Source: an uncultured Spirochaetales bacterium
Lineage (GTDB): Bacteria > Spirochaetota > Spirochaetia > SPDA01 > CAZSGZ01
Direction: 5' to 3'
Assembly (NCBI GenBank): GCA_964458315.1
Contig: CAYWIK010000003.1
Coordinates: 3,712-67,711, forward strand
Length of the DNA: 64,000 nucleotides
Shown: piece after piece, positions 1 through 64,000 of the stretch
Layout of the letters: each line of letters opens with the position of its first letter
How positions within the stretch are numbered: the stretch's first letter is position 1
Position numbers and translations under genes: made by a program
Notes under the pieces: generated by a model
Database searches by the model: none
What the model saw: the letters and a program-made list of their open reading frames with translations, nothing else
Told to the model about the DNA's origin: nothing

Positions 1-601
1 TTCGCGGGATGTGAAAACCGGTAAGCGCTGCATAGCGTATCGCCCTGATGATCCGTACCGGGTCATCAACGAAGATATTGTCGAGCGGGAGAATCGGGTT
101 TATCTTTCTCTCTAAGATATCCTGAAAACCGTCTACATAATCATAAAGTTGTCCGGTTTCAGGAGAATAGTAGAGTGCGTTCATGGTAAAGTCACGGCGG
201 GCCACATCCTCCTTCATCGTACCGAAGGCGTTGTTTCTCGAAAGATCCGAGGAACGGAAGGTCGAAACCTCGGTAATTTTATCTCTCGTATAGACATGGA
301 CCAGCCGAAACCTTCTTCCGATTATCCGGGAATTGGAAAAAATCCTTCGAATTTTACCCGGATGTGCATCGGTAACAATATCAAAGTCTTTTGGTTTTAT
401 CCCTACGAGCAGGTCACGTACGGCACCGCCTACGATAAACGCTTCGTAGCCGTGGTTTGCAAGCCGGTGGATAATTTTCCGCGCGTCAAAATCTACGGCC
501 GTTAGCTTTATCCCGTGCTCTTCGACCGTATATATTTTTGCAAGCTGTTCAGTCGCGCCTTTTTCACTTTTAATATAACGTACAAGCAATAGCTGACTCA
601 C
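1..601 (-). CDS. tRNA nucleotidyltransferase (CCA-adding enzyme)/poly(A) polymerase family protein, N-terminal ~200 aa; gene continues past window start
   Basis: Minus-strand translation of ~340-600 reads ...LANHGYEAFIVGGAVRDLLVGIKPKDFDIVTDAHPGKIRRIF..., the GG-x-VRD / DxD head-domain signature of the CCA/PAP nucleotidyltransferase family. Probable GTG/TTG start near 590-601. Absent from the ORF track because it runs off the window edge. Confidence 0.6.
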   Translation of the reverse strand, partial: MSQLLLVRYIKSEKGATEQLAKIYTVEEHGIKLTAVDFDARKIIHRLANHGYEAFIVGGAVRDLLVGIKPKDFDIVTDAHPGKIRRIFSNSRIIGRRFRLVHVYTRDKITEVSTFRSSDLSRNNAFGTMKEDVARRDFTMNALYYSPETGQLYDYVDGFQDILERKINPILPLDNIFVDDPVRIIRAIRYAALTGFHIPR

Positions 602-721
602 TATTTTTTTTATTATCGTAGAATTTCAAATGGAATTTTGCAAGTAGATGAGGGCAGATTATTACCTGCTTGAAGAACCCCTCTATTTAAGTCATAGTAG
701 AGGCATTCAAGGAGTAACACT

Positions 722-2047
722 GTGGGTAAGGACATTATTGAACCTCGCGTACTCAAAGGATTCCGTGATTTTCTGCCGGACCAGGAATTGCGGAGAAAAA
801 AAATCGAGAATATTCTCATTGAAACATTCGAAACCTACGGCTTTGTACCGATCGATACGCCGATTTTAGAATATACCGACGTACTGCTCGGCAAAGGCGG
901 CGGCGAAACGGACAAACAGGTGTACCGGTTCACCGATCACGGTGACCGTGATGTGGCCATGCGTTTCGATCTGACCGTACCCTTTGCAAGATACATGGCG
1001 GCACACCGGCAGGAATTGTACACACCCTTTAAACGATATCATATAGGGAAAGTTTGGCGGGGCGAAAATACCCAAAGGGGAAGATACCGTGAGTTTGCCC
1101 AGTGTGATTTTGATATTGTGGGGACCGATTCAGTATCCGCGGATTTTGAAATTCTCCTCTTAATGAAACGTTCGTTAGAAGCCCTCGGAGTCTCTACCTT
1201 TTCAATCCATGTTTCGGACCGAAATCTTTTCAACACGTTTTTACGAAACCTCGGATTAGCCGAACATTCAGCGGATGTACTGAGAAGTGTTGATAAATTA
1301 CAGAAAATAGGGAAAGACGAAGTCATCGCGCAGCTTACTGAATATACCGACCCTTCCGCTGCCGGGAAAATCGTAGATTTTATTTCTCCTGAAGCCGGCT
1401 GGACCGATACGGTCGATAAATGCCGCCGCCTTTTAGATGATGACGGAACAGCAGTCGAGCGTCTTACCGATATCTACCGTTTCATGCGGGACTTGGAAAT
1501 CGAAAAATCTTTTAAATTCGATCCATCGATTACCAGGGGCCTCGATTACTATACCGGTACGGTATTTGAAACATTTCTCACCGACTATCCTGAAATCGGC
1601 TCAATTTGTTCGGGCGGCAGGTATGACAACCTCACCTCGCTCTACATTAAAGAGCAGCTTCCCGGAGTAGGAGCGTCAATCGGCCTCGACCGGCTCATTA
1701 CCGCACTCGAGCATCTGGGCATTCTCGATATTTCGAGCTCTGCCGCCGGAATTCTTATCTTTTGCCTTGATAATCGGTATATCTCTTATTATCATAAGAT
1801 TGCGGAGCTTTTACGTAATAACGGTTTGACCGCTGAAGTGTATCCGGAAAAGAAAAAACTCGGCCAGCAGTTTCAATTTGCCGAAAAAAAAGGAATTCCC
1901 TGCGGAATTTTTTGCGGAGAAGACGAAAGAAGAACCAACACGGTAAATGTAAAAGATCTCATTAATCGGGAAAGTTTCGATAACATCACCATCGAGAACG
2001 GGATAAAAAAAATTATGGAAATATTAGCAAAACATGAAACCTCATGA
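722..2047 (+). CDS. hisS: histidine--tRNA ligase
   Basis: 441 aa; N-terminus VLKGFRDFLPDQ..., class II motifs YRFTDHGDRDVAMRFDLTVPFARY, GENTQRGRYREFAQCDFDIVG, and C-terminal anticodon-binding region. GTG start. Confidence 0.9.
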   Translation: MGKDIIEPRVLKGFRDFLPDQELRRKKIENILIETFETYGFVPIDTPILEYTDVLLGKGGGETDKQVYRFTDHGDRDVAMRFDLTVPFARYMAAHRQELYTPFKRYHIGKVWRGENTQRGRYREFAQCDFDIVGTDSVSADFEILLLMKRSLEALGVSTFSIHVSDRNLFNTFLRNLGLAEHSADVLRSVDKLQKIGKDEVIAQLTEYTDPSAAGKIVDFISPEAGWTDTVDKCRRLLDDDGTAVERLTDIYRFMRDLEIEKSFKFDPSITRGLDYYTGTVFETFLTDYPEIGSICSGGRYDNLTSLYIKEQLPGVGASIGLDRLITALEHLGILDISSSAAGILIFCLDNRYISYYHKIAELLRNNGLTAEVYPEKKKLGQQFQFAEKKGIPCGIFCGEDERRTNTVNVKDLINRESFDNITIENGIKKIMEILAKHETS

Positions 2048-4523
2048 ACTACCTGTATACAAACAGAAGACAAAAATTTTAAAAGCCCTTGAAAAAAACC
2101 AAGTCATTGTCGTAGAAAGCCCCACAGGCTCCGGTAAAACCACCCAGCTTCCGGTAATTCTCTATGAAGCGGGGTATGCGGACCGGGGCACTATCGGTGT
2201 TACCCAGCCGAGGCGTATCGCCGCCGTTTCGGTGTGTGAATACATTGCGGAACAGCTTGGACAGACCATTCCCGACACCGTCGGGTATAAGATGCGTTTC
2301 GAGGACAAAACGGATGAAACCACTAAAATAAAAATAATGACCGACGGGATTCTTTTGCAGGAGCTCAAAACTGATCGGTATTTATCAAAATACAACGTAA
2401 TCATGGTCGACGAGGCCCATGAACGAAGTTTAAATATCGATTTTATTCTCGGGCTTCTGAAATATGTTCTTGAAGTCCGGAAAGATTTTAAAGTAATCAT
2501 CTCTTCCGCTACAATCAACGCCGAAATTTTTTCCGAATATTTCGGCGGCGCGCCCATGGTCTATATCGACGCGGAAATGTATCCCGTGGGTATTGTCTAT
2601 GATCCTCCCGTCAAAGAAGAGGGTTACGAAGGTATGATCAATAAGATCGTCGAGATTGTAAGCCGGATCGACCATGAAAAACGGGCAGGAGACATACTTA
2701 TCTTTTTAAGCGGAGAAAAACAGATCAAAGACTGTATTCAACTCCTTTCCTCCATGCCTTTTTCCAAAAAACTGCTGCTGATGCCTCTTTACGGAAGACT
2801 TTCTAAGGAGGAACAGGAGCGGGTTTTCATTGAAACCCCTTCAGGAAAAACGAAGGTGGTGATATCAACCAATATTGCGGAAACCAGCGTCACGATCGAC
2901 GGGATTACGTCCGTCATCGACTCGGGGCTGGCTAAACTTAATTACTACAACCCAAAGACCTACACTTCCTCCCTGGTGGAGAGCGAAATCTCAAAGGCAT
3001 CGAGTAATCAGCGCAAGGGGCGAGCCGGCCGGACCCGGCCCGGGACCTGTTACCGTTTGTATACGAAAGCGGACTATCAGCACCGGCAGATGTATACTTT
3101 GGAAGAAATTTACCGGACCGATTTATCGGAAGTTGTGCTGCGGATGGCGGAAATAGGCATTCTTGATTTCGAGTCCTTCGATTTCCTTTCACCTCCGGGC
3201 CGAGAAGGAATCATAAGCGCTATTCAAACCCTCACCATACTCCATGCCCTAAGCGATGACCGGACCCTTTCCGATATCGGCCAAATGATGGCCGTCTTCC
3301 CCCTCCTCCCCAGGCTTTCAAGAATTATCGTCGAAGCAATTCATCGGTATCCGGATGTCATTGAAGAGGCCCTTATCGCGGTGTCCTTTCTCTCGACAAA
3401 ATCTCCTTTTCTCCTTCCCCAGGGAGAGGAAATCGAAGCAAGAAAAGCGCACCACAATTTTCAGCATCCCTCCGGTGATTTTATTTCCTACCTGCGTCTG
3501 TTTCGAAGTCATGAAAAAAGTGATAATTATAAAAATTTTTGCGATCGCTATTATCTCGATGAGCGGACCATGGGCGAAATTGCCAACATAAAGCGGCAGC
3601 TGGAGGAAATTGTGGGCGATATGGGTATTCCCGTCACTTCCGGCGGATCGGTCATGCATTATCTCTGCGCCGTATCCACCGGATTGATACAGTTTGTATG
3701 CGAACGTTCGCGCAAAAACTCATACAGGTCTTTGACCGCGGACCGCATTCATATTCATCCGGGAAGCGTTATGTTTCGTGAAACACCGCGCTATATCGTG
3801 GCAGGGGAAATTGTTCGGACCTCAAAAATGTTCGCACGTTCCGTGTCCCCCCTAAAACGTGAATGGCTCCCTGAGATTTCCGACATTTTGGCGAAGCGCC
3901 TCGCCGGGCAAAAAGGCGGGGCCCCGGGTCGCAAACCCGCGCAAAAAGCGGAAGCGGAACCGCAGATACAAACGGTTTTTATTGGGGCCGAAAGTTTTCC
4001 CGTCTCCCCTTATAAAGGCAAACAGTTTATCGTCGATCTTCCCTGGGAGAAACTTTCGTCTATGCTCGATAAACAGCGCCTGCGGTTAACCAAGGAACAT
4101 CGCAAGCTTAAAGGAAAAATCGTATTCGGCAATTATGAAATCCTCACGGGAGAAAAATTGAGCACGATTCTCAAGGTGGCCCCCCTCCTCTCTCCCGAGA
4201 CTGAAATCGTAAAAAATTGGCCGAAGGGTGTGCAGTTTCATATTCCCGACCGGATCGATGATCTGTGCGCGAAGGCAGATTTAATTTTAAAGCTGTGTCC
4301 GGCCAAAGGAAAATCAAAACGCCGTCTCGGATTCTTGAGCCTCAATACCGATGCAATCGGTACCTTCTGGTTCACCTGCTCTAAAGGATTTCATAACGCC
4401 CTCTCTCAGAGTTTAGCCAGCCTAGAAGTATTGATTGATGTGCTGGATACGAAAAACAGCGAACTAGAACGGCTCAACGCCCTCTATCGAAAACTTTCCG
4501 ACTATTTCGAAAAGGTATATTAA
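2034..4523 (+). CDS. ATP-dependent DEAH-box RNA helicase, HrpA/HrpB family (size fits HrpB-like)
   Basis: 829 aa; Walker A ESPTGSGKTTQLP, DEAH box MVDEAHERS, SAT, QRKGRAGRTRPGTCYRLY motif VI. Overlaps the hisS stop by 14 nt. Confidence 0.85.
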   Translation: MKPHELPVYKQKTKILKALEKNQVIVVESPTGSGKTTQLPVILYEAGYADRGTIGVTQPRRIAAVSVCEYIAEQLGQTIPDTVGYKMRFEDKTDETTKIKIMTDGILLQELKTDRYLSKYNVIMVDEAHERSLNIDFILGLLKYVLEVRKDFKVIISSATINAEIFSEYFGGAPMVYIDAEMYPVGIVYDPPVKEEGYEGMINKIVEIVSRIDHEKRAGDILIFLSGEKQIKDCIQLLSSMPFSKKLLLMPLYGRLSKEEQERVFIETPSGKTKVVISTNIAETSVTIDGITSVIDSGLAKLNYYNPKTYTSSLVESEISKASSNQRKGRAGRTRPGTCYRLYTKADYQHRQMYTLEEIYRTDLSEVVLRMAEIGILDFESFDFLSPPGREGIISAIQTLTILHALSDDRTLSDIGQMMAVFPLLPRLSRIIVEAIHRYPDVIEEALIAVSFLSTKSPFLLPQGEEIEARKAHHNFQHPSGDFISYLRLFRSHEKSDNYKNFCDRYYLDERTMGEIANIKRQLEEIVGDMGIPVTSGGSVMHYLCAVSTGLIQFVCERSRKNSYRSLTADRIHIHPGSVMFRETPRYIVAGEIVRTSKMFARSVSPLKREWLPEISDILAKRLAGQKGGAPGRKPAQKAEAEPQIQTVFIGAESFPVSPYKGKQFIVDLPWEKLSSMLDKQRLRLTKEHRKLKGKIVFGNYEILTGEKLSTILKVAPLLSPETEIVKNWPKGVQFHIPDRIDDLCAKADLILKLCPAKGKSKRRLGFLSLNTDAIGTFWFTCSKGFHNALSQSLASLEVLIDVLDTKNSELERLNALYRKLSDYFEKVY

Positions 4524-5542
4524 GGAGCAAGGAGTTCTCGAAGAAGCTCCGATTCTACAGGCAGCAAGACCGTTTCTCCCAAGTTTTTCTGCAGGACAAA
4601 CCGTACCGTGCCTTCCCGCTTTTTCTTGTCTCCGGCTGCCGCGTGTAAGAATTGATCTACCGGGACCTTATAATGCAGGGGGAACCCGTACTCTGCAATA
4701 AGCTTCACGACACGGCGGGCATATTCCGGTTCCGTCAGCCCGATACGCTTCCCAAGCTCCATCGCCTTGACCATTCCCCAGGCCACCGCTTCCCCGTGCC
4801 TGCTTTCTGAAAATCCCAGTACGCTCTCGAGGGCATGTCCGAAAGTGTGGCCGAAATTGAGAAACGCCCGCTCACCTTGCTCTGTCAGGTCCCGCTCGAC
4901 AATTCCGCATTTTACCAGTACAGACTTTTTTACCATTTCCTGAAGGGTCTCTTTCCGCCTACCCAGAATATCTTCTCGTTTTTTCTCCAGGAGCTCTAAG
5001 AGCAATGGGTCTCCTAAACAGGCGTGTTTGATCGTTTCCGCTATCCCGCAGAGAAACTCCCGGTCGGGAAGCGTCTCTAAAACATCAGGAAACAGATAGA
5101 CTGCATCCGCCGGATAAAAAGTGCCGATCATATTTTTAAGCCCCATATAGTTAAAGCCGGTCTTCCCGCCGATTGCAGCGTCCACCATTGCTAAAAGGGT
5201 GGTCGGAACAAGAACAAGTCTGCAACCCCGCATGTATGTCGATGCGGCAAAGGCGGCAAGATCACAGAGCAGGCCGCCCCCTATTCCGACAATATACCCG
5301 TCCCTGCCCAAACCCGCCCGCAGGGCACAACGGAAGATCTGTTCCGCCGTTTCCCAGCGTTTCTCCTGCTCCCCTTGTGGTATAACGACCTTCCGTTCAT
5401 TCGGCAAACCGAAAAGGCGGTCCGTTACCGGATCATAGACTTTGACCATGCGCTTGTCCGGCAACCGTTCGGATATATTTTTTCCAGCCGCGACATGTAT
5501 CGCTGTTTTGAAATGTCCAAATTGAAACTCTATCGATTCCAC
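4520..5542 (-). CDS. aroB: 3-dehydroquinate synthase
   Basis: 340 aa; GIGGGLLCDLAAFAASTYMRGCRLVLVPTTLLAMVDAAIGGKTGFN and FGHTFGHALE metal-binding motifs typical of DHQ synthase. Confidence 0.85.
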   Translation of the reverse strand: MESIEFQFGHFKTAIHVAAGKNISERLPDKRMVKVYDPVTDRLFGLPNERKVVIPQGEQEKRWETAEQIFRCALRAGLGRDGYIVGIGGGLLCDLAAFAASTYMRGCRLVLVPTTLLAMVDAAIGGKTGFNYMGLKNMIGTFYPADAVYLFPDVLETLPDREFLCGIAETIKHACLGDPLLLELLEKKREDILGRRKETLQEMVKKSVLVKCGIVERDLTEQGERAFLNFGHTFGHALESVLGFSESRHGEAVAWGMVKAMELGKRIGLTEPEYARRVVKLIAEYGFPLHYKVPVDQFLHAAAGDKKKREGTVRFVLQKNLGETVLLPVESELLRELLAP

Positions 5543-5601
5543 TGCTTATTTGTACCAGGTTTCTAAAAACATGAAAACATGCCGGTAATAAATACCTTGA
5601 C

Positions 5602-5631
5602 TTGACTCCGCAATCCACAAGCTGATACTAT
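5602..5631 (+). promoter_or_regulatory. sigma70-like promoter for the polysaccharide export gene: TTGACT(5602-5607)-N18-TG-n-TACTAT(5626-5631), extended -10
   Basis: Seen in sequence. The -10 ends only 7 nt before ATG 5639 and there is no SD, implying a leaderless or very short leader. Confidence 0.35.
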
Positions 5632-5638
5632 TTCGTTC

Positions 5639-7252
5639 ATGAAAAATCCTTCCGTTTCATCCATAGCTGTGCTTTCAATACTCCTCTTTCTGCTCGTTTC
5701 CCCTTTTATTTTTTCGCAGGAACCTGGCAAGTCCGGAGTGGATTCGCCGAAATTCGGTCTTCAGGCAGAGATATTCAGGTCCGTCAGGAGCCTTGTAACA
5801 GGGGCCGATGGTGACTACACACAGAATTTTTCCCTTACCGCGGACTACGAGGTTACCCCCGGAGACTTGTTCAAACTCATTGTAACCAGCGGGGTCCGAG
5901 CGGACGGGTCCATCTCCAACATCCAGGAATACAGCATCCAGCTGCAAAAAAATTATAACCTTAATGTTCCGTTCCTTGGAACGATCAATGTCAAGGGAAT
6001 GAAGCTCCCGGAGCTTCAGGAAAATGTTACCAGGAGAATCCGCAATCTGCTTCCGGTCCAATACGTCAATTTCGTACTCGAGACACCGGCACAGTTCAAT
6101 ACCTTTATTTACGGCGGAGTCCAATCTCCCGGTTATATTGTTGCCAATCCCCTCATGGGAGTGATCGAGGCAATAGCCGTGGCAGGCGGGTTTAAGCAGG
6201 GAGCCAGCTACCGGAAGGTCCATATTTACCGAGCAAACGGCGGTGAAGAACCGAAAACGGAAATTGTCGATATTTCCCAATTTTATCAGGATGCAAATCT
6301 CGACGCGAACCCGACCTTAGAGCCGGGTGATAAAGTGTACGTTCCTTCCGCGGATATCGTCGCGAATATTTCCGGAAACATCAATTTCCCCGGGAGTTAT
6401 GAACTACTCAAGGGTGAAACCTTAGGGTACTTGATAAACCTTGCAGGGGGCATAAAACCGGACACCATGACTTCGAAAATCGAAATTGTCCGTATTCAGC
6501 CGAACGGCGTGCAGACAATTATTTCGGTTGCCCTTGAAATGGCGGACCAGTTCGAAATGGAAAAGGGCGATACGGTAACGGTCCGCTCCATGTCGGAAAT
6601 TAGTGATATGATCACGATCGAGGGCGCCATTTTCGGCAGGAATTTCAGCAAATCAGGGGCCGTGCAAGTCCCGCAGAGAGCGGTCCGTGTGGACCTCGCC
6701 TATTACCCGGGGATTTCTCTTCTTGCCGCCCTGGATTCCGTAGGCGGACCGACTCCCCTTATGTCCACGGAGGAACACAGCATTCTCAAACGACAGAATT
6801 CGGACGGCGGCATCGAGAGACGGGTACTGGAAATCGAAAAGCTTTGGAAAACCAGAGAACAACAGTACGATGTAAAACTGCAGCCCGGAGATTTTATCCT
6901 TATTCCCATCCAAACCCTCAAAGTTTTTCTCACCGGAGAAGTGAATAATCCCGGCGCCTTTGATTATGTGAACGGTTACACCGTGTATGATTACATACTA
7001 CTGGCGGGCGGAATTACCGAGAACACCGGCGATCCGAACGGTTTATTCAAAATCGACAAACTCGGGACCAGGATATCGGTAAAAGCCGAAGACGACATCC
7101 AGCCCGGCGACCACATATATGTTTCGAAGAAAGTACTCTTTCGGTCCGACCGTTTTGTACAAAACTTGCTGATCACCACCGGCTGGGTTACGGCCATTAT
7201 CGCGGTAGTAAATACGGTGTGGGACCTTGTCGACCGCATTCAGGGAGAGTAG
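5639..7252 (+). CDS. polysaccharide export protein (Wza/KpsD-like; Poly_export + repeated SLBB domains), signal peptide and C-terminal TM helix
   Basis: 537 aa; N-terminal signal peptide; Poly_export-like YEVTPGDLFKLIVTSG...INVKGMKLPELQENVTRRI...IYGGVQSPGYIV...AIAVAGGF. Repeated PGD-containing SLBB segments (EPGDKVYVP, QPGDFILIP, QPGDHIYVS). Confidence 0.8.
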   Translation: MKNPSVSSIAVLSILLFLLVSPFIFSQEPGKSGVDSPKFGLQAEIFRSVRSLVTGADGDYTQNFSLTADYEVTPGDLFKLIVTSGVRADGSISNIQEYSIQLQKNYNLNVPFLGTINVKGMKLPELQENVTRRIRNLLPVQYVNFVLETPAQFNTFIYGGVQSPGYIVANPLMGVIEAIAVAGGFKQGASYRKVHIYRANGGEEPKTEIVDISQFYQDANLDANPTLEPGDKVYVPSADIVANISGNINFPGSYELLKGETLGYLINLAGGIKPDTMTSKIEIVRIQPNGVQTIISVALEMADQFEMEKGDTVTVRSMSEISDMITIEGAIFGRNFSKSGAVQVPQRAVRVDLAYYPGISLLAALDSVGGPTPLMSTEEHSILKRQNSDGGIERRVLEIEKLWKTREQQYDVKLQPGDFILIPIQTLKVFLTGEVNNPGAFDYVNGYTVYDYILLAGGITENTGDPNGLFKIDKLGTRISVKAEDDIQPGDHIYVSKKVLFRSDRFVQNLLITTGWVTAIIAVVNTVWDLVDRIQGE

Positions 7253-7284
7253 AGAAAGCCGTTACGGTAAATATATGTTACTGA

Positions 7285-7605
7285 TTATTTGGAAGCGGAG
7301 GATTGTCCGGCAGCCGCTTCTCTTGTAAAACTTTTCACGATCCCGGCAATGGAGGGGTCGCTGATCGTGTATATTCGCTTATTGCCCCGTATCGATGACG
7401 AGACAATTCCCTTCTCCTTTAATACCGCAAGATGCTGCGAAACCACCGGCTGCGGCTGATTGAGGCACTGCCACAGTTCGGTAACGCACGAATCTTCCTG
7501 ATCGATCAAACAGAGTATTTTCAGTCTTATCGGATGTCCGCAGACTTTAAGCCGCTCCGCATAAGACTCAATCATGGAATCCGGACAACAGGTGTTTCCA
7601 TTCAT
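7285..7605 (-). CDS. ArsR/SmtB family metalloregulatory transcriptional repressor
   Basis: 106 aa; winged-HTH core LKILCLIDQEDSCVTELWQCLNQPQPVVSQHLAVLKEKGIV; Cys residues at the N-terminus (TCCPD) and in helix alpha3 (LCLID...SCV). Confidence 0.8.
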   Translation of the reverse strand: MNGNTCCPDSMIESYAERLKVCGHPIRLKILCLIDQEDSCVTELWQCLNQPQPVVSQHLAVLKEKGIVSSSIRGNKRIYTISDPSIAGIVKSFTREAAAGQSSASK

Positions 7606-7613
7606 ACAGTTTG

Positions 7614-7671
7614 AATATACTCTTTTTCGAATATTTTTTCAAGCATACATTGCGAATACAATTGTCTTGAA
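7614..7671. promoter_or_regulatory. divergent arsR / nifS-thiI control region: minus-strand promoter TTGAAA(7637-7642 rc)-N17-TATATT(7614-7619 rc); plus-strand -10 TACAAT(7656-7661); inverted repeat TTCAAG(7638-7643)...CTTGAA(7666-7671) with central palindrome ACAATTGT(7658-7665)
   Basis: Seen in sequence. The IR arms overlap the arsR -35 and the nifS -10, which is typical of ArsR/SmtB operators. Confidence 0.45.
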
Positions 7672-7704
7672 GATTTCCCCTCTTAAAGGATATATTGACT
7701 GTTC

Positions 7705-8859
7705 ATGGTATATTTAGATTGGGCCTCCACAGCCCCTCCGGATCGGGAAATCCTGGACAAAGCCGGGGAAATAGAGTTGCGGTACTATGCGAACCCTTCC
7801 TCAATCCACACTGCGGGAAGGGAATGCCGCGGGCTGCTTGAAGAGTCCAGGGGCAGATGGGCGAAAGCCCTCGGGTGCTTACCGAAAAATATTATCTTTA
7901 CCTCCGGAGGGACCGAATCGAACAACCTCGTCCTGCAGCGCCTGATCTTTAAAAAAGGACGGCCTTCTATCGTGCTCTCCGGCATAGAACATCCGTCCCT
8001 ATACGAGCCGGCACAAAAGTACAGACAGCTGGGAATCGATGTCCGTATCGTAAAACCTGAATCAACCGGACATATCCGTCCGGATATATTTGCCGATTCC
8101 GTGGATGAGACGACTGTCTTTGCCGCCCTGATGACGGTAAACAATGTTACCGGCGCGGTCCAACCGGTACAAGAAACTGTTTCACTTGTCCGGGAAAAAG
8201 AAAAACTGTTCGGTAAGAAAATACATTTTCATTCCGATGCGGTCCAGGCCGTGGGGAAGATACCCTTTTTTACCCGAAATATGGATGTAGACAGCGCGAG
8301 CTTCAGCGCCCATAAATTCGGAGCTCCTAAAGGTATCGGCGTACTCTACCTCAAAAATACCATACAAACATTAACCGCCGGGGGCGATCAGGAATTCGGC
8401 ATGCGGCCGGGGACGGAAAATTTATCTTCGATTTACGCGTCTTCCCTCGGAGTCTTGAAAGCGGTACAAAACCAAGAACAGAATTATCCCTGTGCTAAAT
8501 CGCTTATGGAAAAAATATTGAAAGGAATCGAAAAAAGCAGTTTTCTTCGTCCCCTCTACAGGAGAGTAGACAGCAGGTATACCCCCTATATCATAAGCAT
8601 TGCCGCCCCCCCGGTTCCGGGTGAGGTGCTTGTTCGGAGCTTAAACGATGCCGGTATTTTAATCGGTTCCGGTTCTGCATGTTCACAGGTAAAGGCAAAA
8701 AAATCCCGGGTTTTCGATATGATGGGTACCGCGCGAAGTGAAATCGACTGTATGGTTCGTGTCAGTATAGGCCCGGAAACCGCGGAAGAGGACATTGAAT
8801 CCTTTCTTGACAGCATAGAGACTGTCGTGTCACCCTTACATTCGACTCTAACCCGGTAA
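7705..8859 (+). CDS. nifS: cysteine desulfurase (NifS/IscS, class V aminotransferase)
   Basis: 384 aa; FTSGGTESNNLVL, PLP-lysine region SFSAHKFGAPKGIGVLYLK, active-site loop GSGSACSQ. Confidence 0.85.
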   Translation: MVYLDWASTAPPDREILDKAGEIELRYYANPSSIHTAGRECRGLLEESRGRWAKALGCLPKNIIFTSGGTESNNLVLQRLIFKKGRPSIVLSGIEHPSLYEPAQKYRQLGIDVRIVKPESTGHIRPDIFADSVDETTVFAALMTVNNVTGAVQPVQETVSLVREKEKLFGKKIHFHSDAVQAVGKIPFFTRNMDVDSASFSAHKFGAPKGIGVLYLKNTIQTLTAGGDQEFGMRPGTENLSSIYASSLGVLKAVQNQEQNYPCAKSLMEKILKGIEKSSFLRPLYRRVDSRYTPYIISIAAPPVPGEVLVRSLNDAGILIGSGSACSQVKAKKSRVFDMMGTARSEIDCMVRVSIGPETAEEDIESFLDSIETVVSPLHSTLTR

Positions 8860-8874
8860 TGTGGAAAACAAGGA

Positions 8875-10044
8875 TTGGATTTGCTCTACTTAGTTAAAAT
8901 AGGCGAAATTGCGTTAAAATCGGGCAACCGACGCCAATTCGAAACCCGGCTCAAGCGTAATATTCTCGCTAAGCTTGAACGGAATGGCTGTTCGTTCTTT
9001 GGCGGGGAAGGAAGATATTTTGTCGAATGTTCGGATATGGAAGAACAAACCCTTTCCCGGGCGCTTGCCACGACCTTCGGCGTAACCGGCTTTGCCCCGG
9101 TAATTAGAACGGAAAAAGATTTAAAAAAAATCGACCGGGCTGTTTTATCGGTTGCGGAAAAGATGGTAAAAGCAAACCGCGGGTCCGGGTTTAAAATCGA
9201 ACCGAGAAGAGCGGACAAACGTTTCGAGCTTTCCTCATACGAACTGGCGTTCCGGCTCGGCGATCTGATACGGAACAATTTTGAAAACTTGTACGTTAAT
9301 GTCCATAATCCGGACTGGGCCGTCCATTGTGAGATCAGAGACGCCGCACTCATTTATCCGAGTGTCGAAGCAGGCCCGGGAGGGCTGCCGGTCGGCGCCG
9401 CCGGAAGGGGTACTCTTTTGCTTTCCGGGGGGATTGATTCTCCCGTTGCGGGCTACGTTATGGCGAAAAGGGGCTTGAAAATCGATGCGGTATATTTTCA
9501 TAGCCATCCTTTTACTTCCGAGGAAGCAAAGGACAAGGTGAAACACCTTGCGGAAATTCTTGCTCCCTATTGCGGTGGGATACGCCTTTTGATTGTGCCC
9601 TTTACCGAAGCCCAGCTCCATATCAGAAAAAACGGCAGAAAAGAAGAGACGACCCTTCTCATGCGGGCATGCATGATGCGTATTGCGGAAATAACGGCGA
9701 GGGAAAACGGATCGATATGCCTCATTACCGGAGAAGCTTTAAGCCAGGTGGCAAGCCAAACAGTGGAAAGTATCACCTTTACGGACAGCATCCCCGGCCT
9801 GCCGGTTTTCCGGCCCCTTATCGGCTTTGATAAGGAAGAGATTGTTCGACTGGCGCGCGGCCTCGGTACTTTTGACGTTTCGATTCTGCCCTATGACGAC
9901 TGCTGCACCCTGTTTGCTCCGGAACATCCTTTGATCAAACCGGACCTTCAGTCGATGAAGAAATCTTACGAGGCCCTGGAGATAGAAGACCTGTTATGCC
10001 GGGCCGCCTCGGAGGCGGAAACTTTATATTACGCTCCCGTTTAA
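8875..10044 (+). CDS. thiI: tRNA 4-thiouridine(8) synthase ThiI (short form, no rhodanese domain)
   Basis: 389 aa; N-terminal THUMP region (IALKSGNRRQFE), PP-loop LLLSGGIDSPVAGY. Immediately downstream of nifS. Confidence 0.85.
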   Translation: MDLLYLVKIGEIALKSGNRRQFETRLKRNILAKLERNGCSFFGGEGRYFVECSDMEEQTLSRALATTFGVTGFAPVIRTEKDLKKIDRAVLSVAEKMVKANRGSGFKIEPRRADKRFELSSYELAFRLGDLIRNNFENLYVNVHNPDWAVHCEIRDAALIYPSVEAGPGGLPVGAAGRGTLLLSGGIDSPVAGYVMAKRGLKIDAVYFHSHPFTSEEAKDKVKHLAEILAPYCGGIRLLIVPFTEAQLHIRKNGRKEETTLLMRACMMRIAEITARENGSICLITGEALSQVASQTVESITFTDSIPGLPVFRPLIGFDKEEIVRLARGLGTFDVSILPYDDCCTLFAPEHPLIKPDLQSMKKSYEALEIEDLLCRAASEAETLYYAPV

Positions 10045-10061
10045 CAACAAGGAGGAAGTTT

Positions 10062-10346
10062 ATGTATTTCGGGGATTGGCTTCGAACAAGTGAAATAAAA
10101 CACATTTGGTTTGTTTCTTATTCATCGGACCGCGACGATTTTATTACAAGGGCCGCGAAGGCGTTAAAGAAAAAGGGACAGGTACAGGAATTGATTCCTC
10201 ACTGTGCCATGATCGAGTCGGTTGAACCGATGAATCAGGTGGTAAAGCACCTTCGAAAAGTCCTCTTGCCCGGTGAGGAGGCGATATTCATTTATCCCCA
10301 CCATAAAATGCTGGGGCATATTGTGCTGACTCCGGAAGATGATTAA
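10062..10346 (+). CDS. hypothetical small protein (94 aa) co-transcribed with nifS-thiI
   Basis: Strong SD AAGGAGG 7 nt before ATG 10062; ORF ends tail-to-tail against the convergent gene. No recognisable family; single Cys in PHCAM. Confidence 0.5.
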   Translation: MYFGDWLRTSEIKHIWFVSYSSDRDDFITRAAKALKKKGQVQELIPHCAMIESVEPMNQVVKHLRKVLLPGEEAIFIYPHHKMLGHIVLTPEDD

Positions 10347-10670
10347 TCAGGCCGTTTTCTTTTCTTCTTTTTTCTTACCGTCGGACTTTTTTTCGTCGGA
10401 TTTTTTGCCTTCCGATTTCGCCTCGGTACCGGCCTTTTCGGCGGGTTCTTTTTTCTCGGTATCTTTTTTGGCATGGCCGTTGCCGCCGGAATTCTTGTTG
10501 TCGGTCACATAAAATCCGCTGCCCTTGAAGATAATCCCTATGCCTCCGCCGATCAATCTTTGTACTTTCTTTCCGCATTCCGGACATTTACTCAAAGGTT
10601 TATCTGACATGCTTTGAAAAGCTTCAAAAGTGTGGCCGCAGCTGGTACATTCATAATCATATGTCGGCAT
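10347..10670 (-). CDS. FmdB-family zinc-ribbon protein with Lys/Glu-rich low-complexity tail
   Basis: 107 aa; MPTYDYECTSCGHTFE...SKCPECG (CxxC...CxxC) followed by a K/E/G-rich tail. Confidence 0.75.
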   Translation of the reverse strand: MPTYDYECTSCGHTFEAFQSMSDKPLSKCPECGKKVQRLIGGGIGIIFKGSGFYVTDNKNSGGNGHAKKDTEKKEPAEKAGTEAKSEGKKSDEKKSDGKKKEEKKTA

Positions 10671-10727
10671 CTATCATCCTCCTATAAATATATATCTAAT
10701 TAGTGAATAAAAGGCAACAGGTTTTTT

Positions 10728-11504
10728 TTATTTTATTCCGTCAAACCGTATCGGTACCGATTTCTCAGACAGGGCCTTTTTTATTTGAGGAACGGTAAAT
10801 CCGCGCATATGGACCATCGAGGCAACCAAAGCCGCGTCGGCTTTCCCCCTTGTGAGCACTTCGTAGAGATGCTCTATTGCACCCGCGCCGCCTGATGCGA
10901 CAACCGGGACCGGCACCGCCTCGGAAATCATTTTTGTGATCGTCAGCTCATATCCCTCTTCGGTGCCGTCCGCGTCTATTGAATTGAGTACTATTTCACC
11001 GGCACCCAGTTTTACCGCCTTCAGGGCCCACTCGAGGGCATCTAAACCGGTCGCCGTTCTTCCGCCGTTTATGAACACACGATAGCCCGAAGGAACAGTC
11101 CTGTCTTTTTTCGCATCCATTCCGAGGACAATACATTGGCTGCCAAAGAGAGAAGCCCCTTCTTCAATGATGCCGGGGTTTTTTACCGCCTGAGAGTTGA
11201 CGCTTACTTTTTCCGCTCCCGCAAGCAGGACTTTTCTGATATCCGAAACAGACCCGATTCCTCCGCCTACCGAAAAAGGGATAAAAATATTCTCTGCTAC
11301 CCTTCGAACAATGTCGATCATGATGCCCCGGTCTTCCGCCGATGCGGTAATGTCATAAAACACCAGTTCGTCCACCCCCTGCCGGTAATATTCGCCGGCC
11401 ATGACCACGGGGTCCCCTATGTCGATGTTGCCTTTGAATTGTACCCCTTTGGTTGTTTTCCCGTCCCGGACATCTAAACAAACGATAATTCGTTTTTTCA
11501 GCAT
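10728..11504 (-). CDS. hisF: imidazole glycerol phosphate synthase cyclase subunit HisF (or HisF-like amidotransferase partner)
   Basis: 258 aa; [11 protein letters not shown]...[26 protein letters not shown]...FSVGGGIGS...[12 protein letters not shown]...ASGGAG. Confidence 0.8.
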
Positions 11505-11521
11505 TACAGCTCCTTCCTTCC

Positions 11522-12148
11522 CTATTCCTTTAGATGTACAAAATTATCGAGTATTCTAAGTCCGGCGGGCCCCGATTTTTCCGGGTGGAACTGAAGGGCG
11601 AACAAGTTATCTTGTATTATCCCGGAAGGGAACGTGATTATATAATCGGTTTCGCATAATACCTGGTCCCGGTTTTCCGGCGCGGGATAATACGAGTGGA
11701 CAAAGTAGAAATCGGTGCCCGGAGCAATGCCTTGAAATAAAGGGGTCCTGACCGCCGGGACTACTTCATTCCAGCCCATATGCGGGATTTTATACCCCGC
11801 GGCAGGAGGAAATTTCTTCACTTTTCCCGGAATCATTCCAAGGCATTGCGCGGACCGCTCTTCCGAACGGTCGAGAAGAAGCTGACAGCCGATACAAATC
11901 CCGAGAAATAATTTTCCGGAAGCGGCGAAGTTTCTAAGCCCTTCGTCCATGCCTGTTTTTTTGAGCACACTCATTGCGGCGAACGCTTCCCCCACGCCGG
12001 GAAATATGAGCCGGTCCGCCTGTTCAATTTGCTCGGGCGATTTTACCACCGTGTAGGACGCGCCGAGATGTAAGAGCGCCGTTTCTACGCTGGTAAGGTT
12101 CCCCGCCTCGTAATCGACAACGCCGATATTCATTGATCTGCCGTTCAC
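11522..12148 (-). CDS. hisH: imidazole glycerol phosphate synthase glutamine amidotransferase subunit HisH (start probably at internal MNIGVVDY, ~12133)
   Basis: 208 aa; class I GATase: [13 protein letters not shown], catalytic [20 protein letters not shown]. Confidence 0.8.
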
Positions 12149-13131
12149 GGTCTCGAAGTGCCCGGGGCGGGTAAAAGGGAAAGGATAAAACGTTCCGCCG
12201 CCCCTTGGTCGAAGGTTATTCCTGAAATCCGGACATAATTTCCCCGCGGTTGTACCATGAGGGTTTCTTTAAGCTTTCCCATCTCACCTAAATCATTTTT
12301 CCTGATCCAGCCGACGAGAAGTATCCGGGTAAACATTGCCATTTTCTTTGCCTCTTCCGCAGTCCCGAGCAGAAAAGCGCCGGACAGATGGTATATATTT
12401 TGGCTTTGCAGCATGGTGAACCACATCGAATCCAGCGGGAATTTCTCCAAATCGATCGGAAAATCCCCGAGAAGAGTTTCCGCCGGGTTCCTGAGGTAGA
12501 GGACAAAATCGGATACCTCCATCTCATGGAGAACTTCCCGGTTGACGGCAGGGGGGAACGGATCGCGGTACCGCTCGAGCATTCCTTCTATTCCCTCACC
12601 TTCCGTCCCTTCCGAAGCGGCAAAGATGATACCTCGCGCGGGTACGGCAATTTGGATTTGTTCTTCCTTGTTTTCCCACCACGGAATTGTACCGTAAAAA
12701 TTTTTCTCCCATTTTTCATCGCTGTTGATAATCGAACTGGTTATTCCCCGGGGAAAATTGCCTTGGATAATGAAATATGTATTGATTACCTTGTTATGCG
12801 AAAGTTCCGCGGCGAAAAGGACGGCAGCGGTCCGGTCGAACAAGGGAGTCAATTCCTCCTCTGCTCCTAATAACCCGGCGACGATACGGGTAAACAATTC
12901 GCGGTTATGCTCGATGTCAATTTTTCCGGTAATCGACGACTCTTGAGGAAGGTATCCAAACAGACTTCTTTCGGAAACAAAGGTTTCCGTACTCTTACAT
13001 CCGGCTGCAAAGAGAAGTCCGAACAATACCGCGGCAGTAAAAAGAATATGTATGCCCTTCTTCCTCCGGTTAAATTTTTTCAAGATCAATGTGGCATTTT
13101 TCATTACCGCATTCCACCTCCGCACTCTCAT
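12145..13131 (-). CDS. hypothetical lipoprotein
   Basis: 328 aa; lipobox LLFAAGCKS after a hydrophobic stretch. Overlaps the ileS 3' end and the hisH start. Confidence 0.55.
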   Translation of the reverse strand: MRVRRWNAVMKNATLILKKFNRRKKGIHILFTAAVLFGLLFAAGCKSTETFVSERSLFGYLPQESSITGKIDIEHNRELFTRIVAGLLGAEEELTPLFDRTAAVLFAAELSHNKVINTYFIIQGNFPRGITSSIINSDEKWEKNFYGTIPWWENKEEQIQIAVPARGIIFAASEGTEGEGIEGMLERYRDPFPPAVNREVLHEMEVSDFVLYLRNPAETLLGDFPIDLEKFPLDSMWFTMLQSQNIYHLSGAFLLGTAEEAKKMAMFTRILLVGWIRKNDLGEMGKLKETLMVQPRGNYVRISGITFDQGAAERFILSLLPAPGTSRP

Positions 13132-16100
13132 CAGTCCGTTTCCATCTCCAGTCCACCGAGAGCGTCTCGGCCATAAAATAATCTTCGAAAGTTTTCACCG
13201 CCTCTTCCATTTCCTCGGACCCATATAGATAAAGGCGAATCCGGTCCGTAACATCAAGATCCGTTTCCTTCCGCATATTCTGCACATGCCGCACTAAGTC
13301 CCGGATAATACCCTCGCGTTTCAGGTCTTCTGAGATTTCAGGGTCCAACGCAACCGTAAGGGAACCTTCATTCAAGACCTTTAGGTTCTCTTTTTCAAAC
13401 CGCTGGACCTGGATTCCTTCCCGGGTAAGATCGAAGGTCATATCATCAAGGTCGATCGAAAGGGTCGCGCCTTCCATGAGGGACTGAATTTCCTTCATGT
13501 TGAGTTTTTCTATTTTCTCGGCCGCGGATTTCATATATTTTCCCAAACGCTTCCCGAGTACCTTGAAATTCGGTTTTGCTTTATATTCGACCAAGTCTTC
13601 TTCATTTTCCCGGAAAATGACCTCTTTTACATTGAGTTCTTCCCGGATAATGTCTTCCATCTCCCGCAGTATTTTCCTCTCCTCTTTGTTGATCGTCACG
13701 AGATGCAGCGCTTTGAGGGGCTGCCGTATCTTAATTTCGTGCATACTCCGCAGGGCCCGGCCCATGCTTACCGCCTGCCTGGTAATCTCCATCTTCCGTT
13801 CCAGTTCCCGGTCCCGGGCCTCTTTTCGGGATACGGGGAAATCGCAAAGATGAATCGATTCCGGCATTTCCTCCTGCTTCAGATTTTGGTAAATCTCCTC
13901 GGTGATAAAAGGAATAACGGGGCACGCCACGGTAATTAGTTTCATGAGGACCGAATAGAGGGTTTGATACGCCTGCTCTTTATCGACGTCGTTTTCCGAA
14001 CGCCAAAAACGCCTTCGCGACCGCCGGATGTACCAGTTGTTGAGCAAATCGATAAACATGACCATTGGCGTAATTGCCTTCTGCAGATCGTATTCCTCCA
14101 TATTCTCGATCACTTCAGCCACCAATTTCTCCGCTTCCGACAAGATCCAGCAGTCTAAGGGATTGTCAGGATTTTCAGGGCGGCCGGCAGGTTGGATTCC
14201 GTCGATGTTTGCATAGGTAACAAAAAAACTGTAGGCGTTCCAAAGAGGAATAATAATGGTTTTAAGAATCTCCTTCACTCCCTCGTCGGAATATTTGAGG
14301 TCCTCGGCCTTCACGACCGATGAAAATACAAGAAACAGCCGCAGGGCATCGGCCCCGTAATTATTGATGACATCCATCGGATCGGTGTAATTCCTCGCCG
14401 ATTTACTCATTTTTTTCCCGTCTTCCGCCAGGACCAAACCGTTTACGATCACATGTTTAAATGAGGGGCTCTTCCAGAGAGCAGCCGCGAGTACCGTTAA
14501 AGTGTAAAACCAGCCCCTGGTTTGATCGAGTCCTTCGCTGATAAAATCCGCGGGGAAATTTTTCTCAAAATGTTCCTTTTCTTCAAAAGGATAGTGATTC
14601 TGCGCGTAAGGCATGGCGCCTGATTCGAACCAGCAGTCGAGAACTTCCGGGACCCTTGCCATGGTCCCGCCGCATGAACAGGGATATGTAATTTCATCAA
14701 CAAAATGTTTATGGAGGTCCTTCACCTGTTTACCGGACTTCTCCTCCAGCTCGCCTTTGGAACCGATACATTCAACATGTTCGCAGGCATCACACCGCCA
14801 AATCGGAATCGGATTTCCCCAATAGCGGTTCCTGGAAATTGCCCAGTCCCGGGCGTTCTCGAGCCATTTGCCGAAACGCCCCTTCCGCAGGTGCTCCGGG
14901 ACCCAGTCGATTTGATCGTTTGCTTCCAGCATATCCGGTTTAAATTTCTGAATATCCACAAACCAGGAGGAAATGGCCCGGTAAATAAGGGGAGAGCTGC
15001 ATCTCCAGCAGTGAGGGTAATTATGCAGATAGTTTTCCCGTTTTACGATTTTTCCTTCTTCCTTGAGTTTTTTAATAATCCCTTTGTCCGCGGCTTTCAC
15101 AAAAAGACCGCTGAAATCCCACACCTCTTCGGTAAACTGCCCCTCCGCGTCAACGGGACAGACGGTCGGGACTTCGGTATCCTTCAGCAGCCTGTAGTCG
15201 TCTTCTCCAAACCCCGGGGCGGTATGTACAATTCCGCTTCCCTCCTCTGTAGAAACATAATCACCGAGGTATACGCGAAACGCCCCATTCTCTTCCGCGT
15301 CGGCAAAGTACGGGAACAGAGGTTCATACCCTTCGCCTTCGAGTTCCGCCCCCTTGAATTCCCGGACAATTTTGTATTCATCCTCCGAGCGATAATATTC
15401 TCCGAGCAGGTCCTTTGCGAGAATGTACCGTTCATCTCCGTCTTGGACTTCTACATAATCGATATCCGGCCCTACAGCCAGAGCGAGATTGGACGGCAGG
15501 GTCCATGGGGTGGTGGTCCAGGCAAGGAAAAATGTGTTATTTGCATTTAGTTTTTTAAACTTCACCGTAATTGCAGGATCATGGACCTGCTGATATCCGC
15601 CGAGGTTGAGTTCGTGGTTAGATAAAACCGTAGAGCATCGGGGACAGTATGGCAGGATATAGTGACCTTCGAATATGAGTCCTTTTTCCCAGAGACGGCT
15701 GACCACCCACCATATCGACTCCATATAATCCGGTTCCATAGTCTTGTAATCGTTGTCAAAGTCGACCCACCGGCCCAGCCGCGTGATGACCTGCCTCCAT
15801 TCGCCGGTATAGCGAAGTACGATCGAACGGCACGCCTCGTTGAATTTGGCCACTCCATACTCTTCTATTTCCCGTTTTCCGGAGATACCAAGCTCTTTTT
15901 CCATCTCATATTCTACCGGAAGGCCGTGGCAGTCCCAACCGAACCTTCGTTCTACCATTTTCCCCCGCATCGTTTGATACCGCGGGACAATATCTTTAAT
16001 CGTACTCGGAACAAAATGACCGAAATGGGGTAAGCCGGTAGCAAAAGGAGGGCCGTCATAAAAGATGTATTCTTCCGAACCGTCACGATTTTCCACAGAT

Positions 16101-16189
16101 TTCTTAAAAATATTTCGAGTCTGCCAAAATTCCAGGATCTTCTCCTCTTTTTGCGGAAAATTGACCTTCGGGTCTACCGGTTTATACAA
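13070..16189 (-). CDS. ileS: isoleucine--tRNA ligase
   Basis: 1039 aa; HIGH-region PFATGLPHFGH, KMSKS, editing domain. TTG start preceded by AGGAGG. Confidence 0.9.
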   Translation of the reverse strand: MYKPVDPKVNFPQKEEKILEFWQTRNIFKKSVENRDGSEEYIFYDGPPFATGLPHFGHFVPSTIKDIVPRYQTMRGKMVERRFGWDCHGLPVEYEMEKELGISGKREIEEYGVAKFNEACRSIVLRYTGEWRQVITRLGRWVDFDNDYKTMEPDYMESIWWVVSRLWEKGLIFEGHYILPYCPRCSTVLSNHELNLGGYQQVHDPAITVKFKKLNANNTFFLAWTTTPWTLPSNLALAVGPDIDYVEVQDGDERYILAKDLLGEYYRSEDEYKIVREFKGAELEGEGYEPLFPYFADAEENGAFRVYLGDYVSTEEGSGIVHTAPGFGEDDYRLLKDTEVPTVCPVDAEGQFTEEVWDFSGLFVKAADKGIIKKLKEEGKIVKRENYLHNYPHCWRCSSPLIYRAISSWFVDIQKFKPDMLEANDQIDWVPEHLRKGRFGKWLENARDWAISRNRYWGNPIPIWRCDACEHVECIGSKGELEEKSGKQVKDLHKHFVDEITYPCSCGGTMARVPEVLDCWFESGAMPYAQNHYPFEEKEHFEKNFPADFISEGLDQTRGWFYTLTVLAAALWKSPSFKHVIVNGLVLAEDGKKMSKSARNYTDPMDVINNYGADALRLFLVFSSVVKAEDLKYSDEGVKEILKTIIIPLWNAYSFFVTYANIDGIQPAGRPENPDNPLDCWILSEAEKLVAEVIENMEEYDLQKAITPMVMFIDLLNNWYIRRSRRRFWRSENDVDKEQAYQTLYSVLMKLITVACPVIPFITEEIYQNLKQEEMPESIHLCDFPVSRKEARDRELERKMEITRQAVSMGRALRSMHEIKIRQPLKALHLVTINKEERKILREMEDIIREELNVKEVIFRENEEDLVEYKAKPNFKVLGKRLGKYMKSAAEKIEKLNMKEIQSLMEGATLSIDLDDMTFDLTREGIQVQRFEKENLKVLNEGSLTVALDPEISEDLKREGIIRDLVRHVQNMRKETDLDVTDRIRLYLYGSEEMEEAVKTFEDYFMAETLSVDWRWKRTDESAEVECGNEKCHIDLEKI

Positions 16190-16245
16190 AATGTCCTCCT
16201 GAACAATATTCGCTGTATTTCTATTCCAAAGGGATTAGTCCGCTC

Positions 16246-16275
16246 ATTCTAGAGAGATTCATAAAAACCTGTCAA
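16246..16275 (-). promoter_or_regulatory. sigma70-like promoter for ileS: TTGACA(16270-16275 rc)-N18-TAGAAT(16246-16251 rc)
   Basis: Seen in sequence, ~55 nt upstream of the ileS start. Confidence 0.4.
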
Positions 16276-16314
16276 GGCATTGCCGCCGGCTTATTTTTCG
16301 TATACCTTCCAATT

Positions 16315-17430
16315 ATGAAGGTAGAAGGCAAACATTACAGGACCATTTGGGCTGATCCTACAGACAACGGGTCGGTCAGCATCATCGACCAGCGGAAACT
16401 TCCCCATCGGTTTGAAGTAGTGAAACTCGCAAACGTTGACGAAGTCGCGGCCGCAATACGTGAGATGTGGGTGCGCGGCGCCGGTCTGATCGGGGCCGCC
16501 GCGGGGTTCGGTATGTATCTCGCCGCGCTGCGCGGGCCGGAAAAGGACCTGCGGGAATATCTTGAAAATGCCGCGGAAAAGCTCATAAAGACCAGGCCCA
16601 CGGCAAGCAATTTAAGCTGGGCGGTTAAACGTCAACGTACCGCACTCGGCCGCCTCGAAAACCAAGGTGATATCGTTACAAGCGCCTTAGAGACCGCGCA
16701 GTCAATAGCGGATGAAGATGCCGAGTTCTGCCGGAGTATCGGTGAACACGGGGTTCATTTGATCGAAGAGATTTATAGGCAGAAGGGCAATCGACCGGTC
16801 GAGATCCTGACCCACTGTAATGCCGGCTGGCTCGCGTTTGTGGACTACGGCAGTGCGACCTCGCCCATCTACGCCGCGCACGACCGGGGGGTCCCGGTCC
16901 ATGTATGGGTAGACGAAACCAGACCGCGAAACCAAGGCGCCGGGCTGACCGCCTGGGAATTGGGACAGCACGGCGTTCCCCACGACGTGATTGTCGATAA
17001 TGCGGGGGGCCATCTCATGCAGCACGGGATGGTCGATTTGGTTCTTACCGGGGCTGACCGCATTACCGCGGGAGGGGACGCTGCAAATAAAATCGGCACG
17101 TATTTAAAAGCCCTCGCCGCCGGGGACAACGGTATCCCCTGCTACATTGCCTTTCCCTCTTCCACTATCGACTGGGAAATGTACGACGGCGTCAAGGAGA
17201 TTCCGATCGAAGAACGAAGCGCGGACGAGGTTCGCTTTGTCAGCGGGATGTCCAAGGGCGAGTATCGTTCAGTCCTCCTTTGTCCGAAGGACTCACCTGC
17301 AAGAAACTGGGGATTCGATGTAACTCCCTCCCGGCTTATTACCGGATTTATTACCGAACGGGGTGTTTGTTCCGCCGATAATGAGGGACTGCTGCGCCTC
17401 TATCCTGAATTCTCCGGCTCTGCATCCTGA
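16315..17430 (+). CDS. mtnA: S-methyl-5-thioribose-1-phosphate isomerase / eIF-2B-like isomerase family
   Basis: 371 aa; KLPHRFEVVKL, GAGLIGAAAGFGMYLAA, THCNAGWLA..., GADRITAGGDAANKIGTY, all typical of the MtnA/e2B2 family. Confidence 0.75.
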   Translation: MKVEGKHYRTIWADPTDNGSVSIIDQRKLPHRFEVVKLANVDEVAAAIREMWVRGAGLIGAAAGFGMYLAALRGPEKDLREYLENAAEKLIKTRPTASNLSWAVKRQRTALGRLENQGDIVTSALETAQSIADEDAEFCRSIGEHGVHLIEEIYRQKGNRPVEILTHCNAGWLAFVDYGSATSPIYAAHDRGVPVHVWVDETRPRNQGAGLTAWELGQHGVPHDVIVDNAGGHLMQHGMVDLVLTGADRITAGGDAANKIGTYLKALAAGDNGIPCYIAFPSSTIDWEMYDGVKEIPIEERSADEVRFVSGMSKGEYRSVLLCPKDSPARNWGFDVTPSRLITGFITERGVCSADNEGLLRLYPEFSGSAS

Positions 17431-18593
17431 TATTGATGAAAAATTGTAAGCACTTGATCAATATTCGAGGTAAAAAGATCGATCAACCGGGGTTCGAAAT
17501 GAACGCCCCTCTCCTTTCTAAACAGTTCGAGAATATCATCTATGGACCACGCCTGTTTATACACCCTTTTGTTTGATAACGCATCAAAAACATCCGCAAT
17601 GGCAGTAATTCTGCCGTAGAGATGGATATCTTCGCCTTTTACTCCTCTTGGATACCCTTCTCCGTTCCACTTTTCGTGATGTTCATGGGCTACAATGGAG
17701 GCGGCCTTGAGAAGCCGCCGTTCCGAGTATTTGAGCATTTCATACCCTAAAGTAGTATGGCTTTCCATCTGTTTTCGTTCTTTTTCGGTCAATTTTCCAG
17801 GTTTGAGGAGGATCGCATCGGGAATCGCTATTTTCCCAATATCATGCAGCGGAGACGCGAGCTTAAGCATTGAGGCTTCCTTTTCTTCCATTCCATACAG
17901 ACGACCTAACAAATATGTATACTCGGCTACCCGTTTAACATGATATCCCGTTTCTTTCGACCGAAGCTCGCCGGTTTCCGCTAAGGTATGGATTATCTCC
18001 CGCTGTGTATTCTCGATCTCCTCCTGCAGCAGTACCGCTTCAAGCTGTTTACCGGTGTATGTAGCCGCAATGAGCAGATGTTCCTTATCCTGCTCGGTAA
18101 ATCCTTTCTCTTGAGTAAGCTTGTTAACAGCCTGAAAGACGCCGATAATTTTTCCTTCACTGGTACGGATCGGAAGTGCGATGATGCTTCTGGTTGTATA
18201 CCCCGTTTTCTTGTCAACCTCTTTGTCAAAGCGGTCGTCCGCGTATGGATCATTTATTACTTCGGGCTCTCCATTGCGGGCAACATATCCCGCAATACCG
18301 TGGGAAAGAGGTATCCGTATTTCCTTGAGGCCGTGGGAAACTCGGCTCCATAATTCCATGTTCTTTTCATCGAGAAGCCAAAGAGTACACCGGTCCGCCC
18401 CGATCAGGTCTCTCCCCATATCTGCAAACAGGGTCAATAACTTATCGACGTCCCGCTCATTCGCAATCCTGCTTATATAGTCAAGGATAATTGGAATCAG
18501 TTTTTGTTGCATATGGGAATTATAAAAAACCTTATCGTAATAGTCGATAACTCTTTTCAATTTTTTCTCCTTTTTGTACAATGCACAGGCCAT
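17400..18593 (-). CDS. GAF domain-containing HD-GYP phosphodiesterase (c-di-GMP signalling)
   Basis: 397 aa; N-terminal GAF-like region; HD-GYP core HVKRVAEYTYLLG...PLHDIGKIAIPDAILLKPGKLTEKE...GYEML. Confidence 0.75.
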   Translation of the reverse strand: MACALYKKEKKLKRVIDYYDKVFYNSHMQQKLIPIILDYISRIANERDVDKLLTLFADMGRDLIGADRCTLWLLDEKNMELWSRVSHGLKEIRIPLSHGIAGYVARNGEPEVINDPYADDRFDKEVDKKTGYTTRSIIALPIRTSEGKIIGVFQAVNKLTQEKGFTEQDKEHLLIAATYTGKQLEAVLLQEEIENTQREIIHTLAETGELRSKETGYHVKRVAEYTYLLGRLYGMEEKEASMLKLASPLHDIGKIAIPDAILLKPGKLTEKERKQMESHTTLGYEMLKYSERRLLKAASIVAHEHHEKWNGEGYPRGVKGEDIHLYGRITAIADVFDALSNKRVYKQAWSIDDILELFRKERGVHFEPRLIDLFTSNIDQVLTIFHQYQDAEPENSG

Positions 18594-19749
18594 GATCTTT
18601 GTTTATATTATTATCGGTTTGTTTGCGGGAACGACATTACTCTCCCACATATCCCTTTCCTGCGGCGTCATTTTATCCTATAAGAATGAGAAAAAACGGC
18701 GCTTACGCTATGCCGGAGAAGGGTTAGATGATTATTCTATTTCGATCATCATTCCCGCACGAAATGAGGAAGAAAACCTTCCGAAATTATTTCTCGCTTT
18801 AGAAAACCAGAGTTATAACCGGTTCAACATCGTCCTCGTCAACGACAGGTCTAAAGACCAGACCGCGGAGATTATGGAAGCCTTTAAAAAAAAACACCCT
18901 GAAAGGGTTGAAATAATTCACGTGGCCGAATACAGCGATTTCCCCGGAATGAATCCGAAACAGTATGCGCTTTTTCAGGGAATCGAGGGCTGCACCAGTG
19001 ATATTCTCCTGTTCACCGATGCGGATTGTGTGCCGCCTCCCCGGTGGGTCGAATACACTGCCATCCATTTTTTAGAGCCGGAGGTAGGTGTAGTAATCGG
19101 GCCGATTCATACCGAACAAAAAAGGGGATTTATCTACCGTTTTCAGGTATTCGACCATATTTTCCGGTATTTTTATACCGTTGCAAGCGCCGGCATGGGC
19201 ATGCCGACCGGCGGGTTCGGTAATAATCTTGCAACCCGCAAAAAGGCAATAGACGATATCGGCGGGTACGGATCCATCGGTTATTCCGTAACTGAAGATG
19301 CCGCACTGATTGCAAAAATCAGGGAATTAAACCGGTACGGCATAGCGGCGACCACCACACGGGAAACTCGTGTTATCGCCGCTCCTCAGGCAAAGTGGCG
19401 CATATTGTCTAAACAGGAACGCCGCTGGAGTTACGGGGCTTTTTACTCTCCGGATTGGAAAACAATTTTAGGCTATGGTGCAGTTATGCTCTTTCTCTTT
19501 GCAGGTTTGGTCTCGATTCCTCTTTCTCTTCTCTTTTCTCCCCTCAGGATCATAATCGGTTCAACCTTTACGAGCATGCTTATCATGGCATGCGCGGGCG
19601 GAGCATGTCTTAAGATGCAATTTCGTGAATATTGGCTTTGGCTTATTCCGTCGATTATCTGGTGCGCCCTTTTCTATACCTTTAACAACATTCTCTCTTT
19701 CATTAACATTCCTATCGAGTGGAAGGGGAAAAAACTGGAAAAAATGTGA
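18574..19749 (+). CDS. membrane glycosyltransferase family 2 (processive-type, QxxRW motif; ceramide/diacylglycerol glucosyltransferase-like)
   Basis: 391 aa; SIIIPARNEEENLP, DXD FTDADC, QERRWSYG (QxxRW), N- and C-terminal TM helices. Stop overlaps the next start (ATGTGATG). The true start may be ATG 18592. Confidence 0.75.
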   Translation: MYNAQAMIFVYIIIGLFAGTTLLSHISLSCGVILSYKNEKKRRLRYAGEGLDDYSISIIIPARNEEENLPKLFLALENQSYNRFNIVLVNDRSKDQTAEIMEAFKKKHPERVEIIHVAEYSDFPGMNPKQYALFQGIEGCTSDILLFTDADCVPPPRWVEYTAIHFLEPEVGVVIGPIHTEQKRGFIYRFQVFDHIFRYFYTVASAGMGMPTGGFGNNLATRKKAIDDIGGYGSIGYSVTEDAALIAKIRELNRYGIAATTTRETRVIAAPQAKWRILSKQERRWSYGAFYSPDWKTILGYGAVMLFLFAGLVSIPLSLLFSPLRIIIGSTFTSMLIMACAGGACLKMQFREYWLWLIPSIIWCALFYTFNNILSFINIPIEWKGKKLEKM

Positions 19750-22700
19750 TGCAGAATAAATTCCGCCGGTTACTAGCGGGGATCGATGTAGGCTCGACTA
19801 CGGTAAAACTGGTCCTTTTGGAACCGTCAACGAAAGAAATCGTTTTTAAGCGCTACCTGCGGCACAACACCGCTCAGGCGAAATCGGTCTATCGGCTACT
19901 AAAAGAAGCCCACCAAGCTTTTCCCCACGGCTCTTTCCGGCTTTCGGTCTGCGGGAGCGGGGGGCAGCCTATTGCTCAAGCCTTAGGCGCCTTCTACATT
20001 CAGGAAGTTGTCGCCAACTCTATTGCGGTAAAAAATTTTTACCCCAAAACACGATCTGCCGTCGAACTTGGCGGACAGGACGCAAAGGTTATTTTTTTTA
20101 GGCGGGATAATGAAAGCGGAAACACTCTCGCTTCCGATATGCGCATGAACGGGACCTGTGCGGGGGGAACCGGTTCTTTTATTGAACAGATAGCAGATCT
20201 ACTCGGAATAGCAACGGAAAATTTTGACGCAGCCGCAAAACGCGGAAAACATATATACGACATTTCCGGCCGGTGCGGTGTGTTCGCAAAGACAGACATC
20301 CAACCGCTTTTGAGTCAGGGAGTATCGAAGGAAGATATCGCTCTATCCTCTTTTCACGCCCTGGTGAAACAGACGATCGGCGGGCTGGCACAGGGCATGG
20401 ATTTCCGGCCGGCGGTTCTTTTTGAAGGAGGGCCCCTTACTTTCAACCCCACCCTGGTCTCAATATTCAAAGAACGCCTCAGACTGAAGGACGATGAAAT
20501 AATAATCCCCGAAAACCCGGAACTCATTATTGCAGTCGGCGCCGCGCTCGCGGGAGAGACGATGTTTCATGACAAACCGTGCCGTTATGATCCGACACGT
20601 TCCCTGAAAAAGCTTTTACAAAATGATGATATGCACGCGGGAAATCTTGAAGATGCCGTCCGGTTTTTTTCTTCCCGGCAGGATCGCGTTGAATTTTATA
20701 AGCGCCACCGCCCGCCCGCGCCTTCCGAGGCGGTCCCCATGGACGGGGTGCGCAATATTAAAGGGTACCTTGGAATCGATGCAGGATCGACGACAACTAA
20801 ATTTGCCCTGATCGATACAGGAGGCAAAGTCCTCGAGACTTTTTATGCAAATAACGGCGGCGATGCACTGCAGGTAATAAAACGGGGCTTGTCCGAACTT
20901 CGTACCCGTTTCAGCCAAAACGGGACAACCCTCTCGATTCTCGGGTGCGGAACCACGGGCTACGGCGAAGAACTGTTTGCCCGGGCCCTGCACGCGGACC
21001 ATCACACGGTAGAAACGGTCGCGCATGCCCGGGCCGCCACAGCCTACGCACCGGAGGCGTCATTCATCCTCGACATCGGCGGGCAGGATATGAAGGCCAT
21101 TTCCCTCAACGGAGGTATTATTACCGGTATTGTTTTAAATGAAGCATGTTCCGCCGGGTGCGGATCTTTCATTGAAACGTATGCAAACTCCCTTGGGATA
21201 CCGGTAGATAAAATAGCGGAATACGCCTTTTCTGCTGAAAATCCTTCGAACCTCGGGTCGAGATGTACTGTTTTTATGAACAGCTCGATTGTAACCGAAC
21301 AAAAACAGGGAAAGACGAGAAACGACATTCTTGCGGGACTGTGCAGATCAGTTATCGGAAATGTGTTTACCAAGGTCCTGCGGATTTCCAACTTGGAAAA
21401 TATGGGCAAACTAGTGGTAGCGCAAGGCGGTACCTTTAAAAACGATGCAGTTCTGAGGGCCTTCGAACATTATCTCGAAAGCAGAGGGAATATAAAAGTC
21501 ACCCGCCCGCCGTATCCGGGGGAGATGGGCGCCATTGGTATCGCCCTGCTCACGAAAGAAGAAATTGAAAAAAAACAGGGGGGAGGACCCTATAAAAGCA
21601 CATTTATCGGCCTTGAACAGATTGAACAACTCGGCTATCGGAAAATACCGGGAGTTGTTTGCAACTACTGCTCAAATAACTGTAATCGAAGCGTAATCGA
21701 GTTTTTCGACGGGACCGTCTATGTTACAGGCAATAGATGTCCAAAGGGAGAAATCGTAGGCGACCTCGACGATCCGGATACAAAGGAACAGCTTAACGAA
21801 ACCCACAAAAAAATGAAAGCGATACCGGACCTCCTCAAAGAGCAACAGCGCCTCCTTTTCAAAGACTACCGCCGAAAACGGGTAAGCTCGGAAAAAAATA
21901 TAACCATCGGTATACCACGGGTCCTTGATTTCTGGTCGAGCATTCCTTTTTGGAAGGCCTTTTTCGAAGCTCTGGGATTTATCGTTGTATTGTCCGCGGA
22001 AAGCAGCTCTTCTCTTTACGAAAAAGGGATCGCCTCGGTTCCATCGGACACGGTATGCTTTCCCGCTAAATTGGCTCATGGGCATATTCTCGACCTGGTC
22101 GAAAAAGGGGTTGATCGAATTTTCATGCCGATGATGATTCGCGTTCCTAAAATAAACAGGACCGCGGACGGCAACCATGTCTGTTCCGTCATTCAGGGAT
22201 ATCCTGTAGTACTCGAAAAGAGTGATAATCCGGCGGGAAAATACAATATCCCTTTCGATATCCCTACATTTCATTGGTATAATGAGAAATTGAAATATCG
22301 GCAGACCATACGATATTTTTTCGAGCAATATTCTATTCCAAGGATTGAAGTTTTCAGGGCGATAAAGGAAGGTGACAAGGCAATGTCCGAATATCGCGGC
22401 ATTATGGCCGATAGGGGAAAAAGGGTCATTGCCCACTTAGGCACAAAATATCCCTTCGGTGTAGTAGTCGCGGGCCGCCCCTATCACAGCGATCCTCTGA
22501 TAAACCATCACATCTCTTCCTGTTTCACCTCCGCCGGCATACCGGTTTTGGTCCTGGATTCTCTTCCCCATATCCATTCCCAGGATCTCTCAAACACACG
22601 AATCGAAACCACGATTGCAAGTCATACAAAAATGCTCGAAGGGACCTTGTGTGTTGCAAAAAATCCATATCTAGAAATGGCCCAAGTGGTTAGTTTCGGA

Positions 22701-24176
22701 TGCGGCCATGATGCAGTGGTTAGTGATGAAATGTCGAGGATATTACAAGAAACTTCCAACAAGGAACTGCTCATACTCAAAATGGATGAAGGAGAGGCGC
22801 GCGGGCCGTTTACCATCCGCATAAAATCATTTCTCGAAACGTTGCGATTTAAACGGGAAGAGAAAATCCATCATCGGAAATACGGCAGTTTCAAAGAGCT
22901 TAAAGATGCCTTTACCACGAAATTCCTCCGCCGGCATAAGCGGACGAAGACTGTACTGGTCCCCAATCTTTCACCCGCCTTTTCGACAATAATCGGATCG
23001 GTTATGAAGCGCGAGGGTTATAAAGTTTTTCAAATGCCCCTCGCCGACCGTGAGGCCATCGAGCTGGGCAAACGGTATGTGCATAACGATATCTGTTTTC
23101 CGGCCCAGGTAAACATAGGGGAAACCCTGCGGTGTCTTCAAAAGGAAAAGTTCGATCCCGACACTGTTGCGGTTGGATTTGCAAAAAACTGTGAAGACTG
23201 CAGAGCGGGGCAATATGCCGCGCTGGCACGAAAGGCCCTGGACGAAGCAGGGTATCCGCAGGTCCCGATCATGACTACCGGACGAGACAGAAAAAACATG
23301 CATCCCGGTGCTCAGTTGAGCCCCTTCTTTTACCTGGATATGATCTGGGGCCTTGTTTTGATGGACGGTCTTGAAATGATGAGACGCACCACCCGTCCAT
23401 ACGAAATAAATCCGGGCGAAACGGATCGAGTTTTTTCCTCCCACGTAGAAAAAATCGCGGCAACGGTTACAATTAGCCATCAGGGCGCGCTTCACCTATT
23501 AAGCAGGGCCGTCGACGCTTTCAATGCCGTTCCGGTGCGCAGAGAAGGAACAAGACCCCGGGTCGGAATCGTGGGAGAAATATTTCTAAACTATCATCCC
23601 GTATCAAACGGCCGTATCGAGAACTATTTGGAGAGTCACGGCATGGAGGTAATCATCCCTCCGATGCTCGACTTTTTCCGCCGCTCTTTTGTAATCGACA
23701 AAAACAAGGCGAAGCGGAATCTTTTACCCAACCCTTTCTTTAATCTCATCGCCTCCGGTCTTTCCGATCTCATCATCGAAGGGATAAAAGGGAAAGCCGA
23801 TGGAATCCTGAAAAATTTTCGGTTTAACCGTCATACAAGTTCTATCGGGCACCTTGTCCGAAATATTGAACATATGATCGATGTCTCCTATATTGTTGGT
23901 GAAGGCTGGCTGATCCCCGCGGAAATAATCCAGCTTATCAAGGAGGGGGTCCATTCATTTGTCATTATCCAACCCTTTGGATGCCTGCCCAATCATATCA
24001 CCGGCAGAGGAATGATCAAGGCAGTCAAAGAACAGTATCCGGGGGTACAGATCCTTCCCCTCGATTACGATCCGGACACAAGCTTCGCCAACATTGAAAA
24101 CCGGCTTCAAATGCTCATCTTAACGGCAAAGGAATTGGATAAAATGGGTTCAAAAAAACATGCAAAGGCGTCGTAA
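19719..24176 (+). CDS. fused BadF/BadG/BcrA/BcrD-type ATPase (two activase domains) plus 2-hydroxyacyl-CoA dehydratase-like module; candidate PlsA/PlsR-type plasmalogen synthase (start possibly ATG 19749)
   Basis: 1485 aa; two actin-fold ATPase domains (GIDVGSTTVKLVLL, GIDAGSTTTKFALI), Cys cluster CNYCSNNCNRS...GNRCPKGE, then two HgdB/dehydratase D-component-like halves (GIPRVLDFWSS...DTVCFPAKLAHGH; VLVPNLSPAFS...HNDICFPAQV). Confidence 0.6.
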   Translation: MEGEKTGKNVMQNKFRRLLAGIDVGSTTVKLVLLEPSTKEIVFKRYLRHNTAQAKSVYRLLKEAHQAFPHGSFRLSVCGSGGQPIAQALGAFYIQEVVANSIAVKNFYPKTRSAVELGGQDAKVIFFRRDNESGNTLASDMRMNGTCAGGTGSFIEQIADLLGIATENFDAAAKRGKHIYDISGRCGVFAKTDIQPLLSQGVSKEDIALSSFHALVKQTIGGLAQGMDFRPAVLFEGGPLTFNPTLVSIFKERLRLKDDEIIIPENPELIIAVGAALAGETMFHDKPCRYDPTRSLKKLLQNDDMHAGNLEDAVRFFSSRQDRVEFYKRHRPPAPSEAVPMDGVRNIKGYLGIDAGSTTTKFALIDTGGKVLETFYANNGGDALQVIKRGLSELRTRFSQNGTTLSILGCGTTGYGEELFARALHADHHTVETVAHARAATAYAPEASFILDIGGQDMKAISLNGGIITGIVLNEACSAGCGSFIETYANSLGIPVDKIAEYAFSAENPSNLGSRCTVFMNSSIVTEQKQGKTRNDILAGLCRSVIGNVFTKVLRISNLENMGKLVVAQGGTFKNDAVLRAFEHYLESRGNIKVTRPPYPGEMGAIGIALLTKEEIEKKQGGGPYKSTFIGLEQIEQLGYRKIPGVVCNYCSNNCNRSVIEFFDGTVYVTGNRCPKGEIVGDLDDPDTKEQLNETHKKMKAIPDLLKEQQRLLFKDYRRKRVSSEKNITIGIPRVLDFWSSIPFWKAFFEALGFIVVLSAESSSSLYEKGIASVPSDTVCFPAKLAHGHILDLVEKGVDRIFMPMMIRVPKINRTADGNHVCSVIQGYPVVLEKSDNPAGKYNIPFDIPTFHWYNEKLKYRQTIRYFFEQYSIPRIEVFRAIKEGDKAMSEYRGIMADRGKRVIAHLGTKYPFGVVVAGRPYHSDPLINHHISSCFTSAGIPVLVLDSLPHIHSQDLSNTRIETTIASHTKMLEGTLCVAKNPYLEMAQVVSFGCGHDAVVSDEMSRILQETSNKELLILKMDEGEARGPFTIRIKSFLETLRFKREEKIHHRKYGSFKELKDAFTTKFLRRHKRTKTVLVPNLSPAFSTIIGSVMKREGYKVFQMPLADREAIELGKRYVHNDICFPAQVNIGETLRCLQKEKFDPDTVAVGFAKNCEDCRAGQYAALARKALDEAGYPQVPIMTTGRDRKNMHPGAQLSPFFYLDMIWGLVLMDGLEMMRRTTRPYEINPGETDRVFSSHVEKIAATVTISHQGALHLLSRAVDAFNAVPVRREGTRPRVGIVGEIFLNYHPVSNGRIENYLESHGMEVIIPPMLDFFRRSFVIDKNKAKRNLLPNPFFNLIASGLSDLIIEGIKGKADGILKNFRFNRHTSSIGHLVRNIEHMIDVSYIVGEGWLIPAEIIQLIKEGVHSFVIIQPFGCLPNHITGRGMIKAVKEQYPGVQILPLDYDPDTSFANIENRLQMLILTAKELDKMGSKKHAKAS

Positions 24177-25320
24177 GAAAGGAATTTTATTCCTCTATTT
24201 AAAATCCGGAGGAGGCCATCTCTCCGCCGCCAGGACCTTAGCCGGATCTATTTCTTCAAAATACCGGGACACCATGATTCCTTATCTTCTCAACCCGATT
24301 CCGGGCGGAGCAGCGGTCACCAATTTTCTTCTTCAGCGCGGTTACCGTTTCTCTTCCCATGCCTTCCGCGCCATTTGGATTTTTCTATACGAAATAAGTA
24401 AACTCACGGTTATTGATTATTTTTGGAGTTTTATTATCTACCGTTCCATAAAAAAAAATCTTACCGTCTATCTCCAAAAAAATGAAATCCACACCATCGT
24501 CATTCTGCATTTTCTCTTAGCCCGCCCGGTGAAATGGGTCCTCAGAAAGAGCGCCGCGGCCGGGGAAAAACAAACCTGCGATATTGTACGTATTGTCACC
24601 GACCCGTACACAGCACATCATGCGTGGTTCAGCAGACCGGACATAAAGACAATTGTTTTTTCAAAACGCCTGAAACAGCTGGCAGTCGAAAATTTTAATT
24701 TTCGACCCCAATTTATCCGTGTAGCCCCTCCCATGCTGGACCGGAAATTCAGCGTTCCCCTGAGTGAGCAAAACAAAGAGGGCGAAAAAGAAAAACTCAA
24801 TCTGCGGAAAGGGAAAAAGGTCGTGCTCTTTGTCGGGGGCGGAGAAGGGCTGCCCCGGGGAATTTATTTTCTTAAAAAGCTATTGAAGTCAGACCTCGAC
24901 TTCCAGATCATTTTCATCTGCGGAAAAGACCGCGGGATGCGGCGGAAGGCGGAAAGGCTTGCGGCCCGTTTCCCTTCGAAAAAACTCATTGTGTTCGGGT
25001 TCGTGAACTTTATGCGTGAATGCATGGCCGTAGCAGACGCAGTGGTTTGTAAAGCCGGGCCCGCGGTTATTCGGGAATCCCTCGCAACCGGAACCCCGTT
25101 GGTTATTATCCGCTATCTTTATGGTCAGGAACGGGGAAATATGGAATATGTAACAAAGAACAGGCTCGGGTATTACACCCCTACACCGAAAAAAATGCTT
25201 ATAAAACTCGGTGAAGCCATGTCACATTCCCCCGGTTGGGACCGGACGGTAAAACAGGTTGCGGATTGGGAAATGGAGAATGGTACCGAGTTGATCGTCG
25301 AGGAACTTGCATCAAACTAA
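24160..25320 (+). CDS. MGDG-synthase/UgtP-like diacylglycerol glycosyltransferase (GT28 family)
   Basis: 386 aa; N-terminus KGILFLYLKSGGGHLSAARTL typical of the MGDG_synth domain; C-terminal GT-B domain (FGFVNFMRECMAVADAVVCKAGPAVIRESLATGTPLV). Start overlaps the upstream gene by 17 nt. Confidence 0.7.
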   Translation: MQRRRKKGILFLYLKSGGGHLSAARTLAGSISSKYRDTMIPYLLNPIPGGAAVTNFLLQRGYRFSSHAFRAIWIFLYEISKLTVIDYFWSFIIYRSIKKNLTVYLQKNEIHTIVILHFLLARPVKWVLRKSAAAGEKQTCDIVRIVTDPYTAHHAWFSRPDIKTIVFSKRLKQLAVENFNFRPQFIRVAPPMLDRKFSVPLSEQNKEGEKEKLNLRKGKKVVLFVGGGEGLPRGIYFLKKLLKSDLDFQIIFICGKDRGMRRKAERLAARFPSKKLIVFGFVNFMRECMAVADAVVCKAGPAVIRESLATGTPLVIIRYLYGQERGNMEYVTKNRLGYYTPTPKKMLIKLGEAMSHSPGWDRTVKQVADWEMENGTELIVEELASN

Positions 25321-27990
25321 ATCTTTCAAATGCCGGTCGATTTTCTCGAGTTTTCCTGCCAACTCTTGCCGAATGCTCTGTTCTTTTTCAATAACGTCTC
25401 GCGGGGCCCGTTGTATGAACTGCTCGTTTGCCAGTTTCTTTTCTACCTTATCCAGCCTCGAAAGAAGTTTTTCACGTTCTTTTTCGAGTTTTTTAATTTC
25501 TTTCGGCACATCGATCACATCTTTTACATAGACAAAAGCCACAAAGCCTTTTCCGGGAACCGGCACACTTCCTTCCAAGTCCGCTCCCTCGACCTCGGTT
25601 CCCTTTTCGGAAATGCTCAGCTCCGAAGCCTGTATGAGGTCGGCAATTAAAGCGTGATGATTGCTAAAAAAATCGCAGGCGAAAAAACCGGGATCGGTGC
25701 GCACATACACCCTTATTTTGCTCGAAGGCGGAAGAGTAAACTCGCTTCTTAAGGTCCGCACTTCCCTGACCAATTCCTGAAGAGATTCGAATTTCGCCGC
25801 CAGGTCGAATCTCTCACGGCCCGGTTCCTCTTGCGGATAGGGCGAAGTTATTAACAGGCCGTCGGTATTTGGAAGTTTTTGATAAATCTCTTCCGTTATA
25901 AACGAAAGAAACGGATGCAGCAGCCTGAGGCTTTCTTCGAGGATGTGCATGAGAAGAGTTGCGGCTTTGTTTTTTATATATTCATCGTCATGATAAAGAT
26001 CCAGCTTCGAAGCCTCGATATACCAATCACAGAAGTCATTCCAAAAAAACTCATACAAGGCTTGGGCGGCATCGTTAAACCGGTAATTCTCCATTCCCCG
26101 GTTTACCGCCTTGACCGCTTCGTTCAGCCGGTGGTAAATCCAGCAGTCTATATTTTGTAATTCAATCTCTTCCAGCGGCAGCAGCTCCCTGTCTTCGAGG
26201 TTCATAAGCAGGTACCGCGCCGCATTCCAGATTTTATTCGCAAACTTCGAACCCAGTTTAAAACTTTCTTTGTCGATTAAAATATCCTGCCCTTGAGCCG
26301 CGAGAAATGTAAGGGTAAATTTGAGGGCGTCGGCTCCATACTCACCGACGATTTCGATGGGATCGATGCCGTTTCCAAGGCTCTTCGACATCTTTCTTCC
26401 CTGTTTGTCCCGAATCAGGCCGTGAATGTAAATGTCTCGAAACGGGGCCTCCCCCATAAACTCCATTCCTGCCATGATCATACGGGAAACCCAGAAAAAA
26501 ATGATGTCGTACGCTGTCACCAGGGCGCTGGTCGGGAAATATGTCTTGAGGTCTTCGGTAATGTCGGGCCAACCGAGGGTTGAAAAGGGCCAAAGCCAGG
26601 AAGAAAACCACGTGTCGAGTACATCTTCGTCCTGCCTTATCTTCTTGCTGCCGCAAGCAGGGCAAACTTCCGGGTCTTCACGAAGGGCGGTCACTTCGCC
26701 GCACTCATCGCAGTACCAGACCGGTATACGATGGCCCCACCACAGCTGCCTGGAAATACACCAGTCCCGGATATTATCCAGCCAATGGGTGTAGGTGTTC
26801 TCCCATTTTTTAGGATAAAACCGAATGTCGTCGTCCCGCAGGGCCTGAAGGGCCTTTTTAGCCAAGGGCTTCATCCGAACAAACCACTGTTCCGAAAGAT
26901 AGGGCTCTACGATTGTGTCGCACCGGTAACAGTGGCCGATCTGATGCGCGTGGTCCTCTTCCCCGATAAAAAATCCGTCCTTTTTTAAATCTTCCACTAC
27001 TTTTTTCCGGGCTGCATCAACATGCAGGCCTTGATAGGGCAGCGGCACATTTTCATTCAACCTCCCGTCCGGGCGAAGAATGTTTATTTTCTCAATACCG
27101 CTCCTTTCGCTTACATCCCAGTCGTTTTGGTCGTGGGCCGGCGTAACCTTGACCGCCCCGGTCCCGAATTCTTTGTCCACCATTTCATCCGCAATAACCG
27201 GTATTTTCCTGCCCGTCAGAGGCAGTTCCACTTCTTTGCCGACAGCCCTCCGATACCGCTGATCTTCAGGATGTACGGCGACGGCGGTGTCTCCGAGCAT
27301 CGTTTCCGGCCTCGTGGTGGCTACCTCGATCGACCCGGACCCGTCGGAAAAAGGATATCGTATGTGGGTAAGCCTGCCCTGCACTTCGCGGTGTTCGACC
27401 TCATCATCCGAAAGCGCAGTCCCGCAGGAAGAACACCAGTTTACGAGATAGTTGCCCTTATAGATAAGTTCCCTTTCGAAGAGCGTGACAAACACTTCCC
27501 GTACCGCCTTCGAAAGCCCCTCATCCAGGGTAAACCGTTCTCTCGACCAATCACACGAAGCGCCGATTTTTTGCAGCTGCTCGACGATTTTTGCATGATG
27601 TTCTTGCTTTACCTTCCACGTTTCTTCAATAAAACCTTCCCGGCCTAGTTCCTGCCGGTCGATTCCCTGATTACGCAGCTTTCTCTCAACGACATTCTGG
27701 GTAGCGATTCCGGCATGGTCGGTTCCCGGCACCCAGAGGGTAGGACGGCCCTCCATCCGGTAGTATCTGACCAGAATGTCCTGAAGGATATTGTTCAACC
27801 CATGGCCCATATGGAGCACACCGGTGACGTTAGGCGGCGGTATTACAATGACAAAAGGAGAATCCCCTGGCCCCTTCGGTTTAAAGCTGTTCGCGGAAAG
27901 CCACAACCTATATATGTCGTCTTCAAATTCCCTCGGATTAAACGCCTTTGGTAACTGGATTCCTTTCATCGGTGCTCCTCGTTTTTCCAC
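25312..27990 (-). CDS. valS: valine--tRNA ligase
   Basis: 892 aa; PPPNVTGVLHMGH, KMSKSLGN, C-terminal coiled-coil. Confidence 0.9.
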   Translation of the reverse strand: MEKRGAPMKGIQLPKAFNPREFEDDIYRLWLSANSFKPKGPGDSPFVIVIPPPNVTGVLHMGHGLNNILQDILVRYYRMEGRPTLWVPGTDHAGIATQNVVERKLRNQGIDRQELGREGFIEETWKVKQEHHAKIVEQLQKIGASCDWSRERFTLDEGLSKAVREVFVTLFERELIYKGNYLVNWCSSCGTALSDDEVEHREVQGRLTHIRYPFSDGSGSIEVATTRPETMLGDTAVAVHPEDQRYRRAVGKEVELPLTGRKIPVIADEMVDKEFGTGAVKVTPAHDQNDWDVSERSGIEKINILRPDGRLNENVPLPYQGLHVDAARKKVVEDLKKDGFFIGEEDHAHQIGHCYRCDTIVEPYLSEQWFVRMKPLAKKALQALRDDDIRFYPKKWENTYTHWLDNIRDWCISRQLWWGHRIPVWYCDECGEVTALREDPEVCPACGSKKIRQDEDVLDTWFSSWLWPFSTLGWPDITEDLKTYFPTSALVTAYDIIFFWVSRMIMAGMEFMGEAPFRDIYIHGLIRDKQGRKMSKSLGNGIDPIEIVGEYGADALKFTLTFLAAQGQDILIDKESFKLGSKFANKIWNAARYLLMNLEDRELLPLEEIELQNIDCWIYHRLNEAVKAVNRGMENYRFNDAAQALYEFFWNDFCDWYIEASKLDLYHDDEYIKNKAATLLMHILEESLRLLHPFLSFITEEIYQKLPNTDGLLITSPYPQEEPGRERFDLAAKFESLQELVREVRTLRSEFTLPPSSKIRVYVRTDPGFFACDFFSNHHALIADLIQASELSISEKGTEVEGADLEGSVPVPGKGFVAFVYVKDVIDVPKEIKKLEKEREKLLSRLDKVEKKLANEQFIQRAPRDVIEKEQSIRQELAGKLEKIDRHLKDLV

Positions 27991-28083
27991 TCCTTTTACA
28001 GTCCGGCAATAGTAACAGATTCGATTCCTCTCATCAATAATGACAGGACTATGATTAGTGTGTTATATTTATTTTAGACTTTT

Positions 28084-28806
28084 ATGAAGCTTATTATATG
28101 TATTTTCCTTGTATGTGCAATCGGAACATTGATTATTGACGACCGTAGCTGCATTGCACAGGAAAAAAATAATCATTCCGATGAAAGGAACCTCTTGTAC
28201 AACAATTTAAAAAGCGAGTTCCCACGGGTATCGTCAAAACTTCTTACCCCGTTTCTCGATATACCCCGGCACTTATTCGTCAAGGGCAATATCCAAACCC
28301 TGGCTTATCAGGACATGGACCTTCCGGCGGGAACGAAAACGATCATCCCGGCCCCCTCCCTGGTCCTGAAAATAATGGATGTACTTGGCCTGGGCAAAAA
28401 ACATTCGGTCCTTATCATCGGCCGGGGGACCGGTTATATGGGCGCGGTTATGAGTGAAGTCGCGGAAAGCGTTACCCTCGTCGAACTCGATGAAATTTAT
28501 TACGGCCATCTCCTCTCTGTTATCGGCCCGCTGGAGTTCGATAATATAGAGCTGTTCGGCGCCCTGCAGCAGCTTCCCGGAACAGGAGGTGCGGAGTCAC
28601 GCCGGTTCGACCGTATCGTTATTCATGCAGGCATTCGCGAACTTCCGGCCTTCGTCACTTCGATGCTCCGCGATGGAGGACAGCTGATCGTCCCGATCAC
28701 CAGCGAATCCGGTTTTCAGACCATTCTCCGCCTGCGGATCGGGGATAGTTTTGAACTCGAGAGCATCAGGGAAAGCTTTTTTCCCCTGATCGAAACACTT
28801 TACTGA
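28084..28806 (+). CDS. pcm: protein-L-isoaspartate O-methyltransferase with N-terminal signal peptide/membrane anchor
   Basis: 240 aa; PIMT core LDIPRHLFV...SAPSLVLKIMDVLGLGKKHSVLIIGRGTGYMGAVM...RIVIHAG, preceded by hydrophobic MKLIICIFLVCAIGTLII. Confidence 0.7.
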   Translation: MKLIICIFLVCAIGTLIIDDRSCIAQEKNNHSDERNLLYNNLKSEFPRVSSKLLTPFLDIPRHLFVKGNIQTLAYQDMDLPAGTKTIIPAPSLVLKIMDVLGLGKKHSVLIIGRGTGYMGAVMSEVAESVTLVELDEIYYGHLLSVIGPLEFDNIELFGALQQLPGTGGAESRRFDRIVIHAGIRELPAFVTSMLRDGGQLIVPITSESGFQTILRLRIGDSFELESIRESFFPLIETLY

Positions 28807-28851
28807 TATGTCTAGTTATTGATATGTCTATTTATTCAATTGTCTAGGGAG
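28804..28851. repeat. tandem 16-bp direct repeat TGATATGTCTAGTTAT / TGATATGTCTATTTAT / degenerate third copy TCAATTGTCTAGGGAG, lying between convergent stop codons
   Basis: Seen directly; no hairpin potential, so it is not a typical terminator. Confidence 0.5.
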
Positions 28852-30079
28852 TTTTGTTCGAACCGGCTTTCCTTGCCTTATCGATTTTTTCCATTTTTCT
28901 GTAATACTTTGCCTGTTTTTCGATTTCTTCTAAATCGGTGGTGTGGATTTTGTTATCAATGAGTTTGAATTTCTTATTGGTAAAAAGCTGCTTGACTACC
29001 ATATTTCCTTCCTGTGCGGGAAGGCCGACCATGTTGATAAGCTCCTTCGGGCCAAAATCGAATGTATAAGGTTCACTCGACCGGATCGGGACCCGGTTCT
29101 TCTCGAGATGTATCCAGAGAGCATCATAGAGTCTTCCGAGGGAATCTCCGAGCTGCGTATTAGCGAGCTGTTTGTAAATGAACCAAATCCTCTCGGCTAG
29201 AAGCTGAGTAAGACGGGTAATAATCTGCGGCTGCGCGGTTACCATGCGTTCGAAATTGGCCCTATTGACCGCAAGGAGGGTTGCGTCTTCGTATGCGATA
29301 GCGGAAGCCGAACGGGGTTTATTTTCGAGAATCGACATCTCGCCGAAAATATCTCCGGGTTTTAATACGGCAAGGAGAACTTCGTTGTTGTTCACAATCT
29401 TAGTTATTTTTACACTTCCTTTTTGAATAATATAGAGCTCCTGCCCCGCCTGGCCTTCGCTGAATATCATGGTATTTTTGGGATAGACCCGGTTAAACTC
29501 TTCACTCGATGAATCGAGATAAACGGCTTTTGCATACGGTTTAATCTTCGCCATCCGCTCTTTTGCCACTTGAATATTCGGGTCTTCCGGACAGTTTTTT
29601 ATGAATTGGTAGTACGCGTAAAAGGCCTGGTTATACTGGCTCTGCCGCGCGTAGTATTCCCCTACTTTGAACAGGTGGCTCGAGTCTTCCTTGCCGGAAC
29701 TCTTGAGGGTGAGCCTTGTATGGGCTTGATCGAGGTACCGCAGTTTTCGTGAGAATCCTTGGATAATTTTCATTGCCACCGGGGTATTTTTTTCAATCAG
29801 CAGCCCATACTGGTCCCGGTGGACGGAAATCAGTGTTACATCATTGATTGCCTGGGCGGTTTCAATGTGGCTGTGGGACGACATCGTGCTTACAACACCG
29901 AAAAAATCTCCCGGTGAAAGCACATTCCCTCCCTCTTCCTCCACGATCTCCACTTCTTTGCTGATCCGTACGTTGCCGTTCCTTATGATATAGAAATAAT
30001 CCGCATTCTGCTTACCTTCTACCACGATATAGGCGCCTTTATTGAAATTAACCATTGCTAGTTGGAGCGGATTATTCAT
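28844..30079 (-). CDS. tandem cyclic-nucleotide-binding (cNMP) domain protein
   Basis: 411 aa; two CAP/cNMP-binding beta-barrels (YIVVEGKQNADYFYIIRNGNV...SPGDFFGV and IFSEGQAGQELYIIQKGSV...KPGDIFGEMS) separated by a helical linker. Confidence 0.75.
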   Translation of the reverse strand: MNNPLQLAMVNFNKGAYIVVEGKQNADYFYIIRNGNVRISKEVEIVEEEGGNVLSPGDFFGVVSTMSSHSHIETAQAINDVTLISVHRDQYGLLIEKNTPVAMKIIQGFSRKLRYLDQAHTRLTLKSSGKEDSSHLFKVGEYYARQSQYNQAFYAYYQFIKNCPEDPNIQVAKERMAKIKPYAKAVYLDSSSEEFNRVYPKNTMIFSEGQAGQELYIIQKGSVKITKIVNNNEVLLAVLKPGDIFGEMSILENKPRSASAIAYEDATLLAVNRANFERMVTAQPQIITRLTQLLAERIWFIYKQLANTQLGDSLGRLYDALWIHLEKNRVPIRSSEPYTFDFGPKELINMVGLPAQEGNMVVKQLFTNKKFKLIDNKIHTTDLEEIEKQAKYYRKMEKIDKARKAGSNKTP

Positions 30080-30090
30080 ATTACCTCTTA

Positions 30091-30120
30091 AGTATAAAAA
30101 TCATCACCTATATTTGTCAA
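30091..30120 (-). promoter_or_regulatory. sigma70-like promoter for the cNMP-binding gene: TTGACA(30115-30120 rc)-N18-TATACT(30091-30096 rc), then RBS AAGAGG
   Basis: Seen in sequence, in an AT-rich intergenic region. Confidence 0.4.
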
Positions 30121-30197
30121 CGATACGAAATTATTTTATATACATTAATTAATTCTCGGTTTTTTTGATTAATAGGTAAAGCACTCTTCTATTACTC

Positions 30198-31904
30198 CTA
30201 CCACCATTCTATTACCTTAAGTTGCCGCCAATCCGCATTATGCGTACGGACACCTGGAGAAATTTCTTCGTGAGTCCGCTGCAATGGATATATATCGTTT
30301 CTGCGCACCAATTTACCGTCCGGCTTGATTCTTACCGTATCTACCGTACCTCTTGATACAAGTATATGATGATTATCAATATTTCCAAAGTAATATTTTT
30401 CCGGTTCTTCGGCAAAAGGTAAATTTTCGAACTCAGCGCCGTCTGCAAGGGCCGGATCTACCGGCACCCATCCGAATTTCTCGAGATAGAACTCCGCCCA
30501 GAAATGCGGCTTCACTTTTTTATCCCCGTATACAATATATCCCGAAAGAGGTCTTACGGGAATACCGGCATTCCGGAGTAGTGCGCAGAATAGTACCGAA
30601 TAGCCGTACGAGTCGATGGAAGTGTCTTCCATCTGCTCGAGGGGATTGCGGTATATCAAGGATTCCCGGTACGAATAGGTTTCCAAAAGGTAGGTAAAGA
30701 GCTTATTTGCGATAATATAGGGGTTTTTCTCCCATTTGATAATCTCTTTTACCCTCTTTTCTATCTTTTCATTTCCGGCCGGAACAGCAAAATTTTCCGA
30801 GGTATACTTAACATAGAGTTTTCGTTCCGTATCATAGGGTACTACATTTGCCGGATCGATCCGCGTTTCGATGGAATACCGGTCAAACCAGAATATCTTC
30901 GAAACTTGATGCTTTGTGCCGATCGCAAGATCTTCCAAATAGTAGACCGAAACTTCCGGAGAGTAGTTCCAATACGGTTTTGGTTCGCTCAGAATTTCCC
31001 AATTGTTCTGCATAACTCCCTGATAAACCTTCGGTACCCATAGATAAATCCAGTTTTTCTCAGATCCGACGAGCACCTCTGCTTCTACACCATACTGTAC
31101 CTGATATCCTCGTTTAGAAATGAGCAGCTTTGTCCCTACCGGTTCTACTACTTCAAAATAGACACGGTTACTCCTCCCCTTATCGGTTTCAATGTAGATG
31201 CTTCCGGAGGTTGCGCCGTCCGGTACATGGACAACGACCTCATTCTCCTGCCACGATACATAGTCCCCCTCCTCCTCGCCGGCGGTAACGGTAATGCTAT
31301 CCTCTTCGGGCGCCGTCCCGTAGTCCGCACCTGAAGAAAAATGCACCGCCCCGCTTCCCTTATCGCGGCCGAAGTTCACCCCTGCAATTGTGATTTTCGT
31401 CCCCACGCTCCCCTTCTCCGGCGAGAGCCCTTCGATAAACGGCGCCCCCGGGTCGAGAGCACCCGCAAGAACTACCGGAATGTGCTCCTTATTAGTAAAA
31501 AGGACCCCGTTACTCCTTCCCGTCCTTGTATTCACCGTTACAAGCCCGGAACCTGCCTCCTGGGGTATACGGACACTGATCCGCTTGTCCGACCACTCGA
31601 TATACGCGGATGAAACAGGACGGACCCCGGCGATGGATACATCTCCGCTCTTACGGAATTCTCCGAAAGATTCTCCCGAAATAATGAGAACCTCGCCGGG
31701 GACGCCGATCTGCGGAGTAATAGAATGAATTATTGGCGGCCGCTCTGAAAATTGCGAGCTAAAGCTAAAAATAAGGATGACTCCGATAAATATGATGATA
31801 GGAATAAAAGCGCGATGTTTGACGAGGCGTCTAAAAAAAGGGGGGCGGTTTTCTCCCCCGCTGTTTTGTTGTTGAGACCCGGGGTATTTATATCCTTGCA
31901 TCAA
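30198..31904 (-). CDS. membrane-anchored IPT/TIG-repeat protein with C-terminal transglutaminase-like cysteine protease domain
   Basis: 568 aa; N-terminal TM; two IPT/TIG-like segments (ITPQIGVPGEVLIISGESFG; LSPEKGSVGTKITIAGVNFG); transglutaminase core with Cys (SVLFCALLRNAGIPVR), His (HFWAEFY) and Asp (WVPVDPA). Confidence 0.7.
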   Translation of the reverse strand: MMQGYKYPGSQQQNSGGENRPPFFRRLVKHRAFIPIIIFIGVILIFSFSSQFSERPPIIHSITPQIGVPGEVLIISGESFGEFRKSGDVSIAGVRPVSSAYIEWSDKRISVRIPQEAGSGLVTVNTRTGRSNGVLFTNKEHIPVVLAGALDPGAPFIEGLSPEKGSVGTKITIAGVNFGRDKGSGAVHFSSGADYGTAPEEDSITVTAGEEEGDYVSWQENEVVVHVPDGATSGSIYIETDKGRSNRVYFEVVEPVGTKLLISKRGYQVQYGVEAEVLVGSEKNWIYLWVPKVYQGVMQNNWEILSEPKPYWNYSPEVSVYYLEDLAIGTKHQVSKIFWFDRYSIETRIDPANVVPYDTERKLYVKYTSENFAVPAGNEKIEKRVKEIIKWEKNPYIIANKLFTYLLETYSYRESLIYRNPLEQMEDTSIDSYGYSVLFCALLRNAGIPVRPLSGYIVYGDKKVKPHFWAEFYLEKFGWVPVDPALADGAEFENLPFAEEPEKYYFGNIDNHHILVSRGTVDTVRIKPDGKLVRRNDIYPLQRTHEEISPGVRTHNADWRQLKVIEWW

Positions 31905-31906
31905 TA

Positions 31907-32401
31907 CTACTCAGTTCCGTTTTGAGCAATATTCTTATACGGAAGGACTTGAATTTCAAGCTCTAGAATGAACATTTTTTGATTTTTATCCTGGTTCAGG
32001 CCCAAGGGATAAAAATAGACCTTGTCGCCGAACTGTATTGGAAGACTCTTCATTGTACTCGTATACTGCAGCGTTTCTTCACCCGGGGAGGTAATCCATA
32101 CTTGTCCCTGGGCAAGCAGGAGGATTCCTTTTTCATCCGCGTAGGGAGTTATATCTGCAATAATTTTTAAATTTTTTCCTTTCAGTTTTACGGACACCTT
32201 TTTTCCTGAAATCGTGTATTTTGTTACTTCTACATTCCAGGACGAAACATTGCCGTTACCGTAAATCCTTCCTACAATATTCACCGAGAAAACATTATCT
32301 TCGAGGAGTTCCAGCAGTTCGGAGATTTCATCCGAGAAAGCGCCGAATCCGACGAATAGGAAAAGAATCAGTATAATTATAACTTTTTTTCTCATATGCA
32401 T
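31907..32401 (-). CDS. hypothetical secreted/anchored protein (probable start MHMRKK; the longer ORF reaches 32452)
   Basis: Signal anchor VIIILILFLFVGFGAF; translationally coupled to the anti-sigma gene. Confidence 0.5.
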   Translation of the reverse strand: MHMRKKVIIILILFLFVGFGAFSDEISELLELLEDNVFSVNIVGRIYGNGNVSSWNVEVTKYTISGKKVSVKLKGKNLKIIADITPYADEKGILLLAQGQVWITSPGEETLQYTSTMKSLPIQFGDKVYFYPLGLNQDKNQKMFILELEIQVLPYKNIAQNGTE

Positions 32402-32402
32402 A

Positions 32403-32945
32403 CTATTGTCGTATTTCCAATTTCCTCTCTTCCGTAAGGATCTGCGGTTCACCTATTATGATCAGCTCATCCCGTTCCGGAATGTCCATATTGACCTCGA
32501 CCATCACCTCTTCAGATTCTAAAAGACTTCGGATAATTGCCAAATCCTTAGCGTTGATTTCAATCTTTGTAGGTTTGAACTCCTGAGCAATCGGCTGAGG
32601 TTCCTCTTTACCGACGGAGATAAATGCCAGGCTGCCGATTAGAAGAAACATCATAATACCCAGGGTAACGGCCAGAGGAGCGGGGAGCGGAAGCCGCCGT
32701 TTCCAGAAGGACACGGACATCTTTTCATCTTCGACACGGGCAAGCACCCGGCTTCTTATCATTTCCTTATTCCATTCCGTGGAGGTTTCTTCATCTTGAT
32801 GAAGAAAACCGCTTATTTCCCGGAATTTCGCAACCTTCACCGCGCAGTCAGGGCAATTCTGTATGTGGGCTTCAATAATGCGCGCAAAATGCTCCTCTAC
32901 TTCACCGTCGTAGTAGGCTGAAAGAATAGATTCCTCAGGGCACAT
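32403..32945 (-). CDS. anti-sigma factor (zf-HC2 type), single TM
   Basis: 180 aa; N-terminal HxxxCxxC zinc finger (HIQNCPDCA), central TM helix; overlaps the ECF sigma gene. Confidence 0.65.
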   Translation of the reverse strand: MCPEESILSAYYDGEVEEHFARIIEAHIQNCPDCAVKVAKFREISGFLHQDEETSTEWNKEMIRSRVLARVEDEKMSVSFWKRRLPLPAPLAVTLGIMMFLLIGSLAFISVGKEEPQPIAQEFKPTKIEINAKDLAIIRSLLESEEVMVEVNMDIPERDELIIIGEPQILTEERKLEIRQ

Positions 32946-33459
32946 AGAATTCTCCTTGTTTAATCATGGAACCGATTGTTTCTCGGGCCCGAAAAACTCT
33001 CACCTTTACATTTGCCTCGGTAATTTTTAGTATTTTTGCAATCTCTTTGTAGCTCAAATTTCCATACTCCCGAAGTACAAGCGCGGTTTTCAATTTCTCA
33101 GGGAGTTTGTCCAATAATTTCTGTATTGATTCCTTGGTTTCTTCCAATAGCAGTTGTGTTTCCCCGGTCTCGGGTTTTTTTGCAGGTTCTTGGATGTATT
33201 TCTGATATGCCTTCTGTTCCCGCTGTTTTCTCTTTTGATAATTCAAGGTCAGATTCTTCACCACCCTTATAAGCCAATACATCGCCTCTTTTTCGTCCGG
33301 AATGGAAGGAAACTTCTCATAGTACCGGATAAAAGCTTCCTGACAAAGGTCTTCGGCGACGGTCCTGCTTCCCGTCATACGATACGAAACTTTGATTATT
33401 ACGGGAAATACCTTTTCATACAAAGCGTTGAATTTTTGTGTCTCATCTTTCTTTTGCAT
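32935..33459 (-). CDS. RNA polymerase ECF-type sigma-70 factor
   Basis: 174 aa; sigma-70 region 2 (AEDLCQEAFIRYYEKF) and region 4 HTH (REYGNLSYKEIAKILKITEANVKVRVFRARETI). Confidence 0.8.
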   Translation of the reverse strand: MQKKDETQKFNALYEKVFPVIIKVSYRMTGSRTVAEDLCQEAFIRYYEKFPSIPDEKEAMYWLIRVVKNLTLNYQKRKQREQKAYQKYIQEPAKKPETGETQLLLEETKESIQKLLDKLPEKLKTALVLREYGNLSYKEIAKILKITEANVKVRVFRARETIGSMIKQGEFYVP

Positions 33460-33491
33460 AAGTAAAACAACTGTTCAGTGGAAATGTTACA

Positions 33492-34895
33492 TTAATTCGT
33501 GCGTTCCCATTCGGTACCGCTCGGGGTGTCCTTTATTTTCAACCCTTTTTCGAGCAATATATCGCGGATTTGATCCGCTTTGGCAAAATCTTTTGCTTTT
33601 CTTGCCTTTTCCCGTTCCCGGACCAAGTCCGCTTCCTCATCCGTAAGCTTCGTCAGGACCGGTTCAAGCCCCTCCAGCCCAAGCCCCAGCACCCGGTCCA
33701 TCTCGTAAGCTTCGCTAAGTCTTTGTCCCGGAGAAAAGCGGTCATCTTTCAATATACCCCATAATTGGGCCAAACCACGGGGAATATTCAAATCATTCGA
33801 GATAAATTCCCTGAAAGCTTTGATGTAGTCGCTTGCATCCTCCGCCGCCGGGGGAAGATTGCTCTTTTCGCTCTCTTTTTTCAGTTCTATTACTTTTCCG
33901 TTCAGGTTTTCTCGCGCCGATTTCGCCGTTTTAAGGGAATCGTAACTGAACTGCAGCTGTGTCCGGTAATGGGCGCCGAGGCAGAGAAAACGGTAATCCA
34001 GAGGGTCAAAGCCCATCTTCTCGATATCTTCTAAGGTAATGAAGTTTCCCTTCGATTTCGCCATTTTACCGGTTTCCATTATAAGGAACTCCCCATGGAC
34101 CCAGTAATTTACCCACTTTTTCCCGGTCGCCGCCTCGGACTGGGCGATTTCATTGGTGTGATGGACCGGAATGTGATCAATGCCGCCGCAATGAATATCG
34201 AACTGCTCTCCCAAATATTTCATGCTCATGGCGCTGCACTCGATATGCCACCCCGGGTAACCTTTGCCCCACGGGCTGTCCCATAACATGGATTGATGCT
34301 CGAACTTAGAGCGGGTAAACCAAAGGACGAAATCCCCGGGATTTCTCTTAAAAGTGTCTACCGAAACCCGTGCTCCGGCCTGGAGTTCCTGCCGGTCCAG
34401 CATGGCGAGTTTTCCGTAATCTTTGTTTTTAGAAATGTCGAAGTAGACATTGCCCCCGGCAATATATGTATATCCGTTTTCTTCGATTCTTTTAATAAGT
34501 TCGATCATGTCGCCGATATGGTCGGTTGCGCGGCAGACTACATGAGGTTTCAGAATCGATAATTGCGCAATGTCCCGAAAGAATGCATTTTCAAAAAAAT
34601 CTGCTATCTCCCATACGGACATTTTTTTCTCCCGGGCGCTCTTCGTCATTTTGTCTTCACCTTCGTCCCCGTCGTCGGTGAGATGACCCACATCGGTAAC
34701 GTTCATGACATGGGTAACCTTGTAACCGTCGTATGCCAGGGTCCGGCGAAGCAAGTCTTCGAAAATATAGGTGCGCAAATTCCCGATATGAGGATAGTTG
34801 TACACTGTGGGTCCGCATGTATACATGCCGGCCGTTCCCTTCTCCATGGGAATGAAATCTTCTATTTTTCGATGCAGAGTGTTATATAATTTCAT
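33492..34895 (-). CDS. cysS: cysteine--tRNA ligase
   Basis: 467 aa; CGPTVYNYPHIGNLRTY (HIGH), KMAKSKGN (KMSKS), C-terminal DALR-like region. Confidence 0.9.
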   Translation of the reverse strand: MKLYNTLHRKIEDFIPMEKGTAGMYTCGPTVYNYPHIGNLRTYIFEDLLRRTLAYDGYKVTHVMNVTDVGHLTDDGDEGEDKMTKSAREKKMSVWEIADFFENAFFRDIAQLSILKPHVVCRATDHIGDMIELIKRIEENGYTYIAGGNVYFDISKNKDYGKLAMLDRQELQAGARVSVDTFKRNPGDFVLWFTRSKFEHQSMLWDSPWGKGYPGWHIECSAMSMKYLGEQFDIHCGGIDHIPVHHTNEIAQSEAATGKKWVNYWVHGEFLIMETGKMAKSKGNFITLEDIEKMGFDPLDYRFLCLGAHYRTQLQFSYDSLKTAKSARENLNGKVIELKKESEKSNLPPAAEDASDYIKAFREFISNDLNIPRGLAQLWGILKDDRFSPGQRLSEAYEMDRVLGLGLEGLEPVLTKLTDEEADLVREREKARKAKDFAKADQIRDILLEKGLKIKDTPSGTEWERTN

Positions 34896-34933
34896 GGTAG
34901 AATTTTTACTGCCTTCCGCGTTACTATTGGGTT

Positions 34934-35851
34934 GTGTTTAATCTAAGGAAAAGTAATCAAAAAATCAATATTCCTTTTTCGTGCAGCCTAAAGGAACCGA
35001 TGCGAAAGCATACTTCTTTCCGGATAGGTGGTCCTGCCGATTATTTTTGTTCTCCCGCAACGTCCAATGAGATTAAAAGAATACTCGAATACGCGATTTC
35101 TTGCAACCTTCCTGTTTTCATCCTCGGCGCCGGAGCAAATATCCTTGTCTCCGACGAGGGAGTGCGGGGAATCGTGATCGATATGGTCAATTTTAAAGAT
35201 TTTTCTTTTACCGAGGATAACAAGGTCACTGCCCAGGCAGGTGTTCAGGTACACGTACTGGCAGAGGCTGCAGCCGCGAGGGACCTCTCAGGAATCGAGT
35301 TTTTTTTCGGCCTGCCGGGCAGTGTCGGCGGCTCGATTTATATGAATGCCCGCTGTTACGGCGTTTCGACCGCCGATGTTCTTTCCGGCGTAACCTACAT
35401 AGACGAATCTCTCGAGATAAAAGAATATTCTCCAAATGAAGGCGGGTTTTCGTATAAATCCTCCCCTTTCCAGAAAAAGAAATCGATCATCCTGCAGGGG
35501 GAGTTCATGCTGCGTCCCGGCGAAGGAAAAAAAATCCTGGAAACGATGCAATCTTACAGACAGGACCGTGAGCAAAAGGGCCATTACACTTTTCCGTCGG
35601 CAGGGTCTATATTTAAAAATAATCGGGATTTCGGCCTGCCTACGGGAAAAATCGTCGATTCTCTCGGTCTTCGAGGATATAAAATAGGCGGTGCAATGGT
35701 TTCCCCGGAACATGCCAACATTATCGTGAACACCGGCGGCGCCTCCGCGGCGGATGTAAAAAAACTTATCGACTATATCAAAAAGAAGGTTTTTCGGACG
35801 TACGGTTATGCATTAGAAGAGGAAATCCGTTACATTGGAGGTCCGATATGA
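34934..35851 (+). CDS. murB: UDP-N-acetylenolpyruvoylglucosamine reductase
   Basis: 305 aa; FAD-binding FRIGGPADYF...LPVFILGAGANILVSDEGVRGIVI, C-terminal substrate domain. The true start is likely the internal MRKHTSFRIGG. Confidence 0.85.
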   Translation: MFNLRKSNQKINIPFSCSLKEPMRKHTSFRIGGPADYFCSPATSNEIKRILEYAISCNLPVFILGAGANILVSDEGVRGIVIDMVNFKDFSFTEDNKVTAQAGVQVHVLAEAAAARDLSGIEFFFGLPGSVGGSIYMNARCYGVSTADVLSGVTYIDESLEIKEYSPNEGGFSYKSSPFQKKKSIILQGEFMLRPGEGKKILETMQSYRQDREQKGHYTFPSAGSIFKNNRDFGLPTGKIVDSLGLRGYKIGGAMVSPEHANIIVNTGGASAADVKKLIDYIKKKVFRTYGYALEEEIRYIGGPI

Positions 35852-36159
35852 CAGCCACCCTCGACTACATCAAAGAATACATATCCGTTATGGAAGAACT
35901 CCTTGCGGAAATGGCGCCCGACGATTTAGCGGATTTTATCCAGACGATTTCACCGGATGTCCGGACCGCTCATGGCAACAGTCATCGATGTTGTAGGATT
36001 AACCATCTATTTCGAAACGGTCCGGCTCATTCTCCGGATCCAACTCGGTTTCACTCTGCCATCCGACCTGAATGTAGAGCCGGTCGAACAGCTTTTCCCC
36101 CGAACCGGGCTCCACTTCGATTTTTACAAAACCCTCCTTTTTTTCTCCCTTCAAGGTAA
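35848..36159 (+). CDS. small ORF translationally coupled (ATGA) to murB; only the first ~45 aa look protein-like
   Basis: MTATLDYIKEYISVMEELLAEMAPDDLADFIQTISPD..., then R/P/H-rich junk that overlaps the convergent 453-aa gene. Doubtful. Confidence 0.2.
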   Translation: MTATLDYIKEYISVMEELLAEMAPDDLADFIQTISPDVRTAHGNSHRCCRINHLFRNGPAHSPDPTRFHSAIRPECRAGRTAFPPNRAPLRFLQNPPFFLPSR

Positions 36160-37360
36160 TCCGCGCGGCGGCCTTGTAACTGAAATCCGGGGCCCAATGA
36201 AAATGTACTTTTCCTTCACATCTGATTTTTTTGCCGATCAGTGAAACGGAAACCGGCAGGTAAAGCGATTTTGCGCCGTCGGTCATACGGCACAGATCCG
36301 GTTCTAAAGAAAAGGAGATCCTTCCGTTTTTAGAAAGCTTAAGATTAAGATAAATATTATCTCTACCGCTCAGATAGCCGAGGCGGTCAAACTTCCCCTG
36401 CTGTTTCCAGCCTAGAGTTACCGTTAAAACATCTAACTCCAAGGTGCCGGCTATTTCGATTGTATGGGAGGATTTCCGCGAGGGTGCGGGAAAAGTTTCC
36501 TTTCGTTCTACTTTTTTTTCGTACGCGGCGGACAGCTGCATTACGGATTTTGGAAAAAGGAGGGCCCTTCCGCCAACATTGAAAAGGTTCTTCGTATAGA
36601 CGCCCTCTGGTGTTATAAAAGAGGGGCTGGTGATGTTACACACCCCGAATAGATGTAGAAAGGCAAATAGCAGCTTTGTCGAGCATCTGAAGGCGAATCC
36701 GGGAGGAGTAAGGGCTGATAAAGAGGAAAATAACGAGAGGGAAACGAATCTTGTTTTAGGGCCCGCCGCGGCTCCGCCGGCAAAATGAAGGATACTATTC
36801 CCGGGAAACGGAGGATTTTTAAAGACCCATTGATCATCCGGGCCGCGGTTTCGATACAACCTGTTCATCCCTGCATATCCGTACAAATTAAAATCGGACA
36901 CGGTTTCACAGGCGCCCCAAAGGTTCCAAAATAATCGCTCTTTCTTAATCCCCAATAAGCTGCCAAATTGCCGGCCGGGTGTGTAGAGCGCGGCGCCGGG
37001 GGTCCCGGTTCCTTCGATGGACGAATCAAGCTTGATGCCCGGCAATTCTTCATAAACCGCAGAACCGGGAACATATTCGCCAAGCCGAAATATCTCCCGC
37101 ATTATCCCCCGAAGGTTAACCGGACCAATTGAAAACATAGGAGTGGAAAAACCGGCAGAACCTTTTATTTCTCCGTTTTTGTCCGATTGAAGTCTGCCGA
37201 AAAGGAGGCTTTCCATGCCTTTAACGCGCACCCGCGTCCTAAGCATTGCTTCCGTATCCATACGGGCGGTAAGAAAGCCTTGAGTATTTTCCGCCCGGAG
37301 CCATGCGGATGGGAGTAAAAAGAACAGGAGAAAAAAAGTCCATTTTGTAAGCGATTTCAT
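35999..37360 (-). CDS. hypothetical secreted protein (possible outer-membrane beta-rich protein)
   Basis: 453 aa; signal peptide MKSLTKWTFFLLFFLLPSAWLRA; Gly/aromatic-rich, alternating pattern; acidic C-terminus. Confidence 0.55.
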   Translation of the reverse strand: MKSLTKWTFFLLFFLLPSAWLRAENTQGFLTARMDTEAMLRTRVRVKGMESLLFGRLQSDKNGEIKGSAGFSTPMFSIGPVNLRGIMREIFRLGEYVPGSAVYEELPGIKLDSSIEGTGTPGAALYTPGRQFGSLLGIKKERLFWNLWGACETVSDFNLYGYAGMNRLYRNRGPDDQWVFKNPPFPGNSILHFAGGAAAGPKTRFVSLSLFSSLSALTPPGFAFRCSTKLLFAFLHLFGVCNITSPSFITPEGVYTKNLFNVGGRALLFPKSVMQLSAAYEKKVERKETFPAPSRKSSHTIEIAGTLELDVLTVTLGWKQQGKFDRLGYLSGRDNIYLNLKLSKNGRISFSLEPDLCRMTDGAKSLYLPVSVSLIGKKIRCEGKVHFHWAPDFSYKAAARITLKGEKKEGFVKIEVEPGSGEKLFDRLYIQVGWQSETELDPENEPDRFEIDG

Positions 37361-37482
37361 ACACCCTTCTAACTGTATATAGGTATAAACCTCCTCTGCT
37401 GCTTCAAAAAAAAGCGGTTCACTTGAAAATAAATTTTATTCATGACAAAGTACCGGGACAGTAGCGTTACGGAGGAAATCTT

Positions 37483-38820
37483 ATGGTAATAATGACACTC
37501 AACTGCGGCAGTTCATCGGTGAAATATCAGATATATGACTGGGACAACCAACTCGGACTGGCAAACGGAATTGTAGAACGGGTTGGATTAGACGGCTCGT
37601 TTATCAAACATAAACCGAAGGGCAAGGACGAATACGAAACCGAAAGCTCCTGCCCTACCCATAAAGAGGCGATACAGCTGATTATCGACACCGTTGTCGA
37701 CCCGGAAGTCGGCGCGGTGGAGAATATCGATGAGATAAAAGCGGTCGGACATCGGGCCGTTCATGGAGGAGATAAATTCGCAAAATCGGTGATCATCGAC
37801 GAAAATTTCCTCGATACCTTTTCTTCCCTCAAAGATTTAGCCCCTCTGCACAACCCGGCAAATCTACTTGGTATGGAAGCCGCGGAACAGGTGCTGCCTG
37901 ACGTGCCCCACTGCGCCGTCATGGATACCGCTTGGCACCAAACAATGCCCGAAAAGGCGTTTCTCTATGCATTACCGTATGAGTGGTACGAAAAATTCGG
38001 CGTCCGCAGATATGGATTCCACGGTACCTCTTTTCTTTATACGGCAAAAAGGGCCTCAGTGCTTTTAGGAAAGGACCCGTTTCAAACCAACTTGATCATC
38101 GCGCATATCGGCAACGGATCGAGTATCAATGCGGTCAGGAACGGAGTCTCCGTCGACACCTCCATGGGCCTCACCCCCCTGGAAGGCCTCGTTATGGGAA
38201 CGAGGAGCGGAGACCATGATCCTGCTATATCCTTCTACATCATGCGGCAGACCGGCATGAGCCCCGAGGAAGTAGAAACGATTTTAAACAAAAAAAGCGG
38301 AGTACTCGGAATCACCGGCAAGTGGGTCGACCGCCGGGACATCGAGATTGCGGCGGATGAAGGAAATGAACGGGCACAGCTCGCAATCGATATCGAGGCA
38401 TACCGGCTTAAGAAATACATCGGCTCCTATGCCGCCGTGCTAGGCAGGGTGGATGCAGTTGTGTTTACCGCAGGTGTCGGCGAACGCGGCCCGATTACCC
38501 GTGAAAAAGCGACTGCCGAATTGGAAGAGTTCGGCATCAAGGTTGACAAGGAAAAAAACTGGGCCTCGATGACGAGAAACGGTGAAACCGAAATCTCCGC
38601 CGAAGACTCAAAAGTCAAGGTTTTCGTCATTCCCACAAATGAAGAGTTGGTCATGACCGAAGACACCTATGCGCTGCTGCAAGGCAATTACGATGTACAT
38701 ACCAATTTTACCTATTCCTTCCAGCACAGAGACTACGTAAATAAAGAACGGGAAGAAGCCCTCGAGAAGGACCTTAAAAAACGGCCGGAATTGAAAAATA
38801 TTATCGCCGGACCTAAGTGA
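37483..38820 (+). CDS. ackA: acetate kinase (with ~45-aa C-terminal extension)
   Basis: 445 aa; [37 protein letters not shown], all hallmark acetate/propionate kinase motifs. Confidence 0.85.
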
Positions 38821-38856
38821 TACCGAGTGATAAAGGCCGGGCGTAATTGCCGCTCG

Positions 38857-39411
38857 TTATTTCTGCAGGGTCTTTTCGTATACGTCCCGCGCGGCATCGT
38901 CGCCCGCTAGGTAACGGATAATTTCTACCGAAAACTCCGCTGCAGTTCCGGGCCCCCGGCTTGTGATTATATTACCGTCCACAACGACGCGGGCCGTGTC
39001 GAACTCTGTTTGAGTCAACCGTTCTTCGAAACCGGGATAACAGGTTGCTTTTTTCCCGGCAAGAATTCCCACAGGCTCGAGTACTACTGCCGGAGACGCG
39101 CAGATGGCGGCAACCAATTTTCCACTGTCGTTCATTTCTTTGAGCATTTTCTTTACTTTATCGGAACGGCCAAGATTTTCCGCTCCGGGCATGCCCCCGG
39201 GCAGAATAACCCCGTCTAATTGGTCCGTCATTTCAGCAACTTCGGAAATCTCCCGGTCCGGAAGGACAACGATTTCCCGTGCACCGGTAACGGCTCCCCC
39301 GCTTACCCCGGTAACAATCACTTCTATTCCCGCCCTGCGGAGAAAGTCTATCGGCGTCACCGCCTCCACTTCTTCAAAACCGTCTGCCAGTAATACCGCC
39401 ACTTTACTCAT
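38857..39411 (-). CDS. DJ-1/PfpI family protein
   Basis: 184 aa; VAVLLADGFEEVE...AAICASPAVVL nucleophile-elbow Cys. Confidence 0.8.
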   Translation of the reverse strand: MSKVAVLLADGFEEVEAVTPIDFLRRAGIEVIVTGVSGGAVTGAREIVVLPDREISEVAEMTDQLDGVILPGGMPGAENLGRSDKVKKMLKEMNDSGKLVAAICASPAVVLEPVGILAGKKATCYPGFEERLTQTEFDTARVVVDGNIITSRGPGTAAEFSVEIIRYLAGDDAARDVYEKTLQK

Positions 39412-39427
39412 AGCTCCTCCTTCCTGT

Positions 39428-40516
39428 TTATAATTTCCCTTTCAGCACGCTTCGGGTTCCTTCAATTAATTTCTCCGTCTCTTCCCAGCCGACACATTCG
39501 TCGGTAACGGAACATCCGTATACGAGTTCCGTTTTGTTGGCCGGGATCCGCTGGCTTCCCTCAACCAGATAGCTTTCCAGCATAAAACCGATGATACTCC
39601 TGCGGCCCCTTCGGCGCTGGTCCTGGATCGACCGGAGTACCCGCGATTGCTTTTGTTGGTTTTTCCCCGAGTTTGCATGGCTGCAGTCGATCACAATTGC
39701 AGGATTCAACCCCATGTTCTTTAAAAGCTCCTCCGCCTCTTCAACATTTTCTTCATAATAATTGGGTCCGGACCGGCCGCCCCGCAGGATGATATGGACA
39801 TATTCATTGCCGGTCGTATGGACAACACAGGTCCTTCCCTCTTGATCGATCCCGATAAAACTGTGGGGATGCACTGATGAGCTCATGGCATCGAGAGCGA
39901 GCTGCAGGTTCCCGCTCGTACCGTTTTTAAATCCAACCGGCATAGAAAGGCCGCTGGCCATTTCCCGGTGAGTTTGGCTCTCGGTAGTGCGCGCCCCGAT
40001 GGACGCCCAGGAAACCAAATCGGAAATGTATTGCGGAACAATCGGGTCGAGCATTTCACTCCCCGTCGGAAGCCCCATTTCATTGATCTGCAGCAGCAGC
40101 GCCCGGGCCTGCTTCAATCCCTTTTCGATATTGTATGATCCGTCCAGGTCGGGGTCGGTAATCATCCCCCTCCATCCGATGGTGGTTCTCGGCTTTTCGA
40201 AATAAACCCGCATGACAATACGGAGGGTGTCTTCTACTTTTTCCGCCACCCTTTTCAGTTTTTCGGCATATTCGAGCGCCGCTTTCGGGTCATGGATCGA
40301 ACAGGGTCCGACTACCGCAATCAGCCGGTTGTCCCTGCCGGCAATTATATTTTCGAGGCCGGTCCTGCCCTCGACCACCGTTGCATTGGCCGGTTCAGTC
40401 ATCGGATACTCGTCCTTGAGAGAAGCCGGAGAGATAATGGGTTGAAAAGCTTTGATGTGAAGATCGCTTGTGCGTTTCATGCTTTGAGAATAGCATACAG
40501 GTTTGACTCTCATCAA
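39428..40516 (-). CDS. 3-deoxy-7-phosphoheptulonate (DAHP) synthase, class I (AroG/F/H type)
   Basis: 362 aa; LIAVVGPCSIHD, KPRTTIGWRG, GARTTESQTHREMASG. Confidence 0.85.
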   Translation of the reverse strand: MMRVKPVCYSQSMKRTSDLHIKAFQPIISPASLKDEYPMTEPANATVVEGRTGLENIIAGRDNRLIAVVGPCSIHDPKAALEYAEKLKRVAEKVEDTLRIVMRVYFEKPRTTIGWRGMITDPDLDGSYNIEKGLKQARALLLQINEMGLPTGSEMLDPIVPQYISDLVSWASIGARTTESQTHREMASGLSMPVGFKNGTSGNLQLALDAMSSSVHPHSFIGIDQEGRTCVVHTTGNEYVHIILRGGRSGPNYYEENVEEAEELLKNMGLNPAIVIDCSHANSGKNQQKQSRVLRSIQDQRRRGRRSIIGFMLESYLVEGSQRIPANKTELVYGCSVTDECVGWEETEKLIEGTRSVLKGKL

Positions 40517-40552
40517 TAACTATGATAATGGTAGTCCCAAGGCGGGTACATA

Positions 40553-41935
40553 ATGAGAATTAAAGATATTCTTGCTCAGGAACCAAAAAATGAAGAAATC
40601 GAAGTTTCCGGCTGGATTCGTACCAAACGGGACTCAAAAAATGTTTGTTTCCTCGAAATAAATGACGGGTCTTGCATGAAAAACCTCCAGGTTATTTACG
40701 AAATGGAGTCCGGAAATGTTGATCCGCAGGTACTCGAAGATGCCGCAACCGGCTCGAGTGTCATTGCCAAAGGCAGACTCCAGCACTCCCCGGGAAAGGG
40801 CCAGACCGTTGAATTGAACCTTACCGGCCTCGAGGTTCTCGGAACTGCTCCGGTAGACAGCTATCCGCTGCAGAAAAAGCGTCATTCCTTTGAATTTTTA
40901 CGGGAAATGGCCCACTTGAGACCGCGAACCAATACATTCGGTGCGGTCGCCAGGGTAAGAAATGTAATGAGCATGGCGATCCACAATTTCTTTCAGTCCG
41001 AAGGTTTTGTTTATGTACAGACTCCGATCATCACCGGCATCGATGCGGAAGGAGCGGGAGAAATGTTTCAAGTCACCACCCTCCCCCTGCGGGAGCCTCC
41101 GAAAACCGACGGGCAAATAGACTATAGCCGGGATTTTTTTGGGAAAAAGACCTCCCTCACCGTGAGCGGACAGCTGGAAGCCGAAATATATGCCACTGCC
41201 TTAGGGAAGGTTTATACCTTCGGCCCCACTTTTCGGGCGGAAAACTCCAATACCAGCAGGCATCTTGCGGAGTTTTGGATGATCGAGCCGGAAGTCGCTT
41301 TCTGCGACATTCACTGCAACATGGACCTCGTGGAAAGTTTCCTCAAATCGATCCTTTCCGACCTTCTTACAAAGGCAGAAGATGATATGGATTTTTTTAA
41401 CCGCTGGATTCAAAAAGGTATCATCGAAACACTCGAGGAGGTGATCGAAAGTTCCTTTGCCAGAATTTCCTATTCCGAGGCAGTCAAGGAACTTCAAAAA
41501 GCTGGCAGAGACTTCGAATATCCGGTGGACTGGGGCTCCGATCTGCAGTCGGAACACGAAAAATACCTCACAGAAGAGGTGTATAAAGGCCCGGTAATCG
41601 TGACGGATTACCCTAAGGAAATCAAGGCTTTCTATATGAAACTCAATGAAGACGGGAAGACGGTCCGGGCGATGGATGTATTGGTCCCCCGTCTAGGCGA
41701 GATTATCGGCGGCAGCGAACGTGAATCGGACTTAGAAAAGCTGGCGGGCCGGATAAGAGAGATGGGGCTTTCGGAAAAGGATTACTGGTGGTATCTCGAC
41801 CTCAGGCGTTTCGGTACCGTTCCTCACGCGGGATTCGGTCTCGGTTTCGAGCGGCTGATGCAGTACGTAACGGGGATGCAGAATATCCGCGACGTCATTC
41901 CGTTCCCCAGGGCTGTACGCCAAGCGGATTTTTAG
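40553..41935 (+). CDS. asnS: asparagine--tRNA ligase
   Basis: 460 aa; N-terminal OB-fold, class II motifs [35 protein letters not shown]. Confidence 0.9.
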
Positions 41936-43803
41936 CCCGGTATAAAAGCGGTGGAAAACCACGGCACATAGGTGATCAGCAGAACGATAATCAGCATGAC
42001 CACAAAGAACGGGACTACATCCCGGGAAATACGGATAAGGGGTTTTTCAAACCTGTACGAAGCGAGAAACAGGTTCAACCCCACCGGCGGAGTCAAATAA
42101 CCGACACTTAAATTGGCAAGGAAAATCGCGCCGAGATGAACCGGATGGATGCCGAACAAATTTCCTAGAGGGATGATAAGCGGCACAACCACCATAATTG
42201 CAGAAAAAATATCCATGAGCATACCGGTCAAAAGCAGGGCGAAGTTTAAGAGAATAAGAAACACATATTTAGAATGGATGTTTGCCTGTACCCACTCGGT
42301 CAGCTGGGTCGGAATCTGGGCATCGATAAGATAATAAGACAGCCCTTTGGCCGCCGCTAAAATAACGAGCACACCTCCGATAATCGGTACGCACCTCCTG
42401 AACACACCCGGCAGGTCAGTGAGTTTCAGGTCCCGTTTAATTCCAACCTCCACGATAAAGACATACACCACCGCAATAGCACCCGTCTCGACAAGGGTAG
42501 TGAGTCCGCCGAAGTAGCTTGCTAAAACAATAATCGGCAGAAGCACCTCCCAGGCCGACTCCCGGAGCGCCTTGAACGCTTCCTTCATTTTAAAACGGAC
42601 CGGTTCGACCTTGGCCCGTACCGCGGCGTATACACCCATTCCTCCAAGCACGAGGACCATCAAGACACCGGGCATGACCCCGCCCAAAAACATATGCTTG
42701 ATATTGATCTGTGCCGTAACACCGTAGATGATGATCGGAAGACTCGGCGGAAAAAGAATTCCGATACTTCCCGCCGAGGTGATGATGCCCCGGCCGAAAT
42801 TTTCGGTGTATTTGCCGCTCTGGTACAGTACATAAAAAAGGAGGGCCCCTAATGCCAAAATCGTCACTCCGGATGCTCCGGTAAATGTAGTGAAAAAAGC
42901 GCTCACCAGGACCGCCATAATGGCAAGCCCGCCGGGTATCCACCCGAAGAAGGACTGGAACAGCCGGACGAACCGTTTTCCCGCGTTACTCTCGGAGAGA
43001 AAAAATCCGGTAAGGGTAAACAGCGGGATCGCGGGTAAAGATTTCCCGATCAGCATGGTATAGCTTTCGTTAGCGATAATTTCGACAGGAGCCGACAGCC
43101 TGGCGAAAAGCATGAAAGCAACTCCGCCGAGTACGATAAAGAGCGGCGTTCCGCTGACCATCGATACGAGGAGAACAATAATGGCAGGTATTGCTATATG
43201 CTGCATCACCGTCTGATAAAACATGAGCAGGGTGTCGAAAAACATAGGGAGATTAAAGAAAAAGAAAAATAAGAAATTGATAATCGCACCGAGACTAAAA
43301 AATGTGCCGAAAAGAATTCCTAAACCGGCAGCAAGCTTTTTTCCTCCCCCGGCCGGTGTGTGTCGTATAAACCGTCCGGCCATCACCGCGTACCCTATCG
43401 GCATGATGACGGCGACAAGTTGAATGGGAATGAGCCCGACCCGCATCGAGGGACCAAATCCGAGGAGTAAAAAGGAAAGTGAACTCCAAGCAAATGCGGT
43501 CGTAAAGGTTGCGCCGATAAATCCGTTAAACGCCCGAATATGTTCACCGATCGGTCGCTTGACAGCCTCTATCCCGGCGGAGAGGGCGAGGTGCCGGTTC
43601 TCCCTCGAGGTAATCATCCCTCCCAAAAAGGTAATCCAAAGGACAAGATGGATGATATAATCATTAGATGCGGTTACCCCGGTCCGGAATATCTTTCTCG
43701 CAATTACTTCCAGGACGGGAAATATCGCGAGAAGAACGAGGATTGCAATGGAAAATGCGTTCTCTATCCTGTGGAGGAGCGGAGGTCGTTCAGATTTTTC
43801 CAT
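41932..43803 (-). CDS. TRAP transporter fused permease (DctQ-like small + DctM-like large membrane domains); TatQM-type
   Basis: 623 aa polytopic membrane protein: N-terminal DctQ-like 4-TM segment, then a DctM-like 12-TM body. Confidence 0.8.
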
Positions 43804-43806
43804 CCC

Positions 43807-44820
43807 TTACCTGCGGTAGTCTTCTATAAGCTCTTTGACCTGTTCGTAGATATCGACGGAGAAAGAATCACCTTTGATCATTTCGATTCCGCGGCTGAAC
43901 TCCGTCTGCCACTGTTTTTCCGCCGAAGGCGGAACATCATGAACAATTAAACCGTTTTCGAGCATGATCCGCATTGCCTCTTTTTCCAGTGCTTCGGTTT
44001 CCCTGCTCAGGGTAACGGCAACTTTCTCGGCGGCTTCGATCATATCTTCTTTATACATATCGGGTATACGGTCCCATACCCGCTTCGAAATCACGATCCC
44101 GGCAAGCACCGGAGCCATCGGAAGATCGGTCATATGGTTCGCGATTCCAAACCACTGGTAAGCCGCGGCGCCGGTCCTCACGGTATAGCACGCGTCGATC
44201 ATCCCGCTGTTAAGAGAAGTAAGCACCTCGTTCAAGCCGAGAGGGATCGCGTTAAAATCGAGGGCTTTTAAAGCCTGGGCGATCGCTACGTCGCTGTCGG
44301 TGGTACCGAGCTTCAATCGGCGCATATCATCCGGATAAACCACCTTTTCCCGTGCAAAAAAATACATCCATCCGACACTGGTCCACGCGACGACCTTGAA
44401 GCCCTGTTTTTCAATATCCTTTCGGAGCCGGTCTTCCAGCCGGCTGAATACATACCGAAACTCCTCTTCCGAATGCAGAATAAAGGGAAGGCTCATCATG
44501 AGGGTATCGCGATAAATCTGGTTGAGGCCGAGAGAGGTTAGGACTGCGCCCTGCAGGGAGTTGAAACGCATTTTCCGAATGACGTCAGCCTCTTCACCGG
44601 CTATTCCCCCGGAAAAAATGTGGATCCGGACCTCCCCGTCGGTTATTTCGTTCCATTCAACCGCAAGCCTGCGGAGAGCGTTGTCCCAAGAAGAGCCTTT
44701 CGGTGTGGGGCTGCCGATTTTAAGAACCGTCGGTCGTGCTGAAACCGATACCGTTCCGGCCAGGCACACTAACAGCAAGAGGCTTAATGCAAAAACCAGT
44801 CTTCGTGTTTTCATTACCAT
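43807..44820 (-). CDS. TRAP transporter solute-binding protein (DctP/TatP family)
   Basis: 337 aa; signal peptide; DctP-family fold motifs (LKIGSPTPKGSSWDNALRRLAVEW, ...). Confidence 0.8.
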   Translation of the reverse strand: MVMKTRRLVFALSLLLLVCLAGTVSVSARPTVLKIGSPTPKGSSWDNALRRLAVEWNEITDGEVRIHIFSGGIAGEEADVIRKMRFNSLQGAVLTSLGLNQIYRDTLMMSLPFILHSEEEFRYVFSRLEDRLRKDIEKQGFKVVAWTSVGWMYFFAREKVVYPDDMRRLKLGTTDSDVAIAQALKALDFNAIPLGLNEVLTSLNSGMIDACYTVRTGAAAYQWFGIANHMTDLPMAPVLAGIVISKRVWDRIPDMYKEDMIEAAEKVAVTLSRETEALEKEAMRIMLENGLIVHDVPPSAEKQWQTEFSRGIEMIKGDSFSVDIYEQVKELIEDYRR

Positions 44821-45779
44821 TCTTCTCCTTCATCCGTTTCTTCCGGAGCTGATGCTTCAATAAAAAAATCTTCTTTATGTTCAAGGAGCCATTCCGCCTT
44901 GTCCTGCATAATGACGTTCATAAGCCTTGTTTCAGGGTCCTTATCAACATCAATTGCCAGCGCCGTTTTTAACAAATTCTCAAACTCCTCGAGGTCTTGA
45001 TTTTGGATGCTCAAGGTCGTTGCAAGAGAAACATAAGGGGATGCATTCCGCCCGTTTGAAAGTTCCACCGCCCTTCTGAAGTGTTCTCTCGCCTTCTCTT
45101 TGCTTCCTCCGAGATCCGGCGGTAAAGAAGCATAGTAAAGTATATAAAAATCGTCAATCGTTCCTTCCCCGTAATCCGGATCGATTTCATATGCCCGGTC
45201 CATCATCGCTTTCGCCATAGGAATCTGGAAGGTCAGTTCGAGGTCGAAAACATTGATAGCGATTGCGGCAAACCATCCGGCAGCGCCCCAGTAGAGATAA
45301 TCCACGTCCTCTCCGTTAATCCGGGAAACGAAGGTTTCGAGTTCCTTTTTTTCTATAGCCTCATGAAACCCGGGGTGCTTAATTTCCAAGGCCTTGAAAA
45401 TATAGTTTCTCCCGCGGAGATAGAGGTTTTTCGCCCGCGTATATTCTTCCTGCTGCTCCTCGAAGGCGTAAACCGGAAGCATGTCCGCCGGGGACTGAAC
45501 ATATGCATTGGAATACATGATAAAACCCATACCCGTGGTAAGGAGCAAACCGGTGTGTTCCGGCGTTTGTTCGAGAAGAATTTCATACATTTTCAATGCA
45601 AAAGGGAGGGCTTCTCCTACCAATTCAGGATCGTTATCGCTGGTGAGAGACGATCCCCCTGTGCCTCCTCCCCCGAGGGCATCCGCAACGGCATTGACCG
45701 CCATTTTTTGGATAGAACAGGACCCGAAAAACACGATTAAAATAACAATTGCAAAATATAGTAACTTTTTCATGTTCAT
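44814..45779 (-). CDS. TPR-like lipoprotein TatT of TPR-protein-associated TRAP transporters (TPAT); ORF extends to 45872, start likely MNMKKLL
   Basis: Lipobox IVFFGSCS, Gly-rich linker, helical TPR-like repeats; overlaps the tatP start by 7 nt. Confidence 0.65.
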   Translation of the reverse strand: MNMKKLLYFAIVILIVFFGSCSIQKMAVNAVADALGGGGTGGSSLTSDNDPELVGEALPFALKMYEILLEQTPEHTGLLLTTGMGFIMYSNAYVQSPADMLPVYAFEEQQEEYTRAKNLYLRGRNYIFKALEIKHPGFHEAIEKKELETFVSRINGEDVDYLYWGAAGWFAAIAINVFDLELTFQIPMAKAMMDRAYEIDPDYGEGTIDDFYILYYASLPPDLGGSKEKAREHFRRAVELSNGRNASPYVSLATTLSIQNQDLEEFENLLKTALAIDVDKDPETRLMNVIMQDKAEWLLEHKEDFFIEASAPEETDEGEEW

Positions 45780-45810
45780 AAAGAAATAATGACATCTCCG
45801 TCTGGAAAAT

Positions 45811-46290
45811 TCAAGAAAGAGTTTGTTCTTTTTGCAAAATTCGCATGAATTCCCGGTTAAAGGTATCGGCAAAGCTTTTTTTATCTCTCTTCCCGAATTT
45901 ACGCCCTTTCTGCCTCAGTAAACCGTCCTGACGAAGCTTCTGCATCGTGTCGCGCATAGACAGCCGTTCTCGTATACTTTCTCTGTAAAATCGGTCGCCG
46001 CGGTCGTTTATGACCGTCACGCCCTCTTTGAGCAGCTCCGCTGCAAGGGGAATGTCCCGGGTTATTACAAGGTCTGACGATTCCGCATGTAAGAGGATGT
46101 AACGATCCGCGCTGCCTTCCTCGGCCGGAACGAGACGCATGACCGCCGTACTGTCTGCACTGTTTTTCGCTATTTCCTCAATTGCCCGGTTTGCAACGAA
46201 TTCCGCCGGCACTCGATATTTCTCAGCGGCCCGGATAATAACAGGCCTTATCTCCCTGGGGCAGGAATCTGCATCGATAAATATTCTCAC
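45811..46290 (-). CDS. YaiI/UPF0178 (DUF188) family protein
   Basis: 159 aa; MRIFIDADSCPREIRPVIIRAAEKYRVPAEFVAN, the family signature. Confidence 0.75.
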   Translation of the reverse strand: MRIFIDADSCPREIRPVIIRAAEKYRVPAEFVANRAIEEIAKNSADSTAVMRLVPAEEGSADRYILLHAESSDLVITRDIPLAAELLKEGVTVINDRGDRFYRESIRERLSMRDTMQKLRQDGLLRQKGRKFGKRDKKSFADTFNREFMRILQKEQTLS

Positions 46291-47492
46291 GGCACCGTCG
46301 CTTTATAGAGTTTCGCCTTCCCGTGTATCGTATACCGCCCGGCAGAGGCAGGGACAAGCCACGAATTCCCTTTCGTAAAGGCGCCGGATGAAGCGCCCAT
46401 ATCGGCGCCGCCGTTATCGGCAGTGATCGAGCCGCTGCCTTGTTCGCAGAAGTAGATTTCTATATTTCGCTCCTCCGAACCGTAAAAATTTGCTTCAGTA
46501 TCAATTTCGACGGTAGAAAGGAGGAACTCATCGATTGGAGTCAAATAGACCGATTCGGCAGGATTTTCGCTCTGCCGCCGGGGTGCAAGAACTTCGGGCT
46601 TTCCGGCCTGAAATGTTAAAATATTGAGCAACTCCTCCTTTGCCACGTGTTTAGAGGTCAATCCGCCGCGCAGCACATTGTCTGAATTTGCCATGAGCTC
46701 TATTCCAAGGCCGTGCAGGTATGCGTGAAGCTCACCGGCCGGAAGAAACATCGCATCGCCCCTGTGCAGCACCGCGAGATTGAGAAAGAGCGGGCACAGG
46801 ACGCCGATATCTTCCGGATAATGTTCAGACAACCTCCGGACCCACTCGTATCGCGTCTCTTTCCGGGATTTGATCTTTTCCAATGCACGGGCGATCAGCG
46901 TTTCCACATGCTCGGCCGGTACCGACAGAAAGGAATCGAAAAATTGTTCGAGTTCTCCTCCCTCCGCTCCGGGGATATGGAAGGGATGCTCGGCGCCGGA
47001 AAAAATAAAACGGAACTCTTCGACAATTTCCGCCGCCGGGCGAAACCCGCGCATTGCATGAAAATCGGTGAGAGCGCAGATAATTTCCGGCTTATGATTT
47101 TGGTCTCGATAATTCCGCTCGTAGGCGTCGATAGGAACCCCTTTTTCATTCTCACGATCGAATCCCGCTTCCGCCTGGGATTTATTCGGATGGGCCTGGA
47201 TCGAAAGCGGTTTTCCGGCGGCGAGAACTTTAAACAAAAAAGGAAGTTTCCCGGAAAACTTCTTCGAAGCGGACGGCCCGAGAATTCGGTCCGGAGCTTT
47301 GGAAATGAATTCGTCAAGAGACGCCGATTCACTCCCCATACGGACTTTAGACGGGGCCTTCGGATGAACGCCCATCCAAATTTCTGCCATCGGAGTTCCT
47401 GCAGGATTATCGATTCCCAACAGCTCCGGAATCCAGTTCGGAGAACCCCAATCGTAGGTTTGTATTTCATTCTCTAAAAAATAAATCGACAT
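46287..47492 (-). CDS. manA: mannose-6-phosphate isomerase, class I
   Basis: 401 aa; YDWGS, EIWMGVHP, LSIQAHP, cupin His ligands. Confidence 0.85.
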   Translation of the reverse strand: MSIYFLENEIQTYDWGSPNWIPELLGIDNPAGTPMAEIWMGVHPKAPSKVRMGSESASLDEFISKAPDRILGPSASKKFSGKLPFLFKVLAAGKPLSIQAHPNKSQAEAGFDRENEKGVPIDAYERNYRDQNHKPEIICALTDFHAMRGFRPAAEIVEEFRFIFSGAEHPFHIPGAEGGELEQFFDSFLSVPAEHVETLIARALEKIKSRKETRYEWVRRLSEHYPEDIGVLCPLFLNLAVLHRGDAMFLPAGELHAYLHGLGIELMANSDNVLRGGLTSKHVAKEELLNILTFQAGKPEVLAPRRQSENPAESVYLTPIDEFLLSTVEIDTEANFYGSEERNIEIYFCEQGSGSITADNGGADMGASSGAFTKGNSWLVPASAGRYTIHGKAKLYKATVP

Positions 47493-47567
47493 ACCTTAAA
47501 TCTATGGACTTCCCTCTGCCATGTCAATAAATGTTCCCGCTTCCATCCCTTCCCCCGGAGCATTATC

Positions 47568-47597
47568 TTGACCACCCGAAACAATCTATCGTATAAA
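47568..47597 (+). promoter_or_regulatory. sigma70-like promoter for pfp: TTGACC(47568-47573)-N18-TATAAA(47592-47597); ATG at 47604 (near-leaderless geometry)
   Basis: Seen in sequence. Confidence 0.35.
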
Positions 47598-47603
47598 TGA
47601 GAC

Positions 47604-49262
47604 ATGGCTATAATCTCATCACTACAGGAATCAAGATATAATTATAAACCGAAATTACCAATGGTGCTTCGGCATGGACTCCAAAATGTCCGGGCGGAGT
47701 TTGGCCCGGCAACCGAGTCTATGGGGGACCAAGTTCAGCTGAAGCAGATGTTTGAAAAGACCTACGGAAGGCCGGTCGTACATTTTGTCGAGGGAAAATC
47801 CTCGGAACTTGATAAAAAAATCAATATCGGGGTCATTCTTTCAGGCGGTCAGGCTCCGGGGGGCCACAATGTTATCGCAGGATTATACGACGGACTGAAA
47901 GAAGTCAACAAGGAATCAAAATTATTCGGATTTCTCGGCGGGCCCTCGGGTATTTTAGAAGACAAGGCAATCGAGTTGACCGAACAGTATCTCGGGCAAT
48001 ATCGAAATACCGGCGGATTCGATATGATCGGCTCCGGCCGGACAAAACTGGAAACGGAGGAACAGTTCGAAACTTGCCTTGAAGTCTGCAAAAAGCGGGA
48101 AATCAGCTCCATCGTTGTCATTGGAGGAGACGACTCTAACACGAATGCCGCCATTTTAGCGGAATATTTTGAAAAAAAAGGCGCTGCGGTCACGGTAATC
48201 GGTATTCCCAAAACCATCGACGGCGACTTAAAGAACGCCCACATCGAAGCTTCTTTCGGATTCGATACCGCTACAAAAACATACTCGGAACTCATCGGCA
48301 ACATCAGCCGTGATGCAAACAGCGCTAAGAAATACTGGCATTTTATCAAACTGATGGGAAGATCGGCGTCTCATATTACCTTAGAATGCGCCCTCCGGAC
48401 CCAGCCGAATATCGCCCTCATTTCCGAAGAGGTCGAAGATCGGCAAATGACCCTCGACAATATCACCGACTATGTAGTCGAGATGATTGTCAAGCGTTCC
48501 GAAAACGATGAAAACTTCGGAATTGTTTTGGTGCCCGAAGGGCTCATCGAAAGTATTCCCGAAGTCGGAAAGCTCATCACGGAACTCAACGATCTCCTCG
48601 CCGAGCACGACCGTTACTTTTCAACACTCAACACCTTTGAAGACCAGGCTGAATGGATCAATAAAAATCTTTCGAGGGATTCTTCCTACGTGTTTTCGAG
48701 CCTTCCCAATTCAATTCAAAGGCAGCTCCTTATGGACCGGGACCCTCACGGCAATGTTCAGGTTTCCCGGATAGAAACGGAAAAACTGCTTATCGAGATC
48801 GTCGGCGACAGTTTGAATCAAATGAAAAACGAAGGGACATTCAAAGGGAAGTTCAATACCCAGAGTCATTTTTTCGGATATGAGGGCCGATGCGCGTTCC
48901 CTTCCAATTTTGACGCTGATTACTGTTACGCCCTTGGATATAACGCGGTGCTCCTGATCGCATCGAAGTTTACCGGCTACATGTCTTCGATAAAAAACCT
49001 GGCAAAACCCGCGGAAGAATGGCAGGCGGGGGGAGTCCCGATTACCATGATGATGAATTTGGAACAGCGTAAAGGGAAAATGAAGCCGGTAATAAAAAAA
49101 GCTCTAGTTGATCTAAAAGGAAAAACTTTTAAAACCTTTGCCGGAAATCGGGACAAATGGGCGGTCAAAACATCTTACGTTTATCCGGGGGCGATCCAGT
49201 ATTACGGACCGGATTCGGTTTGTAACGAACCGACCGTGACCCTCAAATTAGAAAACGATTAA
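47604..49262 (+). CDS. pfp: pyrophosphate-dependent 6-phosphofructokinase (long PPi-PFK/Pfp type)
   Basis: 552 aa; [37 protein letters not shown]; length and motifs match the ~550-aa PPi-PFKs of spirochetes. Confidence 0.85.
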
Positions 49263-49263
49263 T

Positions 49264-50478
49264 TCAGATACAGCCGGAGACAATTTCCATTAAATCATCC
49301 TCAGACAAATCTACCGGGGTGTTTTTTCTCCCCGTACGCTCTACTATAGCCGGCAAATCAGCTTTTGTGACCCCGTATTCACCTAAACCGGGAATATTGT
49401 AGAGATCGATCCACTCTTTGAGTTTACCGATCAAGGCGCTGCAGTTCTGCTCCACTCCGCCGAAATCGCTTCGTATGAGATACTTCCCCGTTTCCGCATA
49501 TTTGAGCAAGGCGGTGTTATTCTCTTCTTCGAGATCAAAAAGCCGTTCGATCACAACTTCCGTTGCCTTATGGAGAAGGGTGCCGCATGCCACGCCGTGG
49601 GGAACGGGAAAGAGGCCGCCGATACTGCTTGCGAACCCGTGGACGATCCCTAACCCTGCATTGGCCATGGTTATTCCGGACAAACATGCCGCGTATGCCA
49701 TGTTTGAACGAGCCTCGATATCCTCTTCCCCGTCGGTGACCGCACGGTCGTATCCTTCTCCCGCTGCCAGCAGACCGCTTATAGCGATGGAATCGGTTAT
49801 CGGTGTTGACTTCGATGAGACGAAGGACTCGATGAGCTGAGTAATTGCATCCATGCCGGAGGCTGCGGTAATGTGCGGGGGGCAGCTTAAGGCAAGCTCG
49901 GGGTCGACTACGGCTGCATCGGGTACATAGCGGTCGTGGCGGAGGGACTTTTTAAATCCCCCTTTCCCGGTTTTACTAACCACCGCATTTTTTGAAGCTT
50001 CGGTGCCGGTGCCCGCGGTGGTTGGAACTGCAATAAAAAAGATTTTCTCTCCGGGAGGGGTTTTAGTGCCGACGCCTTCGAGGTAATCCTGCACCGAACC
50101 CTCAGTCCGGAACATAGCGGAAACCGCCTTCCCGGTATCGATCACGCTCCCGCCCCCGATGGATAAAACCGCGCCGGGTTTGAATTCCCGCGCTTCCCGG
50201 GTAATGCCGTCCACGATTTCCGGAGACGGTTCCGATTCCACCCGGAAATCGATATAGCTTATTCCGTTTTCCGCCAGTGCTGACCGGATAAAATCCCACT
50301 GGTCGGAAGAGCGAAAAGAAGTCCCTCCGGTAATGAGGACCAGCTTGGCGAAACCGCGCTCTGTACAGATAGAAGGAACTTCCTTCAATTTACCTTTTCC
50401 AAACAAAATAGCCGGGGTCCTGGCGAAATTAAAATTGATCATGTGAGAAGTATAAGAAAAAAATGTTCCTCCCGTCAA
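49264..50478 (-). CDS. iron-containing (group III) alcohol dehydrogenase
   Basis: 404 aa; GGGSVIDTGKAVS (NAD-binding GGGS), iron-ligand His/Asp motifs. Likely start MINFNF. Confidence 0.8.
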   Translation of the reverse strand: MTGGTFFSYTSHMINFNFARTPAILFGKGKLKEVPSICTERGFAKLVLITGGTSFRSSDQWDFIRSALAENGISYIDFRVESEPSPEIVDGITREAREFKPGAVLSIGGGSVIDTGKAVSAMFRTEGSVQDYLEGVGTKTPPGEKIFFIAVPTTAGTGTEASKNAVVSKTGKGGFKKSLRHDRYVPDAAVVDPELALSCPPHITAASGMDAITQLIESFVSSKSTPITDSIAISGLLAAGEGYDRAVTDGEEDIEARSNMAYAACLSGITMANAGLGIVHGFASSIGGLFPVPHGVACGTLLHKATEVVIERLFDLEEENNTALLKYAETGKYLIRSDFGGVEQNCSALIGKLKEWIDLYNIPGLGEYGVTKADLPAIVERTGRKNTPVDLSEDDLMEIVSGCI

Positions 50479-50522
50479 ATATTAGTTTTCAGCCGGCGCA
50501 ACATGTGATACATTAGGCTGTA

Positions 50523-51014
50523 ATGTCTAAGGACCACTATGAACGCCCTTCCTGGGACGACTATTTCATGGAAGTTGCCGATGCAATTTCAAAAAGGGCA
50601 ACCTGCGACAGAGGACGAAGCGGCTGCGTTATTGCCAGGGACAAACGTGTTCTCGCCACAGGATACGTAGGCGCGCCTGCGGGCCTACCCCACTGCGATG
50701 ATGTGGGACATCAATTCAAGCGTATGGTCCATGAAGACGGGACGGTGACACAGCACTGTGTCCGGACCGTCCATGCCGAACAGAACGCAATCTGCCAGGC
50801 GGCGCGGCACGGTATAAGCATCGAAGGCGCGACCCTCTACTGCCGCATGACGCCGTGCCGTATCTGCGCGATGCTCATTATCAACTGCGGAATTAAACGG
50901 GTCGTATGCGAACGTAAATATCATTCCGGGGCCGAATCGGAAGAGCTTTTTTGGCAGGCAGGCGTCACCTTAGAATATAAATACGAGGAAGTCCAACATT
51001 ACGAAAACCAATAA
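50523..51014 (+). CDS. dCMP deaminase (ComEB-type)
   Basis: 163 aa; zinc motifs HAEQNAI and PCRICA, PSWDDYFM N-terminus. Confidence 0.85.
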   Translation: MSKDHYERPSWDDYFMEVADAISKRATCDRGRSGCVIARDKRVLATGYVGAPAGLPHCDDVGHQFKRMVHEDGTVTQHCVRTVHAEQNAICQAARHGISIEGATLYCRMTPCRICAMLIINCGIKRVVCERKYHSGAESEELFWQAGVTLEYKYEEVQHYENQ

Positions 51015-51062
51015 TCGAAACACATCTTCCCCCGCGCCGCGCTCAGTGCAGAATGTGCCTGT

Positions 51063-52238
51063 TTATCTTTCCAAGTCTATGGGAAGCCACTTTGCCGGGT
51101 CCGCCATGGTCCTGTCCACCAGACCGATATCCACATCGTCGGTGAGCTCCGCTAAAAGATAGGATTTATTTTCATATTCATATCGTGCACCCTCCCCGCG
51201 AACGTCTACGGCAGCCATACTGTGTCCGTATTCAGCGGAGACAAGCAAAATGCTGTCGATCCCGAAATAGTCAAGAAGGGTACAGTAGAGGAGACCAAGG
51301 GAATCACAGTCGCCGCTCGAGGTGAGGACAGACTGGAGAGGAGACTGAAGGTCCGAAAGAGTGCCGGTACGAATGTAGGTGAATCCCTGCAGCCATTTGA
51401 GCAGCGTGACTGCTATAGTAAAATCCTTTTCTGCTCCTAATTCATCTTCAAAATGTCCGTGTAAAGTTTCGGCCAACGGCTTAAGCCGCTTGTAGGCATC
51501 ACGGTAGATAATCCGGTAATACCGCTGCCACGCCTCATGATTGGCACTTTTAAACCGGGCGAGAATGGCTGCCTCGCGTTCAATCACGATCTGCGAAGCT
51601 TCGACCTCGCCGACATCGAATTCCAGCGAAAGTTTTTTCCCCTGGAATTCGATATCGTAACGCCGCTGTTCCGGACCGGGAAAAGGGTAATAAAACTGAC
51701 TCACCGGGCCGGGGGTATGCAGCCCGCGGATTCCGATTGAAAAACCGTCGAGACATGAAAGAATGTCCGCCTGGTACCGGTCATACGCCTCCTCCGGAGC
51801 GTATGCCATCAGCATAAAAAAAACCTCGCCGCTTTGGATAGAGACCCCGTATCCCCGGACACTCGCGGTATCCATTTTAAACCGGAACTCTCCAAAACTG
51901 GCATTCCTTTCATTGTATGCAAAAGACGCCTGCTCCACCGTCGCTCGGATAGAGTCCGCGGTACGCCGGAAAACCGCCTCCGGAGTGTCCCCTCCTCCGG
52001 CGGGAGTAACCGCAAGAATCTGAAAGACCGACTGCCGCTGATTATCGCTGAAAACGATAAAATCAGGGTCCGAAGCGTCCTGGACATCCCAGGTCTCAGG
52101 GATGTTTACATAATAATCGTGCTGTTCTAGATAATACTCTTTTGCAGGAATGAACGGGGAAACGACAAAAAACAGAAGAAAAATAAAGATGTCGGACAAA
52201 CGCTTCATACTATAAAGAATATCACATTTCTTTTTCAT
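51063..52238 (-). CDS. hypothetical secreted protein with possible transglutaminase-like Cys/His/Asp core
   Basis: 391 aa; signal peptide; C-terminal SSGDCDSLGLLYCTLLDYFGI...YGHSMAAV...DDVD. Confidence 0.5.
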   Translation of the reverse strand: MKKKCDILYSMKRLSDIFIFLLFFVVSPFIPAKEYYLEQHDYYVNIPETWDVQDASDPDFIVFSDNQRQSVFQILAVTPAGGGDTPEAVFRRTADSIRATVEQASFAYNERNASFGEFRFKMDTASVRGYGVSIQSGEVFFMLMAYAPEEAYDRYQADILSCLDGFSIGIRGLHTPGPVSQFYYPFPGPEQRRYDIEFQGKKLSLEFDVGEVEASQIVIEREAAILARFKSANHEAWQRYYRIIYRDAYKRLKPLAETLHGHFEDELGAEKDFTIAVTLLKWLQGFTYIRTGTLSDLQSPLQSVLTSSGDCDSLGLLYCTLLDYFGIDSILLVSAEYGHSMAAVDVRGEGARYEYENKSYLLAELTDDVDIGLVDRTMADPAKWLPIDLER

Positions 52239-52279
52239 TTTTCTATACGGCCCCCTATTTTTCTGGTAATTTAGACAAT

Positions 52280-54661
52280 ATGAAAAATTATCTCATTATA
52301 CACGGTCATTTTTATCAGCCGCCGCGGGAGGAACCGGATACGGGCGTCATTCCAAGACAACCTTCCGCGTCCCCCTATAAAAACTGGAACGAAAAAATTA
52401 CCCGGGAATGTTACGCCGCCAATGCTTTTTCCAGGGTCCTCGGACCGGATGGAAGAATAACGGAAATCATCAATAATTATCAGTATCTCTCCTTTAACTT
52501 CGGCCCTACCCTTTTCCATTGGATCAGGGAAAAAGCGCCGAAAGTATATGATCGTATTCTCGAGGCAGACCGGGTAAGTATTGAACGGAACAACGGACAC
52601 GGCAACGGAATCGCCCAGGGATATAACCATACCATCCTCCCGCTGGATTCCCCGGTAAACCTCGAAACCCAGATTGCTTGGGGGCTGGAAGACTTCCGCT
52701 TCCACTTCGGACGGGAAACGGAAGGAATCTGGCTGCCGGAAACCGCCGTAAATGAGCGTGTTCTCGACTCTCTGATTGAGCGGGGGATCAAATTTATCAT
52801 TTTGAGCCCCTGGCAGGCGGCGGGGTGGCGCGCTGCAGATGAAAAAAGATGGCACGAAGTAAATGACCAGCCCATATCTTCCGATCGGGTTTATTTTATC
52901 AAACGCCCGGGAGGAAGCATTTCCGTTTTTTTTTACAATCATGCCCTCGCCTCGGGCATTTCGTTTAACCATTTCCTGCACAATGCGGATACACTCTACG
53001 AGAAACTGCTCTCCTTTGCCGATTTCAAGCGGAAGGGACACCTGATCAATATAGCCACCGACGGTGAAATCTACGGCCACCATGAGCCCTACGGCGATAT
53101 GTGTGTCGCGGCACTTTCGAAAAAAATCCTGCAAAAGAAGGAGTTTGTCCACACCAATTACGGTTTTTATCTCGAACTGTTTCCCCCTGTCGCAGAAGTC
53201 CGCCTTAAAAAAGGTGAAGAAGAACGGGGGACGTCCTGGAGCTGTCATCACGGTGTTTCAAGATGGTACAAAGACTGCGGCTGCTCTACAGGCAGCAGGG
53301 AAGAGTGGAACCAGAAGTGGCGGACACCCCTGCGGGAGGCTTTCACCGATTTGTTCGAAAAAACGTACGCGCTGTACGAAGAACGGATGAAAACTCTTAG
53401 CAACACCGATCCGAAAAAAATACGGGACCGCTATGTTTCGGTTTTGACCGGCGCTGTTCCGCCTTCCGAGTTTGCCCGCACCTATCTTCCGCCTGAAAAG
53501 TCGGAGGACGATGAAAGCCGGATTCAGTTTCTCTCTCTCTTAGAAGGACAAAAATACGCGATGTTCATGTTTACTTCCTGCGGCTGGTTTTTTGCAGACA
53601 TCTCCGGCTTAGAACCGGTACAAAACATTAGATATGCGTATACGGCCATCCAATTTTACCGTTCTTTCTCCTCGGAAGACCTGCTTACCGGGCTGAAGGA
53701 CCACTTGTCCCGAACCCGAAGTAATATCGATTCCCTCGGCACCGGAAAGGAAATCATGCAAAAGCGGGTCATAGGGCGACGGCGGGATATTCCCTTCATC
53801 GCTGCCGTTTTCACTGCTCTGCTGACCATACAAGACAAAAAAGCGGACCATCGGTTCGGGAATTTTATATGTACTGAGATTAAAAGCCGCAAAGATGATG
53901 AGCTCGCCGTTACATTTCAACGCAAATATACGGAACAGCGTTACCAATACGCTGCCTCCATAACAGGCAGAGACGACGGCACATACACCGTGACGGTTAA
54001 CGGCGGCTCTTTAAAAAAGCCGGAAAAGATATCAGGTTATAAGCTTCCGTTCTACGTTCGGGAATTGCTGTACCGTCACCTTTCCACAGAAACCGCTGCC
54101 CTTTGCAGGCAATTAGAAAAAGAAACCCTGGATTTGCTCGAACATAATTTTGCCACAAGCAGATCGTTGAAGGTCCCGGCTTCGGAACTGATGCGGGCCG
54201 CCGCGGAGGCATTCCTTTTAAGCAGGCTCAATACGATCACCACCGGAGACGGTGGAATTAAATTCGCCGAGTTGAACCCCTTTATTCGCGCCCTCACGCT
54301 TCTGCATCAACACAACGTGCAGTTTGAAAGGGAAGAAGTCAAAAAAAGTGTATCCCTGATCCTTTCCCGGTGGATTGAAAAAATCATAGAAACCCCCGCG
54401 GAAGAAGATATTAAAACTTGTTTGTATCTCTTGAAAGGTCTGCGGCAGGGGGACATTGAGCCGGACCTTACGGTTCCACAAAATTTTCTCTACGGATATC
54501 TCCGCACCATGAGTTTTACCCTTGCCAAGGACCAAGAAGCCGGCTCCCCGGACCGGGAGACACTGAAGCTGCTGCCGATGATAGCAAGACTCGGGAACCA
54601 AATCGGACTTGACGCGGATCGAATGATCGATCAATTTACTTCTCGACAAGAAAAATCATGA
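52280..54661 (+). CDS. glycoside hydrolase family 57 alpha-glucan enzyme with C-terminal DUF3536-like extension
   Basis: 793 aa; GH57 N-terminus HGHFYQPPRE, catalytic-region WLPE(T)A, DGE...GHH. Confidence 0.8.
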   Translation: MKNYLIIHGHFYQPPREEPDTGVIPRQPSASPYKNWNEKITRECYAANAFSRVLGPDGRITEIINNYQYLSFNFGPTLFHWIREKAPKVYDRILEADRVSIERNNGHGNGIAQGYNHTILPLDSPVNLETQIAWGLEDFRFHFGRETEGIWLPETAVNERVLDSLIERGIKFIILSPWQAAGWRAADEKRWHEVNDQPISSDRVYFIKRPGGSISVFFYNHALASGISFNHFLHNADTLYEKLLSFADFKRKGHLINIATDGEIYGHHEPYGDMCVAALSKKILQKKEFVHTNYGFYLELFPPVAEVRLKKGEEERGTSWSCHHGVSRWYKDCGCSTGSREEWNQKWRTPLREAFTDLFEKTYALYEERMKTLSNTDPKKIRDRYVSVLTGAVPPSEFARTYLPPEKSEDDESRIQFLSLLEGQKYAMFMFTSCGWFFADISGLEPVQNIRYAYTAIQFYRSFSSEDLLTGLKDHLSRTRSNIDSLGTGKEIMQKRVIGRRRDIPFIAAVFTALLTIQDKKADHRFGNFICTEIKSRKDDELAVTFQRKYTEQRYQYAASITGRDDGTYTVTVNGGSLKKPEKISGYKLPFYVRELLYRHLSTETAALCRQLEKETLDLLEHNFATSRSLKVPASELMRAAAEAFLLSRLNTITTGDGGIKFAELNPFIRALTLLHQHNVQFEREEVKKSVSLILSRWIEKIIETPAEEDIKTCLYLLKGLRQGDIEPDLTVPQNFLYGYLRTMSFTLAKDQEAGSPDRETLKLLPMIARLGNQIGLDADRMIDQFTSRQEKS

Positions 54662-55478
54662 CATCGCCTAAGCCAAACCGCTTTGCCAGTTTATCGAAGA
54701 TTTTTTTTAGAAACGGAGGAGCGGCCCCCGCTGCCAGTCCTCCCCATGTCTTTGTCTTAAGCACTTGAAAACCGGCATGATTGAAGAGCCGAGCTAAGGT
54801 TCTTTTAGAAAAAAGGACCATATGGTCGGGAATAGCCGACCGCCATCGTTCCTTAAAAATCTTCGATTGAAATCCGTCTATATTCGGGGTTGAAATAATC
54901 GCGTATCCGCCGGGTTTGAGTATTCTTCTGATTTCTTCCATAAAAGCCGCGGGATCGCCGATATGTTCGATTACATGAGAGGCGTGTACTACATCAAAAA
55001 TCTCTCCGGGAAATCCCGCCTGCTGCAGAGTGCCGTGAAAGATCCGCAGGCCCCTATTCTCCCGTCCATATTCTACGGATTCGCCGCACACTTCCACCCC
55101 GTAGACACTTAAACCTTTTTCGTCCCTGAGATACTCCAAAAGTTTACCCGTCGCACAGCCGATATCGAGACACCGCTTTTTATCGGTGTTAGGGAACTTT
55201 AGGGATGAAAAGCCGATATCTTTCAAGCCTAACAGCATCAGATTAAAAAAAGAAATCTCATTTTCCAATTCATAAAAAAAATATTCCTTGTCGTACCGCT
55301 CGAGAAGATGCCGGTTGGTCGGCATGGGATTTTGGAATACCATCCCGCATTCGGAACACTTCATAAAACGTGCTCCCGCAATATCGTATAAAAACCTATG
55401 GTCGAGGGCGCCGCATAAAACACAATGCACGAAATGCAGATCTTCGCGCTCTTTCGGTAGATTGGAATAGGTCTTCAT
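54636..55478 (-). CDS. class I SAM-dependent methyltransferase with N-terminal zinc ribbon
   Basis: 280 aa; CxxC...CxxC (CVLCG...CSECG), SAM motif I LDIGCATGKL, methyltransferase type 11/12 fold. Confidence 0.75.
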   Translation of the reverse strand: MKTYSNLPKEREDLHFVHCVLCGALDHRFLYDIAGARFMKCSECGMVFQNPMPTNRHLLERYDKEYFFYELENEISFFNLMLLGLKDIGFSSLKFPNTDKKRCLDIGCATGKLLEYLRDEKGLSVYGVEVCGESVEYGRENRGLRIFHGTLQQAGFPGEIFDVVHASHVIEHIGDPAAFMEEIRRILKPGGYAIISTPNIDGFQSKIFKERWRSAIPDHMVLFSKRTLARLFNHAGFQVLKTKTWGGLAAGAAPPFLKKIFDKLAKRFGLGDVMIFLVEK

Positions 55479-55485
55479 CCCTAAC

Positions 55486-56364
55486 TTATCCCGTCACCTC
55501 GAACTGATAGATTACCGAAGTTTCATTCCCCGCATAATCACGAACAATAATCTCAATGCTTGTTTTTCCCGGAATAAGGTTCAGCTTATCCAGCTGCATC
55601 GTTTGTTTGCCGATATAGAGTTCCTCATAATCATTCTTTTCGGATGAACGCATAATAAGCCGTCCGTTCAATTCTTGGAGAGCCTCAAAAACGATTTTTT
55701 TTACCTCGCTGCCGTTTAAAAAAACGGAAACGGCAAACGGGGCCATGGGCGTCCAAACGTTCGAGTACTGACTCGGGTCGAATATTTCAGCGGCCAGGGC
55801 ATAGTCCCCCGTCTCGACGACGATGTCATTTTCCAATAAAATGACGGTGTCCCCGTATTTAAGCTCGGCATTTCGAACGACCGGCTCTCGGTCGTCGAGG
55901 ACTGATGGAAGGACGAGAAGGGGATTCACGATTTGATGAAACTCCGAATCGAAGACAGCGAAAGCCAGCTGGTTCCCGTAGGTCCATCCTGATCCGCCGA
56001 TATGGCCGATATAATCCCGGTTTCCGACCCGGTAGTTTTCATCTCCACCGGAGTCGAGAGACAATCCTTCCAAATGACCGTAAAGACTCTTAAGCCCCTT
56101 CGGATGTTCTATAATTACCATATTACCGAGACCGCAGGGTAAAGCGCTCTGCTTCTGCTCTTCGTTCCAGTAGTATACCATTTCCCCTTCGTCGGCAGCC
56201 CATACTGCCCGGTCCTTTCCGGCAAGCCGTAAACCGACGGCAAAATGGGTTCCCTCATTCGTACCGAAAGTAGTTATTAGATTGCGTTCTTTAACCGGCC
56301 AGTCGAAGGCGGAACATACAAGAGGAAGTGCAATCAAAATGCAGAAAGCAACCATCCGTCTCAA
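55486..56364 (-). CDS. secreted M23/LytM-family peptidase
   Basis: 292 aa; signal peptide; GNMVIIEHPKGLKSLYGHL and HIGGSG LytM motifs. Confidence 0.65.
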   Translation of the reverse strand: MRRMVAFCILIALPLVCSAFDWPVKERNLITTFGTNEGTHFAVGLRLAGKDRAVWAADEGEMVYYWNEEQKQSALPCGLGNMVIIEHPKGLKSLYGHLEGLSLDSGGDENYRVGNRDYIGHIGGSGWTYGNQLAFAVFDSEFHQIVNPLLVLPSVLDDREPVVRNAELKYGDTVILLENDIVVETGDYALAAEIFDPSQYSNVWTPMAPFAVSVFLNGSEVKKIVFEALQELNGRLIMRSSEKNDYEELYIGKQTMQLDKLNLIPGKTSIEIIVRDYAGNETSVIYQFEVTG

Positions 56365-57482
56365 TTTACCTCTCCCCGTATATCGATTTTTTTGATCTTC
56401 TCTTTTTCCGTGAAAAACAAACTTCCCTTATGGAAATGAAAATAGGTATCTTGCAACATACGAAAATATGAGAGCGGCATTCCGCCGGTAGTATAAATAT
56501 CAAGGCTCCCCCCGCCGTCGCCTGCATGGTTGATCATGATAAGCTGTTCTTTTTCGTAAAGAATGACCTTCCTTGGAACGCCGCTTATCTTGAAAACCGA
56601 CGTCTCTTTTCTCGAGATGTCATGTTGGACGAGCCTCCCCGGCTGTTCATAAAACAGTATCTTCTCATCGAGGAATTGTATAAATGTTTCTCTTCGATAA
56701 TTCCCCCCCGGTATTTCGGAATAATGAGGACGATACCCGGTTTCCCCCCGTCTATAGATCACCAAACGCTGCGGGTCGATTCCCATCATTACCGCGAAAA
56801 ATTCCTCACCGGGCGCAAGGGCTAAACCGTAAATGACGCGTATCCGGCTTCCTGTCGGGATGTCTCTAAAAACTTCCTTCGTTTCTCTATCTAAAAGCAT
56901 TATTTCCCCGTTCAAAAAACCGACGATCACATGCTCTTCGTTACAATCGAATGCAGTTATAATGGAGGAAAATCTTCTCTCCCAAATTATATTTCCTTGT
57001 ATATCCCACTCCGACATTCCGCACCGGTCTTTGTCGATAACAAAAAGCCTATTGTTCATAACCGTCGGGTACCCTGTTGTGGATATTGCCTGGATGATTT
57101 TTCCCGAAATATCCTTTACAAGTAAATTTTCCGTAACCGCGGCATAGTTTATGAAATACTCTTCGGAAAACGTTACATTGTAAAAGATTGGTTCAGTATA
57201 GACGATTTCACCGTGCGATGTGATATATCCGAAATGGCTTCCTGATCGAAACGGAACGATTTCTTGTAACTTATGCTCCGGGACCTCGTCGTAATTTGAG
57301 CGTATAGCTGTTTCCCAGGATCCGGTGAAGGAGGGTTCGGGAGCGTAAGTTTTTGGAAAGAATATGATAAACAGAAGAGAACACCCTAGGGCGATAAAAA
57401 ATACTCTTCCACGTCTCTTTTTCATGATACTCCCGCAATTCCGGTTGTGCAAAGACGCCTTATGCCCTTGACCCGATTGCAT
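56361..57482 (-). CDS. hypothetical membrane-anchored beta-propeller-like protein (start likely MKKRRGRVFF)
   Basis: 373 aa; signal anchor, repeated beta-strand-rich segments; overlaps the M23 peptidase gene by 4 nt. Confidence 0.5.
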   Translation of the reverse strand: MQSGQGHKASLHNRNCGSIMKKRRGRVFFIALGCSLLFIIFFPKTYAPEPSFTGSWETAIRSNYDEVPEHKLQEIVPFRSGSHFGYITSHGEIVYTEPIFYNVTFSEEYFINYAAVTENLLVKDISGKIIQAISTTGYPTVMNNRLFVIDKDRCGMSEWDIQGNIIWERRFSSIITAFDCNEEHVIVGFLNGEIMLLDRETKEVFRDIPTGSRIRVIYGLALAPGEEFFAVMMGIDPQRLVIYRRGETGYRPHYSEIPGGNYRRETFIQFLDEKILFYEQPGRLVQHDISRKETSVFKISGVPRKVILYEKEQLIMINHAGDGGGSLDIYTTGGMPLSYFRMLQDTYFHFHKGSLFFTEKEKIKKIDIRGEVN

Positions 57483-57526
57483 CCTATACTAATCTGTGAC
57501 ATACTGTCAACGAAACCGGTTATTCT

Positions 57527-57925
57527 ATGGACCCGACACTGCTTTTGGAAGCCGCAAAATCAGCGGCACAATATTCTTATTCACCCTACTCCGGATTTCG
57601 CGTGGGCGCCGCGCTGCTCTGCGCCGACGGTAACGTCTATACCGGCGTAAATGTTGAAAATGCTTCCTACGGGCTTACCAACTGCGCGGAACGCTCGGCT
57701 GTTTTTTCGGCTGTAAGCAGCGGTAAAAAGGATTTTACGGCTATTGCAATCTACAGCCCCGACTCGACCCTCCCGGTACCTCCCTGCGGCGCCTGCAGAC
57801 AGGTTCTGAGCGAGTTCGTCGACCATGAGTTTCCTGTTCATTATGGGGGAACAAACGGTAAAATCCGCACCATGCGGTTCTCCGACATTTTTCCGGAATC
57901 GAGTTTACCCGATTTAATCAAATAA
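57527..57925 (+). CDS. cdd: cytidine deaminase
   Basis: 132 aa; CAERSA and PCGACRQ zinc motifs. Confidence 0.85.
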   Translation: MDPTLLLEAAKSAAQYSYSPYSGFRVGAALLCADGNVYTGVNVENASYGLTNCAERSAVFSAVSSGKKDFTAIAIYSPDSTLPVPPCGACRQVLSEFVDHEFPVHYGGTNGKIRTMRFSDIFPESSLPDLIK

Positions 57926-57930
57926 CCCTT

Positions 57931-58731
57931 TCATTTCTTTTTGTCCAACTTGCGGGCGTCATCTTCGAGCTTTGCTTTCCACACATCTATTTTCCGCTTT
58001 ATCTTTTCGCTCTCTTCCACTTCACCGAAAAGAACAAGCAGCCTTCGAAGAGCGGAAAGGTAATTAATTGCAAGCTGAAAATCATCGGTCCTGAGGATTT
58101 GTTCATATTTCATTCGGTACTGGTCTGCGGTATGCTCGAGCAGTTTCTTTACACGTTCTAAATAGTCCAGACGGGCTTCATATCCCTCCACCCTGGGGTC
58201 CATCCCGGAAATAAATGTTTTCAAATTCATCAGGTTTTTTGATACGGTGGCATAGCGGCCTTCCAGCTCTACAAAGGACCATTTCCACTTGGTATTTTCA
58301 CCGAATCCGTCTTTCACCGATTGGATGCTGAAACCGAGCTTTTGTACCAGTTTATATCGCTGCGCATCATCGAAGGTTTCAATTTTCTCGATTTTTTCCT
58401 CGTATTCGGAAAAAGGAACATCGATATAGCCGGAAACAGTCTCTTCGAGATAAATAATACTTTTATACAAATCTTTTCTCGCGTCGTTTAAAAAAGCTTC
58501 ATTTTTTATGCCCAGAAGCGTGAGAGAAAGTTTATTCATTAAGATGTAGAAGGATGTCCGGTTCAATACTTCATCCGCAAGCATCACTTTTTTATACTCC
58601 GCCCCGTTTTCATCACCTTCTAAGGTGCCGGCAATATTCTTTTCCCTTTTCTGCATTTCTTCGATAATCTGTTTGTATTCCTTGATTTTATCGAAATATT
58701 TTTTTCTGGCTTCCGTGCTGATCTTTCCCAC
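57931..58731 (-). CDS. hypothetical coiled-coil protein (downstream of recN)
   Basis: 266 aa; Lys/Glu-rich helical protein, no recognisable domain. Confidence 0.5.
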   Translation of the reverse strand: MGKISTEARKKYFDKIKEYKQIIEEMQKREKNIAGTLEGDENGAEYKKVMLADEVLNRTSFYILMNKLSLTLLGIKNEAFLNDARKDLYKSIIYLEETVSGYIDVPFSEYEEKIEKIETFDDAQRYKLVQKLGFSIQSVKDGFGENTKWKWSFVELEGRYATVSKNLMNLKTFISGMDPRVEGYEARLDYLERVKKLLEHTADQYRMKYEQILRTDDFQLAINYLSALRRLLVLFGEVEESEKIKRKIDVWKAKLEDDARKLDKKK

Positions 58732-58743
58732 TGCTCACCCTCC

Positions 58744-60441
58744 TCATCTCGTTTCCAGATGATGAAATTCTTTTAACATCTCCGCTGCATGACTCAGGGA
58801 AGCATCCCTGTTTGTGTCACCGGAAAGCATCCGGGCAATCTCCCGTACACGGTCCTGCCCTTCGAGACTTTTCAATTCGGTGACGGTTCGGTTGTCTTTC
58901 GTTTTCTTCTCTACCGTTATATGATTATCGGCACGTACGGCAATCGATGCAAGGTGGGTAATACAGAGTACCTGTTTATGGGCAGCAAGTCGGTGCAGAT
59001 ATTCACCAACCTGCAGCGCCACCTCCCCGCCGATTCCGGCGTCTATTTCGTCGAATATAAGCGTATCGATGATATCCAATTCTGAAAGCACCGATTTTAT
59101 CGCAAGCATGATCCGGGACATTTCTCCTCCGGAGGCGATCTGCTTGAGAGGTTTTTGCGGTTCACCTTGATTCGGTGAGATCAGAAACTCCACCCGGTCG
59201 AATCCGTAGGCGCCGCACACAGCTTTTCCCTGCTGATTTTCCTTTTTCTTAAGGTCAATGGCAAAAACGGCATTCGGCATCCCGAGGCGCTTCAGGTTTT
59301 CTTCGATCCGCTGCTCCAGTTCTTTAGCTCCGGCTTTACGTTTTTCGGACAATTCGGTCGCCTGGGAAGAGAGATTTTTTTCAAGTTGTTTGAGCTCCGC
59401 CTTAAGGGTTTCCTTTACTTCTTCCCAATTTTCCATTGTCTCGAGGCTTTCCTTGCTTTTTTCGAGGTACCCAAGAATTTCCGGTATATTGTCTCCGTAC
59501 TTTTTCTCTAAATTGTGTACCAGCGCAAGCCGCTGCTCGAGGCTTTCTAATTTTTCCGGATCGAATTGAATGGTGTCGCGATATTCTCGTATCGATTCGC
59601 TCACGTCCTCTACATCGTAGAAAGCGGTTTCGAGGCGGGTATAGAGGTCTTTCAATTTCGGATCGATCCTTGCAACCTCATCCAGCGCTTTCATACTTTT
59701 GCGCAAATGGGCCAGCGAACCTCCCCGGTTTTCCGCCGTGGCGTCGTAAATCTCATCGATGAGAGTAAAAAGCTTCTCATGGTCGCTTAAAATCCGGATT
59801 TGCTGTTCCAGTTCTTCCTCTTCCCCTTCCTTGAGCCCCGCTTTTTCGATCTCCGTTACGGCAAACTGAAGGATGTCCGCTTCCCGAAGCCGCTCCCGTT
59901 CCGAAGAGACCAGGTCTTCATACTGCTGCCGTTTTTCCGTCAGCCGCGTAAATAGAGAATGGACCGAATCCGCCAATCCTTCGGCGCCGGAAAACCGGTC
60001 GAGGGTTTTTCGATGGTTCTCAACCGAAAGCAGAGACTGGTGTTCGTGCTGTCCGTGAAGGTCAAAGAGGAATGAGGTCAGTTCCTGCAAATCTTGTTTC
60101 GTCATTGAAGCGGATTGAATGAAAACCGGGCCCCTTCCCGACCGTTTTAAAATACGGCGGAGAATAAGCACTCCCTCTTCCGGCTCAATTCCTTTCTCCT
60201 CGAGCCATTTGAGAGCATCTTTATTCCCCCCCATATTGATCATACCGGTTACCTCCGCTTCATCGGTCCCGGTTCGAATGGATTCAATATCCCCTTTTTC
60301 ACCGAGTAAAAGGCTTAACGCACCGATAAGGATAGACTTTCCGGCACCGGTCTCTCCGGAAAGGACATTAAACCCCTTGGTAAGATTCATGTTGAGGGAA
60401 TCGATCAATGCGTACCCCCGGACGGATAATTCTTCAAGCAT
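58744..60441 (-). CDS. recN: DNA repair protein RecN
   Basis: 565 aa; Walker A GETGAGKS, long coiled-coil, C-terminal signature/Walker B (LIFDEIDAGIGG). Confidence 0.9.
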   Translation of the reverse strand: MLEELSVRGYALIDSLNMNLTKGFNVLSGETGAGKSILIGALSLLLGEKGDIESIRTGTDEAEVTGMINMGGNKDALKWLEEKGIEPEEGVLILRRILKRSGRGPVFIQSASMTKQDLQELTSFLFDLHGQHEHQSLLSVENHRKTLDRFSGAEGLADSVHSLFTRLTEKRQQYEDLVSSERERLREADILQFAVTEIEKAGLKEGEEEELEQQIRILSDHEKLFTLIDEIYDATAENRGGSLAHLRKSMKALDEVARIDPKLKDLYTRLETAFYDVEDVSESIREYRDTIQFDPEKLESLEQRLALVHNLEKKYGDNIPEILGYLEKSKESLETMENWEEVKETLKAELKQLEKNLSSQATELSEKRKAGAKELEQRIEENLKRLGMPNAVFAIDLKKKENQQGKAVCGAYGFDRVEFLISPNQGEPQKPLKQIASGGEMSRIMLAIKSVLSELDIIDTLIFDEIDAGIGGEVALQVGEYLHRLAAHKQVLCITHLASIAVRADNHITVEKKTKDNRTVTELKSLEGQDRVREIARMLSGDTNRDASLSHAAEMLKEFHHLETR

Positions 60442-61291
60442 CTGGGCCTCCCGACCATTTTAATTTCGACCGCAGGACCTCGTAGAATGTCCTCTTATCC
60501 GACCGCACAATCAACGCCTTTTCCTCGCTGTGCACAAACTCGACGGTATCTTCCGGCTTTAGAACGCACGTGTCCTGCCCGTCTATAGTTAATATAATGT
60601 CCGCCCTCCGCTGCTGCATCACGAAAACGGTAACTTTTTCTTTTCCGGGGATGACAATTGTCCGATTTGACAGGGTGAAAGGGCAAATTGGGTTGATTAT
60701 CGTAGCATCCATCTCCGGATCGAGAATCGGCCCGCCCGCCGCCATACTGTATGCCGTCGAACCGGTGGGTGTAGACACAATAATACCGTCGGCCCGGTAC
60801 TCGCCGAGAGGGTCGTTTCGGATTTTTACGTCGAGACGAATGATTCGGGAAATGCCTGAAGAAGAAATAACACAGTCGTTTAATCCGATGCAGCTGAAGA
60901 TTTCCGCTCCTTTCCGCTTTACCAGCGCGCGCAGCATAAGCCTGGGACTGATACCGAGATAGCCGTCCCGGTACTTTTCGAAGGCTGACTGCCATTCATT
61001 TTTCGATATTTCCGTAATAAATCCGAAATCGCCGAGATTGACTGCAAGGATCGGTATCTGCCGGGCTGCTAAGATACGAGCCGAATAAAGCACCGTGCCG
61101 TCGCCTCCGAGGGAAATTGCCATATCGACTTCCGATAAATCATACTGCTCTAAATTTTCATTGTAACGGATTACCATCGGCACGATATTTTGGGATTCAA
61201 AATAGCCGACTGCTGAGTTGACGATCGAATATGCATCCTTTTTCAGATGATTGACGATAATCAGCACTTTTCTGATTGTTCTATACATCAC
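60434..61291 (-). CDS. nadK: NAD(+) kinase
   Basis: 285 aa; GGDGT, NLGxxGF (NLGDFGFI), DGxxxSTPxGSTAYSxAAGGP. Confidence 0.85.
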   Translation of the reverse strand: MMYRTIRKVLIIVNHLKKDAYSIVNSAVGYFESQNIVPMVIRYNENLEQYDLSEVDMAISLGGDGTVLYSARILAARQIPILAVNLGDFGFITEISKNEWQSAFEKYRDGYLGISPRLMLRALVKRKGAEIFSCIGLNDCVISSSGISRIIRLDVKIRNDPLGEYRADGIIVSTPTGSTAYSMAAGGPILDPEMDATIINPICPFTLSNRTIVIPGKEKVTVFVMQQRRADIILTIDGQDTCVLKPEDTVEFVHSEEKALIVRSDKRTFYEVLRSKLKWSGGPDA

Positions 61292-61335
61292 AAAAAACTA
61301 TACACACTGTTGGATATCGTTGTAAAGAGAGTTTC

Positions 61336-62361
61336 TTACGGAAGGGTCGCGAGGACCCGGGCTACGGTTTCCGCGTTTTTTCGTCCGATGGTGGGGTAAA
61401 GGGGAAAAAGGAGGCAGCGCATCAGCAGAGCTTTCCCTTCGGGACAGGGATTGTCGGGGTCCGGGGCGTACTCGAACGCGGTATTGCAGAATGCGGGCCC
61501 TGTCTCTACATGCTTTTTAAGAGCATATTGTCTCACCTCTTTTATCCCGGTCTCGAGGTAGACCGGAAAAGAATACCAAACCGCCTCCGCGTCTCCTTTC
61601 TGGATAAGGGTGGTGTGACGGGTTTTGTGCACCGCATCCGTATAGGTCGCTGCTATCTCGCGCCGTCTTTCGATAAACTTTTCTATCTCCTTTAGCTGCA
61701 CGACGCCGAGGGCGGCATTCATGTCCGGCAAAAATGAATCTTCCGGCATTTCTGAAGCCGACGACCGCAGTTTTCCAAAATCCCGGCTCGACTTCGCGAG
61801 AGCAACGGTGCCGCCGCCGGTGGTAATCATATGCCTCGGTTCGGTCCCGACAACAGCATACCGGCCGACGCCCCCCGCCATTACAGCGCCTGTATTCGCG
61901 CCGAGGCTTTCCGTGCAGTCTTCGACAATCGGAACGCCGAGGCCTGCAAGGTTTTCGGTTTCCGGCACAAAGCCGAGGGGATAATGGACAATAACCGCAC
62001 CCGTTCTATCGGAAATGCGTTTCTCCGCCTCAGCAGTCTGAATTGTCCCGTTTGCCGGATCGACATCCGCATACACGGGAACGAGACCTTTTTCCCGGAA
62101 CAGGGGGATGTAATATGCGGGAGAAAGGGGTGAAATAATCACTTCTTTTCCCGATTCCAACGCGAGGGCATCGAGAATCAGACGGAGGGCTTTACAAGCT
62201 TCCCGCAGGGCTATTCCGCCGGCGGCATAAACATATTTCGCCAATGCTTTGGTAAATTCTTTGTTTTCGTCCCCCGGTCCGATTGCATCGTTGACCAGGC
62301 AGGTGAGAACTGAGTCCATGTCTTTTCTTCGAATTGACGGCTTAAAAAGGGGAATCGGCAT
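61336..62361 (-). CDS. DegT/DnrJ/EryC1/StrS-family PLP-dependent aminotransferase-like protein
   Basis: 341 aa; family-typical N-terminus (PLFKPSI...EFTKALAKYV...LRLILDALALESGKEVIISPLS...VPVYADVD). Confidence 0.65.
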   Translation of the reverse strand: MPIPLFKPSIRRKDMDSVLTCLVNDAIGPGDENKEFTKALAKYVYAAGGIALREACKALRLILDALALESGKEVIISPLSPAYYIPLFREKGLVPVYADVDPANGTIQTAEAEKRISDRTGAVIVHYPLGFVPETENLAGLGVPIVEDCTESLGANTGAVMAGGVGRYAVVGTEPRHMITTGGGTVALAKSSRDFGKLRSSASEMPEDSFLPDMNAALGVVQLKEIEKFIERRREIAATYTDAVHKTRHTTLIQKGDAEAVWYSFPVYLETGIKEVRQYALKKHVETGPAFCNTAFEYAPDPDNPCPEGKALLMRCLLFPLYPTIGRKNAETVARVLATLP

Positions 62362-62369
62362 AACGGCGG

Positions 62370-62849
62370 CTACTGCGTAATGTTCCCCAGCTGTTTGAGT
62401 TCCTTCGGATCAAACATGCGGTGAATGTCCAGAATAATCAGATATCCTTCCTCCTGGTGAATTACACCCCTGATGTACTCCGCTCCTATACCGGAAAGCA
62501 TTTGAGGCGGGGGCTGAATTTTATCTATTTCTACGGTAACGACACGGGAAACTTTATCGATGATGATTCCTATAAGCATTTCATTCAAATTGATAATTAC
62601 CAGACCGCTTAGAAGTTTATCCTCTTCACTTAAATTTGCGGCTTTCAGATGAAACCGTTTGTGAAGGCTGATGACCGGAATAATATTTCCCCGGAGGTTG
62701 AAAATCCCTTCAACATAATTAGGAGCATTGGGAATCGAACGAATATTTTCTTCCCTTACGATTCCGTCTACCTCCATGATGTCTATACCGTACTGTTCAA
62801 CGCCCAGTTGAAAAGTAACCAGCTGCAGCTGTCCGTCGTTCTCTGCCAT
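62370..62849 (-). CDS. cheW: chemotaxis coupling protein CheW
   Basis: 159 aa; LVTFQLGVEQYGIDIMEVDGIVR...IPNAPNYVEGIFNLRGNIIPVISL...GIIIDKVSRVV. Confidence 0.85.
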   Translation of the reverse strand: MAENDGQLQLVTFQLGVEQYGIDIMEVDGIVREENIRSIPNAPNYVEGIFNLRGNIIPVISLHKRFHLKAANLSEEDKLLSGLVIINLNEMLIGIIIDKVSRVVTVEIDKIQPPPQMLSGIGAEYIRGVIHQEEGYLIILDIHRMFDPKELKQLGNITQ

Positions 62850-62948
62850 ATTCTACCCCCGCGATAGAATACTAGGGAATTATCTGTTTTGCAATACTAT
62901 AAACGGGGCAAACCCTGTACGAATCCTTAGCAATTTGTTATTTTATAA

Positions 62949-63770
62949 ATGATGATCGAGGAATTTGGTTCCAAGTTTATAAACCTTGTCGAAGTGATGC
63001 CTCCGGCAGGACCGAAGGCGGACAAAATCCTTGATTCCCTGAAGAACCTTAGGGACATTTCGATCGACGCCTTCACCGTGCCGACCAATCCGGTTGCGCG
63101 GCCCTACCTCGATGCCCTTACTCTCTGTGTCCTTATCAGCCGCGCGACAGGAAAACCAACCGTTCTTCATTGTACCACCAGGGACCACAACAGCATTGCC
63201 CTGCAGGGGCTTATCTGGGGAGCAATCAATCTAGGAATCGATACAATTATTGCGGCAAGCGGCGACAGGATCGGGGTCCCGGACAGCGGCAAGATCACGC
63301 CGGTACACGATATGGACGTTTTCGGTTTGATCGAACTTGTCCGCCGGGAAGGCCTGCAGGCGGGGGCTGTTCTCGACCCCCGGTGGGGTGTCGGCAGTCT
63401 GGAAAAAGAGGCGGAACGGCTGACAAAAAAGGCTGAGGCCGGCGCTCAGTTTGTCGTAACCCAGCCTGTCTACGATCGCGCCACAGCGGAAACCATCGCA
63501 AAAGCGGTGGAAGCGGTTCGGATACCCGTCATTATGGGGATTCTGCCCCTCTGGACGGAAAAACACACCGAGTTTCTCCATAAAAATGTAGCGGGTATCC
63601 ATATTCCGGAAACTGTACGGCAAAGGATGGCGGAAACAGACCGCCCCCGAGAAGAAGGCATCCGGTTAAGCCGAGAAATGGCGGAGCTGGCTCGTGAACT
63701 ATTCGGCGGAAGGTGCATCATGCCGCCGTTCGGCCACTATGAAATACTCGAAGATATTTTAGGAGGATAA
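62949..63770 (+). CDS. methylenetetrahydrofolate reductase-family protein (MetF-like)
   Basis: 273 aa; FINLVEVMPP (FE.xPP-type start), TIM-barrel pattern typical of MTHFR. Confidence 0.7.
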   Translation: MMIEEFGSKFINLVEVMPPAGPKADKILDSLKNLRDISIDAFTVPTNPVARPYLDALTLCVLISRATGKPTVLHCTTRDHNSIALQGLIWGAINLGIDTIIAASGDRIGVPDSGKITPVHDMDVFGLIELVRREGLQAGAVLDPRWGVGSLEKEAERLTKKAEAGAQFVVTQPVYDRATAETIAKAVEAVRIPVIMGILPLWTEKHTEFLHKNVAGIHIPETVRQRMAETDRPREEGIRLSREMAELARELFGGRCIMPPFGHYEILEDILGG

Positions 63771-63775
63771 CGATT

Positions 63776-64000
63776 ATGAGTAATTATTATCTTGCCTTAG
63801 GTATAGAACGGACCGCCGACTTGAATAAAATAAAACAGGCATACCGCATCTGCTGTAAAAAATATCATCCCGACTCCTGTTCCAGCGGGAGAAACAAACA
63901 GCACTTTCTCAAGATCCAGGAAGCGTATGAAACCCTTTCGGACGAGGAAAAGCGGAAAGAATATGACCGGCGTCTTTCGGAACATGCAAGTGGTGAATCC
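63776..64000 (+). CDS. J-domain (DnaJ-like) protein, N-terminal part (continues beyond window)
   Basis: YYLALGIERTADLNKIKQAYRICCKKYHPD, a J-domain with the HPD motif. Confidence 0.7.
   Translation, partial: MSNYYLALGIERTADLNKIKQAYRICCKKYHPDSCSSGRNKQHFLKIQEAYETLSDEEKRKEYDRRLSEHASGES

Follow-up and report, generated by a model that had tools for sequence, protein, structure and literature searches.

Introduction

Ether-lipid formation in E. coli has been demonstrated for members of the PlsA/Ger family of glycerolipid sn-1 ester reductases (PMC12838417, PMC13159169). In PlsA/PlsR from Clostridium perfringens (CPE1194/CPE1195), two activation domains are combined with two domains for reduction/dehydration that bear [4Fe-4S] cysteines (PMC12838417, Fig. 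8 legend), and single-gene PlsA proteins of 1415-1640 aa are present in Enterococcus faecalis, Lactococcus cremoris, Bifidobacterium longum, and Listeria. Plasmalogens are made from finished diacyl lipids (PMC9702350). Ger ('modified PlsA'), such as Tmari_0479 from Thermotoga maritima and SHJ90043 from Desulfatibacillum alkenivorans, is a member of the same family and makes saturated 1-alkyl ethers (PMC13159169); according to specialists, no sequence criterion tells PlsA and Ger apart (PMC13274423). The known substrates of the PlsA/Ger family are membrane lipids, whereas those of the 2-hydroxyacyl-CoA dehydratases and class I benzoyl-CoA reductases are CoA thioesters. Among lipid glycosyltransferases, ceramide glucosyltransferase and cyanobacterial MgdA (Sll1377; topology described in PMC3916417) possess a cytoplasmic GT-A domain with D/DxD/ED/QxxRW residues and flanking transmembrane (TM) helices, and plant MGD1 and UgtP/YpfP from Bacillus and Staphylococcus carry a GGGH loop near the N terminus and lack TM helices.

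Here, a stretch of 64,000 nucleotides from an uncultured Spirochaetales bacterium (the window) was analysed, in which a plsA-like gene is flanked by two glycosyltransferase genes. The enzymes are ordinary, and their gene arrangement is an undescribed arrangement of known parts. A preliminary description had held that a module making and glycosylating vinyl-ether lipids was new; this stands for the gene arrangement, as no published link between plsA and a glycosyltransferase was found in the literature searched, but not for the product class, since alk-1-enyl glycolipids are already known chemically: Brachyspira glycolipids and phospholipids bear alkenyl chains (PMC3035287), and plasmalogen forms are on record for the glycosyl-diradylglycerols of clostridia and of C. 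difficile (PMC9702350, PMC11898633).

Gene order and proposed function

The three open reading frames of the preliminary description are all present on the + strand, in the order GT2, multidomain enzyme, and GT28 (Table 1). The GT2 frame is program-listed at 18574-19749, with the ATG at 18592 as its likely start. The large frame is program-listed at 19719-24176 and 1485 aa, the length first given for it; counted from the ATG at 19749 the protein is corrected to 1475 aa, and the architecture claimed for it stands. The ATGTGATG junction matches exactly, with this ATG in place, and the 17-nt overlap at the other end is equally seen in the sequence, the GT28 ATG lying 17 nt ahead of the PlsA TAA at 24174-24176. 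Known PlsA genes differ in that they stand alone and, in the cases described, lie next to a TetR-type regulator gene (PMC9702350), which is absent beside the window gene; the neighbours of the window gene are aaRS, HD-GYP, and GT genes. A promoter-like site lies just 5' of the GT2 start, inside the ~80 nt that separate GT2 from the divergent HD-GYP gene, and might, on a weak match, be the operon promoter. The overlapping codons argue for co-transcription and make translational coupling possible, and nothing beyond; of the earlier claim of one transcript and stoichiometric expression, the first part is thus backed and the second goes too far.

Table 1. Features of the GT2-PlsA-GT28 locus, in window coordinates
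Feature	Position	Strand	Remarks
Promoter-like site TTTTCA-17-TACAAT	18554..18582	+	Consensus scan alone, 9/12 matches; weak
GT2/GT21-like integral-membrane glycosyltransferase, 385 aa	18592..19749	+	Putative lipid (diacylglycerol-type) glycosyltransferase
GT2 stop / PlsA start, ATGTGATG	19744..19751	+	1-nt overlap (TGATG), read from sequence
PlsA/Ger-family glycerolipid sn-1 ester reductase, fused PlsA+PlsR type (predicted)	19749..24176	+	1475 aa
Activase ATPase domain 1, residues ~9-270	19773..20558	+	DxGSTxxK motif; cluster cysteines C137, C176
Activase ATPase domain 2, residues 341-611	20769..21581	+	Cluster cysteines C467, C506
CxxCxxxC...C motif (C638, C641, C645, C664)	21660..21740	+	Between activase and reductase modules
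Catalytic half 1, residues 712-1050	21882..22898	+	Pfam DUF2229; conserved C770, C812, C985
Catalytic half 2, PlsR-equivalent, residues 1060-1470	22926..24158	+	Conserved C1116, C1151, C1412
PlsA 3' end / GT28 5' end	24160..24176	+	17-nt overlap, read from sequence
GT28 MGDG-synthase/UgtP-like peripheral glycosyltransferase, 386 aa	24160..25320	+	N-terminal GGGH loop, no TM helix

There is about an even chance that the three genes constitute one operon making ether-linked glycoglycerolipids, in vinyl-ether form, in an anaerobic Treponema-like spirochaete. GT28 (MGD1/UgtP-like) and GT2 (GT21/MgdA-like) would transfer hexoses from UDP-sugars to diacylglycerol, possibly to monoglycosyl-diacylglycerol, and the central protein would act as a self-contained PlsA/PlsR-type radical enzyme. 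A single [4Fe-4S] cluster would be shared between its tandem ATPase domains, and ATP hydrolysis would drive a low-potential electron into the HAD/BCR-like halves, each of them with a cluster site formed by three Cys. Acting on a membrane glycerolipid that is already complete, the halves would convert the acyl ester at sn-1 into a 1-alk-1'-enyl (vinyl) ether by reduction and dehydration, with no need for O2. Through co-transcription, new glycolipid, and probably also phospholipid, would be sure to end up as plasmalogen. The domain structure, the fold, the family, the conserved gene linkage, and the phyletic distribution are observed; the substrates, the sugar added, the order of the steps, and the choice of a vinyl- over an alkyl-ether product are our suggestions.

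Conservation of the gene linkage

The trio is retained with overlapping or near-abutting junctions in four diverged relatives, with identities of 63-83% for PlsA, 49-78% for GT2, and 41-62% for GT28, and is restricted to the lineage of the window, PlsA-GT28 and GT2-GT28 pairs being present in sister lineages. An overlap or gap of no more than 16 nt between PlsA and GT28 is found at loci L081, L084, L085, L097, and L102. Pairs of PlsA and GT28 with an overlapping ATG...TGA junction lie under different flanks at L096 and L097 and beside ValRS at L102, and GT2-GT28 pairs without PlsA occupy the identical chromosomal site at L098-L100. The trio loci also have housekeeping flanks in common, so that synteny alone accounts for some of the conservation. 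Neither of the trio glycosyltransferases was found within 6-8 kb of other PlsA genes, at 80 genome loci or at three stand-alone spirochaete loci, indicating that most PlsA enzymes work without them. The GT2-PlsA-GT28 trio has the look of an operon specific to this lineage and devoted to ether-linked glycolipids; the shared flanks, the confinement to one spirochaete sub-clade, and the PlsA loci without the glycosyltransferases count against that reading.

The same distribution can be read as a lack of biochemical coupling, in which the interval between IleRS and ValRS is a variable membrane-lipid gene island, the overlapping codons reflect genome compaction, PlsA acts on bulk phospholipids as elsewhere, and the glycosyltransferases independently make diacyl glycolipids. 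This is possible, although on the unlikely side. GT28 alone, GT2-GT28, PlsA-GT28, or the trio are present at one chromosomal site in related genomes, the majority of PlsA genes stand alone, and other adjacent genes in the window overlap too, such as GT28 and ValRS by 9 nt at their 3' ends. However, the overlapping PlsA-GT28 pair recurs in a different neighbourhood (L096, L097), and the three genes all have to do with one class of molecule. On neighbour-joining trees of both PlsA and GT28, the L096 and L097 pairs sit beside the trio clade, where bootstrap values of 58% (PlsA) and 45% (GT28) lend weak support to the PlsA-GT28 linkage having arisen once.

Domain structure and family of the large protein

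The large protein possesses two activase domains, as had been described, both of which are matched by Pfam BcrAD_BadFG (250 bits), followed by DUF2229 (PF09989; 223 bits against a cut-off of 29.4). NCBIfam matches include the acyl-CoA dehydratase activase TIGR00241 and, over residues 9-269 of the first activase domain, benz_CoA_red_D. The second activase domain matches HgdC (1hux; phmmer E 1e-27), with C467 and C506 standing opposite both HgdC cysteines in the alignment. The cysteine pairs of the two domains (C137/C176 and C467/C506) have the same spacing of 39 and are invariant among homologues. The Cys cluster noted earlier in the frame corresponds to C638, C641, C645, and C664, which are invariant in sets of 12 and 50 homologues and constitute a probable extra metal or Fe-S site.

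The homologue of PlsA from Listeria monocytogenes exhibits 36% identity over residues 10-1462 (99% of the length) and an identical Pfam architecture, and the homologue from a Fibrobacter succinogenes MAG (L003) aligns end to end at 52% identity. These end-to-end alignments indicate that the large protein is, by sequence, a member of the PlsA/Ger family; it was aligned with the Listeria homologue and likened to PlsA from C. perfringens and E. faecalis by published description. In Fusobacterium animalis the homologue is divided into two genes of 975 and 404 aa, split near window residue ~1035-1060, the 404-aa product aligning separately to residues 1062-1467 at 29% identity. This split falls at a PlsA/PlsR-type boundary and, together with the Listeria alignment and the shared Pfam architecture, supports the fused PlsA+PlsR protein first proposed. 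The window subfamily, of ~1470 aa, is present in Spirochaetes, Fibrobacteres, Coriobacteriia, and Lachnospiraceae at 46-57% identity, and a Firmicutes/Fusobacteria tier is ~36% identical to the window protein.

Family membership leaves room for a Ger-type central enzyme in the same operon, the product of which would be saturated 1-O-alkyl ether glycolipids and not plasmalogens. Such an enzyme is unlikely. In its favour, the Ger proteins of T. maritima and D. alkenivorans share, by description, the core of 2x PF01869 and PF09989 (PMC13159169), and two activase domains, the number in the window protein, have been tied to alkyl-ether producers (PMC13274423). Homologues of ~52% identity are present in Deltaproteobacteria MAGs, and one of these (P0089, 52%) equals the Fibrobacter homologue in closeness, which counts against the vinyl-ether reading. 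The points on the other side are not decisive. Listeria and F. succinogenes are reported plasmalogen producers, Listeria anaerobically (PMC9702350; phenotypes from strains other than those of the sequences compared), and their homologues also possess two activase domains. The spirochaete ether lipids on record are alkenyl (PMC3035287). In Ger the core is followed by short C-terminal PF06050 (HGD-D) segments of ~50 aa, whereas the window protein possesses the core with no PF06050 match at E up to 10, a search in which HMMER filters drop weak matches. Whether PlsA or Ger, the protein would be expected to work only anaerobically and to attack the glycerolipid sn-1 ester, as described for Ger (PMC13159169).

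The flanking glycosyltransferases

The claim that both flanks of the large frame encode lipid glycosyltransferases is credible on PDB, profile, and homologue-name evidence. Among PDB entries, Arabidopsis MGD1 matches GT28 best, along its full length (residues 5-346; E 3.6e-25), with a processive DAG beta-glucosyltransferase in second place (E 2.7e-16). With Pfam, Glyco_tran_28_C reaches 39.6 bits (cut-off 22); for MGDG_synth, the N-domain of this GT-B fold, the window protein reaches 20 bits (cut-off 25) and the L098 orthologue 39.9 bits. GT28 has in common with MGD1 and UgtP/YpfP full-length similarity, the N-terminal loop, and the lack of a TM helix, and differs from them in that plsA, in the window clade, runs on beyond the GT28 start codon and in that its NCBIfam score falls under the equivalog cut-offs (98 bits against 500 for diglucosyl-DAG synthase). 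It is predicted to be a DAG glycosyltransferase, with hexose transfer suggested by homologues that carry the names MGDG synthase or DAG glycosyltransferase.

GT2 is matched by Pfam Glycos_transf_2 (88 bits) and by Glyco_transf_21 (54.3 bits against a cut-off of 21.7). Its DAD, TED, and Q-x-x-R-W residues (D143, D145, E235, D236, Q275, R278, W279) are invariant in 40 homologues, and one N-terminal helix (2-39) and three C-terminal helices (289-311, 316-339, 348-370) lie around a cytoplasmic GT-A domain, as in ceramide glucosyltransferase and MgdA. A lipid (DAG-type) acceptor is what these features would suggest for GT2. It is decidedly unlikely that GT2 is instead a small processive glycan synthase or polyprenyl-phosphate glycosyltransferase, with GT28 alone belonging functionally with PlsA. 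Its best structural matches are polysaccharide synthases, which counts against a lipid acceptor, weak NCBIfam matches include PgaC and HpnI/HpnB, and PlsA-GT28 pairs without GT2 exist. Against this, the GT21 score is over the cut-off, the profile match to ceramide glucosyltransferase extends from the N-terminal helix through the entire catalytic domain in proteins of equal size (~390 aa), and four helices are too few for a glycan channel; moreover, GT2 homologues adjoin the DAG-type GT28 at L098-L100 and sit amid glycerol-metabolism genes at L093.

The catalytic halves and CoA-thioester enzymes

Like the window protein, the 2-hydroxyacyl-CoA dehydratases (HgdAB with HgdC, HadBC with HadI) and the class I benzoyl-CoA reductases (BzdNOPQ, MbdNOPQ) combine an ATPase activator with a bridging [4Fe-4S] cluster and an alpha/beta-type catalytic fold, whereas the window protein carries all four modules on a single chain. 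The two HgdAB-like halves of the preliminary description are borne out at the fold level. In an AlphaFold model covering residues 615-1475 (pLDDT 88.5), both halves have the fold of HadBC and BzdNO, and hhalign pairs half 1 with half 2 (Prob 89.8%, E 1.8e-6), the three Cys of one half falling on those of the other. At the sequence level they are not, the halves being only 10-15% identical to HgdAB/HadBC/BzdNO-type enzymes and PDB sequence searches with them giving no HgdAB or HadBC match. Of the two Pfam families that had been named for this region, HGD-D is unmatched and DUF2229 is matched, with a further weak match in half 2 (E 0.006). That the large frame encodes a 2-hydroxyacyl-CoA dehydratase or other CoA-thioester radical enzyme with a fused activator, unrelated to lipids, is highly improbable, as this fold and the database names 'acyl-CoA dehydratase activase' and '2-hydroxyacyl-CoA dehydratase' are outweighed by the missing HGD-D and PDB sequence matches, by an activator that is fused and not separate, by a neighbourhood without CoA-transferase or amino-acid fermentation genes, and by an architecture and full-length homology that are those of the ether-lipid makers of the PlsA/Ger family. 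In the modelled PlsA/Ger-family protein, the catalytic pair adopts the HAD/BCR alpha-beta fold with Cys cluster sites, the second half being the predicted PlsR equivalent.

Gene layout of the cluster

The three plus-strand open reading frames claimed in the preliminary description, encoding a GT2 glycosyltransferase, a large protein of the PlsA/Ger family and a GT28 glycosyltransferase, are all present (table below). The large frame had been given as 1485 aa and is 1475 aa when the ATG at 19749 is taken as its start. As this ATG is in frame, the string ATGTGATG is common to GT2 and the large gene, as had been proposed, and the 17-nt overlap of the large gene with GT28 was also found. The overlapping codons argue for a single transcript with possible translational coupling; the stoichiometric expression deduced from them earlier is not established by such overlaps. 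Downstream, a ValRS gene converges on the cluster, and its 3' end and the GT28 stop overlap.

Upstream lies a divergent gene of the GAF/HD-GYP, c-di-GMP phosphodiesterase type, and a single CATG serves as the start codon of both its longest frame and that of GT2. The actual HD-GYP start is probably the ATG at 18510-18512, which leaves ~80 nt before GT2 with promoter-like hexamers on both strands (18510-18594). Promoter and terminator scans returned weak consensus matches and nothing stronger.

Coordinates of the cluster and of other features in the window
Feature	Position	Strand	Remark
IleRS-ValRS interval	13070-27990		compared with L089, L092, L098-L100, L102 and L104
GAF + HD-GYP (c-di-GMP phosphodiesterase-type) gene	17400-18593	-	divergent from GT2, upstream of the trio
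GT2 ORF	18592-19749	+	likely start ATG 18592, mechanical start TTG 18574, stop TGA 19747-19749
PlsA/Ger-family ORF	19749-24176	+	1475 aa, start ATG 19749, stop TAA 24174-24176
GT28 ORF	24160-25320	+	386 aa, start ATG 24160
GT2/PlsA junction	19744-19751	+	ATGTGATG, read from sequence
PlsA/GT28 overlap	24160-24176	+	GT28 ATG 24160, 17 nt before PlsA TAA 24174-24176
Five aminoacyl-tRNA synthetase genes	722-2047, 13070-16189, 25312-27990, 33492-34895, 40553-41935		
TP0453-like lipoprotein; TatT-type TRAP T-component	12145-13131; 44814-45872	-; -	
ORFs without Pfam match at E 1e-5 (453, 391 and 181 aa)	35999-37360, 51063-52238, 31907-32452	all -	

Domains and family of the large protein

The large protein possesses two BcrAD_BadFG ATPase domains and a DUF2229 domain in Pfam, and the NCBIfam acyl-CoA dehydratase activase domain twice. 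Both ATPase domains retain the phosphate-binding DxGSTxxK motif and each contains a cysteine pair at 39-residue spacing (C137/C176 and C467/C506), the second pair falling opposite the two cysteines that ligate the cluster in HgdC (1hux), the activator ATPase of 2-hydroxyacyl-CoA dehydratase. The tandem domains can therefore form a pseudo-dimer which, by analogy with the HgdC structure, can hold a bridging [4Fe-4S] cluster. A CxxCxxxC...C motif (C638-C664) that is invariant among homologues follows the ATPase domains.

In PDB sequence and profile searches only the activase domains were matched, the last 860 residues finding no solved dehydratase, and Pfam HGD-D was absent from the protein even at relaxed thresholds, so a test of the fold was needed. 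An AlphaFold model built from 50 homologues was confident (pLDDT 88.5, pTM 0.86), and residues 712-1050 and 1060-1470 are homologous to each other by hhalign (Prob 89.8%, E 1.8e-6), with the triad C770/C812/C985 in register with C1116/C1151/C1412. The earlier description of two HgdAB-like halves is thus fully confirmed, except that their Pfam family is DUF2229, not HGD-D.

The PlsA/PlsR-type architecture has been described for the oxygen-independent plasmalogen synthase of C. perfringens, and the single-gene PlsA of E. faecalis, L. cremoris and B. longum contains two activation and two reduction/dehydration domains with [4Fe-4S] cysteines (PMC12838417). The family is very large, with at least 8000 members (8000 of 8000 scored candidates pass E 1e-10), and the nearest 120 matches are all at least 52% identical to the window protein. 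The latter sits within a ~1470-aa subfamily from Spirochaetes, Fibrobacteres, Coriobacteriia and Lachnospiraceae (46-57% identity), and proteins from Firmicutes and Fusobacteria form a tier at ~36%. Among homologues found by tblastn of PLSDB, a 1475-aa protein of Listeria monocytogenes is 36% identical over window residues 10-1462 with identical Pfam architecture, and in Fusobacterium animalis the homologue is divided between a 975-aa and a 404-aa gene, the latter aligning with residues 1062-1467, a split of the PlsA/PlsR type. The Listeria pls gene is reported to be active under anaerobiosis (PMC9702350). Given the architecture and the full-length homologues, membership of the PlsA/Ger family is solid on sequence grounds; it does not settle the product type. 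The two L. monocytogenes 'plasmid' records in PLSDB, NZ_CP030101.1 and NZ_LR134399.1 (L094), have sizes of 2.9 Mb and 394 kb and contain genes of the chromosome, among them the PlsA homologue; they appear to be mislabelled chromosome sequence.

The flanking glycosyltransferases

GT2 (385 aa) scores above the Pfam GT21 threshold, retains the DxD, ED and QxxRW residues and has a catalytic domain preceded by one helix and followed by three, the topology described for the cyanobacterial diacylglycerol glucosyltransferase MgdA (PMC3916417). A profile of its family matches ceramide glucosyltransferase at E 2.9e-9, over a stretch that begins with the N-terminal helix and ends at QxxRW. A 42% identical homologue at locus L093 (8001-9140) lies between glycerol-3-phosphate dehydrogenase-like (glpA-like) genes, a GlpP antiterminator, the glycerol kinase gene glpK and a patatin-like lipase, and another homologue is named 1,2-diacylglycerol 3-beta-glucosyltransferase; this gene context and naming support placing the GT2 family in glycerolipid metabolism. 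GT28 (386 aa) has no transmembrane helix and a GGGH loop near its N-terminus, and matches the Arabidopsis MGDG synthase MGD1 along its whole length (E 3.6e-25) and processive diacylglycerol beta-glucosyltransferase at E 2.7e-16. Its homologues are mostly from spirochaetes, including Treponema medium and Salinispira among the matches listed, and where named are MGDG synthases or diacylglycerol glucosyl/galactosyltransferases. The earlier identification of two flanking lipid glycosyltransferases is therefore made credible by the MGD1 and GT21 matches, with the acceptors predicted.

Distribution of the arrangement

A GT2 or GT28 homologue within 6 kb of PlsA was found at none of 80 loci in named genomes of many phyla, from Fibrobacter, Treponema, Collinsella, Lachnospiraceae, Clostridia and others, which rules out the trio as a general feature of PlsA genes, and at three more spirochaete loci PlsA (55-58% identical) stands alone. 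Occurrences of the trio were limited to the lineage of the window, where four diverged relatives have it (PlsA 63-83%, GT2 49-78% and GT28 41-62% identical); they share the same housekeeping flanks, and in each the PlsA/GT28 junction is overlapping or nearly abutting. Taken alone, this conservation could be plain synteny. At loci L096 and L097, a PlsA (56-57%) followed by GT28 (35-37%), with the GT28 ATG again overlapping the PlsA stop, occurs between other flanks, namely LeuA and CYTH upstream and a secreted protein downstream. L102 has PlsA-GT28-ValRS without GT2; L098-L100 keep the window's flanks with GT2 followed directly by GT28 and no PlsA; and at L104 only GT28 lies between IleRS and ValRS. 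Every pairwise adjacency of the three genes occurs among the loci. Together, the PlsA-GT28 pairs and the variants lacking PlsA argue for more than plain synteny. That the genes are co-located without specific coupling, a reading that overlaps with the enzyme assignments, is in our view somewhat unlikely. In neighbour-joining trees of PlsA and of GT28, the pair loci lie next to the trio clade, which suggests that the PlsA-GT28 linkage arose once; as the bootstraps are only 58% and 45%, a single origin is not shown. The arrangement is rare: in a family of thousands only a few clusters have it, all of them from a single group of uncultured spirochaetes.

Across related spirochaetes, the IleRS-ValRS interval contains GT28 only; an eIF2B-like gene with GT2 and GT28; the latter set plus HD-GYP and PlsA; or PlsA and GT28. 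A lone GT2 adjoins IleRS at L092, and PlsA adjoins IleRS in S. cellobiosiphila (L089). These variants mark the interval as a variable island, with GT28 as its constant member and GT2 and PlsA present at some loci but not at others. The HD-GYP gene is present at every trio locus and missing from L098-L100 and L102. At L098 (6675-8923), which lacks HD-GYP and PlsA, the eIF2B-like gene (IF-2B family, MtnA-type) runs in the same direction as GT2 and extends 4 nt past its start, suggesting that an unrelated-looking gene is co-transcribed with the glycolipid glycosyltransferases. The secreted protein of L096 (9007-10446) and L097 (8664-10058) is conserved, is 464-479 aa long with a signal-peptide-like N-terminus and no Pfam match, and may be an outer-membrane protein. 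ValRS also lies directly downstream of a PlsA homologue in two Clostridium genomes (L066 8366-10984, L077 10560-13181), and downstream and convergent in the window; the Clostridium adjacency may be coincidence.

Proposed pathway and product

In anaerobes, plasmalogen synthesis starts from completed diacyl lipids (PMC9702350), and glycosyl-diradylglycerols of clostridia and C. difficile occur in plasmalogen forms (PMC9702350, PMC11898633). The spirochaete Brachyspira innocens has alkenyl chains in both glycolipids and phospholipids, the glycolipid being a monogalactosyl-diglyceride (PMC3035287); literature searches on spirochaete plasmalogen glycolipids returned a secondary citation and nothing further. 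Based on the diacyl-lipid route and the known plasmalogen glycolipids, a model is proposed in which the operon couples glycolipid synthesis to a PlsA/PlsR step with a vinyl-ether product, for which we see an even chance. The two glycosyltransferases would make mono- or di-hexosyl diacylglycerol, and the fused enzyme would use ATP to reduce the sn-1 ester at low potential and dehydrate it, giving ether glycolipids and probably ether phospholipids too.

An unchanged operon with a Ger-type saturated-ether product is considered unlikely. Specialists regard PlsA and Ger as not assignable at present from primary structure (PMC13274423); the homologue from Fibrobacter succinogenes (L003), an organism with PE and plasmenylethanolamine as its main lipids (PMC9702350), is 52% identical to the window protein. 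A rule that two activase domains denote Ger was rejected because the Listeria and Fibrobacter proteins carry two as well. The plasmalogen-synthase identity first proposed therefore holds at the level of the family, with the Listeria protein aligning end to end at 36%, and the vinyl-ether product is not fixed by sequence. A non-lipid CoA-thioester substrate for this PlsA/Ger-family protein is very improbable.

The coupled vinyl-ether model has a more specific form, which we hold doubtful: that the PlsA-linked GT28/GT2 clade is a dedicated, genetically defined pathway to phosphate-free ether glycolipids (glyco-plasmalogens), in which PlsA prefers glycosyl-diacylglycerol or GT28 is specific for alkenyl-acyl-glycerol, possibly switched by the divergent GAF/HD-GYP phosphodiesterase. 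If this is correct, no earlier route to glycosylated vinyl-ether lipids would be known, and the three genes would form a compact cassette for their heterologous production.

Alk-1-enyl glycolipids of anaerobic spirochaetes and clostridia have been known chemically for decades, and we know of no gene set tied to them; the anaerobic ether-lipid enzymes PlsA and Ger were identified only in 2021-2022. Literature searches of incomplete coverage found no description of a gene cluster joining a PlsA-type enzyme with these glycosyltransferases, and plasmalogen, plsA and glycosyltransferase together returned only a sponge-symbiont ether-lipid preprint. The earlier claim of an undescribed three-gene module thus survives for the gene arrangement, the PlsA/Ger family, both glycosyltransferase families and the product class being already known. 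The gain would be incremental, not conceptual, and plausible rather than surprising to a lipid specialist. The operon is a good, cheap experimental target, a three-gene cassette in which glycolipid acceptance by the PlsA family, step order and vinyl versus saturated ether can be tested; the product of the window subfamily would add a data point that could help with the PlsA-versus-Ger problem, and in uncultured spirochaetes the cluster is useful as a marker from which ether glycolipids can be predicted.

Genomic setting

The remaining window is ordinary spirochaete chromosome, including glycolysis and aromatic amino-acid genes, and its TP0453-like lipoprotein and TatT-type TRAP T-component point to a Treponema-related source. 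The nearest database relatives are all uncultured (Logan assembly 98%, JGI metagenomes 83%). The composition of the trio gives no hint of recent horizontal transfer, its GC content of 0.47-0.50 showing no anomaly against 0.45-0.53 elsewhere in the window. Scans of the window for tRNAs and for Rfam families came back empty. Within 42 kb there are five genes for aminoacyl-tRNA synthetases (His, Ile, Val, Cys and a class II Asp/Asn/Lys type), an unusually high density. Next to the 181-aa ORF lie a TIG/transglutaminase protein and an ECF sigma factor/zf-HC2 anti-sigma pair (32403-33459), and L098 keeps this arrangement.
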